Origin: Macrostomum lignano
Taxonomy: Eukaryota
Reading direction: 5' to 3'
Assembly (NCBI GenBank): GCA_002269645.1
Contig: NIVC01000067.1
Coordinates: 496,001 to 560,000, forward strand
Length of the DNA stretch: 64,000 nucleotides
Under the pieces are notes generated by a model, which made no database searches, had not been told where the DNA came from, and saw only the letters and a list, made by a program, of their open reading frames with translations. Positions 1 to 64,000 of this stretch are shown in pieces. A program made the position numbers and the translations under genes. Each line of letters begins with the position of its first letter. Positions within the stretch are counted from its first letter, which is position 1.

Positions 1-743
1 GTTAACCAACAAACTAAAAGGTGCCCAAAGCCCTTATGAGTTAACCAACAAACTAAAAGGTGCCCAAAGTCCTTATGAGTTAACCAACAAACTAAAAGGT
101 GCCCAAAGCCCTTATGAGTCAACCAACAAACTAAAATGTGCCCAAAGCCCTTATGAGTCAACCAACAAACTAAAAAGTGCCCAAAGCCCTTATGAGTCAA
201 CCAACAAACTAAAAGGTGCCCAAAGCCCTTATGAGTTAACCAACAAACTAAAAAGTGCCCAAAGCCCTTATGAGTTAACCAACAAACTAAAAGGTGCCCA
301 AAGCCCTTATGAGTTAACCAACAAACTAAAAGGTGCCCAAAGTCCTTATGAGTTAACCAACAAACTAAAAGGTGCCCAAAGCCCTTATGAGTTAACCAAC
401 AAACTAAAAAGTGCCCAAAGCCCTTATGAGTTAACCAACAAACTAAAAAGTGCCCAAAGCCCTTATGAGTTAACCAACAAACTAAAAGGTGCCCAAAGTC
501 CTTATGAGTTAACCAACAAACTAAAAGGTGCCCAAAGCCCTTATGAGGTTACCAACAAACTAAAAAGTGCCCAAAGCCCTTATGAGTTAACCAACAAACT
601 AAAAAGTGCCCAAAGCCCTTATGAGTTAACCAACAAACTAAAAGGTGCCCAAAGCCCTTATGAGTCAACCAACAAACTAAAAGGAGCCCAAAGCCCTTAT
701 GAGTCAACCAACAAACTAAAAGGTGCCCAAAGCCCTTATGAGT
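1..743. repeat. 39-bp minisatellite (GTTAACCAACAAACTAAAAGGTGCCCAAAGCCCTTATGA), ~19 copies, runs off window start
   Basis: Direct tandem periodicity read from sequence. Confidence 0.97.
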
Positions 744-2269
744 CGTCTCAATGATGCTTGTGCATCGGGCCCCAGTTCCAGACAGTACTTCTTCTGCTTT
801 AAGGAATCAGGACTCAGAATATTACAAGAGTGTTTACCGCATGGGCACCTTCTATCTTACGGCTTCTGGCGACAGTCAGTCATGTACACTCTCTGTACCT
901 TGAGGTTCGCCCTCCCTGGGTGTGAATAGACTGACAAACCCCAGGCCAGAACTTCATGTCGAAAGTCCGACCATCTTGGGGGGGGCGGTAAATGCGTCTG
1001 ACTATTCCGGTTGGGCTTGTGCGATTTACACGCGACGCAGAGTTGGGGCTGGATGAGGAGGGATTGGGAAGAGCGGAGGGCGAAGACTGAGTGGATTGAA
1101 GCTTCCGCCCGGTTTTCATTGTTTTTTTCAAGCATTTTTTATATCAAAATGGTTGGCCAGGTGATAGGCGCCAGTGGATAGACACTGCTCACTGGAGCAA
1201 AGGGTGTCGACTTTTCAATGTTGTTGAGTACAAGTCAGTGCCGCGTCTGTGCGCTTATGCTTGTGCGCGCTTATGTCAGATATTGTAAAAAATACACCTG
1301 CGCGCTTATTCAGCCGGGGCGAACACAGTTCATTTCAGGCGCATCCAATGCCAATAGAAATGGCCTCATATATCTAACTTACGGCCTGATAGAGACCCAA
1401 CTTCCGGGATCTGTTGCAGGTGCTTTGGGGGAGGGGGCGCCGCGGCTGCCCACGGAGAGTTGGACAAATTTATGACCCCCAACAGGCCCGCACTGCCTTG
1501 AAATCCCAGACGGCTATTAATAAGCTGGGCTGCCAAAACCAGCGGCTAAACAGCGCTGCCCCCCCCCCCACCCAGATTGGATTGTTGGGACCGGGGAGTT
1601 GAAGTCCGAGATTCCTGTAACCCCGCGCTGCATGGCCGAGACGCGGAGCTCTAAATCGAGCAATTGGAATGGAAGCTGATGAAGTGGCCGAAGCTTCTGC
1701 ATGTTTGGATCGTACTTTTTTTCAGGAACTAACATGTATCTCTTATTTCGATAAAGAGGTTGATACGCGCAGTTATTAGCAAACTTTGAAACGCAATCAA
1801 ATCTATAATTATTGTAATCCAGTTGAGATGATCGGCGACATGCAGTCAGTTTCCAATCCGGATAGCTAGTTTTAGAGCTCCATGGCGGAGGCGGCGGGCG
1901 CCAAACCGCCGCTCCGCTCCAGCCCGCGGCAGAGGGGGCCATGATTGATTGTCTCGCACCGGGCCCCGCATAGTTCCGCTATCAGGCCCCAATCTGTGCA
2001 TTGGAAGCCACTCGGCCTACCCTGCCGGCCACTCAAAAGCCCGAAAAATCGCCCGAACCTCCCCCCCCACCACCGCTAAACAACAGGCCGAGGCTGCGGG
2101 GTGTTCAGGCCGCCAGTAATATTGAGTTCCTTGATATCTACAGGTGAAAATTCATAGCTAAATATTTGGGGACATTGTGAATATTAGCTGCGTTTAGCGA
2201 ACAGGGCCCTCGACTCACAATCGTGCCTTGACCTTCGTCATTTGAGTCAGTTAGTAGTGAGGTGGAAAG

Positions 2270-2488
2270 CAGTCCGCTGACCGGATGCGTATGCAGGGGG
2301 TGCACGACGGCTCTGACTTTCTTATCATCAGGCATGTACACTCCCTGTGCCTTGTAGGTTGGCCTTTATGGGCGATAATCGCACGACAAGCTCTCATACC
2401 ATTACTTAGTGCTCAAATTCCGAATCCGGAATCGAACCAAGGGACTCTGGTGCGAGAGTCAGACGGGCTACCGCTTGACTACTCATCC
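2270..2488 (-). mobile_element. tRNA-derived SINE, family A (hairpin core)
   Basis: Minus strand reads GTAGTCAAGCGGTAG (A box) ... GGTTCGATTCC (B box), then core GTGTACATGCCTGATGATAAGAAAGTCAG shared with copies at 6710-6979 and 29249-29580. Confidence 0.8.
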
Positions 2489-2540
2489 AGGAATGTTCCT
2501 TTGCGTACCTATAATTATCCTATGATCTGCCCCACCCGCA

Positions 2541-2776
2541 GGGAATGCCTGCCAGACGGCAGCCCGGAGGCGCAGCAGATTCTGGCCAGCGACACAGGGG
2601 AGCGCCGGCGCGAGATCCTCTGCAGCGTGATGTGCTGCGGCCGGCCCTACAGGAACGTCACGGTCAGCTATCCAGGCAACCATCCCGACTGCAAGGCCAA
2701 GTCCTGCCGTCTGTTGCAGAATCCGTTCAGAGTGGACTGCCAGCCCTGCGTGCTGTCGAAATCTTTCTGCAGTTGA
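2541..2776 (+). CDS. Terminal exon of a divergent Wnt-like secreted protein (upstream exons not identified)
   Basis: Acceptor cccacccgcAG at 2539-2540, phase 2. Translation ECLPDG...CSVMCCGRPY...DCKAKSC...RVDCQPC...FCS* follows the Wnt C-terminal CxxMCCGRGY...VxCxxC...C cysteine pattern. Confidence 0.6.
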
Positions 2777-2939
2777 AGGGCCTTCAGCGCTCTCACAGCC
2801 CTTTCTCCGTCGCTGCTGTAATTGAATTTCCTATCTATTCTGAGCTGGCTGACTGGCTATGTTGACTGCTTTTCAATTCGCTGCCTGTTCACTGAGTTCT
2901 ATCGGCCCTTTGCCAGCTCCTTCTTTACGGCGCTTTTCT

Positions 2940-3250
2940 GCTCTCTGTTCGACTCTGTCCGACCCTGTCCGAGTTTGTCCGAGTATGTAAGAGGCTGTCC
3001 GACCCTGTCCGATACTGTCCGAGTCAATCCAATACTGTCCGACCCTGTCCGACCCTGTCCGATACTGTCCGAGTCTGTTCGACCCTGTCAGGGACTTCCT
3101 GTACTGTCCGACCCTATTCGATCTTATCCGAGCTTGTACAACCTGTCCGGCTCTGACTTGCTCTGTCCGACTCTGTCCGGCTCTGTCCGACCCTTCCGAC
3201 ACTATCAGACTCTCTCAAAACCTGTCCGACCCTGTCCGGCTCTGTCCAAT
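2940..3250. repeat. Degenerate ~9-10 bp tandem repeat (CTGTCCGAC)
   Basis: Recurrent CTGTCCGA motif. ORFs 2822-3349 and 2873-3202 are by-products of it. Confidence 0.85.
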
Positions 3251-3984
3251 TCTCCCGGCTCTGCTGTCTTCTTCTATCTCAAACACTGTTTTCATATCTG
3301 TCTTCCTTCATTGCGCCACTCGAAGGGCTGGTCCATATCGCCACGATAAACATGGCAGTCTTCCTCCTATCTGCCTGAAGCCGCGCAGTATTTCAGCTGC
3401 TGGTTTATAAGGAACAGATCGAATGGAAGATGGTTTTTCGCCTTAAATTAAATCATTCTTGTCTTTGATATTCATCTTACTAGCCGTTCGCCCGCACTCT
3501 ACTATACTGGAGTAGTAGAAGAGGCATTTGTGGGGTGAATAAAATTCGGATTCTTATTGGTAAAAACTATTTACGTGGCTCAAAAAGACTGTGTGTGTAT
3601 TTTTCTCGTCGTTTCCCTTGCCTCTTGCCCCTAAAAAACTTCTATTAAGCTTAGACAGACACTAGTGGATTGTGTACATGTGACAATACGCTTGCAAACT
3701 TATTCAGCAAAAACATGGTTCTGTTAGTAGACTATCGTATTGTGCAGTGAAATTTTTATAAATGCAAAGTCGCTGCTTTTTATCATTTATTCTACTCTTT
3801 ATCCAATGCTAAATACACATCACTGCCTCATCTAATTTTTTTCAACGGAAAAATACCTGAAATTTGTGGAGAAACTTTTGATTTTGCAGTTCGGGTAAAC
3901 TGGAACAGAATCGACTGAGGCGCAGAATCTGAGTACTGGGAATTCTTTTGAGGGGAATCCGATTGAAGGGAATTCAGTTCAGGG

Positions 3985-6260
3985 AACGCGGGCTGGCCTG
4001 GGTCGCCTTATGCTCGGTGCACTCGGTGCTGCGATCTGAGGCTCTGGATGACGGGACAAGCTATTTCGAGCAGTTGTCGAGACTGTTCTGCTCTACAACC
4101 CTGACGCCGAACCCTGGACACTGACGGATGCCCTGGAGAAACAGCTGGACGCCACGCACTCTGCGATGCTGCGCTCTGCGTTCGACGTGCGCTGCGGCAG
4201 GGGTTCGAAGCCCAACGTCGAGCTCCTACTTACTTACTACCGACGGGGGGCAGAGCGCCGCGAATAGGCCGCGAGGCCCCTATCGCAACCCCAAGCTAAA
4301 ACACAGAAAGGCGTTAGCCTTGGGGCTGCGCCCACCCCTCGCCGGCAGCAGAAGAGCTCGCGAGAGTGGCGTCTGCGATCTTCATCCGTCCAGAATCCCG
4401 AACAAATGCGCGCAGGTCACGGATCCGGTCCGGAGTGGTGAGCTCGTCCAGCCTTCGCGGGTGACCGAGGTGATGTCTCCGCGCCTCGTTGAAGTGCGGG
4501 CAGAAAGTGACGTGGTGCGTCGAGGTTTCCTCCTCTAGATCACAGAATGGGCAGATAAAGGAGCAACCACTTTCAGTGAAATATGTCTCTGGAAGAAGCC
4601 ATGGCCAGTGATGACCATGCACATCTCCCTGAGGTCAGTTTTACTTAAGGAGATTAGATATTCGGATACTTTCCGGTTTATGACAGGCATTGCTATTCGC
4701 GTTTGCCGATATTCGGAGCAGCTGTTCCAGTGAACCTGGTGCTGGCGGTTCAGCCACTCTTGAATGGCGCGATTGACTGATGACTTCGGAGAAGGTAACT
4801 TGACTGGGCGTTGCGCTCCGCCGGGGTGCAACCCCGCTTGGCGAGTTAATCTACCAGCTCATTGCCGAGGATGTTGCTGTGGCCTGGTGTCCAGATAACA
4901 TTGATCCTGTTGAGAATCGCCAGGGTATGCAAGCTTTTGAGGCAGTCTGAAACTGACTTGGTTGAGAGCTTGATGGAAGACAAGGCCTTAATAGCGGCCT
5001 GGCTGTCAGAGTAAAAATTAATATCAAACTGCTGATGCCAGCTTGTGCAAATTTGCTCAGCGCACTGGTTGATGCCTACAACTTTGGATTGAAAAACCGA
5101 GACATTCTCACCAAGATGAAGACTCTCTTGTAAGATCGCTTCACCCTTGTGGAAAATGGCAATGCCCGCACCAGCGAGACCGTCACACAGGGATCCGTCA
5201 GTGAAGCAGTGAATACCCTGGCTTCTCCAGTTGATGCCCACGTCCAGTGGGTGGCTCCCTCGCGGCGGAAGGGTACACTTGAAGCCCTTCCTGAGGATGA
5301 AAGTGGGGGGTTTGCAGTCCACCTCGTCTAAATTGAGGTGGATGCGTTGAAGATCGCGACGGATGTAGTCCAGATGTGGGATGAGAGTCTTCCCGGGCAT
5401 GAAGCCCGAGGGCGTGTTAGCAATAAATTTATCACAAATGAGACGCGTGGCGCCCTTCATCGCCTCAGCTCTAATGAACAAATGCAGCGGAGGCATGCTG
5501 AGGATGGTGTTGAGCCCCTCGTAAGGGGTGGATGGATACGCACCGGTGATGGCACGGCAGATGTTACCCTGCAGCTGGTACAGCCGGTCCCGCACAGTCT
5601 TCAACTCCAACGCACTGGACCAGATAACACACACGCGTAGGTGATACTGGGTCGAATGATGCCGGTGTAGATCCACCTGACCGTCTTGGGAGATAGCCCC
5701 CAGGTAGGCCCGATGGCTCTCCTCACCTGCGCGAAGCAGCGCCTGGCGCGCCCGATGACATTGTCAGCGTGCTTGGTGCAACGCAGATCGTGAGTGAGCA
5801 TCACACCTAGATATTTTGTTTCCTTGACTAGGGGGATGTCCTTACCATAGCTGGTGAGGTTCCGCATGCTCCACTTCCGCTTCCTGGTGAAGATAATGGC
5901 CACCGTCTTAGCGGTGCTAATGGTTAGGCCGTGCCGGGTAGCCCAGGCTTGCGCCTTATCCGCGAACTGCTGCATCAAGCTTCGAAGGGTGCTGGTGTCA
6001 GGGCCACTGACAATAGCAGCGACATCATCAGTGTAGCCTGCCTTGACGATCCTGCTGGGGACGTCAGGCGTCAGGAGTTCGTCCATCACGAGATTCCAAA
6101 GCAGTGGGGTGAGCACCCCACCTTGGGCTCCGCCCAGCGTCGAGCTCTACGCTAGGGCCCGCCTAACGCGGCCTTCTGACCTGCTGCGCGAGAGGAGGCT
6201 ACTCAAGTTGGGGCTGGCCACGTCATCCAGTCAGAGAGTCGCTGTCGTGAGCCGTTACAC
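3985..6260 (+). mobile_element. RTE-like LINE RT C-terminal remnant, split by a younger LINE (pieces ~3985-4225 and 6148-~6260)
   Basis: Removing 4226-6147 rejoins LAWVAL...LFRAVVETVLLYNPDAEPWTLTDALEKQLDATHSAMLRSAF...[22 protein letters not shown], resembling the RTE thumb region (LFxAVVESVLLYGxETWTLT...NEELY...RERRL). Frameshifted. Confidence 0.7.
4226..6137 (-). mobile_element. 5'-truncated LOA/I-group LINE (RT C-half, RNase H, CCHC), frameshifted
   Basis: [25 protein letters not shown], RNase [32 protein letters not shown]...HHVTFCP. 3' tail (GTAA)n. 10-bp TSD CGTCGAGCTC at 4216-4225 and 6138-6147. Confidence 0.92.
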
Positions 6261-6709
6261 GACCTGCTGTTGTAGACTGTTGTAGATTGGTGTACTGAAT
6301 ACACTAGCGCTTATGAGAAAAATCCGACCTAATGGCAGAATAGTCGAATATCTCGACGGTCCGGAGGGCTGGCGACTTGATTCTTGTTTGAGAAGGTGCA
6401 CAACAAAAAGTTGGCCTGTGTTCTTGAATTTCGTGTGCCTGCGTTGCTCCAATACGGCGCAGCATAAAAAATTGTCAAGGTTTAAATTTCACCCCCCCCC
6501 CTCTTGGACGCACAGCACGAATTTATGCTTCAACAGTAGGAATACCAACCGAAAGCATAAATTCGGTTTTATTTAGAGACAGAGCGTATCCTAAATTAGA
6601 TGCCATATATTGCCAATTGAACTATTTGGCGAAACTGACACTCGGACAGTGTTTTTATTACTATTAATTTCTAAATTTAAAGTCTGTTATGTAAACAAAT
6701 ACCCAATTA

Positions 6710-6979
6710 AACATTGGCAGGAGGCTGTGAGCACCCTGGAAGCAATACCTTCAGCGACATCGTCCCACAACCAGTGCTGACGACAATTCTGCCCAGTCCA
6801 CTGACTCCTGAGCACACGCACTTATGCACACGCTTGCACAGGGCACAGCAGCCCTGACTTTCAAATCGTCGGGCATGTACACTTTCTGCGCCTTGGGGGT
6901 TGCTCTCATGGCCGTGACTCAGCCGAGCACGGAATCGAACCACGGAGTCATGCGCGTTTACTGCTGATCTGCAACGCCC
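6710..6979 (-). mobile_element. tRNA-derived SINE, family A
   Basis: Minus strand: degenerate A box, GGTTCGATTCC B box, core AAAGTGTACATGCCCGACGATTTGAAAGTCAGGG, and 3' CTGGTTGTGGGACGATGTCGCTGAAGG matching the copy at 29249-29580. Confidence 0.82.
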
Positions 6980-7457
6980 CTTGCCAAATATTGACTTTAA
7001 CCAAACCTTTTGCATTCAATCTTGTACAGCAATGAACAGACTGCCGAAGGAACGGTCAAGACCTACAGAACTTTTGTTTTAAGATATGGGGAAAAAGTTA
7101 CAAACCCTAGGGATTTACGCGTAGTGTAAGGTAGATTAACCCTCCGGACTATGAAAGTCTGTATGAACTGACGTCAACCAGCCCTCGCGCTCGCTGGAAG
7201 ATCCAAGACGGAGACAAAATGACATTTTTGTCTCTTTGAAAAGTTAACTGAACCAGCTGTCCCCACTCTGTCAGTCTGGCCAGCTGTTCCCAGCTACTGT
7301 ATTGGATTGGAGCGAGCGGCTGTAGCAACTCGCGTGTCACCTGCGCTGCGGCCGAAAACTCCACTGATTTAAGGAGTTTTGCATCGGAAGGACAGGAGAT
7401 GGAAAGGATTCCCTGACATAAATGGGCCTCGGCTGTCTAGGGATGCAGAAATAGAAT

Positions 7458-7932
7458 GGATTGCTAATCTATAGTCTACGGATTGCTAATCTATAGTCTA
7501 CGGATTGCTAATCTATAGTCCACGGATTGCTAATCTATAGTCCACGGATTGCTAGTCTATAGTCCACGGATTGCTAATCTATAGTCTACGGATTGCTAAT
7601 CTATAGTCTACGGATTGCTAATCTATAGTCCACGGATTGCTAATCTATAGTCCACGGATTGCTAATCTATAGTCCACGGATTGCTAATCTATAGTCTACG
7701 GATTGCTAATCTATAGTCTACGGATTGCTAATCTATAGTCCACGGATTGCTAATCTATAGTCTACGGATTGCTAATCTATAGTCTACGGATTGCTAATCT
7801 ATAGTCCACGGATTGCTAATCTATAGTCCACGGATTGCTAATCTATAGTCTACGGATTGCTAATCTATAGTCTACGGATTGCTAATCTATAGTCCACGGA
7901 TTGCTAATCTACAGTGAGTGGATTGCTAATCC
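7458..7932. repeat. 22-bp minisatellite (CGGATTGCTAATCTATAGTCYA)
   Basis: Direct tandem periodicity. Confidence 0.96.
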
Positions 7933-8283
7933 ATGCGACAGCACAATACAGCACAGCACAGCAAGCTGCGAGCTATGCTCTTCAAGAGACGAAGCGAATT
8001 CTCGGGGAGATTTCGGAGGGGGCTGCCTGGGGGACCGGCTTAATTGCTGCGGGTTCGGGAAGAAGCACCGGACTAGAAGAGAAGCTTCCGGACAGGCAAT
8101 GGGGGAAACTTAGGCTGGGGGGGTTGGGACGGGATTGCTTAGGGGGAACAGACCGGGGGGGAGTTCCCGGAGCTAAAATAACCCAACCAGTTTTCCCCTT
8201 TGCCCCAGTGGAAAACTGCGCAGTCAAGCAGCCCTGCGCAGAGCCATGGAGATCTGCGGCCTGAGCTTGGAGTTGTTCCCTGC

Positions 8284-8700
8284 GGCGCCATTTCATCTGA
8301 TATTGTGGCGCTATTCAATTTAATAGGGGCGCCATTTCATCTGATATTGTGGCGCTATTCAATTTAATAGGGGCGCCATTTCATCTGATATTGTGGCGCT
8401 ATTCAATTTAATAGGGACGCCATTTCATCTGATATTGTGGCGCTATTCAATTTAATAGGGGCGCCATTTAATCTGATATTGTGGCGCTATCTAATTTAAT
8501 AGGGTCGCCATTTCATCTGATATTGTGGCGCTATTAAATTTAATAGGGGCGCCATTTCATCTGATAGGGGCGCCATTTCATTTGATAGAAGCGCCATTTC
8601 ATCTGATAGGGGTGCCATTTTATCTGATAGAGGCGCCATTTCATCTGATAGGGGCGCCATTTCATTTGATATGAGTGCTATTTCATCTGATATGGGCGCC
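8284..8700. repeat. 44-bp minisatellite (GGCGCCATTTCATCTGATATTGTGGCGCTATTCAATTTAATAGG) decaying into its ~20-bp sub-unit
   Basis: Direct periodicity; unit shortens after ~8550. Confidence 0.93.
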
Positions 8701-8812
8701 AGCGTCAGCACTGGGGATACCATGTACTTTTGCCGGTCAATCGGGAAGGATACTCCTAGTCCAGAGTAGTTACCTTCGATTAAATTCAGTTGCAATTCTT
8801 TTGACAGTCAAC

Positions 8813-9304
8813 ATGGCGCGTCAAACGCTATACACAAAGTTTACGGAAGTTGGTTCCGAAGAAACACGATTTGCGGATAAAACGCTTCACTGGGCTGCCG
8901 CAATCCAGGTATATCCTGGTTCTAAAGCTCCACGGCACAGCCCAATCATAATAGTACATCAGCGGTTAGAGAGTCTCTGGTAGTGACGGTGGACATAAAG
9001 TTCTACCCAGCCGTCGCCCTCCCCCCGCTCTGAAGGCAGCAGCGCTGGCCTGTTGGAACCGCAGGATCCAATGCCCAGACCCATCTAGTGATCGAAGATG
9101 AACCAGGGGGGGGGGCAGGGCCGGAGGCAGAGGGCCCTATCAGCGGCAGCTATTTATGGCCGCGGCAGCGTCTGCTGGGCCAGAACCGCGAATTCGGTCG
9201 ATTCTGAACTTCGCAATTTCTGCGCGATTTCAACTGGACTCGATTGTGGCTTTTTTGGATGCGAATCGAAATTTCTTCGATTGAAAACGCTGCCGGCTGC
9301 GTCT
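8813..9304 (+). CDS. Possible two exons of a profilin-like protein (tentative)
   Basis: ATG 8813 to donor CAG|GTATAT 8908; second segment ends at TCT|GTAAGT 9304. Peptide ...HWAAAIQ/...LSAAAIYGRGSVCWART...GFFGCESKFL resembles profilin WxAY...AAIxGxDGxxWA...GxxxxGxKY. Acceptor weak; C-terminal exon not found. Confidence 0.25.
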
Positions 9305-9401
9305 GTAAGTGAAGAGCCATTGGCTGTTTGAGAAACTGCCCAGGTAATTAGGGTTATAAGTACCTGGGTAAGGATTAAAATACTGAAGGGATTATGGATC
9401 A

Positions 9402-10470
9402 AAAGACTGAAATGATTAGGGATTAAGAGACAAAAGGGATTTGGGATTAAAAGACTGAAGGGATTTGGGATTAAAAGACTGAAGGGATTTGGGATTAAAA
9501 GACTGAAGGGATTTGGGATTAAAAGACTGAAGGGATTTGGGATTAAAAGACTGACGGGATTTGGGATTAAAAGACTGAAGGGATTTGGGATTAGAGACTG
9601 AAGGGATTTGGGATTAGAAGACTGACGGGATTTGGGATTAAAAGACTGACGGGATTTGGGATTAAAAGACTGAAGGGATTTGGAATTAAAAGACTGAAGG
9701 GATTTTGGATTAAAAGACTGACGGGATTTGGGATTAGAGACTGAAGGGATTTGGGATTAAAAGACTGAAGGGATTTGGGATTAAAAGACTGAAGGGATTT
9801 TGGATTAAAAGACTGACGGGATTTGGGATTAAAAGACTGACGGGATTTGGGATTAAAAGACTGAAGGGATTTGGGATTAAAAGACTGAAGGGATTTGGGA
9901 TTAAAAGACTGAAGGGATTTTGGATTAAAAGACTGACGGGATTTGGGATTAAAAGACTGACGGGATTTGGGATTAGAGACTGAAGGGATTTGGGATTAAA
10001 AGACTGAAGGGATTTGGGATTAAAAGACTGAAGGGATTTTGGATTAAAAGACTGACGGGATTTGGGATTAAAAGACTGACGGGATTTGGGATTAAAAGAC
10101 TGAAGGGATTTGGGATTAAAAGACTGAAGGGATTTGGGATTAGAAGACTGAAGGGATTTGGGATTAGAAGACTGAAGGGATTTGGGATTAGAAGACTGAC
10201 GGGATTTGGGATTAAAAGACTGACGGGATTTGGGATTAAAAGACTGAAGGGATTTGGGATTAAAAGACTGAAGGGATTTGGGATTAAAAGACTGACGGGA
10301 TTTGGGATTAAAAGACTGAAGGGATTTGGGATTAAAAGACTGAAGGGATTTGGGATTAAAAGACTGACGGGATTTGGGATTAAAAGACTGAAGGGATTTG
10401 GGATTAAAAGACTGAAGGGATTTGGGATTAAAAGACTGAAGGGATTTGGGATTCAAGGACTGAACGGATT
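9402..10470. repeat. 24-bp minisatellite (GGGATTTGGGATTAAAAGACTGAM)
   Basis: Direct periodicity; the variant GGGATTTTGG recurs at ~120-bp spacing. Confidence 0.97.
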
Positions 10471-10851
10471 TGCCAAAGGAGCTATTGATTGGGACACAAA
10501 CGGAATCAGGGAAAACTGAAAAGAGCTTTCGATCGAAACCGAGTGAAGGATAAAGTGCAGCAGAATGATGAATTTCCTAGTGACGCAGGACATGACGCCT
10601 GAATCCAGTAAACATGCGACTTGCCCAAAAACTGTTTTCTCCCCAGACTTGTCTTCTTCTGGTTGGGAGGACAGCATGACAGAGAAAGAGAAATAACAGA
10701 AACAGTGAATTCTCGCACAGAACCTTCCGTTTCCCACAAGATTCTCCTCCTTCAGCTGATGAAACAAGTTTGTTGCAACAAGAAAATTTCTAGTTTACAG
10801 CATTGCTTGGCTCTGCGCGTTTTGGCAAGAATAAAAATACATAAATAAAAA

Positions 10852-11868
<1,017 letters not shown>

Positions 11869-12779
11869 CCAGTTCCGCAATCCGATTAACCAGACCGGTT
11901 CAACTTGGTAGACAGGGATGAGTTTTCGCTCGCTAAGTCCGGCAGTCGCAGATGTTTCGCTTCCCGCCTGAAACGGCGACCCCCCGCAGGCGGCCCCACT
12001 TCCCATAAGCTCCGGCTAAGTGCCACATAAGGATAAGTCCGCGGCTCCAGGGTCAAGCCGCAGGTAAACATGTGTTTCTCTTCAAGCCAAGCTACATTTA
12101 GCAGACCAGAGGGAAACAAATTTGTTGCCGAACACTCGGCCAGGCAGCCCCGCAGGCGTCCTCTGCAGCTGCCAGTCACGGCCCGAAAACCCCTCTCCCC
12201 CTAGCAACGGCATCGCCCGGGCCTAACAAGCCCTGGCATAGTTTAGTCCTTCGTGAACTGCACTCCGCATTTCCCTGAAATCCCACAACCTGAGCAGAGA
12301 GGAAGGCGAAATCGGGATGACATTTTTAGACTGAATTATTTGCAGACTCCGCGCGGCCCGTCATCAACCCGGAATAATTGCAGGGATTGGGAGATGCGGA
12401 TTAGCTGAGCTCGAAGGGTTTAGGCAGGCAGGCAGGCAGGGCGGCACAGTGCATGCCCAATGCCAAACATTCGGCTCTCTCGCTTCTCGTTCCGCCGTTT
12501 CTCTTCCACTCTCGAAACACCCGGGCTGGGGGCAGGCAGCTTCCCGAGCAGTTAATTAGGGTAGAGGAGGGAGGTGGCGAGGAGTGTAACAGCTGGGTTG
12601 TAGACAGGAGACTGAAGCTCACCGCAACATGCGCGCCTTAATACCCTTCAATCTTGAGTACAACTTATGTCTATTAACTCAGCATTTCGATCGGGATTAA
12701 TGAGAATATTCCTGTGGCTCAATCCGCTACCTGGATTCTGAAAATTTGATAGTGATTCTCCCATACCTGCAGTCGGACC

Positions 12780-13445
12780 CCTAATCCCACACTGGGGGTC
12801 CCCAATCCCACACTCGGGATCACCAATCTCACACCCGGATCCCCAATCCTTTACCCGGATCCCCAATCCTTTACCCGGATCCCCAATCCCACACCTTGAT
12901 CCAAATGCCACACCCGGATCCCCAATCCCACACCTTGATCCCAATGCCACACCCGGATCCCCAATCCCACACCTTGATCCCAATGCCACACCCGGATCCC
13001 CAATCCCACACCTTGATCTCAATGCCACACCCAGATCCCCAATCCCACACCTTGATCCCAATGCCACACCCAGATCCCCAATCCCACACCTTGATCCCAA
13101 TGCCACACCCGGATCCCCAATTTCACACCTGGATCCCCAATCCCAAACTCGGGATCCCAATCCCACACCTGGATCCCCAATCCCAAACTCGGGATCCCAA
13201 TCCCACACCTGGATCCCCGATCCCAAACTCGGGATCCCCAATCCCACACCTGGATCCCCAATCCCAAACTCGGGATCCCCAATCCCACACCTGGATCCCC
13301 AATCCCAAATTCGGGATCCCCAATCCCACACCTGGATCCCCAATCCCAAACTCGGGATCCCCAATCCCACACCTGGATCCCCAATCCCAAACTCGGGTTC
13401 CCCAATCCCGCACCTTGATCCACAATCCCACACTCAGGATCCCAG
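12780..13445. repeat. ~20-bp compound minisatellite (CCCCAATCCCACACCTGGAT / CCCCAATCCCAAACTCGGGAT)
   Basis: Direct; two alternating unit types. Confidence 0.93.
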
Positions 13446-13813
13446 CATGTGAATCAGAAGGAAGTCTTGCGCACCGCACTTTGCCCGCAGGAGCGAGACG
13501 ACACAGACCCGTCACTGCACGCATTTAGATTTCCAGCTCGAATAGCCGTCCAACCGTCTCGTCATAAGCCAAAAAATCTATTAAATCAAAGTCTCGGCAT
13601 CCAACCGGATCAATTAGTTTAGCTTTCCAATTCTAAATAAGTATAGTCTGCACAGTCCGCATTAGTCTATTAGTCTAATCCTAGCCTAATCGCCAGAGCT
13701 AATAGATGCCCACGCCGATGCAAGCGTCGTCTAAGAAGATCCAGGCTACGGCGACGACCTCAGGCGGCGATGGCGGAGTTGGCAAGTCGGCGACGCCTGT
13801 GGCGAGGAAGAAG

Positions 13814-13817
<4 letters not shown>

Positions 13818-13853
<36 letters not shown>
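13818..13853 (+). repeat. (CAG)n tract inside ORF 13706-14098 (possible polyQ exon, unassigned)
   Basis: About 12 CAG codons following AAGAAGAAG. No recognisable domain. Confidence 0.8.
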
Positions 13854-13856
<3 letters not shown>

Positions 13857-14745
13857 CTCGACAAAACAGCAGCAAATCGGCCTTGGGTGCACCCTGCTTC
13901 TCGGCAGCATCAGTTGTTGTGAGTACTGCTATCTTTCTTAGAAGGTTTGACAACAACTTGTTTCCTGAAGGACAAATCACACCGCTTTGGAATGACCAAA
14001 GTATCCGACATCAAAGTTTTGTGTGCAGTTGCTTCCGTGTTTGCTTTGGGATTAAAAGTGTCAGTAATTTCTGGACGTCCGTCGTAGCATTGTCATGAGA
14101 ACTCAGCGCTCCGTCAAGTGCTTGCTGGTCACTGAGGCGCGACCTGGGATGCAGCTTCTTAATTCTAGCCAGCTGTGGTCACGCTGTTGATGCGTTGTTG
14201 AGCTTACTTCCGCCTCAGATCTCGCGCAATTCACGTCCATGAGAGCCGATTAGAAAGTGGGGGCCTCTGCACACCCCGTGTGTGAGTGCATCTGTGTACC
14301 AATGGAACCTATTCTAATGTAAACTACGCTCGTGTAGTAGTCAAAAAAAATCTGGAAGAAAAAAGTATGGACATACCTTAGAAAGACACTCTAGATAAGT
14401 TATACTTTGTGTACATGTACCAACCCGCATGTGATAGCATGAAATACCGGAACAAAGCAGCAATCAAGGACTGTCGAGTGTCGTCTTCAATCTATGTAGA
14501 AGCAACGCGAGATAAAGACTGACATGATAGACAAGCAAAACTTGGGTAGAGAGAGACTGATAAGTGCGCATGCATTCCGATCCGACGCCAGTGCATTCCA
14601 TGGTCACCGATCGCCCACTACTGTGCGCCCCAGTGCACTGAGGAGCCAGTTTTTATTCGAATTGATAAGGATGGCCACCGGCATTCCCACTTGTGGAATT
14701 GAATGATATATACGAGCATGGATAATGCGTGCCACTTGTGTCTTG

Positions 14746-15050
<305 letters not shown>

Positions 15051-15170
15051 TCATCTTTGCAGTTGAACAAAAAGTCCCAGAAATTGCCTAGCTCAGTCGC
15101 AAATGTACCGTTCTCTTGCTGGGTGCAAGGCACTGATCAACCGAGGTCTCCACCCTCTCCGTCTTGCAGA

Positions 15171-18100
15171 ATGGAGGAGACGGATGCTTCTCAGGGCGAC
15201 AGCTCAAAAGTAAGTTCCCTCTCTCTCCCTTTACTGTTTGCGTCCCTCTAAAGCACGCACGAATCAGGGCAGGCCACCCCTCCCTATCCATTCTGTGTGG
15301 CAGGGGGCAGACATGAAGGGGGACACGTCCGGCCTGGAGTCGCCAGGCTCATTAGCGAATCCAACTGAAGAAACTGAAGAAATGTAGGTAGGGGGCAGAG
15401 CTGTAAAACGGAGAAAGGAAAAGCTCGAGATTCAAATTCAAATTGGGACCCCCCTAGTTTCTCGAGTACTCGAATCAAGTGGCTCGTAGAGGGGGACAAC
15501 AGTTGGCGACAGCTCAACGCGTCTCAGCTTCTCCTTCATCATGGAAGGCGGGCGGCAGAAGGCCAAGGGCGAGTCTGCGCCCACTGACCGCGGTAAGCGA
15601 AAGAAGCAAAAGGAATCGGAAACTTAACTTCATCTCTCACTACTCTCTAACCCAAAACATTAATCTCACACGAAGATCTTTCCAATACCTAGCCTTCGGC
15701 CTAGCCTTCACCACTTATTAAGGTCTCCCAATACCTACTTTCACCACTTATCAAGGTCTACCCAATACCTACTTTCACCACTTATCAAAGTCTACCCAAT
15801 ACCTACTTTCACCACTTATCAAAGTCTACCCAATACCTACTTTCACCACTTATCAAAGTCTACCTAATACCTACTTTCACCACTTATCAAAGTCTACCCA
15901 ATACCTACTTTCACCACTTATCAAAGTCTATCCAATACCTACTTTCACCACTTATCAAAGTCTACCTAATACCTACTTTCACCACTTATCAAAGTCTACC
16001 CAATACCTACTTTCACCACTTATCAAAGTCTACCCAATACCTACTTTCACCACTTATCAAAGTCTACCTAATACCTACTTTCACCACTTATCAAAGTCTA
16101 CCTAATACCTACCTTCACCCGGTACTAGCAGGAATCTGTAATCAAAGCAAAGTGATTGATTTTAGAAACATGACTCACTTTGTATCTGACCAAACTTATA
16201 TATGCACACTGAACCTAAATTCATAAATTGAACACAAAATTACATAAAAATCAATTTGCCGTCAAATCTACCGCAAACCTAAGTGTAGCCACCTTCCAAT
16301 TTTATCGAAGCCTACCCCCCTCCACTCGTAATAAATATGATTCCAACTTCGTTTCCCCAGAGCTAAAAGACGCTTTCGATTTCTTCGACATCGACAACGA
16401 CGGTCGGATCTCGTCCGTCGAGCTGCACAAGGTGTTGCGCTTCCTCGGCACAAAGGTCAACGAGGAGGAGGTCAAGACAATGATTGCAGATGTGGACACA
16501 AACGGTGAGTGCAGAACTCCACGATGATGTTAGTTTTTCACTGCAGCAAAATTCCAAGGTCTTCACATCGCTTCCATCATGCAGGAAACGGCACAGTCGA
16601 GTTCAACGAGTTCCTGCGCATGATGCGTTCCTACTATCACAGGCACTGCGACGGGCACTCCGAGGATGCCGAGATGTGGGAGGCGTTCAAGGTATCGGAG
16701 AATCTTGTGTTTACTGTGATTACAGAAATTTCCTAATATTAACGATTTATTAATATTCTATCGATAAGATTCTTGATCCAAACCTTCCAAGCTTTCCAAG
16801 GTACCAAATTATCAAGCTCTTGAATCTGCATCAACTCTGATGAGTTTCTTGCTCATATTCAGTACATGCATTACGGAGCTCAAGACCGATCAAGTGCAAT
16901 CTTGAATGTCCTTATTTTTCGTACCTATCTTCTCGGTGCAGTTTAACTGATAAAAAAAGCTCACGCCTTGCTACTGCAAGTAATACGTAAAACATTTTAT
17001 CTTGTTGATTTCGTATTTCCAATTCGACCAAAAACAGGCATTCGATCACAACGGTGACAACTACATAGACTTCACGGAGATTAAGAAGACGATGCAGTTC
17101 CTGGGCGAAGAGGTCACAGACGCGGACGTGAAGTCAATGATCAAAGAGGCGGATGTTGACAAGGACGGTCGGATCAACTTTGAGGGTGCGATTTTTCATT
17201 GGATTTTAGTTTTGTTTAAATGAATTAATTTAAATTAAATGAAATAAAGGGTTTTAGCCTAGTGGTAAGGGGGTTGTAGCCTAGTGGGAATGGGGGTTGT
17301 AGCCTAGTGGGAATGGGGGTTGTAGCCTAGTGGGAATGGGGGTTGTAGCCTAGTGGGAATGGGGGTTGTAGCCTAGTGGGAATGGGGGTTGTAGCCTAGT
17401 GGGAATGGGGGTTGTAGCCTAGTGGGAATGGGGGTTGTAGCCTAGTGGGAATGGGGGTTGTAGCCTAGTGGGAATGGGGGTTGTAGCCTAGTGGAGGCCG
17501 GTTTTAGCCTAGTGGGGGATTGTAGCCTAGTGGGAAGGGGGTTGTAGCCTTGTGCCGGGGGTTGTAGCTTAGTGCGGGGGTTGTAGCCTTGTGGGAGGTT
17601 GTAGCCTAGTGGGGGGGGGGTGTAGCCTAGTGCGGAAGGGGGATTGTAGCCTAGTGCGGGGGTTGTAGCCTAGTGGTTAGAGCGTCGGACTTACGACTTG
17701 GAGGTCGGGGTTCGATTCTCGACATAACTTCGGACAATTTTTGTCCTTGAGCAAGACACTTAACTCTGCATTGCTGCAGTTCACCCAGCTGCAAAATGGG
17801 TGCCAGCATTAGCTGGGGTAATTGAGGGTGTGTGGCGATCCCCCAGTGTCCTTGGACTGAACAGCCGTACGCAGTCTTCAGATGCACCGCGCAATAGCTG
17901 CGGCTGAGCTGTCGGTTGCACATCTGCTTATTAGGGCAGGTGTAATAAATGATTATTATTATATTATAAATGAAGCAGTAAATGTGCGGCATTTTTGTTT
18001 TTTCTTCTCAACTTCTGAAAACTGTATGCTCTATCGATGTTTGTCAGGAATTTAATAAGGGCAGGCATTATGCTTACATGTACACGAAGTTTTGCTTTGG

Positions 18101-18190
18101 TATAAATATTTCTTCAACTCCATTTCTCCATTTAACCCAGAGTTCAAGAAGATGCTGAGCCTGCTTCATCAGAGGGCAGCGCAGACATAG
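15171..18190 (+). CDS. Calmodulin-like EF-hand protein (4 EF hands, N-terminal extension)
   Basis: Exons 15171-15209, 15490-15592, 16361-16504, 16585-16691, 17038-17185, 18141-18190, all GT-AG and phase-compatible. Loops DIDNDGRISSVE, DTNGNGTVEFNE, DHNGDNYIDFTE, DVDKDGRINFEE; ends EFKKMLSLLHQRAAQT*. First two exons less certain. Confidence 0.9.
15702..16118. repeat. 34-bp intronic minisatellite (CCAATACCTACTTTCACCACTTATCAAAGTCTAC)
   Basis: Direct periodicity; lies in intron 2 of the calmodulin-like model. Confidence 0.96.
17248..17668. repeat. 23-bp minisatellite (GGGGGTTGTAGCCTAGTGGGAAT) derived from a SINE A-box
   Basis: Unit contains TAGCCTAGTGG and runs directly into the SINE head at 17669. 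Confidence 0.93.
17669..17975 (+). mobile_element. tRNA-derived CORE-type SINE
   Basis: TAGCCTAGTGGTTAGAGC (A box), GGTTCGATTCTC (B box), CCTTGAGCAAGACACTTAACTC...CAGCTGCAAAATGGG resembling the CORE/MIR domain (CCTTGGGCAAGTYACTTAAC...TGTAAAATGGG), TTA-repeat tail. Confidence 0.8.
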
Positions 18191-20811
18191 GAACTCGAGA
18201 TTAAACGGACGGATGGCTTGAAAATCGAAACCAATAAGTTTTTTGAAATGTTCACGCACAATTGTACACATTTTCTCTTATTTTGTTTTTATGCTGTTTC
18301 TTTAACTTCTGTTTATGAAATAAAAATCTCGAAGCATAAGTTTAATTTTTGTTATTTTAAGCACGAATCCCGACGTGCGCTCAAGGACTACTTGCGAGTA
18401 AGTAGCATATCGCAATTATTTGATTAAAGTATCCAATATCCCTACTCAGCGTCATGTAGTTTAGATGTTTGTTATACTTTTGTTAATCGGCTGCATGTTG
18501 CACTTCTTCGTTTCGTTATCGTTTAAAAATAATCTAAAAGTCCGGCCCGCAAGGCGCGTGTATTTGCCTGCTTTGCAATGCAACTTTTGATCAAATCTGA
18601 GAAAGTTATATCGAGCTTACAATTCTGCTTAAAAACCTTCGAGCAATTAAAAAATTCACAAAAATGCCAGTACACCTGCTGTTCAAATAAAAACTAACGT
18701 AGCTTACTATTTTAAACAAACTGAATTAATTTAACTACATTTTATTAACGCTCGAAAAAACCTGGTGTCATGTTATTGTCGTTTTATCATGCACAGTTTT
18801 TCAAAGCCAATAGAATATATACTATATGGAAATATGATCAGCTGTCCCCAAACGCTAACGGGCCTGACCGGGTAAAAAGTTTATGCTGTATACATTTACA
18901 ATAGAATAAAACGGGGGTCAAGGTAATGACTATTTCCGATTTAGAGTGTTCAGACCCACTAATTAAGCCTATATAGATATACAGTAAGGCCTTCGTGACT
19001 TGATGTAGCTGCGGAAGAGCAAAACGAACCAAAGGGACTCCTGCTATCATCAATTAAGCAAATCGCAGACAAGATACAGTTCCACTAGAATTTCCTGCCA
19101 AATCAATCGCATGAAAATAAATCATATTGCCATTGATATATTGCCAAATCAGTTATGGTGATGGCATTTGGTATCCGATGCATCTTACAATTCAGTGCTG
19201 GTAAAGAGAACGAATTCGTAATACATGTAACTATATTTATAGTTTCTATACTATATATACCTACTAGATACCGACAGACCATTTTTAGTATTTCTTTACT
19301 AGTTTACCGTACTAGCTACTTGCAATTCGCTCCAATTGTGAGCTGCAATTATTTAATAAACTATAAAACAACTCGTAAATCGTAAATCGTATTGTGACGA
19401 TTTGAAGGCAGACTCAGTCCCAGGATCAAATTATCGAATGCGAATAACAACGGAGGCAATTTGTGTAGCGGTAGCACTCAGATTTAACACAGTCAATGGT
19501 TATGGCCGATGGCGACAATTTATTATGGTCATATAGACCCGTTCACTATAGATTTCTGTCGGCAATATAAGAGTGGGACTGGGCCTGGTTGGTGCTGAAT
19601 CCGTGCTACGGTACTCTGGGCACTGCGGCAGGCAACAAAAATGGCGATGGATAGCTAATGGGCTACGGCGATGAAGTGGCGACGGTGAAGGCGTGGCGTG
19701 ATTCCCACTCGGGATAGTGGCGTGGCTTAAGTTTGGCTGAGTGGACTTGCCCGAGTAAACTTGGCAGTGGAGGAGAGGGAGAGCGAGACAAAGAGAGAGA
19801 GACAGACCGGAAAACAAGGCTAACCCCGGGCGCCCCAGCCAGACAGGACTGATAAAGAGCGGGCTGGGGGTGGGTGCACGAGAAAGCTTAATTTCAGGCT
19901 AGCATAATATATGCGCGGCTTTCCTATTGGCCGGCGCGAAAACCAAATTGAAAAAACCCAGAAATTATCGATTGCATTGTACATAGGCTTTACGAACGTC
20001 ACGCAATGTTGTCAAAATTCCTTGGGCATTACTATAAGCAGACGTTAGAGTACGAGACCATCAAATTAACAATATTATAGAATGGCACTGCTTTTGCTGA
20101 AACGGCCCTTGTCGGGGCCACCTCAACTGACAACGTCACAGTATTGATTATTTTTACTTTTAGCTGGAGTGGTATACGATAAATGAAGCATCTCGACAAT
20201 AAAAATATGACTTGGTCGAGTGAAAAGAAGCAGTATCCACGACGACACTTGACAAACCAGGCTATAAGAAAGTTCTTGAAATCTCGTAAGCCAATTCCCT
20301 CTTCAAAGCAGACGGCTTGTCTTCGGCTTGATTAAAGAATGAACTTGACAACCTCTCATCGCGAGAGAGTGACTGTTCAGGCATGAGGGTGAAATCCCTA
20401 ATGAGCGAAGCAGGCCGACTGACAAGTCTTGTCGTCCAGAATGTACATGTAATTAACGCACGAATTGAAGCCCAAGTTTTGTTCGGGGCTTTTCTATTAA
20501 CGAATTTTCAGCTCAGAATGTCACCTCGATTTCCTGTGACACCGGTGCTTAAATCCCTGCTACACCTAATGAGCTGAAGGGGCAGTGCCGGAACGAGAGT
20601 GAGATGGGCCAAGAAAGTGTTAAACATCGACAGCGGATTCGCAGCAAAGGGAAATGATTTTGAATGAGATCAGATAGGAAATTCAATGCGTCATCAAGTA
20701 TCCTGATAGGCTACTCAATTATTCAAATACTCAAATAATCTCTTTCGTCGGCTGAAGCATCTTTGAGAGTATACGTGTAGTAGATAAAATATGAAAGGAT
20801 TTATACGAGCT

Positions 20812-21721
20812 TTATTCCAATTGACTTTGCATTAGATGGATAATATAAATTATTCCAATTGATTTTGCATTAGGTGGATAATATAAATTATTCCAATTGA
20901 TTTTGCATTAGGTGGATAATATAAATTATTCCAATTGATTTTGCATTAGTTGGATAATATAAATTATTCCAATTGATTTTGCATTAGGTGGATAATATAA
21001 ATTATTCCAATTGATTTTGCATTAGATGGATGATATAAATTATTCCAATTGATTTTGCATTAGATGGATGATATAAATTATTCCAATTGATTTTGCATTA
21101 GATGGATGATATAAATTATTCCAATTGATTTTGCATTAGGTGGATAATATAAATTAGTCCAATTGATTTTGCATTAGATGGATAATATAAATTATTCCAA
21201 TTGATTTTGCATTAGATGGATAATATAAATTATTCCAATTGATTTTGCATTAGATGGATAATATAAATTATTCCAATTGATTTTGCATTAGATGGATAAT
21301 ATAAATTATTCCAATTGATTTTGCATTAAATGGATAATATAAATTATTCCAATTGATTTTGCATTAGATGGATAATATAAATTATTCCAATTGATTTTGC
21401 ATTAGATGGATAATATAAATTATTCCAATTGATTTTGCATTAGATGGATAATATAAATTATTCCAATTGATTTTGCATTAGATGGATAATATAAATTATT
21501 CCAATTGATTTTGCATTAGATGGATAATATAAATTATTCCAATTGATTTTGCATTAGGTGGATAATATAAATTATTCCAATTGATTTTGCATTAGGTGGA
21601 TAATATAAATTATTCCAATTGATTTTGCATTAGGTGGATAATATAAATTATTCCAATTGATTTTGCATTAGGTGGATAATATAAATTATTCCAATTGATT
21701 TTGCACTAGATGGATAATATA
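20812..21721. repeat. 38-bp AT-rich minisatellite (AATTGATTTTGCATTAGATGGATAATATAAATTATTCC)
   Basis: Direct periodicity, ~24 copies. Confidence 0.97.
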
Positions 21722-22142
21722 CAAAATTGCAGAACCGAACGCCATGCGAAAGCAAGAGGAATTAAGAAGTGTCGCGCCAGTTTTGATTTCACGGGTGTCA
21801 AAAGGAGGAGATTCTACTACACATTTCAGGAGTTTTGTTGCAGGTATAATCTAGCTAGTGCTGATAGATTGATAGATTTTCAATCAAATCTGTCGCTATT
21901 GTTTATGTTTTAGTGCTTCTGTATTCGGATTGCTGTTGTTGAGTCTCTCGGGACGGCAAGCAAGTCTTCATGCTCAAAGCCAGATTTCAAGGGCAGCTTT
22001 TTCGCAGTACGGAAATCTTTAGGAAAGGCATTTGAGAAAGGTTGAGGCACTTACATTGTCCACTTACGCACGAGAGCTCGTTTCCAACAAAAACAACCTT
22101 TATAGATCAGATAAAAACTAGAATGCTCCTTGATTAGCCAAG

Positions 22143-22351
22143 GCATGCAAGGTGGGTTCAGCATGCCTGTGTAGCATGAGACAGACCAGGCCTACGAGCT
22201 AAGGTCTGCGATCCTACACACCTGCATCCCCTCTATTCTGGTGCAGGAATGGCAGGAGAACTGACTCCCAAGCTGACTCGCAAGCCGACCCAGGGGTTCA
22301 CGCCCCGCATGTGTTCAAGGCAGCCCTAGGGCTGCTGGACTGACTAGGCTC
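22143..22351 (+). ncRNA. Candidate HDV/CPEB3-like self-cleaving ribozyme at LINE 5' end
   Basis: P1 GCATGC 22143-8 / GCATGT 22307-12 (G1.U wobble); P3 GGG/CCC around L3 TTCACGC; GT; P4 GCAGCC-CTAG-GGCTGC; J4/2 CTGA (C22340); P2 GACCCAG 22287-93 / CTAGGCTC 22344-51 (imperfect). Confidence 0.7.
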
Positions 22352-22726
22352 CGGCGGCGGCAACCCATCCGTGGCCTTTTGGCCAAGTTGGGTACGGGCT
22401 CCGCCCGGAAGTGAACCTGTGCGTATCAGGTACCTCTGGCCACGGCTCTGAGGATGTGGCAGGGTATGCGGCCAGTCCGCAGGCTCCGGAGGCAGTCCTC
22501 CTGCTTCCCTCAAGGGCCCAGTGTAGTACCGTGCTGATGGTCCTTTGGTTCGGCCTCTGGTTTTTCCAAGCCGGGCTCTTAGCCGGGGAGTTTCTCGGTT
22601 GCTAGCGGTCGGGCCGGTACGGGCTTAAGCCACCCCCCGGTCGCTACCTCTTGGTCTGGCTGTTGGGTTTGGGGTTACGGCCCAGCGGCTTCTCACCTCT
22701 AGTCCCCACTCGCCTTTCAGCGACTC

Positions 22727-24196
22727 ATGGAGTATTCATTTACACCTAACACGTCCGAGGCTGCTGGAGCACCAACCGAGGTTGGCACCGCGGCTCAGCC
22801 GGACATTCGCAACACCGGAACCTCCGGTGCCTCTCAATCTGCCGCTGCCGCCGCTCAGGATAATACCGGAGTGGCTGGACAAGACAGCGGACCTCAGATT
22901 TCGAAAAAGAAGGCCCGTAGCATTGCTCGCTACAAAGCCTTTCTCCAGCGCAAAGCAGAGGAACGGAGGAATGCGAAAGCCGCCCCTCCGGCCACCTCTG
23001 AGGAGGGTGCCGGTAACTCTGCGAACCCCGCGGAGGAGCCGACATCCGACAAGGGGGTGGACCCCGCGCGCCGGTCTGATGCGTCAGATGCCGCCGAAGC
23101 TCCTGGTGCGGCTGGCCCCTCCCGTGATCGGACCTCTGCCCGTGTGGAAGCTCCCACGGCTGTGGAGGGATCCAAAGCGGGGGGCGCTGGCCAAACCACA
23201 AAGCCGAAGCGAACCTACGCGGCTATGGCCAAGAGGCAGCCGGCCCTGGTTATCCAAGGCCAGGAGACGCCTCTTACGGCCGAACAGCTCGACCTTATCT
23301 GGCTCAGGTTGGACTCCCACCTGGTCAAGATGGCCTTGAGCGGCACTATCATTCGAGTCCAAAAAACGAAAGTCGAGGACAAAGCCCTCTATATCCAGCC
23401 CGCCGATAGCCAGTCAGGACAGCAGCTCCTCGAGCTGCTGAAAACCTTCGACTGGGGTACGGAGCTGGAGAACCTGTTCATCTACAGGGAGGACGAGCGA
23501 TCCCGGACACACCGGCACCGTGCCTGGATTCCGGCTCGCAGCTGCATCACCAAGGCCGACGAGCTGCGTCACCTGCTAGTGGCTTCCAACCCGGAGCTAC
23601 CGGCCAATGGTGTCGTAGTTCACGAGACCATCTCCAAGCCGGGCGGAGACGGTTTCACGGCTATTCTTGGACTGTCGGATAGCTGGATGCTCCGCTATCC
23701 GGACATTTCCATCATCTCTGTCGGGCTGTTGCAGATTCAGCTCTTTCGCTTTGAGTCTGACGCCACCCGCCCACCGCCCCCGGAGAAGCGTAAGCGGGTG
23801 ATCGGGGGCTCTGCCGGGCGGAAACGCCCAGGAAAAGAAGCTCCCGGTCGTCACGACCCCTCCGAGGACGTGGACCCTGTCAGAGGGAAAGCCGCGAAAG
23901 CTGCAGCAACAGGCGGACGTGGAAAGGGCCGGAAACCCGCCCGGAACACTATCCGCTCTGGTCTGACTCAGCGCGCGAAGCAGCTGCTGGACACCGCCAA
24001 GGCCCCAACCGCAGCCACCCCAGCCCAGTGTCACCACTGCGCCCCCCCCCCGGAAAACCGGGCCGAGAGCGAGAATGCCACCCAGGTAGCGACATCGCCC
24101 TCGACCATGGAATCCATCCGGGAGGAGCCCATGGAGCTGGAGCCTGGAGCTATCGGCGAGGCAGAAGAGGCAGCTCTCCTGCACAACTCGCCTTGA
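22727..24196 (+). CDS. LINE ORF1 (489 aa)
   Basis: Intact ORF: low-complexity N-terminus, TYAAMAK, central folded region with HRAWIP (reminiscent of LOA-type ORF1), basic C-terminus. No canonical CCHC knuckle seen. Confidence 0.85.
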   Translation: MEYSFTPNTSEAAGAPTEVGTAAQPDIRNTGTSGASQSAAAAAQDNTGVAGQDSGPQISKKKARSIARYKAFLQRKAEERRNAKAAPPATSEEGAGNSANPAEEPTSDKGVDPARRSDASDAAEAPGAAGPSRDRTSARVEAPTAVEGSKAGGAGQTTKPKRTYAAMAKRQPALVIQGQETPLTAEQLDLIWLRLDSHLVKMALSGTIIRVQKTKVEDKALYIQPADSQSGQQLLELLKTFDWGTELENLFIYREDERSRTHRHRAWIPARSCITKADELRHLLVASNPELPANGVVVHETISKPGGDGFTAILGLSDSWMLRYPDISIISVGLLQIQLFRFESDATRPPPPEKRKRVIGGSAGRKRPGKEAPGRHDPSEDVDPVRGKAAKAAATGGRGKGRKPARNTIRSGLTQRAKQLLDTAKAPTAATPAQCHHCAPPPENRAESENATQVATSPSTMESIREEPMELEPGAIGEAEEAALLHNSP

Positions 24197-24199
24197 GCC

Positions 24200-27942
<3,743 letters not shown>

Positions 27943-28703
27943 CTGCCCGTGGTCGCCAGGGGCTAGCGAAATGGGCGGCAACGCCTCCTCGCTGTTTCCG
28001 GACGCACGGAGCCCCCTGCAGCTAAGTCAAGTCAAGTTGATTAGCCAAGTGTTTCTTCCCACGCATTTATCAATGAGTTTCTTATCAATACTCGATAGCT
28101 TATGCTTAAAATTTTTAAGGCTTTAGTAGCCATGCACCTATTAATTCAATCGAGCCACATCATATCAACTATAATTAAGCTGTCAAGAGCAACGGTCTAT
28201 TCATGTTGTCTGTAATGATGAAGCACGGAGTTACTGCATGGCTGCTGCTATAGCTATTGTGGTTGTTAGCTGCAGGGTCTTTTGTTATTTTGATGTTGTT
28301 TCTTTCTTGGCAGAAAGAATCCTTCGAGATCGAAGGACATCCTCCCAGCGTACACATGGGGATGACTTGATCCCAGGATGGAATTGTAGGCGATCGTATC
28401 TATAAGCCCGAGAATTTTTTTGGCCGCGTCTAGGACCACTGACAATACTCGAGCGTAAGTCTTTCGAATGGGACAGTTAAGGCTGATTGAAACTGTCATC
28501 GAATAAAGCCATCAAACCACATTGACTGATGTACAAAAGAATGCAAGTGGATGTAAAAGTCGTGTGATGACACGAAATTTGGCATTATTGGATGGCAGTG
28601 TGAACGTTGAACGGGGAAGGGGCGTCAGAGTCCATAGCTAATTGTTCCTATCGGTACCACGAATATAAGCACCCGAGAATATAGGGCAAACCTATGTGAA
28701 CTA

Positions 28704-28892
28704 GCTACTAACGGTGCGGCCGAACGCCTAGTCCAGACCTTTAAGAAGGCCATACAGAATTCGAGCCTGCCACCTCTACGAGCACTGCAAGAATTTCTGA
28801 TGCAATATCGGCGGACCCCGACTGGCAACGGCTACTATCCGAGTGAACTCCTAAACGGCCGGCAGATCAAGACGCAGATCGACACGCTTCTG
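28704..28892 (+). mobile_element. Ty3/Gypsy integrase core fragment
   Basis: Translates ATNGAAERLVQTFKKAIQ...LQEFLMQYRRTPTGNGYYPSELLNGRQIKTQIDTLL, matching the NGxAERxVxTxK...FLxxYRxTP...PxELLxGR integrase motif. Confidence 0.82.
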
Positions 28893-29248
28893 TTTCTGCT
28901 TCTCCGCCGAAATTATAATACTCGGGAAAAAATTTTTTTCAATTTCCAAATTGCATAATCAAATTTTTGCAATTATGCTATTTTGGGATTGATTTTTTAC
29001 TGTCGATTTATGGTCGAAAACAATTTCACATGCTATGTTTACAGCAGAAACGATTAAAAACTGAAAACCGTGCATAAAAGATTCTAAAATGGCAAAGCAG
29101 AGTTGGTTAAAACAGTTGGGGCGATATTGCTGATCTCTTTCATATTTCACTGCATTGCCACTTTCTATAAGCATAGGTTTGAAGCTCATATACACCACTT
29201 GCCATCAAGAGAACCATCTAACCACCCGACTGATGGACAAATCACCGA

Positions 29249-29580
29249 GGGCGCAAAGCAGCTCAGCGGTGAACGCGTCTGATTCTCGCGCCACGACCCC
29301 TGGCTCGATGCCGTGCGCATGCAGCCTCATTAATTTTTAGGCTTATGCACGAAAATTATGGCCAGGGGTTGTCGTGCGATTCACACCACGAGGGCCAACC
29401 CCCAAAGGCACAGAAAGTGTACATCCCTGACGATTAGAAATCCAGGGGTGCTGTATCGTGTGTGAGTGTGTATAGGACTGCGTGCCTGCGTAGTATACAC
29501 GTGCTCAGGAGTCAGATAAATGGCTGGTTGTAGGACAATGTCGCCGAAGGCGTTGCGCCAGGGTGCCCGTAGTATTATTG
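29249..29580 (+). mobile_element. tRNA-derived SINE, family A (most complete copy)
   Basis: AGCAGCTCAGCGGT (A box), GGCTCGATGCC (B box), core AAAGTGTACATCCCTGACGATTAGAAATCCAGGG, 3' GGTTGTAGGACAATGTCGCCGAAGG, TATTATTG tail. Confidence 0.8.
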
Positions 29581-30076
29581 ATGTACATACATAAGCTCAC
29601 AAAATGCATGAAAAGTTGTGTGACCGCAAAATATGGTTTGGCTGCAGGATGGCTGTTCCAACTACATGTATAGTTTTAACATACAGCATTCACCAGATTT
29701 GTCTCCAAGTTTGTGATTGTAAACAATAAGAGAGGAAAATTGAAACGAGTCTGCATGGTGAAGAGACATTGCAAATTTGGAAGTCGAAGTGCTAATGGTC
29801 AAAATACCGACTAGGATGTAGCCAGCTATCCGGATACAACCTATAGCTAGCTAGCAGATGTCCAAGAGCCAATGAGCATTCGCTCAGACCCGAGCCTGCC
29901 TCTCAGCCCTACTGGTACACCCCTGACTTGAGATTATAGACAAGCTCGAGAATGCGTCTGGCTGCACACAGTTGATTCCCAAGCCCAGTTCTGCCAGTTT
30001 GACGGGCCCAACCAGAAACTAATATAACAGGTTTAGTGTTGGAAGTTCCACTCAGTTTTGCATCGTGAATTTAAGC

Positions 30077-30522
30077 ATGACGGTGAACTCCCTGCCAGGC
30101 GCACTGCTGTTGGGCCTTCTAATGCTGCTGCCGGGCGGCGGCGATACCGCTGCGGCATTCGGCGAGGACGACAGGTCGCTGCAGCTGACCAGCCTGGGGC
30201 TCAGCGGCGGCGCCGACGGAGCTGACTTCAACTTCGGCGGGGGCATTGGCGGCCCACCCGGCGCAGGTGGGGATCCCAACCAGCTGCTGGATCCCAACAA
30301 GTTCCAATCGCCTGAGGCGCTTAAGGAATACCTGGAGCGGCTGCAGCTTTACTATGCCCTAGTGGGACGGCCGAGGTATGCAAGAACTGAATACTGGCGA
30401 AGATATAGATGGGCAGACAGTAGATAAGTGACTTGGACACTGCGATGGCTGATTTGCAACGGAAAATAAGAATTAGGGATTCTCTCCCCTTCCGCAGGTT
30501 CGGCAAGAGGCGGAGGCGCTAG
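30077..30522 (+). CDS. npf: Neuropeptide F/Y precursor
   Basis: Signal peptide; FQSPEALKEYLERLQLYYALVGRPR|FGKR. Exons 30077-30375 and 30498-30522, with a phase-2 intron inside the penultimate Arg codon (the conserved NPY/NPF intron). G-KR amidation/cleavage site. Confidence 0.95.
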
Positions 30523-32374
30523 GCGTTTCAAGCTAAGAGGCGCGTCTCCAGCCTACTTGGACAGACTAAGCAATCAAATCAGGCATCGGCAATGATTAAA
30601 TCAAGTTTTATTTCAAAGCAATCTATAACACTTTTCTGGCGGCAGGTCCAGCGGAAGAAATCGATAACCAATAAATAGACACAACAGCGGCGATTTCTGT
30701 GTTTAAAACTCGAGCGTATCTCAGAACTGTTATTCAATGTCAAAAAAGTCAATAAACTGGCTGTAGCAAACCTAATAAATTATGATGTGAGCCTTCGCTT
30801 TCAATTAATTTTATATACATACGCCTGCTTTGCTGAATAAATCATACGGGCTACGGATGAGGTGTGTTTGGTGCCTGGTAGTCTGTAGTCTGTCCTTCAT
30901 CTGTTTTGCTTTTATTCTTTCAGTCATTCAGGACTTCAAATCTTCTGAACGAGCGCATTTTTGGCACTTCTAAATGAATAAATAAGTAGCTACTTGAGTA
31001 GTATCCAATTCTGAACTGTCTGGCCTACCCAAATATGCGCGCCGTTGGTTTATCTACGAGTATTATATTTTAAAATATAGCTTTCAATTGTTGTCTCTCT
31101 GGGTCGTCGGTCAGTGCCACTGAAATATGAATATCATCATTGTCTAGGTATTTTTAAATCGCTTTTTGTCCCGTCTCAATATTCACAAACATATATCTGT
31201 ATCTGTCTAGGAAAAACCCATTAGCTAGGTCTCTGGTCTCGGCTCTGTAACGACAGACAGTTATAAGTAGTCGTTACTGGGACAATCAATACAAACCGTA
31301 CGTACGTGTCCTTTAAGACGCCGAATGTGGTGGCGGCTCTATACTTGGAATTCGCAAGGATGACAGCTTTACCCAACAATCATTGATCTAGGAAGGCGGT
31401 TCTGATCTACTTGGTGAGCTGAGAAGGCGGCTGTGCAGTGATATACATCTTACTCAGAGATATGGCAGGACGGGAACTCTTCGTTAATAATCTGGCAAGC
31501 TGGTTAAAGAAATTTCGGCTTTTTAGCCAAAGTTACAGCCGAGTTACTAACGTCCGCTCAAGGTTTGTGTCTATTCTCAGCTCCCTTCTCTATATTCTCC
31601 TTTCTCCTCTCTCTTTTCTCCTCTTTCCTTCTCTTCTCTACTTTCTCTCCTATACTTTTCTTTACCATCTCATCTCTTTTCTCACGTCCTCTCCTCCACT
31701 CTCCCCTCCTCTGGCCTGCAGTCATGCGCTATGTTCTCTATCTGGCCCTGGAGGTAAAAAAGATTGCCGACGCCTGCAATAAGCCATACGCTAATACCGA
31801 CAGCCCCAATTTAAATTGATTGTCACCACACCGATTTTAAAGACTCCCACAGACTCCTCGGTAGCAGCAGCAAGCGACGCTGTGTTCAAGCAAACTTGCC
31901 CTTGTTCCCGTACGATAAGCAAACACAAAACGGATGCCCTTGCTCACTCAAACAATCGCTATTGGACAATGGGAATTTATTTCATTTAGCGGAGAAAATT
32001 TCCAGAGTCAGTTCTTTTACACGCGGGCTACGCCGAAGGAAAAGCTGAAATGGAAACGGGACTCTATATGCTGCAGCGCTCATTTTGCTCATTAGCTAGC
32101 TCATTGAAAAATTCAAATCCCATGGCCTATTTGCAGGAGGCAAAGCTAAGCTAAACATGGAATTAGATAAGAGAATTTCAAACGAAACGCATTCAAGCGA
32201 CATCGTTACACGGCTGGCAAACACAACACAATTATACCTATTTATAGTTTCTGAGAAAGCAATTCTGAAATTCTGAACAGCGAAGCGACATCGACTTCTT
32301 CGTCAGGGTATGTACACTGACTATATTTTAGGGCTCTAAACTTTATATTCTTTCTAATGCCCGGCTTTTATTTT

Positions 32375-33735
32375 TACTCCCCGCTTCCACTTTCTACTCC
32401 CCGCTTCCCTTTCTACTCCCCGCTTCCCTTTCTACTCCTCGCTTCCTCTTTCTACTCCCCGCTTCCCTTTCTACTCCCCGCTTCCCTTTCTACTCCACGC
32501 TTCCCTTTCTACTCCCCGCTTCCCTTTCTACTCCCCGCTTCCCCTTTCTACTCCCCGCTTCCCCTTTCTACTCCCCGCTTCCCTTTCTACTCCCCGCTTC
32601 CCTTTCTACTCCCCGCTTCCCCTTTCTACTCCCCGCTTTCCTTTCTACTCCCCGCTTCCACTTTCTACTCCCCGCTTCCCTTTGTACTCCCCGCTTCCTC
32701 TTTCTACTCCCCGCTTCCCTTTCTACTCCCCGCTTCCCTTTCTACTCCCCGCTTCCCTTTCTACTCCCCGCTTCCCCTTTCTACTCCCCGCTTCCCCTTT
32801 CTACTCCCCGCTTCCCTTTCTACTCCCCGCTTCCCCTTTCTACTCCCCGCTTCCCTTTCTACTCCCCGCTTCCTCTTTCTACTCCCCGCTTCCCTTTCTA
32901 CTCCCCGCTTCCCCTTTCTACTCCCCGCTTCCCCTTTCTACTCCCCGCTTCCCCTTTCTACTCCCCGCTTCCCTTTCTACTCCCCGCTTCCCCTTTCTAC
33001 TCCCCGCTTCCACTTTCTACTCCCCGCTTCCCTTTGTACTCCCCGCTTCCTCTTTCTACTCCCCGCTTCCCTTTCTACTCCCCGCTTCCCTTTCTACTCC
33101 CCGCTTCCCTTTCTACTCCCCGCTTCCCCTTTCTACTCCCCGCTTCCCCTTTCTACTCCCCGCTTCCCTTTCTACTCCCCGCTTCCCCTTTCTACTCCCC
33201 GCTTCCCTTTCTACTCCCCGCTTCCTCTTTCTACTCCCCGCTTCCCTTTCTACTCCCCGCTTCCCCTTTCTACTCCCCGCTTCCCCTTTCTACTCCCCGC
33301 TTCCCCTTTCTACTCCCCGCTTCCCTTTCTACTCCCCGCTTCCCCTTTCTACTCCCGCTTCCCTTTCTACTCCCCGCTTCCCTTTCTACTCCCCGCTTCC
33401 CTTTCTACTCCCCGCTTCCCCTTTCTACTCCCCGCTTCCCCTTTCTACTCCCCGCTTCCCTTTCTACTCCCCGCTTCCCTTTCTACTCCCCGCTTCCCCT
33501 TTCTACTCCCCGCTTCCCTTTCTACTCCCCGCTTCCTCTTTCTACTCCCCGCTTCCCCTTTCTACTCCCCGCTTCCCTTTCTACTCCCCGCTTCCCTTTC
33601 TACTCCCCGCTTCCCTTTCTACTCCCCGCTTCCCTTTCTACTCCCCGCTTCCCCTTTCTACTCCCCACTTCCCTTTTCTACTCCCCACTTCCCCTTTCTA
33701 CTCCTCACTTCTACTTTCTACTTACTACTTCTTAC
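32375..33735. repeat. 19-20 bp pyrimidine-rich minisatellite (CTACTCCCCGCTTCCC(C)TTT)
   Basis: Direct; ORFs 32357-33825 are by-products. Confidence 0.97.
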
Positions 33736-34404
33736 TTCTCTACTCCACTTAGATTTACACTTTTAACACTCGATTCGAGGACAACAAAAAGCAAATGCTT
33801 TGCTTTGAAAGTATCGATAAAATAAAGAATTGACTCAAACAAAGACTAACAGCATGAGGCGCATATTTTGTACAATTCACCCAATCAATAGGGCAGGAGG
33901 CAGGGGCTCGTGGTGAAATTAATGAAGCGGCAATTTTATTAGGAGGCAAAAAATGATGGAATAAAGGCGTAAGCATACTTGAAACCATAATTTGAATTTT
34001 TCATTTTCAGTCTCCAATCTGCCTCGCTCGAATTTAATCTATTGATTGACACTGCGCAGCTCGAGAGCTGCAGTTGCTATGCTTAAAGCTCTTTGCCAGA
34101 TTGCTTCACGGGTCGCGCGCGCCTTTCATTCGTATAGCAACCCGATAAGCCTGGCGCAGGTCCGCCTAAGCAGAATTACTCCATCCAACGCATTCCTGCA
34201 AATCAACTGCGAGTGGCACCGAAGATATCCTCAGCTCCCACCTCACGGCTCAGCTCTCTCGCCAAAATCTAATGCCGAGATCCGGCCAGCAGCCTATGTG
34301 ATGGGATCAAGATCCTCTTTTTCTACTTTATTCTCAAACGCCACAAAATCCATCTTGAAGTTTGAGGTCTACACCTCACATCAGCTCTTCTTCTGCTAAG
34401 GACC

Positions 34405-34880
34405 TTTGCTCTGTCTCCCTCTCCTGCATCTGCATCCTCTGTCTCCCTCTCTCGCCTCTGCATTCTCCATCTCCCTCTCCTGCATCTGCATCATCTGTCT
34501 CCCTCTCTCGCCTCTGCATCCTCTGTCTCCCTCTCCTGCATCTGCATCCTCTGTCTCCCTCTCTCGCCTCTGCATTCTCCATCTCCCTCTCCTGCATCTC
34601 ATCATCTGTCTCCCTCTCTCGCCTCTGCATCCTCTGTCTCCCTCTCTCGCCTCTGCATTCTCCATCTCCTTCTCTCGCCTCTGCATTCTCCATCTCCCTC
34701 TCTCGCCTCTGCATTCTCCATCTCCCTCTCCTGCATCTGCATCCTCTGTCTCCCTCTCTCGCCTCTGAATCCTCTGTCTCCTTCTCTCGCCTCTGCATCC
34801 TCCATCTCCCTCTCCTGCATCTGCATCATCTGTCTCCCTCTCTCGCCTCTGCATCCTCCATCTCCCTCTCTCCCTTCTGC
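34405..34880. repeat. ~28-bp compound minisatellite (TCTCCCTCTCTCGCCTCTGCAT...)
   Basis: Direct. Confidence 0.93.
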
Positions 34881-35515
34881 ATGCATCGATCAGCTGTGTA
34901 GCGTTACAGACTTCTGTTATTTCTTTATCACCGGATTCATAAGCACTCGTACACATCTGTAATGTATTACGCATTAGACAAGTGAACAAATGAAATAAAT
35001 AATAGTGTATTCGAGCAAGCCTAACTACTTTCAATATTATAATGCAGAAGCCAAAACAGCACAATTTTTTGAATGGATTAATGAAAAATTCAGATAGTAT
35101 GAATAGATACGCTCGTACAGTGATGATGCTGATTGTAACTAAATAACCAAAATGAAAGCAAAACAGAGTAAAACTAAAAGTGGAAGATGGACACCAAGAG
35201 TCGCATTTCGAATTTAACTAGTACTTATTTACATACTACAATTTCTAAACAAAACTTCAACGCACCACACCGAAAAATCAATAATTAGAATAAACTACAA
35301 GAAACAACTGCACACAGGAAAGTTAGATGGGTGCACTGTGTAACCTGGCTCTGACACCCAAGGCTTACCGGTATAATTGTGGTGTCAGAGAAGAGAGGAC
35401 ACGGGAGAGAAGAGACATGACAGTTTAAATTTACAATGAGAATGAAAGCCGATCAGGTAAAGCTTGGGAGGCGCAGCGGTCTGCCATAGCGCAGGCAGGT
35501 GACTCGAGGCCTCAC

Positions 35516-35984
35516 CACAGTCAGTGGACGCAGGCTGGTGGGGCCTCTGCCGCCAGAGACAGAAGAATGCTCCGAGTCCGCACTGGAATAGGTGGCACCA
35601 ATTTGGTCACAGTTGTCATAGATAGACAGCTCAGCTTTCATGCACTGCATGATGCCAGGCGAGATGTCCAGCTGGCGCAGCAGGCTCACAGACAGAGGCG
35701 CGGCGGCTTGGCTCCATTCATCATTATTGACAGCATCATCAATGTCACTGTGAGTTTCCTCAGCTTCAAAGCTATCATTGATACTGTCGCTGCTATTATA
35801 CAGTGCAGAGTGCTGAGGGGGTGGCAATGCTTCCATACTGTCTGAGCCAATGCTGCTGCTGGCTTGACTGCCAGTTGTAGAGAAATCCAGTTCCAATGGC
35901 AAGATGCCAAATGATAAGCGACTGCTGCTGGCTACATATCCAATTTGTCCAAATGAAGATGGTTTAGAATTTTGATAGTAAATA
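35516..35984 (-). CDS. Probable internal exon of an unidentified Ser/Asp-rich protein
   Basis: 194-codon non-repeat open frame (35453-36037) with acceptor cttctAG at 35985-35986 and donor GTG|GTGAGG at 35515. No recognisable domain; flanking exons not found. Confidence 0.4.
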
Positions 35985-38296
35985 CTAGAAGAGGTGTATA
36001 CACCCAATGATGACATTGCAGCAATAGAAAATATCAATAGAGAAATTAAGTCAATTGAAAATGTTTTCTTGTTGTTCTATATAGTTTCAATTTAATTCTG
36101 ATAGTCAAATATTCATAAAGTCAAGAGATTGAATGTAAAAAGGCCAATTATTATGTTCAAAATGCTATTTAGTATTTAAAACTTTCTAGGCTTAGGCCTA
36201 CTTGGAGTAAAAATAATAATTAGTTCTTCATTATCAAAAGTTCTTGACTTGAAGATATAACTTTTGATTAAGGCAAATTAATAAAAAAGAATTTTACTTT
36301 AAGATAAATAAATATAATAAGTAAAACAAAACATTATGATCAAGGAAACTAAAAATATCAATAAAACAGATACTATTGTTAAAGATATAGAGTGCAGCAT
36401 TAGTAGGCCTAATAAATAAAAATCATACAAAATCAAAAATATATAATAATAAAAAAAGAAATATTTTAACTTGTTTATGACTTTTTAAAGCTAGATAGGC
36501 CTATATGATTTTGAAACAAAGTTATAATACAATTTAAATTAAAATTTTTAACACTCATTATAAGTTAGAACTATTGGGTTAAAATTCAAGCTCTTATTAT
36601 GTTAGAGTTTGAATTTTATAGAATAATAAAACATTATTCATAGATAATTCTCTTGTATCTTGACTTAGCAACCACCCAAAAGAACTTACAATACAATCAC
36701 AATATCACATCTCTAAGATATACATGTGTTTTACAAGCTTGTTCCAGTTGTACTAAGAAATTTCAATTTTCGTTTTAGTCCTGTAGCCTATAATATAAGC
36801 CTCTGTAGTAGGTCTACTAAAACTGATTGAAATTTGTAATGAGCAAGTATTATCATAATACAACAAAGAAAATATACATTTGCATCCTTATAAGAACTAT
36901 AAACAAGCAACCAACACCAACTACGACTAGCAAGTCCGCATCATATGTCATCAGCAGTCATAGTGACAGAATACACGTGGCAAGATCTCCAACTTTGCCA
37001 ACTCTGACGTGTCAATTATGAATTTCTTTCTAAGAAAGTGTAAATATAAATCAAACACGTGCAAGTGCACGTGCTCAACTAAACAGCTGATTCGAGCATT
37101 ATTGTAGAATATTACGCCTTAAATCCATTTAAATACAAAAAGATGCTCAAAGTAGACATATTTTTACTCAAATACTTTACGCTTTATCATAGACCAACGA
37201 AAATATCCACGATAATTAAATTTCGAGCGTATAAACTAAGTACGCTCGACCAAAAGAGGGCCCTGACGATTCAATGACGGAAAACGCCTTACAAATTGTT
37301 GAAATGTTTTTGAAAGAAGATGCACGTCGTGTATTTTGCAATTGGTTGTTTATCAATTCATAATATTATATATTTCTTTCGGTTTTTTAAACTCATACAA
37401 GCTAATTGAAGCTTTATTCTGAGACTGTTTAATTCATCTAGCTTCAAAGCCCACTTCACCGCGGTAGAATGACTATAAAATAGCAACAATCCGAAATAAT
37501 TGGATCAATCTTTGAGGAGTGTATACAGGATTCTTGTTTATTTTATGATTCGGAGCAGAAATACATAATAAATGTTACTAAATAATTAAATAATTAAATA
37601 AAAAAGGTTACATAATACATAAATATGTAACCTGTTACATATCCCGTATTGAAGGTCAATGCACATAACATACACCTGTACACATTAAAAAAACTGACAT
37701 GCAATTCATTCAGCTGTATTTACCGCTTTTTTCTCCATATTAACATGCTTTTTATTTATTTACATGGATAAGACTTAAGTTAAAAGCTAAATCTTGATTT
37801 AAATCAAAAAGACAGCTAGCATGTTTACGAGTATTGTTCCAAGTTTCTGCTATAGCTAAAGCAACACTGCACTGCCAGTCGTAAACAGGAAATCGTGTTT
37901 CCAGCTCAATTCTGCCAAAAATGCAGAAAGAATCACAATGGGTAAAGCAGCGAATAATGTTACATACTGTAGATGAGCACTGTCTGCTCCCTCCGACTCA
38001 TTTTCGGAACAGTATTTCAGTGACAAGCAGCAGCAAGCAAAGTGAGTTCAATCTACGAAAGTGAGGTCTGAATACCCGCTTGAGAAGTTGTGTGCGTTTG
38101 AGCACAGCTGCATTCAGTTAAATGTGCATGGCATAGAGTGTACAGTGTAGATGCAGCTTCACTGGGCCGGGGGTATATTTATAAGCCACCTAGCTCGTAT
38201 AGGTGGAAAGAGCTCCACAGTGAAACAAAAACAAGTTTGAAAAAAAGCTTTACGTGCCCGCAGCTTGAACGCAGCTAAGGAGGCCAGTGCGAAACA

Positions 38297-41200
38297 ATGT
38301 CGCAGCCAAATCCCGGATTCTTGAGATCTCTGTTTGCGACAATTCTACTGCTGACTATTGCGGCATCTGCGGCTAAGTCGCAAACTATCAAGATTGGTAG
38401 GGAAAACTTTCAATTGCTGATCCTTTTACTGCCGAAAATGTTTTTTATCTAGAAAAACTACTAACCAGCTTCTCTAAGAAACACAGCGCTCCCCCTTCGT
38501 CCAATTCAGCATCAAATCTTTACATTCCCAAGAGGTTGGAAATAACGAAGCCCGACGAGGCGCGAAGACAATTATTATTGGGCGAATAAATTATTATATA
38601 GATAAATTTTCTGATCGGTTTTTGATCTCGAACGAGCTCGTGAGATTATTGCCGCTGGCCTGCACTGTCACGAATTTTGCGACAGCAGGACCTGCTCTGT
38701 GCGAATCCGGGATTAGCGCTCGACAAGGCGCTTCTTTTGCGCTGCTGCAGGGCCTTTTCTAGTGGGATAATTTCTTTCCCCTTCCAGCCCCCTTGCCAGC
38801 CCCGATGGCCAGGCGGGTTGAAGGCAGCTCATCTGGAAACTGGGCCAAACAGACGAATACAGCGGTGCCAATAATGAATTACAACCTGGAGGCGCAGTCG
38901 CAATTCAAAACGCTCGCCAACCGGAAAGACGAACGCCGTTCTCGCTCTGTTTTGCGCTATTATTTTTCCTGGAAAAGATGGGGGGAGAAAAAAAACGCAC
39001 GCCCCCGGTCCGACTGGCACCGATTCAAGTCGCGTCCGGATCCCCGGATTTATTTTAATTTATTGAAGAAAATTTGGCATTCAGTATTTTGCAAAATTTA
39101 TTGCTTCTGGGGCGTTTGCATAGCGCGATGAGTCCGAATGAGGAACACGTTTGCGCGGTAACTGAGCTATCTTTCGAGGCTTTGAGCCATGATTTTATAA
39201 CCCTCCGACCCGAATGCAGGTGTGCACAACGATGTGAAGATTTTGAACTCTCTAACCAGCTTGAACAGTTCCGAGGTGGCCAGATTATTCAACATCACTT
39301 TTATAAATGTCAGCAGTTTCCATTTAGGCCCCGACCCGGAGACTCTGGTCCAGGTGCGCTCCTGTAAGTTTCTGTCGTGCTTTCAAATGCAAACCTTTTC
39401 AGAGGGCCTAAGGGAAAACACAGGAGTGTCACACAAAGTAGAAACAGCTGGGTGTCACTAGAAACAGCTGGGTGTCACTAGAAACAGCTGGGTGTCACTA
39501 GAAACAGCTGGGTGTCACTAGAAACACAGGGGTGTCACTAGAAACACAGGGGTGTCACTAAAAACAGCTGGGTGTCACTAAAAACAGCTGGGTGTCACTA
39601 GAAACAGCTGGGGGTCATTAGAAACAGCTGGGTGTCACTAGAAACAGCTGGTTTCACTAGAAACAGCTGGGTGTCACTAGAAACAGCTGGTTTCACTAGA
39701 AACAGCTGGGTGTCACTAGAAACAGCGGGGTGTCACTAGAAACAGCAAGGTGTCACTAGAAACACAGGGGTGTCACTAGAAACACAGGGGTGTCACTAGA
39801 AACACAGGGGTGTCACTAGAAACACAGGGGTGTCACTAAAAACACAGGGGTGTCACTAGAAACACAGGGGTGTCACTAAAAACACAATGGTGTCACCAGA
39901 AACACAGGGGTGTCACTAGAAGCACAGTGGTGTCACTAGAAACACAGGGGTGTCACTAAAAACACAGGGGTGTCACTAGAAACACAGGGGTGTCACTAAA
40001 AACACAGGGGTGTCACTAAAAACACAGGGGTGTCACTAGAAACACAGGGGTGTCACTAAAAACACAGGGGTGTCACTAGAAACACATGGGTGTCACTAGA
40101 AACACAGGGGTGTCACTAAAAACACAGGGGTGTCACTAAAAACACAGGGGTGTCACTAAAAACACAATGGTGTCACTAGAAACACAGGGGTGTCACTAGA
40201 AACACAGGGGTGTCACTAAAAACACAGGGGTGTCACTAGAAACACAGGGGTGTCACTAGAAACACAGGGGTGTCACTAAAAACACAGGGGTGTCACTAGA
40301 AACACAGGGGTGTCACTAAAAACACAATGGTGTCACTAGAAACACAGGGGTGTCACTAGAAACACAGTGGTGTCACTAGAAACACAGGGGTGTCACTAGA
40401 AACACAGTGGTGTCACTAGAAACACAGGGGTGTCACTAGAAACACAGGGGTGTCACTAAAAACACAGGGGTGTCACTAGAAACACAGGGGTGTCACTAAA
40501 AACACAATGGTGTCACTAGAAACACAGGGGTGTCACTAGAAACACAGGGGTGTCACTAAAAACACAGGGGTGTCACTAGAAACACAGGGGTGTCACTAGA
40601 AACACAGGGGTGTCACTAAAAACACAGGGGTGTCACTAAAAGCACAGGGGTGTCACTAAAAACACAGGGGTGTCACTAAAAACACAGGGGTGTCACTAAA
40701 AGCACAGGGGTGTCACTAAAAACACAGGGGTGTCACTAAAAACACAGGGGTGTCACTAAAAACACAGTTGAGTGTCACTAGAAACAGCGGGGTGTCATTA
40801 GAAACAGCTGAGGTGTCACTAGAAACAGCTGGGGTGTCACTAGAAACACAGGGGTGTCACTAGAAACACAGTGGTGTCACTAAAAACACAGGGGTGTCAC
40901 TAGAAACACAGGGGTGTCACTAAAAACACAGGGGTGTCACTAGAAACACAGGGGTGTCACTAAAAACACAGGGGTGTCACTAGAAACACAGTGGTGTCAC
41001 TAAAAACCCAGGGGTGTCACTAGAAACACAGGGGTGTCACTAGAAACACAGGGGTGTCACTAGAAACACAGGGGTGTCACTAAAAACACAGGGGTGTCAC
41101 TAGAAACACAGGGGTGTCACTAAAAACACAGGGGTGTCACTAGAAACACAGGGGTGTCACTAGAAACACAGGGATGTCACTAAAAACACAGGGATGTCAC

Positions 41201-44200
41201 TAAAAAGCAGCGCAATTGTGAGAGAGGAATTTTCAGGAAAGAATCGCGAGGGACGAATTGTCAGAGAGGAATTGTCAGAGAGTAATTGTCAGATAGGAAT
41301 TGTCAGGGAGAATTTGTCAGAGAGTTTCATGCAATGTTCAACTGTGAAGCAGCTGGTCACACCGACAAACTTTGGTCAGACTTGGAATCGGTCAGGTCGA
41401 ACCCGCCGCACCTGATCATCGGCGGCTACAATGGCACAGTGTCAGCCATTGCCAGCGAGCTGGGCATTCCGTACTATTGCACCAGCCCGAGCCATCAGAG
41501 CCCGCTGCTGATGGACGCAACCTACCTGAATGCCAGCTCGCTGCTGCTCATGAACTCTTACATGGAAGACATGATTGCGGCGGCCCAGCAGCTCACTAAC
41601 TCCATCATTCAGCGGCAGGCTTTGATTGTGGTTACCGATGACATCAGTGACAGTGAGTGATAAGTGTTTAACAATCATGAGTGAGAGTGCTCTGGGTGAC
41701 AGTGTCCTGAGTGACAGTGTCCTGAGTGACAGTGTCCTGAGTGATAGTGTCCTGAGTGACAGTGTCCTGAGTGACAGTGTCCTGAGTGATAGTGTCCTGA
41801 GTGACAGTGTCCTGAGTGACAGTGTCCTGAGTGACAGTGTCCTGAGTGACAGTGTCCTGAGTGACAGTGTCCTGAGTGACAGTGTCCTGAGTGACAGTGT
41901 CCTGAGTGACAGTGTCCTGAGTGACAGTGTCCTGAGTGACAGTGTCCTGAGTGACAGTGTCCTGAGTGACAGTGTTCTGAGTGACAGTGTTCTGAGTGAC
42001 AGTGTCCTGAGTGACAGTGTCCTGAGTGACAGTGTTCTGAGTGACAGTGTCCTGAGTGACAGTGTTCTGAGTGACAGTGTTCTGAGTGACAGTGTCCTGA
42101 GTGACAGTGTCCTGAGTGACAGTGTCCTGAGTGACAGTGTCCTGAGTGACAGTGTTCTGAGTGACAGTGTCCTGAGTGACAGTGTTCTGAGTGACAGTGT
42201 CCTGAGTGACAGTGTTCTGAGTGATAGTGTCCTGTGTGAGTGTGGTGATTATGCATAACTATTCAGAGTTTATGATTAATTATGCCAATTCGCAATGGTT
42301 CCAGGCGTGAACTTCCTGCTGAACTCGCTGTCCGACCAGGCCCTGCACATGGTACTTCTGAACGGTTCTATTCGCGATTCGCTGTACAATGCCAGTCTTA
42401 AATTCAACATTAGCTCGGCAGTGTTCCAGACAATGTTCACGTCCGACCTCATGCTCGAGGCCCTACTGCCTGAAGTGAGCGGCACTCTGGTTACAATACG
42501 GGGGTGTTGAATAGCAAAGAATACTCGTAACAATACGTATCGTTAGTGAATCAAATTATTAAATAATAACTAGTCACAATCACACACCACTTCTTCAGGC
42601 TGCCCGGCTGAGTCTAATGAAAAATGTATCGTTCTGGATCATCACAGACTTGGTGAGTGACTATGAGATGTGCTCAGTCTCTAACCCAAGCCCCCGTCTT
42701 AAATAGAAAGTAATTCCTCTGTCTTAAGTCATGACAATGACCTTCATTGTGTTGCTGTGTTCGGTTGTCGCGGAAAAAGCAATCAAATTACAAATTCCAC
42801 TCCGCTCCCGCAGTTTCCCAACAGCAGTCAGCTGCTGGCGTACCGCAGAACGGGCTGCACAATGTTCTCCTTTGCGCTGCAGTCTGCAGCGTCCAATGTG
42901 ACGAGTCCTGATGCCCTGACGCTGGCGATGGCGCAGGACGCAATTAATCACTACCTGAAGGTGGTCGATGGTGGCCGTTTGTCATTCGATCTGTCGAGAG
43001 CGCTATTGGTAAACAAATAACTGTACAATCTCTGAATTCCTGTTTATTTAATTGGTTCCAACGCTTGTAAACGCATAAAAGCAATAAATATCCAACTCAG
43101 ACGAGCTACAATGGAATACTGGGCCAACTGCACTTTAGTTCCGGCACCAGACGGAATTTGTACAGCCAGCTCAATACAATGATGACGTCATACAGGCTTC
43201 CCTACTTGGAAGAGGTGATGCATGAGGCTTGTGTTGTAAATTTGCGATTCTGGCTTCTGATCTTTAGCTCCTCCGCTGGTTTCACAACCAAGCCACCAGA
43301 TACCCAACCAAGCCACCAGATCCCCAACCCAGCCACCAGATCCCCAACCAAGCCACCAGATCCCCAACCAAGCCACCAGATCCCCAACCAAGCCACCAGA
43401 TCCCCAACCAAGCCACCAGATCCCCAACCCAGCCACCAGATCCCCAACCAAGCCACCAGATCCCCAACCAAGCCACCAGATCCCCAACCAAGCCACCAGA
43501 TCCCCAACCCAGCCACCAGATCCCCAACCAAGCCACCAGATCCCCAACCAAGCCACCAGATCCCCAACCCAGCCACCAGATCCCCAACCCAGCCACCAGA
43601 TCCCCAACCAAGCCACCAGATCCCCAACCCAGCCACCAGATCCCCAACCCAGCCACCAGATCCCCAACCAAGCCACCAGATCCCCAACCAAGCCACCAGA
43701 TCCCCAACCAAGCCACCAGATCCCCAACCAAGCCACCAGATCCCCAACCAAGCCACCAGATCCCCAACCAAGCCACCAGATCCCCAACCAAGCCACCAGA
43801 TCCCCAACCCAGCCACCAGATCCCCAACCAAGCCACCAGATCCCCAACCAAGCCACCAGATCCCCAACCAAGCCACCAGATCCCCAACCCAGCCACCAGA
43901 TCCCCAACCAAGCCACCAGATCCCCAACCAAGCCACCAGATCCCCAACCAAGCCACCAGATCCCCAACCAAGCCACCAGATCCCCAACCAAGCCACCAGA
44001 TCCCCAACCAAGCCACCAGATCCCCAACCCAGCCACCAGATCCCCAACCAAGCCACCAGATCCCCAACCAAGCCACCAGATCCCCAACCAAGCCACCAGA
44101 TCCCCAACCCAGCCACCAGATCCCCAACCAAGCCACCAGATCCCCAACCAAGCCACCAGATCCCCAACCCAGCCACCAGATCCCCAACCCAGCCACCAGA

Positions 44201-47200
44201 TCCCCAACCAAGCCACCAGATCCCCAACCCAGCCACCAGATCCCAGACCGATTAAAGCAGACTCAACTCGTCTCAATAAAATCGCAGTTCGGGGTCTGGG
44301 CCAAGAACAACTCTGGCGGCATCGCTTTGATCCGAGGCGGCCTCAGAAGCAAGCTCCCAATTTTGCGCGTGCTCACCTTTATGGTAAGTGGACTCTTGAG
44401 AATACATCTGCAGCTTTTACTCTCCAGCTATCATGCTAAATAATTATTGAAATTAAAAAAATAATAAAATGTGCATACGAGCGTAGATAAGATAAGAGTC
44501 GATCTACCATGGATACGAGTCGATCTACCATAGATACGAGTCGTTCTACCATAGATATGAGTCGATCTACCATAGGTACGAGTCGTTCTACCATAGATAT
44601 GAGTCGATCTACCATAGGTACGAGTCGTTCTACCATAGGCACGAGTCGTTCTACCATAGATATGAGTCGATCTACCATAGATATGAGTCGATCTACCATA
44701 GATATGAGTCATTCTACCATAGATACGAGTCGTTTTACCATAGATACGAGTCGATCTACCATAGATATGAGTCGATCTACCATAGATATGAGTCGATCTA
44801 CCATAGATATGAGTCATTCTACCATAGATACGAGTCGTTTTACCATAGATACGAGTCGATCTACCATAGATACGAGTCGATCTACCATAGATACGAGTCG
44901 ATCTACCATAGATACGAGTCGTTCTACCATAGATAAGAGTTCTGAAATAGTTTTGATATAAATCAATTACTTAATATTAATGATTGATCTCTCTGCCTGA
45001 ATGCCCGATAATTTTACAGCGTCAGCCATTCACGATGGCCTCGCCAACTGAGTACTACGGCTTCAGCATCAGCGTGCTGAATCATCTGAGCGCCGGCCTA
45101 TTCGAGTGGGACGTGGTGCCTGTGGCTGAAAATGGCGACCTGCTGCCGCTGCTGCGCCAAGGGGTCAGTGATGGGATTTGAATAGCCAGTCTAAACGATA
45201 TTCCAATCCTACCGGATAATCTATTGATGACATCCATGATTATCCCTCAATTATCCACAATAATCTATTAATAACCCATCGAGAATCCTTCGATAATCCA
45301 TTGATAACCTTCGATAATCCCTTGATAATCTTGATAATACCATGATAATCCTTCGATAATTACTTGATAATACTGATAATCCCTTAATAACCCATTGATA
45401 ATCCACTGATAATCCATTGATGATCCCTCGATAATCCTGTTCCAGGCTGGCGATCTGATAGCCAACCCCATGCAGATGCCGTTAGACAACAGCAAGAACG
45501 ACTCAAACGTTAGCTACTCCTCCTGGCCGCTGATGTACACCAGCGTGTCGGCCATGGGCTACGCGGAGAGTCCCAAGCTGAGCTTCCTCAGTCCGCTGTT
45601 CCCGTTCTCCTGGAACGTCTGGCTCGCCGTAGTCGTGGCTTTCGTGATCCTGTCAGCGACTCTCTACTCCATAGACAAGATAAGCCCGAATGATTACAGG
45701 CGACCGAAGTTCAGCATCTCGGAGTCCGTGTTCTTCGTCTATTCATCCTTCATGATGTCCAAGCTGAGCGCCAAGGCTATCAAACCGTCGTCAAGGATAT
45801 TCATCTTAATCCTGTGGTTCGCCTCGCTGATGTACTGCACCACTTACGGCACCAACGCCTTCTTCCTGCTGATCCGCAGCAACCGAGCTTTGCCGTTCAC
45901 CTCGCTGGACGGGCTGTACAACCAGAGCGGCAGGTACTACCGGGTCCTGGTCGAGAACAGCACCAGCTCCGGGATCCTGGCCGCTCAGCCTGAAGGATCT
46001 GTCTACAGGAAGCTGGCCACCGCCGATCTGTGGGTCGAGTCGGAGGAGGCGGCCCTGGCGCTAATAAAGAACCAGACGGCTCTGCCAGATGGTCGGCAGC
46101 CAGTTTACGTCGGCGACGGCGCCGCAATCAGCTACGCGGTGGCGAAGTCCTGCGACCTGATGATGGCCGGCAGCAATGAGCTGTACAGGCCGTTGTTCCT
46201 GGCGATGCGGGCAGGGCTGGACCCGCAGCTCCGGCGGACCATCAACGACAGGATTCAGAGCATGTCTGACCGGGGTCTGCTGGACCAGTACAAGGACACG
46301 TGAGCTGCCCAGTTATTTTGCAGGGGCTTTGGTACTGCCGCTAATCTCAGTCGACAGCCAGTCCCAGGCCCACTCCGCTGACTCGGATTCGTACGCAGGC
46401 ACGCGCTCACACAGGGTGTACAGCGGCCCTGACTTTCTCATTGTCAGGCATGTACACTCTCTGCGCTGCAGGGGGCTCCGGGCATCCCGACACAGCGGGG
46501 AGGCGTCGCCGCCCATTTCTTAAACACCTGGCGAACACGGCAGCCGGTGCTGCGGTGTCGCGCAGGGAGATCCGGTGGTGCAGGTGTCCGCAGTGCGGTC
46601 CTCCTCCGGAGAGTCCATTAGAAGGACTCTGCCCCCTATAGAGATAAGCACCTGGGATTCCATGAGCTGATCACCTGGGATTCCATGAGCTGATCACCTG
46701 GTATTCCATGAGCTCATCACCTGGGATTACATGAGCTCATCACCTGGGATTACATGAGCTCATCACCTGGGATTCCATGAGCTCATCACCTGGGATTCTA
46801 TGAGCTTATCACCTGGGATTCCATGAGCTGATCATCTGGGATTCCATGAGCTGATCATCTGGGATTCCATGAGCTGATCACCTGGGATTCCATGAGCTCA
46901 TCACCTGTGATCCCATGAGCTCATCACCTGGGATTCTATGAGCTGATCACCTGGGATTCCATGAGCTGATCACCTGGGATTACATGAGCTCATCACCTGG
47001 GATTCCATGAGCTCATCACCTGGGATTCCATGAGCTGATCACCTGAGATTCTATGAGCTCATCACCTGGGATACCATGAGCTCATCACCTGGGATAACAT
47101 GAGCTCATCACCTGGGATAACATGAGCTCATCACCTGGGATAACATGAGCTCATCACCTGGGATTCTATGAGCTGATCACCTGGGATTCCATGAGCTGAT

Positions 47201-48376
47201 CACCTGGGATTACATGAGCTCATCACCTGGGATTCCATGAGCTCATCACCTGGGATTCCATGAGCTGATCACCTGAGATTCTATGAGCTCATCACCTGGG
47301 ATACCATGAGCTCATCACCTGGGATAACATGAGCTCATCACCTGGGATAACATGAGCTCATCACCTGGGATAACATGAGCTCATCACCTGGGATACCATG
47401 AGCTCATCACCTGGGATACCATGAGCTCATCACCTGGGATAACATGAGCTCATCACCTGGGATAACATGAGCTCATCACCTGGGATTCCATGAGCTCATC
47501 ACCTGGGATACCATGAGCTCAGCACTTGGGATTCCATGAACTCATCACCTGGGATTCCATGAGCTCAGCACTTGGGATTCCATGAGCTGATCACCTGGGA
47601 TACCATGAGCTCAGCACTTGGGATTCCATGAACTCATCACCTGAGATTCTATGCAATGGGCGCATTGATATTAAATAATATCTTTCATTCAATTCAAATG
47701 CAACCCTCCCAACCCGACTCAGTTACTGGTCGGAGATAAAATGCTCATCAAACGACTATCTGATCAACGCGAAGGAGCTGAACTCAATCCATATCGAGCA
47801 GGTGTCCGGCATTTTCATAGTGCTGGCCTGCGCACTGGGCCTGTCCTTCATTGTGCTGCTGCTTGAGCACGCGTTCTACCAGCTGCAGCTGTACTGGCAT
47901 CGAATGGCAAGTTCTAGTGTGAAATATGGAATTTTGAGTAGTCAGTTTTTTTAGTGGATGAATTAAAGTACCTTTAACATGTAGCGCATAGAAACGATGG
48001 GTGCGGTGTGTGCCTTTCTGTTAGTCTGAGCATTCACTGCTGGCTAAATGGTAATCGCTATAATTCAGGTATGCACAATGGGATTTGATGATGCGTGGAA
48101 AAATTCTATATCTTTGCTGTATTGACTAAGATTGCAGATTAGGGATTCGAGTCCAGGACCTTAAATACAAGCTGTGGGAGCTTTGGCTACATACATGATA
48201 GCTCACTGAGACTCGCCAACCACCTGTGCTCATTCCAGAAGGTTAACTCTCGCCTTGAGTTCATGAAGCCATATCAGGCCGAGGTCACAAACGTGACGCC
48301 CAGCGGCATCAGGGTGCGAGTGCAGGGCTGGGTGGAATTCCTGCCCAACCAAATGCTGTCGCCGGACCCCACCAAG
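38297..48376 (+). CDS. Divergent ionotropic glutamate receptor / IR-like ligand-gated channel with amino-terminal domain
   Basis: Exons 38297-38396 (signal peptide, TIKIG), 39220-39353, ~41325-41652, 42305-42474, 42599-42652, 42814-43008, 43101-43214, 44288-44383, 45020-45163, 45446-46299 (S1 end, M1-M3, S2), 47723-47906 (M4), 48239-~48376. Phases compatible. 3' end unresolved. Confidence 0.88.
39415..41205. repeat. 20-bp minisatellite (ARAAACACAGGGGTGTCACT), ~88 copies, intronic
   Basis: Direct; seed-like AAAACACAGGAGTGTCAC at the left edge. Confidence 0.97.
41680..42238. repeat. 15-bp minisatellite (GAGTGACAGTGTYCT), intronic
   Basis: Direct; resembles the upstream exon/intron junction CAGTGACA|GTGAGT. 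Confidence 0.97.
43288..44245. repeat. 20-bp minisatellite (CCCAACCMAGCCACCAGATC), intronic
   Basis: Direct, ~48 copies. Confidence 0.98.
44495..44935. repeat. 21-bp minisatellite (GATAYGAGTCGATCTACCATA), intronic
   Basis: Direct. Confidence 0.96.
45195..45438. repeat. Degenerate GATAATCC-based repeat, intronic
   Basis: Recurrent GATAATC(C) motif at ~11-13 bp spacing. Confidence 0.8.
46365..46480 (-). mobile_element. SINE family A core fragment
   Basis: Plus strand CACAGGGTGTACAGCGGCCCTGACTTTCTCATTGTCAGGCATGTACACTCTCTG. Related fragments at ~857-930, ~14240-14300 (+) and ~57435-57480. Confidence 0.75.
46645..47652. repeat. 23-bp minisatellite (CACCTGGGATTCCATGAGCTSAT), intronic
   Basis: Direct. 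Confidence 0.97.
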
Positions 48377-48417
48377 GTTGGTGCGACTGCGCTGATTCAT
48401 GCTTTGAGAACGAAGTG

Positions 48418-48738
48418 GCTGGGATCACGGAAGCTGGCCCAGTAACTGGGGATCTGGGAGGCTGGCCCAGCAAATGAGGATCTGGGAGGCTGGCCCAGCA
48501 ACTGAGGATCTGGGAGGGGGGCTGGCCCAGCAACTGAGGATCTGGGAGGCTGGCCCAGCAACTGAGGATCTGGGAGGCTGGCCAGCAACTGAGGATCTGG
48601 GAGGCTGGCCCAGCAACTGAGGATCTGAGAGGCTGGCCCAGAAAATGAGGATCTGGGAGGCTGGCCCAGCAAATGAGGATCTGGGAGGCTAGCCCAGCAA
48701 CTGAGGATCTGGGAGGCTGGCCCAGCAACTGAGGGTCT
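48418..48738. repeat. 28-bp minisatellite (AACTGAGGATCTGGGAGGCTGGCCCAGC)
   Basis: Direct; same unit as 51985-52590. Confidence 0.95.
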
Positions 48739-48967
48739 GAAAGGGGGTGGTAGGTGTATCTGGCTCTCAGATAAAATCGAAATTCCCGAAATTGTCTGTA
48801 AATCAGCTTCGAAAAAATTGAAAAAAAAGTTTCTTGCAAATCGCATTTTCAAAAATTATGTTTTTAATTATGCTGGTTGTCAAAGAAGCGTGTAGAATTC
48901 TGTTTGCTAGTTTGAATAATCCTTCTTAACTTACATTATGTAGGTTATACAAAAGTGTTCGCGCCAT

Positions 48968-49360
48968 CGCAGAGTGCAGAGTACAGAGTGCAGAGTGGAA
49001 AGTGCAGAGTGGAGAGAGCAGAGAGCAGAGAGCAGAGTGCAGAGTGCAGAGTGCAGAGTGCAGGAGTGCAGAGTGCAGAGTGGAGAGAGCAGAGTGCAGA
49101 GTACAGAGTGCAGAGTGGAGAGAGCAGAGTGCAGAGTGCAGAGTGCAGAGTGGAGAGAGCAGAGAGCAGAGTGCAGAGTAAAGAGTACAGAGAGCAGAGT
49201 GCAGAGTGCAGAGCGCAGAGTGCAGAGTGCAGAGTGCAGAGTGCAGAGTGTAGAGTGCAGAGTGCAGAGCGCAGAGTGCAGAGTGCAGAGTGGAGAGAGC
49301 AGAGAGCAGAGTGCAGAGCGCAGAGTGCAGAGTGCAGAGTGGAGATAGCAGAGTACAGAG
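48968..49360. repeat. (GCAGAGT)n 7-bp repeat
   Basis: Direct. Confidence 0.95.
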
Positions 49361-50197
49361 TCATTATTGCCTGTTCCGCGCCAGCGCAAGATTTCAGAAG
49401 CCGGATTTCACAGGGGAGCAAAAAACTTCAAACGGACGCAGCCACTGACAAAGTAAGGATTCTGTAAATCCAGTAAAAATGCCGCGTCATCGAACCCCCC
49501 CTCCCCAATGGATTTCATGATCCATCAAACGCAGCCGAAATCCTAGGGGGGGGGGGCAACCCGAGTCTGGCTTCTTGCAATTCGATGTTATGCCGTCGAT
49601 CGCTCTTCATCATTTTGCTGTTTACACAATCAAACGACCGCAGCTTCCTCCCTCCGCATCGCCCCCCCCCCTCCGCAGAAAATGACGGCCGCCGATTTGG
49701 AGATTCGCATCGGCGACTCGGTTGAGGTTGTTTACCTTGGCAACGATCCAAAAACTGGAGAGCGATTGTTCAGACGGAACGCCGAGTCGGTTGAAGTTGG
49801 CAAAATTGGCATCTGAGAATTTCGGTGCAAATGATTGATGAAAATTGGCGAACCCTGGTTGATCGATTGAACACTTACTTTTTTAGCGACTCTACCGACA
49901 TTGTCGCGAAGCTTTGCTACTTGCGTTCGTTTTCTCCTGTTCATTTCTTAGAATACAGGATCCATTTTCTTCGTGTATTTTTACCATTTATCCAAAGCGA
50001 ACCGATGTGACTTGTGCAGTATCTGAGCACAGTTTCATGTCGAGTGTTTCTTGGTGGTCAAGAGAAGCTCAAACCTAAATATAGCGACTTGCTTAGTATC
50101 ACAGACTCATTGAAGCACTTAGAATTACCTAGTGGGCTTCGATGGAGCGTGGATTCTGTGCCCAAAGATTCAACTGTCCTTCATGAAGCGGGTCTGT

Positions 50198-50875
50198 GAT
50201 TCAGATTCTCATGGTTCAGATTCTCATGGTTCAGATTCTCATGGTTCAGATTCTCATGGTTCAGATTCTCATGGTTCAGATTCTCATGGTTCAGATTCTC
50301 ATGGTTCAGATTCTCATGGTTCAGATTCTCATGGTTCAGATTCTCATGGTTCAGATTCTCATGGTTCAGATTCTCATGGTTCAGATTCTCATGGTTCAGA
50401 TTCTCATGGTTAAGATTCTCATGGTTCAGATTCTCATGGTTCAGATTCTCATGGTTCAGATTCTCATGGTTCAGATTCTCATGGTTCAGATTCTCATGGT
50501 TCAGATTCTCATGGTTCAGATTCTCATGGTTCAGATTCTCATGGTTCAGATTCTCATGGTTCAGATTCTCATGGTTCAGATTCTCATGGTTCAGATTCTC
50601 ATGGTTCAGATTCTCATGGTTCAGATTCTCATGGTTCAGATTCTCATGGTTCAGATTCTCATGGTTCAGATTCTCATGGTTCAGATTCTCATGGTTCAGA
50701 TTCTCATGGTTCAGATTCTCATGGTTCAGATTAAGAATGTTGCAATTGAGACTGTTGTAATTGAGACTGTTGCAATTCAGACTGTTGCAATTCAGACTGT
50801 TGCAATTCAGACTGTTGCAATTGAGACTGTTGCAATTCAGACTGTTGCAATTGAGACTGTTGCAATTCAGACTGG
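50198..50875. repeat. Two abutting 15-bp arrays: (TTCAGATTCTCATGG)n then (CAGACTGTTGCAATT)n
   Basis: Direct; unit switches at ~50735. Confidence 0.96.
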
Positions 50876-51701
50876 TGGGTTCGCCTTTCTAAGTTTTCAT
50901 TCACAGTTTTTGTTTTTCAGACGCTCACCAGGCCTCTGCTTTCCAAGCAATTGCTTCTTTATTTCCTGAACTAAAAGCCTGTTTTCTGCCGAGCCACTCT
51001 CACGACTGCTAGCGAGGCGCACGCGACCCGCTATTAAGCCGAACCTGGCCGCAGAAATAACATTCCGGAGCGGCATTGGGTCTGCCAGTTGGCTCCTGGG
51101 CAGCAGCTGCAGTTGCAGCCAGGCAGTTCAAGCAGGTCAAAGCAACAGCCAGCGAATGAGGGCAATTGCACAGCCTGGCTACATGGACTCTGCTGCTGCT
51201 GCTGCTGCTGATGTTGCTGCGACTTTGCATTAATGAAAGCAAAAGTAAGAGAGGAGACAGGCAGAAATGCAGAAGCAGCTGTTAGTGCCTAGGCGCCATA
51301 GCTATCCACCTATATCAACCGCATTCTATACACTTTACTAACGTAAAAACTTGATCTTGACCTTGATTGGCAGACAGATAGAAACTGCCATCACTTATCG
51401 CATCACTTGTCATATAGCTTAAATTTGGGCGCTAATACTAGATAGAATCAGATACTGTCGCGAGCTACCAACAAGCAAGTGGGCAGGGGGGGTTAGCTAT
51501 AGTGAGAGAGACCATCTGGCATCTGATTGGCCAGCCGCTGCCACCACTCTGTAAGCAAAGCGGAATCCGTACCGCACTGCGCGGGCGCCATTAAAAAAGG
51601 AAAGAAATCCGAGGGGTCCGCGGCGACGGCGGCAAGTTCTTGACGAGACTGGCCTGACTACCGCGACTCCTCCACGACTCTGACAGAACTGGCAGCGGGG
51701 C

Positions 51702-54700
51702 ATGCTCACTCCCAACTCTACCTTCGGCATGGCGGCCGCTGCGGCCAGCAACGCCAGCTCCTACCCTGCGGGCCTGAACTCCAGCCTGGACGCGAACACC
51801 ACCTACGACAACGGGACGACGGCGACGTCAGCGATGTCCATCGGGTTCCAGCCGAGATTTGGGCCGCTGCAGATTGTCTTGACCAGCCTGCTGCTGGGCA
51901 TCATGATCCTCTGCACCATTGTTGGCAACGTGTTTGTGGTGGCGGCCATCATCTTGGAGAGAAACTTGCAGGTGAGACCGGATTAGGGATCTGGGAGGCT
52001 GGCCCAGCAACTGAGGATCTGGGAGGCTGGCCCAGCAACTGAGGATCTGGGAGGCTGGCCCAGCAACTGAGGATCTGGGAGGCTGGCCCAGCAACTGAGG
52101 AGCTGGGAGGCTGGCCCAGCAACTGAGGATCTGGGAGGCTAGCCCAGCAACTGAGGAGCTGGGAGGCTGGCCCAGCAACTGAGGATCTGGGAGGCTGGGC
52201 AAGCAACTGAGGATCTGGGAGGCTGGGCAAGCAACTGAGGATCTGGGAGGCTGGGCAAGCAACTGAGGATCTGGGAGGCTGGGCAAGCAACTGAGGATCT
52301 GGGAGGCTGGGCAAGCAACTGAGGATCTGGGAGGCTGGGCAAGCAACTGAGGATCTGGGAGGCTGGGCAAGCAACTGAGGATCTGGGAGGCTGGGCAAGC
52401 AACTGACGATCTGGGAGGCTGGGCAAGCAACTGAGGATCTGGGAGGCTGGGCAAGCAACTGAGGATCTGGGAGGCTGGGCAAGCAACTGACGATCTGGGA
52501 GGCTGGGCAAGCAACTGAGGAGCTGAGAGGCTGCGGGGGCCAGAAACTGAGGATCTGGGAGGCTGGTGGCCCAGCAACTGGGGATCTTGCATGGCTGTCG
52601 GTTAGATATGGAAAAAGTGCAGTGAAACGTGCGGATCTGAAAGCAATCTGCAAAGAGATCAATACCAAGCGCTATTCAGCGTATTGAAGAAAAGTTTTTG
52701 TTTCTTTTACTTGACAAAAATCTACAAAGGCTCCCGCTAAAAACCCTACAAGCTCGCGATTCCACATGAGAACCGGGCGGCTAGGCCACCCCCCAGGTTT
52801 CCGGGTCACCGATCGGCTTCACAGAGAAAAGGAAGACAGACAAAGACAAACAGAACGAGGCGCGGCTGGGGACTGAGGATCAAAGCGGGATAGGGGGAAC
52901 TAAAAGCAAAATCTATTTGGCTGTAAAAAGGAGAAATTCGACAGCTTTTAGTGCAAATTAGCGGCGGAGGAAGAGGCGGGCCGGAATTGCAGGCAGGGAG
53001 ACAAGGTGAATGCAAAACAGGGGGCGGATCAAGCAGTCGTCATCATAGGCTATGCAGAACATTTTGTTGCTTTAAAAGCCTCCCAGATAAAAGACTCGAC
53101 CAATTCGAGACGAAGTGCCCCTTGGGATGAACTCCGGGGGTGGGGAGGGGAGGTGTGTAGCTTTGGCTGCTCAGTTGCTATGCAAGCCGGCTTACTTCAA
53201 AGGGGAAGCTACCTGAGCACAGCTGCTGCGCTACTTCTATATCTACCAAATATGAAAATCCGAATGCGGGTCATAAAACACTGCTCACTTCAGATAGGTC
53301 AGTCCCTGTTTATTGGTCGATTGAGTTCCATACATTGCTGCGAGTTAGTCCAGCTTTGAGTAGGGGTTCGAGAGCTAGGGAGATTAGTAGTCTCAGCGAC
53401 TAATGAGATTAGCGACACTTGAGCCGCGGAGTGAAGTCGCTGCTACACTTTTGAGTACGTTTTAGCCGGATACTATTGAATTTGCCCAGCGGTGCAAATG
53501 AGATATATCACTATGAGCGACTGAGTCTCTCTAGCTGATGTCTCACCGGTGTCTCAACCGATTCTCTCTAGCTGATGTCTCACCGGTGTCTCAACCGATT
53601 CTCTCTAGCTGATGTCTCACCGGTGTCTCAACCGATTCTCTCTAGCTGATGTCTCACCGGTGTCTCAACCGAGTCTCTCTAGCTGATGTCTCACCGGTGT
53701 CTCAACCGAGTCTCTCTAGCTGATGTCTCACCGGTGTCTCAACTGAGTCTCTCTAGCTGCCGTCCCACCGGTGTCTCAACCGAGTCTCTCTAGCTGTTGT
53801 CCCACCCCGGTGTCTCAACTGAGTCTCTCTATCTGATGTTCAACCGGTGTCTCAACTGAGTCTCTCTAGCTGATGTCTCACCGGTGTCTCAACCGAGTCT
53901 CTCTATCTGATGTCTCACCGGTGTCTCAACCGAGTCTCTCTAGCTGATGTCCAACCGGTGTCTCAACCGAGTCTCTCTAGCTGATGTCTCACCGGTGTCT
54001 CAACTGAGTCTCTCTAGCTGCTGTCCCACCGGTGTCTCAACCGAGTCTCTCTAGCTGATGTCCCACCCCGGTGTCTCAACTGAGTCTCTCTATCTGATGT
54101 TCAACCGGTGTCTCAACTGAGTCTCTCTAGCTGATGTCTCACCGGTGTCTCAACCGAGTCTCTCTAGCTGATGTCTCACCGGTGTCTCAACCGAGTCTCT
54201 CTAGCTGATGTCCAACCGGTGTCTCAACCGAGTCTCTCTAGCTGATGTCTAACCGGTGTCTCAACCGAGTCTCTATCTGATGTCCAACCGGTGTCTCAAC
54301 CGAGTCTCTCTAGCTGATGTCTCACCGGTGTCTCAACCGAGTCTCTCTAGCTGATGTCCAACCGGTGTCTCAACCGAGTCTCTCTAGCTGATGTCCCACC
54401 CCGGTGTCTCAACTGAGTCTCTCTATCTGATGTCCAAACGGTATCTCAACCCTGTCTCTATCTGATGTCCAACCGGTGTCTCAACTGAGTCTCTCTAGCT
54501 GATGTCCAACCGGTGTCTCAACTGAGTCTCTCTAGCTGATGTCTCACCGGTGTCTCAACTGAGTCTCTCTAGCTGATGTCTCACCGGTGTCTCAACCGAG
54601 TCTCTCTAGCTGATGTCCAACCGGTGTCTCAACCGAGTCTCTATCTGATGTCCAACCGGTGTTTCAACCGAGTCTCTCTAGCTGATGTCCAACCGGTGTC

Positions 54701-57700
54701 TCAACCGAGTCTCTATCTGATGTCCAACCGGTGTCTCAACCAAGTCTCTCTAGCTGATGTCCAACCGGTGTCTCAACCGAGTCTCTATCTGATGTCCAAC
54801 CGGTGTCTCAACCGAGTCTCTCTAGCTGATGTCCCACCCCGGTGTCTCAACTGAGTCTCTCTATCTGATGTCTAAACGGTATCTCAACCCTGTCTCTATC
54901 TGATGTCCAACCGGTGTCTCAACTGAGTCTCTCTATCTGATGTTCAACCGGTGTCTCAACCGAGTCTCTATCTGATGTCCCACCGGTGTCTCAACCGAGT
55001 CTCTATCTGATGTCCAACCGGTGTTTCAACCGAGTCTCTCTAGCTGATGTCCAACCGGTGTCTCAACCGAGTCTCTATCTGATGTCCAACCGGTGTCTCA
55101 ACCAAGTCTCTCTAGCTGATGTCCAACCGGTGTCTCAACCGAGTCTCTATCTGATGTCCAACCGGTGTCTCAACCGAGTCTCTCTAGCTGATGTCCCACC
55201 CCGGTGTCTCAACTGAGTCTCTCTATCTGATGTCTAAACGGTATCTCAACCCTGTCTCTATCTGATGTCCAACCGGTGTCTCAACTGAGTCTCTCTATCT
55301 GATGTTCAACCGGTGTCTCAACCGAGTCTCTATCTGATGTCCCACCGGTGTCTCAACCGAGTCTCTATCTGATGTCCAACCGGTGTCTCAACCGTGTTTC
55401 TATCTGATGTCCAACCGGTGTCTCAACCGAGTCTCTCTATCTGATGTTCAATCGGTGTCTCAACCGAGTCTCTATCTGATGTTCAATCGGTGTCTCAACT
55501 GAGTCTCTCTATCTGATGTTCAACCGGTGTCTCAACCGAGTCTCTATCTGATGTTCAATCGGTGTCTCAACCGTGTCTCTATCTGATGTCCAACCGGTGT
55601 CTCAACTGAGTCTCTCTATCTGATGTTCAATCGGTGTCTCAACCGTGTCTCTATCTGATGTCCAACCGGTGTCTCAACTGAGTCTCTCTATCTGATGTCC
55701 AACCGGTGTCTCAACCGTGTCTCTATCTGATGTCCCACCGGTGTCTCAACTGAGTCTCTCTATCTGATGTTCAACCGGTGTCTCAACCGAGTCTCTATCT
55801 GATGTCTAACCGGTGTCTCAACCGAGTCTCTCTAGCTGATGTCCTACCGGTGTCTCAACCGAGTCTCTATCTGATTTCCCACCGGTGTCTCAACCGAGTC
55901 TCTGTCTGATGTCCCACCGGTGTCTCAACCGATGAACTCAGACAGCAGTGGCTATTCGAACTCAAGCTGGCCTCAACTATGATACACAATTAAGCATGAG
56001 TTGCGGCATTTTCCCACCAACCGAGTTAGTTTTGAGAGAAGAAGCGAATTGGCAGTTCAAGAAAATTATCCTGCCCCCAGCATTGGAATTTTCTGTCAGC
56101 TAAATATTAATAAACCCCTTGGGGTGCCGAATGGAGAAAAGTGTTCGCAACTGTGTCCCGGAAAATTCACAAGCAGTTTTGCACCAGCTGATTACTAATC
56201 GGTTGGCAATAGTTCGTGCCTAAGATGCCACATCAGCCCCAGGGGCAACTGGGAGGGGGGGGGGGAGAAGGGAGATGTGGGAAAACGACGGCCGACCTGC
56301 AGCCTGGCTCGGGTCCCGGCCTGGCCTCTCCAGATGGCCGGATGGCCGGCGGACATGCTGGCTGGTGCATTTGCCACGCAGATGCACCCAGCCAGCGAGG
56401 CTTGATTGACACCGGCCCGTCTGCTTGCAGGAGCAGCTTAATTATATTAAATTATCTTCCTGCGGTGCCAGACCATTCATTGTTCATCAATTTTGCCAGC
56501 CCTTTCTATAGCATGGGAGGGTGGTACTCAGAGAGTACTCATCGATGCCAAACCGGTCCATCTTGATTAATTAATATCGGGAGCTGAGGTGCAGCATCCA
56601 GGATGATGCGAATTCGCGTCCGGAAATTGTCTAATTGCCGAATTACGAAACCGCAAACCAAACAGAGAGTTGTAGGCAAACTTAGTCACCTGCCTACCTC
56701 TGCCTCTCCATCTCGATAGAAGGGATTTTCCCTGATTAGCATCCTAAACTCCAATCCAAGAGACAGTGGCGCCTCACTAAGAGACAGTGGCGCCTCACTA
56801 AGAGACAGTGGCGCCTCACTAAGAGACAGTGGCGCCTCACTAAGAGACAGTGGCGCCTCACTAAGAGACAGTGGCGCCTCACTAAGAGACAGTTAAGAGA
56901 CAGTGGCGCCTCACTAAGAGACAGTGGCGCCTCACTAAGAGACAGTGGCGCCTCACTAAGAGACAGTGGCGCCTCACTAAGAGACAGTGGCGCCTCACTA
57001 AGAGACAGTGGCGCCTCACTAAGAGACAGTGGCGCCCCACTAAGAGACAGTGGCGCCTCACTAAGAGACAGTGGCGCCCCACTAAGAGACAGTGGCGCCT
57101 CACTAAGAGACAGTGGCGCCTCACCAAGAGACAGTGGCGCCCCACCAAGAGACAGTGGCGCCTCACTAAGAGACAGTGGCGCCCCACCAAGAGACAGTGG
57201 CGCCCCACCAAGAGACAGTGGCGCCCCACCAAGAGACAGTGGCGCCCCACCAAGAGACAGTGGCGCCCCACCAAGAGACAGGCGCGGGCACCAAGTTAAG
57301 TTTCACTGGCGCTCCTCAGGGCTGCGGCCCCTTCCAGTTAAAAGTGAACTGTATGCTCGTAGCACGTAGTCCGGCCCATCAAGCGCAAGGGCTTCAGGAA
57401 CCAGCGGACGCAGAAATCAAATCTATAGTCGATCGATCTCACAGGGTGTACAGAGGCCCAGACTTTCACATCTTTAGGCAGTGGAACTGAATGCAGACCT
57501 TCTCCCTTCTTACACCTAAGCTACCTGGATAAAGTTTTACATTAATTTTGCAGAGCGTGTCGAACTACCTGATCCTGAGCCTGGCTGTCGCCGACCTGAT
57601 GGTGGCCACCCTGGTGATGCCCATCTGCGCCCTGAAGGAGATGTCCAAAGTCTGGTGGCTCGGTAAGATGTTAATTCGCTTGAATACTGAGTTGCTCACT

Positions 57701-60700
57701 GCTTAACCGTAGTCTCAAACTGAGTCACTAACTGCTCTATCAGTCTCAAACTGAGTCACTCACTGATCTATCAGTCTCAAACTGAGTCACTTACTGCTCT
57801 ATCAGTCTCAAACTGAGTCACTAACTGCTCTATCAGTCTCAAACTGAGTCACTAACTGCTCTATCAGTCTCAAACTGAGTCACTTACTGCTCTATCAGTC
57901 TCAAACTGAGTCACTTACTGCTCTATCAGTCTCAAACTGAGTCACTAACTGCTCTATCAGTCTCAAACTGAGTCACTAACTGCTCTATCAGTCTCAAACT
58001 GAGTCACTTACTGCTCTATCAGTCTCAAACTGAGTCACTAACTGCTCTATCAGTCTCAAACTGAGTCACTCACTGATCTATCAGTCTCAAACTGAGTCAC
58101 TAACTGCTCTATCAGTCTCAAACTGAGTCACTCACTGCTCTATCAGTCTTAAACTGAGTCACTAACTGCTCTATCAGTCTCAAACTGAGTCACTCACTGC
58201 TCTATCAGTCTCAAACTGAGTCAGTCACATCACAAGGCAATTTTCATTCAGTACTGTTATTGGGTCGAATCTGTCCAATGCCTGGATGCAGGGTCCATCA
58301 CCACTCAATCGATTTTCACCAACACTGTTAGGCGCCTCAAGTGCTTTTCCTTGTCAGTCAGCCTAGCACCGCGTCATTTATTAGCGTCAGCGTATTCGGT
58401 GTAAAACAAGGCGAAAGTACCAGCTATATAGACAGCGGAACACCATCGCAACGCAGCCAGGCCTCGTCATCATCAGTCGGAATTTCCACCCCATACCTCT
58501 CCCTCAACCCCCTCTCTCCCTCTCGCCTGTTTCCTTACTAATTCTTTTCAAGCATCGCCAGTCGCGTTGGCGGGGACGCCCAGACGTAAAAAATAGCTGG
58601 CGTTGGAGGCGGCGATGGAGAGCGGCGCATGCAGGCAGCGTCAGGTCGCCCGCTACACCGCCGGCCAGACCAAATAGGGAAGGGGCGACCGGGACAACAA
58701 CGGGAGGGCAAGAAGACTAAAGCTGGGACACACAAGAAGGAGCGTCTCCGGTCGCTGTTCTCCCCTTTTCAAAGCTGTCGGGGCCTCCTGCAAGCTGTGC
58801 CAGCAAAAATATCTGGCGTAGTCCAGCAGAGGGAAAGAAAGAATTAGGCTATATAAACGCGTTTCCTGATCCTCCCAGCCCAGGGGGATCAGCTTTCGCT
58901 TTGGTTTGTTCCCTGTTTCCTAACCCGTTTCGCCAAGCCTTTACATCCGGACTGGAGTAGCTTTAATCCCCGATCCCACCTATCCCTGATGCCGTGTCGG
59001 ACCGAGGCGGCCTTTGGGACAAAAAAGTTTAGCCAAGGGGGGCTGAATTAGACCAAGCCGAGAGGGTAGTGGGTGCTGGGTATAAGCTGGAATAACAGGA
59101 GGGGAAAGGGGGATCGAGAGATGAGGCTTCAAAAGCGGCTGGAATGCGACGGTTGGACACAGGAGGACCTGCGCAGACTGGGAAGCGATGGGACCAGCTG
59201 ATTGAACTCCGTCAGTTGATCTGCTGGCCGTGGGGGGGGGGTAAATCAGACGCCTTGGGCTGTCACTGACCAGGCAGTGGCTTGCGCGCACTTATAAAAT
59301 TATATTTAATTTATATTTAACTACAATCCAATTAAAGAGCAGCCGGCAGTGGGGGGGACAGATGGCAATAATAGTCTGCTGAATGAGGCCACGGTAGTTA
59401 AAGCGAACTATTGGATTGAAATGCAAATGAATAGGAGACCGTATTTCCATATAAATACTAGCATCGTTATGATACATTTCTAGCTGCGCAGAAACTCAAG
59501 TGTTCCGATAATCCTTTCCTCCCTTATTTCCAGACTTACGAGCGTTATGGCTAAGCATGGCAAAAGAGGCTTGCCGCTGTTGCCTGTTATGCAGGAAAAT
59601 GCGCAAAATAATTTGAAATTTGATCTTATTTACGATGCTTATGGGGAAGCAACGGGCTTAAAAAATTTTTTAATAAGTTTAAAAGTCGTTATAAAAACAA
59701 AAATTTATTAACCTGGCCCTTATGGTTTTATAAGTACACAGACAGGCACAGGGCAGAGTGGCGGGGTGAGGACTGGTACTGGCAGATTGGCGGGGTGGGG
59801 ACTGGCACTGGCAGAGTGGCGGGGTGGGGACTGGCACTGCAGAGTGGCGGGGTGGGGACTGGCACTGGCAGAGTGGCGGGGGTGAGGACTGGCACAGACA
59901 GAGTGGCGGGGGTGGGGATTGGTACTGGCAGAGTGGCGGGGGTGGGGATTGGTACTGGCAGAGTGGCGGGGGTGGGGACTGGCACTGGCAGAGTGGCGGG
60001 TGGGGACTGGTAATGGCAGAATGGCGGGGTGGGGACTGGCACAGGCAGAGTGGCGGGGGTGGGGACTGGCACAGGCAGAGTGGCGGGGGTGGGGATTGGT
60101 ACTGGCAGAGTGGCGGGGGTGAGGACTGGCCCTGGCAGAGTGGCGGGGTGGGGACTGGCACAGAAAGAGTGGCGGGGGTGAGGGCTGGCGCTGGCAGAGA
60201 GGCATTACAGCAACAAATGTGGGCACAGTAAAACGAGCAGCGGTTTAAATATTCTTAAGCCATTTTTAGCCGAAAATTGCAGGTATAAAGCACTAATAAA
60301 TCGGCCCTACTCTACAGGTGTGCACCTGTGCGACCTGTGGACCTGCCTAGACGTGCTGTGCTGCACAGCTTCGATCCTGCACCTGGTTGGCATAGCGGTT
60401 GATCGCTACTGGGCCGTCACCAACATCAACTACATCAGAGCCCGCACCGGACGCCGCATCGGCCTGATGATCGCCGCCATTTGGATCATCAGCGCCGCGA
60501 TCAGCGCCCCGGCGCGCTTCTGGCGCATGAGGAAAAAGCCGGACGAGTGTCGCATCAACGAATCGCCAGCTTACACCGTATTCTCAACTGTTGGCGCCTT
60601 CTACCTGCCCATGCTGTTCATGATCGGCATCTACCTGAGAATTTATCACGCCGCTCGCAAACGAATTCGTCGGAAAGCGTTCAAGCCAAGCCAGCCGGCG

Positions 60701-61237
60701 GCTTCGGCCGCGGCAACTGCCGCTGCGACGGCGCAGCAGCAGCAGGAGCAGCAGGCAGCGAAAAAATCCACATCTGATTCCGACCACACGCCGGAAGTGT
60801 CCAGTGGCGCAGGTCCCTGTCAAACGACGTCATTTAGCGCTACTGCTAAAAAGCTGAACTCAAAGCAGAAAAAACAGCAGCAGAAACAGCTACAACAAAA
60901 CGGTCGAGCAGAAGCTCAGGAGCGCCTCACCATCCAGTCCAAAGCGGCTATGCAGCGCGAGAGGCTGGAACAGAAACGAGAAAGGAAGGCAGCAAGAACC
61001 CTGGCGATAATTACAGGCTGCTTTCTGTTCTGCTGGTTCCCCTTCTTCGTTCGAGCCATAGTCTGTCCCTTCTATTCGCCGCTGTGCACCGACCTCATCT
61101 CCGAGACTGGGCACTCGTTGATCCAGTGGTTGGGCTACACAAACAGCCTGCTCAATCCAGTGATCTACACCATCTTCTCGCCGGACTTTCGCAGCGCATT
61201 TAGCAAGATCCTGTTCGGACGTTACCGACAAAGGTGA
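51702..61237 (+). CDS. Serotonin receptor, 5-HT1-like (class A GPCR)
   Basis: Exons 51702-51971, 57554-57662, 60318-61237 (phases 0, 1). GNVFVVAAI, LAVADLMV, LDVLCCTASILHL (D3.32), DRY, STVGAFYLP, ERKAARTL, CWFPFF, NSLLNPVIY. Confidence 0.95.
51985..52590. repeat. 28-bp minisatellite (AACTGAGGATCTGGGAGGCTGGSCMAGC) at start of 5-HT receptor intron 1
   Basis: Direct; first copies identical to the 48418-48738 unit. Confidence 0.97.
53517..55932. repeat. ~36-38 bp minisatellite (CTCTCTAGCTGATGTCYMACCGGTGTCTCAACCGAGT) with higher-order duplication
   Basis: Direct; near-identical blocks offset by ~362 bp (ORF ends 54854 and 55216). Confidence 0.97.
56758..57280. repeat. 21-bp minisatellite (AAGAGACAGTGGCGCCYCACY)
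   Basis: Direct. Confidence 0.97.
57710..58225. repeat. 31-bp minisatellite (CAGTCTCAAACTGAGTCACTHACTGCTCTAT)
   Basis: Direct; starts ~50 nt after the exon 2 donor. Confidence 0.97.
59740..60200. repeat. ~30-bp G-rich minisatellite (GGCAGAGTGGCGGGGGTGGGGACTGGCACT)
   Basis: Direct. Confidence 0.95.
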
Positions 61238-61668
61238 CTCGTCGGTTTGACAAGGTCCTGTTGTTAGTTTTGTACCTACGAGGGTAACCGTAACTGATTG
61301 AGCAAGATCCTGTTCGTTTTGTACCGACGAGGGTAACCGTAACTGATTGAGCAAGATCCTGTTCGATTGGTACCGATGAGGGCGATGTGATTGAGCAAGA
61401 TCCTGTCCGATTGGTACTGATGAGGGTGATGTGACTGAGCAAGATCCTGTCCGATTGGTACTGATGAGGGTGATGTGATTGAGCAAGATCCTGTCCGATT
61501 GGTACTGATGAGGGTGATGTGATTGAGCAAGATCTTGTTCGATTGGTACTGATGAGGGTGATGTGATTGAGCAAGATCTTGTTCGATTGGTACTGATGAG
61601 GGTGATGTGACTGAGCAAGATCCTGTTCGATTGGTACTGATGAGATTGATGTAATTGAGCAAGATCCT
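61202..61668. repeat. ~44-49 bp minisatellite seeded by the 5-HT receptor CDS end (GAGCAAGATCCTGTTCGATTGGTACTGATGAGGGTGATGTGATT)
   Basis: First unit is AGCAAGATCCTGTTCGGACGTTACCGACAAAGGTGA (last codons plus stop). Confidence 0.93.
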
Positions 61669-63465
61669 TGATACTTCTCGCACGACGATTGAGTGACGTG
61701 CATATGTAAAAAAATAAAGTAGATCCAGCTCTACTCGTAACTCTATTTCTGAAAAAAACTCTCTCATTGCCAGACGATATATACTGAATGTCTATATATT
61801 CTATTTTTTCTGTTGAAATAAAATAAAAAATACAGTGCACCCAGTCTGCTCTACTGCCGAAAGCTTCTTTGATGCCATCCAAGCGTGGCCACTTTCGGCT
61901 TGCGTAAATTTCAAGCCGGTAAAGCCGCTCTCAGCAACATGCAGCTTTGACATTTCCATTCGCCTCGTTTTAGTTTTTACCTTTTTTCCTTTAAAATGGC
62001 AGCGCTTCTACCAGCGTCTTCCTAGCGACCTCCTCTGCTATCCCTTTCCCTCCAAGCACGCGATCGGTCTGACAAATATAGTATGCAAAAGGGCGCACAG
62101 CTTCTACCAGACGAACGAAAAAAGTGGCTCAATAATGTTTTAAGGTAAAGACCCTAGAACGGGCTCCCCTCCCTGATTAAGCTAATAAGGAAGGCTAATT
62201 AAGCTAATAGTCTACGAGCTATTGGTGAAAAACTCCGACGGGTAACCGTGGAACTCGAAGCGCATTGACTACGAGCATACAGGCTACAAGCTAATAACTC
62301 TCTCTGGCATTGACTTGCCGTATGTGTTGTCTGCAGCAGCTGGCTCCTGCCGTGCGCTCACACTTTCTAATGGTGCACACGGTTGGTCTGCGTGTGCGTA
62401 TTAACATTGCCCAATTTTATCGCCCCGTATCCATGCACACTATCCATGTTTACGCGCGTAAGGAACACAACAAGTCACGAAGCATGCAGCTGTCTTTTTG
62501 CGCGCCTGTCGAGAGATCACCCGGAAAAGGGAAGAGGCAAGATGTAGGTTGTACGAGGTCGTAAAGAAAGTTTTTATTCGGGCCCGCCCGCAAGGCGAGG
62601 ACTCCCTCCAGGCAGAGAGACCCAGCTGCGGGACAGCGGCGGAGCAAAAGTTGCATTTCCTTCTCCTAGAAGAAGTTTCCTTAAGTAATTAATGCGTTGG
62701 GACAAGTGGGCCGGCTGTCCAACGCGAGATGCCTATCAGAGACGAGAGCTGCGGAGAGACTTGTCTTGTTGTTTCGCGGCTCTACGAATCGTCCGCAATC
62801 AGTCATCCAAGAGGTTGCGAGTGACTGATCGAGAGTCTCCGGGGGCGGACGGGATGGGGACACATTCTGACCACTGCGTTCTGGACCTCAATGCCAGCAG
62901 CTGAGACAGCAAGGATGAAGGAGTGAGTAGAGGCCGGATGCAGAGATGTTATTAGAGAGAGAAAGAGAAGAGTTGAAGACATAAGAGAAATCGAAAGATG
63001 AATGCAGCTGGAAGGGAGTCGAGGAGCTGATGGGGAAAGGAGTGGAGAAAATGGCAGAGAAAGGAAACAGAAAGGAGATTAGTGAAGAAAATGGAAGTGG
63101 AATGGTGACATCACTGACTGATCGCTCACTAATTAAGGCTGATTCACGCTGTCATCAAATCACACGACCGATTTATAAAGGAATGACGGTATGATCACAC
63201 GAACTTTGGCCTTACTTGATGGCGGTGTGGACGAGCTTTAACCAGTTATGAAATTCGCATGGATTTGTTTTACTCTCAGAGACTGACGCTGAGGCGCAGA
63301 GAGTCTGATAGGGTTCTGCTAGGGGACTCGATCTGCTGGCAGTCGAATAACCAGGCAAACATGCTGGGCAAAAGTTTGCCAGAGGTGGAGCTATAGATGG
63401 AGAGTGAATCAGGTTCGAACCACGCGGACCATCCTGCAGCGAGTGAGGAATCCTCATTTCTCTCC

Positions 63466-63645
<180 letters not shown>

Positions 63646-63855
63646 TTCATCATATTTGTCGACGCCAATTTCCAGCGCCAATGAAGTAGGCCTATGTTCG
63701 GCAATATTGCCGAAATGCGATATCTGCTGCTTGGCTGGGCGTGTCTGCGGGGTGGATGGTGGGGCGCCCCTGCACTTCTCAGCGCCTCATCTGGGCGCTA
63801 ATTGAGCCCGCAAATGAGGTGGAACTGGTTGGCCCCGGCACTGTTGGAGCTGGGG

Positions 63856-63990
63856 GTTGAGACCAGGGACACCTAAATAACTAAAACTGGACTGGAGCTG
63901 GTTGAGACCCAGGGACACCTAAATAACTAAAACGGGACTGGAGCTGGTGATTGAGACCAGGGACACCTAAATAACTAAACTAGACTGGAG
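63856..63990. repeat. ~47-bp repeat (GAGACCAGGGACACCTAAATAACTAAA...), 3 copies at window end
   Basis: Direct. Confidence 0.85.
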
Positions 63991-64000
63991 GTTAAGACAA

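What the first reader, a model, noticed from the sequence alone, without database searches (positions are those of the whole stretch)
22143..22351. CPEB3/HDV-like self-cleaving ribozyme whose cut site coincides with the 5' boundary of a LOA-like LINE
Seen: the TSD ends at 22142, so the element starts at G22143. GCATGC (22143-8) pairs with GCATGT (22307-12), giving a G1.U wobble at the first position. In HDV order downstream: P2 5' GACCCAG (22287-93), P3 GGG, L3 TTCACGC, CCC, P1', GT, P4 hairpin GCAGCC-CTAG-GGCTGC, J4/2 CTGA with candidate catalytic C22340, and P2' CTAGGCTC. Established: the mammalian CPEB3 ribozyme has L3 UUCACGU and GU after P1' (single-pair P1.1), HDV-like ribozymes cut 5' of a G1.U wobble, and they process the 5' ends of several non-LTR clades (R2, RTE, L1Tc, Baggins). 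Inference: this element frees its own 5' end from read-through host transcripts using a ribozyme with a large (~138-nt) structured J1/2 insert. P2 is imperfect (one C.A mismatch, one bulge), so this copy may be impaired.
Basis: partly seen in the sequence, partly recalled or inferred. Interest (0 to 1): 0.9.

Follow-up and report, generated by a model that had tools for sequence, protein, structure and literature searches.

The report
HDV-like ribozyme heading a flatworm LINE
The first 209 bases of a full-length but dead LINE retrotransposon (probably from the flatworm Macrostomum) have the fold of a hepatitis-delta-type self-cutting RNA whose cut site is exactly the element's first base; relatives keep the same fold, so it is a real but already familiar kind of device.

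Summary

From this copy alone the fit is only moderately unlikely: 0.4% of anchored shuffles give an equivalent fold once the L3 U...G rule is added. The comparative evidence is what carries it.
- The closest relative (Logan contig L001; ORF1 47% identical) keeps P1, P1.1, P2, P3 and P4 at homologous positions, with compensatory changes. Its contig starts exactly at G1.
- Four more distant lineages of the same LINE group (L015/L025/L049, L010, L019; ORF2 about 33% identical) have the same architecture 376-396 nt upstream of ORF1.
- In L015/L025/L049 the unrelated flanks end at G1, and 97% of pair cells stay paired, with four compensatory pairs.

So the family carries a 5'-terminal HDV-like ribozyme with a large structured J1/2 domain (105-188 nt).

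The window copy is the most deviant member. It has a one-pair P1.1, a C.A mismatch and a bulge in P2, and two extra bases before the catalytic C. Its ORF2 has at least three frameshifts.

No cleavage was tested. Rfam and my own covariance models miss it, but they also miss clean relatives. This is a new member of a known kind.

The parts
22130..22142 (+). 5' copy of the 13-bp target-site duplication TTGATTAGCCAAG
   Evidence: Identical to 28037-28049. It defines G22143 as the first base of the element.
22143..28036 (+). Full-length LINE, 5894 bp: 5' UTR, ORF1, ORF2 (APE, RT, RNase H), and a short (AAGTC)-type 3' tail at 28020-28036
   Evidence: TSD. Pfam finds Exo_endo_phos_2, RVT_1 and RNase_H. 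ORF2 is 69-79% identical to the intact ORF2 of L001 but split over three frame changes.
22143..22148 (+). P1 5' strand GCATGC. The predicted cut is 5' of G22143.
   Evidence: Six pairs with 22307-12, the first being G.T. The homologous GCCTGC/GCAGGC in L001 carries an A-T to C-G double change.
22149..22286 (+). J1/2 peripheral domain, 138 nt. It starts with AA and folds as a closed multi-branch domain.
   Evidence: RNAfold results. Consensus fold with L001 gives 33 pairs, 10 of them with both sides changed. Relatives have 105-188 nt here.
22176..22212 (+). Most conserved block of the whole 5' UTR: a hairpin inside J1/2 (stem around GACC/GGTC, loop AGGCC.A.G.GCTAA)
   Evidence: Nearly invariant between the window and L001, with compensatory changes in the stem. 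Function unknown.
22287..22293 (+). P2 5' strand GACCCAG
   Evidence: Pairs with 22344-51, giving six pairs, one C.A mismatch and one bulge. The homologous helix in L001 is perfect (CTCAGA/TCTGAG) with one double change relative to the window.
22294..22306 (+). P3 (GGG/CCC) with the 7-nt loop L3 TTCACGC
   Evidence: Three G-C pairs. L3 has U at position 1 and G at position 6 (the reverse-wobble positions) and C22299 for P1.1. Pattern shared with relatives: TCTCCGT, TCTACGT, TCCACGTT, GCCACGT.
22307..22312 (+). P1 3' strand GCATGT
   Evidence: Follows P3' directly, as in HDV-like ribozymes.
22313..22314 (+). P1.1 bases GT. G22313 pairs with C22299; T22314 faces T22298.
   Evidence: Relatives have two pairs here (AG or GG with CT or CC of L3), including a compensatory T-A to C-G change.
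22315..22339 (+). P4 domain: TCAA, then hairpin GGCAGCC-CTAG-GGCTGCT, closed by C22316-G22338 and T22315-A22339
   Evidence: The N(1-2)AA motif before P4 is present in all seven related sequences.
22340..22343 (+). J4/2 CTGA, with C22340 the predicted catalytic cytosine
   Evidence: It aligns by architecture with CTGC (L001), CTGA (L015), CTAA (L025, L049), CCAA (L010) and CTAG (L019). In every relative the C follows a single G after P4.
22344..22351 (+). P2 3' strand CTAGGCTC (3' end of the ribozyme)
   Evidence: The position is homologous to P2' of L001.
22388..22393 (+). Alternative P2' TTGGGT. It gives a perfect 6-bp P2 with ACCCAG, with J4/2 CCAAG (C22383 or C22384) and a much larger P4.
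   Evidence: Found by the strict descriptor. It is not at the homologous position in L001, so it is judged secondary.
22727..24196 (+). ORF1, 489 aa, no Pfam domain
   Evidence: Best matches are Macrostomum lignano gene models (63-82% overall, near-identical in blocks) and L001 ORF1 (47%).
24247..27918 (+). ORF2 remnant, with frame changes near 25076-25113, near 25911-25918 and between 27422 and 27523
   Evidence: tblastn of the intact L001 ORF2 against the window.
28037..28049 (+). 3' copy of the target-site duplication

Best explanation
Window 22143-22351 is the 5'-terminal HDV-like (double-pseudoknot) self-cleaving ribozyme of a two-ORF, APE-type LINE.

Proposed mechanism:
1. The element is transcribed as part of a longer host or read-through transcript.
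2. P1 (22143-48 with 22307-12) places the bond 5' of G22143 in an active site built from P3/L3, the one-pair P1.1, P4 and J4/2. C22340 acts as the general acid/base.
3. A 138-nt self-contained J1/2 domain holds P1 and P2 together.
4. Cleavage leaves an RNA that begins exactly at G22143. This is why a full-length insertion starts at that base, right after the target-site duplication.

Shown here: the boundary, the fold, and its conservation with covariation in relatives.

Inferred: catalysis, the role of C22340, and the activating role of J1/2.

This copy is a decayed descendant. ORF2 has at least three frameshifts, P2 has a C.A mismatch and a bulge, P1.1 has one pair, and there are two extra bases before the catalytic C. 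Its own activity is uncertain, roughly even odds, even though the family's ribozyme is very likely real.
For: 1. Boundary. The 13/13 TSD places the 5' end at G22143.

2. Fold. All elements are present in HDV order. Unconstrained minimum-energy folds of the window and of L001 recover P1, the closed J1/2 domain, P3 and P4.

3. Closest relative, L001. Its 5' UTR is 61% identical.
- P1 is GCCTGC/GCAGGC, an A-T to C-G double change relative to the window.
- P1.1 is CT/AG, versus C-G only in the window.
- P2 is CTCAGA/TCTGAG, perfect, with one C-G to T-A double change relative to the window.
- P3 is identical and P4 is longer.
- The contig starts exactly at G1.

4. Lineage L015/L025/L049. L025 and L049 were found by BLAST homology, not by a structure search.
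- 97.3% of pair cells form standard pairs, against 34-61% when partners are slid.
- Four pairs have changes on both sides: three in P2 and one in P1.1.
- Sequence upstream of G1 is unrelated in the three insertions.

5. L010 and L019 have the same architecture. L019 was found by a covariance model that does not contain P1 (E = 2.6e-4). Its only 7/7 complement to P1' upstream lies 188 nt before P2.

6. Features I never required are nevertheless shared.
- J1/2 starts with AA in six of the seven sequences.
- N(1-2)AA precedes P4.
- A G precedes the catalytic C.
- J4/2 reads C-Y-R-N.
- G1 lies 376-584 nt upstream of ORF1 on the coding strand.

7. Specificity of the family descriptor over 1.13 Mb (both strands).
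- The strict form hits only the true sites.
- Allowing one P2 mismatch adds the window site, with G1 = 22143 uniquely, plus two chance hits.

8. Precedent.
- About a third of active R2 ribozymes have mismatches in the first five P2 pairs, and P1/P1' spacings of 23 to over 700 nt occur (PMC3774820).
- Structured J1/2 domains speed HDV-like ribozymes up by about 1000-fold (PMC4908430).
Against: - No cleavage assay or RNA-end data exist.
- Rfam gives no HDV-family hit at gathering threshold or at E <= 10.
- Covariance models trained on the distant relatives do not find the window core. Both tools also miss clean relatives, so these negatives weigh little.
- This copy departs from every relative in three places: a one-pair P1.1, a broken P2, and GGA instead of G before the catalytic C.
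- J4/2 is CUGA rather than the C-N-A-A type of HDV.
- Only one close homologue of the 5' UTR could be retrieved, so the family consensus in the host genome is unknown.
- L010 and L015 were first picked by a structure descriptor, so their pairing is partly guaranteed by how they were selected.
- A precise transcription start at G1 would also explain the boundary.
Confidence: 0.8

Rival explanations
1. The region is a conserved, structured 5' UTR element, for example a protein-binding pseudoknot or an internal ribosome entry structure. It resembles the HDV fold but does not cut. The 5' end is set by something else.
For: - The whole 5' UTR, not just the ribozyme part, has conserved blocks between the window and L001.
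- The best-conserved block lies in J1/2, outside the catalytic core.
- No known-family model recognises the region.
Against: - The parts that matter only for catalysis are kept in lineages whose ORF1 proteins are no longer recognisably similar. These are a C directly after P4, U and G in L3, P1.1, a 3-bp P3 abutting P1', and P1 starting at the element's first base.
- R2 shows that protein binding, translation and cleavage roles coexist in one RNA (PMC6765202).
Confidence: 0.08
2. The element starts at G22143 because an internal promoter starts transcription there, as in several insect LINEs. The HDV-like fold in this copy is a chance fit found by a flexible search.
For: - Loose HDV descriptors hit often in GC-rich sequence: about 0.4 per kb, and 5.9% of anchored shuffles.
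- A contig starting at G1 (L001) fits a transcription start as well as a cut.
Against: - With the L3 rule only 0.4% of anchored shuffles fit.
- The fold recurs at the homologous place in L001 with compensatory changes, and in four further lineages.
- The first bases (GCATGC, GCCTGC, GGGGGGG, GGTGATC, GGGCGCG) share no initiator-like motif, yet each is complementary to its own P1' strand.
Confidence: 0.04
3. The ribozyme is real, but in this copy it closes with the downstream P2' TTGGGT (22388-93), using C22383 or C22384 in J4/2 (CCAAG). The whole stretch 22315-22382 then serves as an enlarged P4.
For: This is the only arrangement in the window copy with a perfect 6-bp P2, and it passes the strict descriptor. 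Its J4/2 (CAAG) has the two adenines typical of HDV.
Against: - L001 cannot form it. Its equivalent sequence CCGGGT does not pair with CTCAGA.
- GGGTAC is conserved for another reason: it can pair with the conserved GTACC at 22430-34.
Confidence: 0.1
4. The family has a working ribozyme, but this copy is a catalytically dead relic.
For: - It has a C.A mismatch and a bulge in P2, a one-pair P1.1, and two extra bases before the catalytic C. None of these is seen together in any relative.
- It fails the strict family descriptor.
- ORF2 carries at least three frameshifts, so mutations have accumulated.
Against: - Each defect alone is tolerated in known ribozymes. A one-pair P1.1 occurs in CPEB3. 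P2 mismatches occur in about a third of R2 ribozymes (PMC3774820). L019 also has a C.A mismatch in P2.
- All core positions are intact.
Confidence: 0.45

Closest known systems
R2 retrotransposon HDV-like ribozymes (Eickbush and Eickbush; PMC3774820)
   Same: - Double-pseudoknot ribozyme in the 5' UTR of a non-LTR element.
- Frees the element RNA from a co-transcript.
- P1 and P1' are separated by a long J1/2 (23 to over 700 nt).
- P2 is often imperfect and P4 is variable.
- Few positions are invariant: the catalytic C and the L3 G/U.
   Different: - R2 is a single-ORF, restriction-like-endonuclease element fixed in 28S rDNA and transcribed by Pol I, and many R2 ribozymes cut upstream in the 28S sequence.
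- This element has two ORFs with an APE endonuclease and RNase H, inserts at a non-rDNA site with a 13-bp TSD, and is predicted to cut exactly at its own first base.
Baggins (a LOA-clade element by my own knowledge) and RTE ribozymes (Ruminski et al. 2011, cited in PMC3774820 and PMC6765202)
   Same: APE-type LINEs without a proven promoter of their own, carrying a 5'-terminal HDV-like ribozyme that cuts at the element's 5' end.
   Different: I could not obtain those sequences (PMC3308841 is not held), so there was no direct comparison of core or J1/2. The host here is a flatworm or unknown aquatic eukaryotes rather than insects.
drz-Agam-2-1 and other large HDV-like ribozymes with a structured J1/2 (P1.2) domain (PMC4908430)
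   Same: A stable, self-contained domain between P1 and P2 is predicted to bring the two helices together. The window, L001, L015 and L010 all fold J1/2 into a closed domain.
   Different: The J1/2 here is larger and multi-branched (105-188 nt). It contains a hairpin whose loop is nearly invariant between two lineages, which hints at a further role.
Mammalian CPEB3 ribozyme
   Same: L3 TTCACGC matches UUCACGU at 6 of 7 positions. The Cpeb3 sequence is confirmed by a primer in PMC10919898. From my own knowledge of CPEB3, it also has a single C-G P1.1 pair next to a U/U and a G.U first pair.
   Different: - CPEB3 is a compact, single-copy intronic ribozyme with no J1/2 insert and no link to a retroelement.
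- The nearest relative of the window element has a different L3 (TCTCCGT) and a two-pair P1.1, so the likeness is convergence within a small sequence space, not kinship.
- The Rfam CPEB3 model gives no hit.
L1Tc ribozyme of Trypanosoma cruzi (PMC3185411, PMC3383444)
   Same: An HDV-like ribozyme at the first bases of an APE-type LINE with RNase H, acting co-transcriptionally.
   Different: L1TcRz is compact (the first 77 nt) and overlaps an internal promoter. Here the ribozyme spans 209 nt, and no promoter function was tested.
Twister-variant ribozymes of Schistosoma mansoni non-LTR elements (PMC8501958)
   Same: A flatworm LINE using a self-cleaving RNA for its own processing.
   Different: A different ribozyme class and fold.

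Membership tests
HDV-like self-cleaving ribozymes | Nested double pseudoknot in the order P1, J1/2, P2, P3, L3, P3', P1', P1.1, P4, J4/2, P2' | tested here: met
   All elements lie at 22143-22351 in that order. The nested part is recovered by unconstrained folding.
HDV-like self-cleaving ribozymes | Cleavage site 5' of a G that opens a P1 of about 6-7 bp, with the first pair usually G.U | tested here: met
   G22143.T22312 opens a 6-bp P1. Relatives have G-C (L001, L015, L019, L025, L049) or G.U (L010). Cleavage itself was not tested.
HDV-like self-cleaving ribozymes | 3-bp P3 closed by a 7-8-nt L3 with the conserved U and G (reverse wobble), followed at once by P1' | tested here: met
   GGG-TTCACGC-CCC-GCATGT, with U at L3 position 1 and G at position 6. 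The importance of the L3 G is described in PMC3774820.
HDV-like self-cleaving ribozymes | P1.1: one or two pairs between L3 and the bases after P1' | tested here: met
   One pair, C22299-G22313. There are two pairs in all six relatives, with a compensatory change.
HDV-like self-cleaving ribozymes | Catalytic cytosine at the start of J4/2, directly after P4 | tested here: met
   C22340 follows the extended P4. A C is in the equivalent place in all relatives. Its chemical role was not tested.
HDV-like self-cleaving ribozymes | P2 of at least 5 bp abutting P3 | tested here: inconclusive
   The window has six pairs, one C.A mismatch and one bulge. Relatives have 6-10 pairs, and L019 has one C.A mismatch. 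Mismatches occur in about a third of R2 ribozymes (PMC3774820).
HDV-like self-cleaving ribozymes | Helices supported by covariation among homologues | tested here: met
   - Window versus L001: double changes in P1 and P2, and a change in P1.1.
- L015/L025/L049: 97.3% of cells paired, four compensatory pairs, slid controls 34-61%.
HDV-like self-cleaving ribozymes | Match to a curated Rfam model of the family (HDV, CPEB3, drz-Agam and others) | tested here: not met
   No hit at gathering score or at E <= 10. The same search misses the clean relatives L015, L010 and L001. Those models do not allow a 100-190-nt J1/2, so the failure says little.
HDV-like self-cleaving ribozymes | Mg2+-dependent self-scission giving a 5'-OH and a 2',3'-cyclic phosphate | not testable with these tools
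   Needs an in vitro transcription/cleavage assay.
LOA-clade LINEs | ORF2 with APE endonuclease, reverse transcriptase and C-terminal RNase H, plus a separate ORF1 | tested here: met
   Pfam finds Exo_endo_phos_2, RVT_1 and RNase_H in that order. ORF1 lies upstream and has no Pfam domain. Several other clades (I, R1, Tad1, Ingi) share this layout.
LOA-clade LINEs | Reverse-transcriptase phylogeny placing the element with LOA/Baggins | not tested

The most novel reading that the evidence does not exclude
The large J1/2 domain may be more than a clamp for P1 and P2. It may be a second functional module, such as a binding site for the element's own proteins or a translation or promoter element, fused into the ribozyme. 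Its hairpin at 22176-22212 has a loop that is almost invariant between two lineages whose ORF1 proteins are only 47% identical. On this reading, the ribozyme-plus-domain unit would be ancestral to a widespread group of RNase-H-bearing LINEs of flatworms and other aquatic eukaryotes. That would give a natural system in which RNA processing and particle assembly are coupled in one fold.
Probability: 0.25. Interest if true: 0.55.

Novelty: new member of a known kind. Interest (0 to 1): 0.4.

Why it matters
It adds a flatworm LINE, and at least four related lineages seen only in metagenomes, to the list of retrotransposons that define their own 5' end with an HDV-type ribozyme.

It shows that this solution, with a 105-188-nt structured J1/2 domain, has been kept while ORF1 diverged beyond recognition.

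For annotation, it gives a precise marker of full-length 5' ends in a very repeat-rich genome.

For ribozyme biology, it offers a set of natural variants for testing sequence tolerance and the role of peripheral domains. The variants include G-C versus G.U at the cut site, one versus two P1.1 pairs, J4/2 reading CUGA, CUAA, CCAA, CUAG or CUGC, and C.A mismatches in P2.

It does not change the known picture of how such elements work.

Tried and rejected
- Rfam at gathering threshold on the whole window, and at E <= 10 on 22050-22450, found no HDV-family hit. The same was true for the clean relatives, so the result is uninformative.
- Other copies in the window: only a 154-bp 3' fragment at 46465-46617, so there are no other 5' ends to compare.
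- Exact look-up of the window ORF1 and of the M. lignano UniRef model found nothing on record. The contig of the 56%-identical ORF2 relative P0005 has no DNA available.
- A profile search with the conserved ORF1 core gave one short fragment only.
- A DNA pattern from the conserved J1/2 block, scanned against JGI metagenomes, gave 0 hits.
- N-termini of the M. lignano gene models were tried as a proxy for other copies' 5' UTRs. They join the element only about 3 codons before the ATG, so they are useless for this.
- Loose structure descriptors produced hundreds of chance hits and were dropped as evidence.
- Hits L069, L053, L040 and the window minus strand near 62604-62850 lack P2 and P4, and were judged chance.
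- L071 and L078 share only downstream UTR sequence with L010 and have no ribozyme.
- Covariance models R1 and R2, built from distant relatives, recover their own lineages and found L019. They miss both L001 and the window even with filters off. MAFFT could not align the two P3 types (GGG/CCC and ACC/GGT) correctly, so no joint model was built.
- An alternative 5' hairpin was considered: GCATGC with the second GCATGC at 22163-68, and GCCTGC with GCAGG in L001. In L001 that segment forms the closing helix of the J1/2 domain, and the minimum-energy folds prefer the long-range P1.
- Sample accessions were searched in the literature to learn whether L001 is from RNA or DNA. Nothing was found.
Full report
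**1. What is in the sequence**

The stretch 22143-28036 is GC-rich (58-63%) and sits in AT-rich, minisatellite-laden DNA. It is flanked by a perfect 13-bp direct repeat, TTGATTAGCCAAG, at 22130-42 and 28037-49. The bases after the two repeat copies differ (G22143 versus T28050), so the 5' end of the insertion is fixed at G22143.

- The element has a 584-nt 5' UTR.
- ORF1 is 489 aa and has no Pfam domain.
- ORF2 has Exo_endo_phos_2, RVT_1 and RNase_H domains.
- It ends in a short AAGTC-type repeat tail.

Against the intact ORF2 of its closest relative, the reading frame changes at least three times: near 25076-25113, near 25911-25918, and between 27422 and 27523. This copy is therefore dead.

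ORF1 is near-identical in blocks to transposon-derived parts of Macrostomum lignano gene models. The host is most likely that flatworm or a close relative.

**2. The observation**

| Element | Coordinates | Sequence and pairing |
|---|---|---|
| P1 | 22143-48 with 22307-12 | Six pairs, first is G.T |
| J1/2 | 22149-22286 | 138 nt |
| P2 | 22287-93 with 22344-51 | Six pairs, one C.A mismatch, one bulge |
| P3 | 22294-96 with 22304-06 | GGG/CCC |
| L3 | 22297-22303 | TTCACGC |
| P1.1 | C22299 with G22313 | One pair |
| P4 | 22320-35 | Hairpin |
| J4/2 | 22340-43 | CTGA, starting with C22340 |

I add two points. TCAA precedes P4, and P4 can be extended so that it fills the whole space between P1.1 and C22340.

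Unconstrained RNAfold recovers P1, a closed J1/2 domain, P3 and P4.

**3. Is it more than chance?**

Loose HDV descriptors are not specific. They hit about 0.4 times per kb in this kind of sequence.

I fixed G1 at the TSD boundary and shuffled the next 420 nt 3000 times:

| Rule set | Shuffles that fit |
|---|---|
| Rules loose enough to admit this fold | 5.9% |
| Plus the L3 U...G rule | 0.4% |
| Plus a perfect 5-bp P2 | 0.1% |

The copy alone is therefore suggestive, not decisive.

**4. Relatives**

*Closest relative.* A protein search with ORF1 found a 6.5-kb Logan contig, L001 (ORF1 47% identical, ORF2 69-79%). Its 5' UTR aligns with the window over its whole length at 61% identity. At the homologous positions it has:
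- P1 GCCTGC/GCAGGC, an A-T to C-G double change.
- P3 GGG/CCC and L3 TCTCCGT.
- P1.1 AG pairing with CT of L3, two pairs, one of them a T-A where the window has C-G.
- GCAA, then an 11-bp P4, then G, then CTGC.
- A perfect P2, CTCAGA/TCTGAG. One of its pairs (T-A) corresponds to a C-G pair in the window, and its C-G pair corresponds to the window's C.A mismatch.

The contig begins exactly at G1 but runs about 500 nt past the element's 3' end. That pattern suits a transcript with a defined 5' end. I could not find out whether the sample is RNA or DNA.

*More distant relatives.* An ORF2 profile scan of metagenome contigs returned 80 loci encoding relatives at 28-36% identity. Among them:
- L015 and L067 are the same element in two contigs. 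They have P1 GGGGGGG/CCCCCCC, a 133-nt J1/2, P2 of 8-10 perfect pairs, P3 ACC/GGT, L3 TCTACGT, P1.1 AG, then TAA, P4 CTGCAG-GAGA-CTGCAG, G, and CTGA.
- L025 and L049 were found only by BLAST similarity to the J1/2 of L015, so they are free of structural selection. On their alignment with L015, 97.3% of pair cells are standard pairs (34-61% for slid controls). Four pairs change on both sides: three in P2 and one in P1.1. Sequence upstream of the G run is unrelated in the three insertions. G1 is therefore the element's first base there too.
- L010 has P1 GGTGATC/GATCACT (G.U first), P2 CGTACT/AGTGCG, P3 ACC/GGT, L3 TCCACGTT, P1.1 GG, then TTAA, an 8-bp P4, G, and CCAA.
- L019 was found by a covariance model of the 3' core only (27.8 bits, E = 2.6e-4 in 0.9 Mb). 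The P1 5' strand is not part of that model. It is the only 7/7 complement upstream (GGGCGCG 157-163). P2 has eleven positions with one C.A mismatch, and J4/2 is CTAG.

*Position and divergence.*
- In L010, L015 and L019, G1 lies 376-396 nt upstream of ORF1. In the window and L001 it lies 584 and 547 nt upstream. In all cases it is on the coding strand.
- The ORF1 proteins of L010 and L015 are not detectably similar to the window's. The RNA architecture has therefore outlasted ORF1 similarity.

*Shared details I did not select for.*
- AA follows P1 directly in six of the seven sequences.
- N(1-2)AA precedes P4.
- A G precedes the catalytic C.
- J1/2 folds as a closed domain.

*Descriptor specificity.* A descriptor built from these features hits only the true sites in 1.13 Mb (both strands) when P2 must be perfect. 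If one P2 mismatch is allowed, it adds the window site, with G1 = 22143 uniquely, plus two chance hits.

**5. How it most likely works**

By analogy with R2, baggins, RTE and L1Tc (PMC3774820, PMC6765202, PMC3185411), the element is transcribed within a longer RNA. The ribozyme folds and cuts 5' of G1, and the released RNA starts at the first base of the element.

The structured J1/2 domain probably acts as shown for large HDV-like ribozymes, bringing P1 and P2 together (PMC4908430).

Shown here: the boundary, the fold, its conservation and its covariation. Inferred: catalysis, the role of C22340 and the role of J1/2.

**6. This particular copy**

It is the most deviant of the seven sequences. 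P1.1 has one pair, P2 is interrupted, GGA stands where the others have G before the catalytic C, and it fails the strict family descriptor.

Each deviation has precedent:
- CPEB3 has a one-pair P1.1 (my own knowledge).
- A third of R2 ribozymes have P2 mismatches (PMC3774820).
- L019 has a C.A mismatch in P2.

Together, and in a copy with a broken ORF2, they make its present activity uncertain.

A perfect alternative P2' exists at 22388-93. It is not conserved in L001, so I treat it as secondary.

**7. Negative results and their weight**

Rfam finds nothing, but it also finds nothing in L015, L010, L019-type relatives or L001. Its HDV-family models do not allow a 100-190-nt J1/2.

My models R1 and R2, trained on the ACC/GGT-P3 lineages, miss the window and also miss the clean L001. 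This negative is likewise uninformative.

**8. Comparison with what is known, and novelty**

This is the known mechanism of HDV-like ribozymes at the 5' ends of non-LTR retrotransposons, with a known variation (a long, structured J1/2).

New here:
- The host group. I found no paper linking Macrostomum, retrotransposons and ribozymes.
- The set of related metagenomic lineages.
- The strongly conserved hairpin inside J1/2.

The likeness of L3 and P1.1 to CPEB3 is real (PMC10919898) but not shared by the nearest relative, so it is convergence. 'LOA-like' is consistent with the domain order but was not tested.

**9. Verdict**

This is a new member of a known kind, with interest 0.4.

Noticed in passing
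window 1-64000 (for example 1-743, 7458-7931, 9372-10472, 20812-21721, 32371-33722, 39439-41206, 43285-44244, 46649-47653, 53523-55932): The window holds about 30 separate minisatellite arrays with periods of 15-72 bp, many over 90% regular. It also has a 1-kb (ACAG)n tract at 10855-11872 and a (CTAT)n tract at 14747-15056. Together they cover a large share of the 64 kb.
   Followed up: no
window 4377-6134, minus strand: A second, different LINE fragment. Its RT-to-RNase-H region is 34-45% identical to residues 631-1212 of the L001 ORF2, spread over three frames. It is 5'-truncated or decayed.
   Followed up: no
window 46465-46617, minus strand: A 154-bp fragment 86% identical to the last 170 bp of the element (27869-28022). 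It is probably an old, heavily 5'-truncated copy of the same family.
   Followed up: no
window 22390-22395, 22427-22437, 22517-22536, 22626-22637: Downstream of the ribozyme, the 5' UTR keeps further blocks identical to L001: GGGTAC, CAGGTACCTCT, CCCAGTGT...CGTGCTG and TAAGCCACCCCC. GGGTAC can pair with GTACC. This suggests more conserved RNA structure, or a translation or promoter signal, between the ribozyme and ORF1.
   Followed up: partly
L001 1-6492: The Logan contig of the closest relative starts exactly at the predicted cleavage-site G but continues about 500 nt beyond the element's 3' end, into sequence with ORFs on the opposite strand. This asymmetry would fit an assembled transcript with a processed 5' end, but the library type is unknown.
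   Followed up: partly
window minus strand, about 62604-62850 in plus-strand coordinates: A core-like motif GAG-TCCTCGC-CTT-GCGGGC-GG, whose L3 matches my recollection of the HDV genomic ribozyme, with a complementary GTCCGC 240 nt upstream. It has no convincing P2 or P4 and was judged a chance match.
   Followed up: partly
L019 352-432 and 157-163: This metagenomic relative has a C.A mismatch inside an otherwise 10-pair P2, the same kind of defect as in the window copy. C.A in P2 may therefore be tolerated in this family.
   Followed up: partly
L015 2730-2799: Part of the J1/2 domain of L015 gives a sub-threshold Rfam match to the bacterial int-alpA RNA (28.3 bits against a gathering score of 35.8, E = 0.058). 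This is almost certainly a chance likeness between two small branched hairpins.
   Followed up: no
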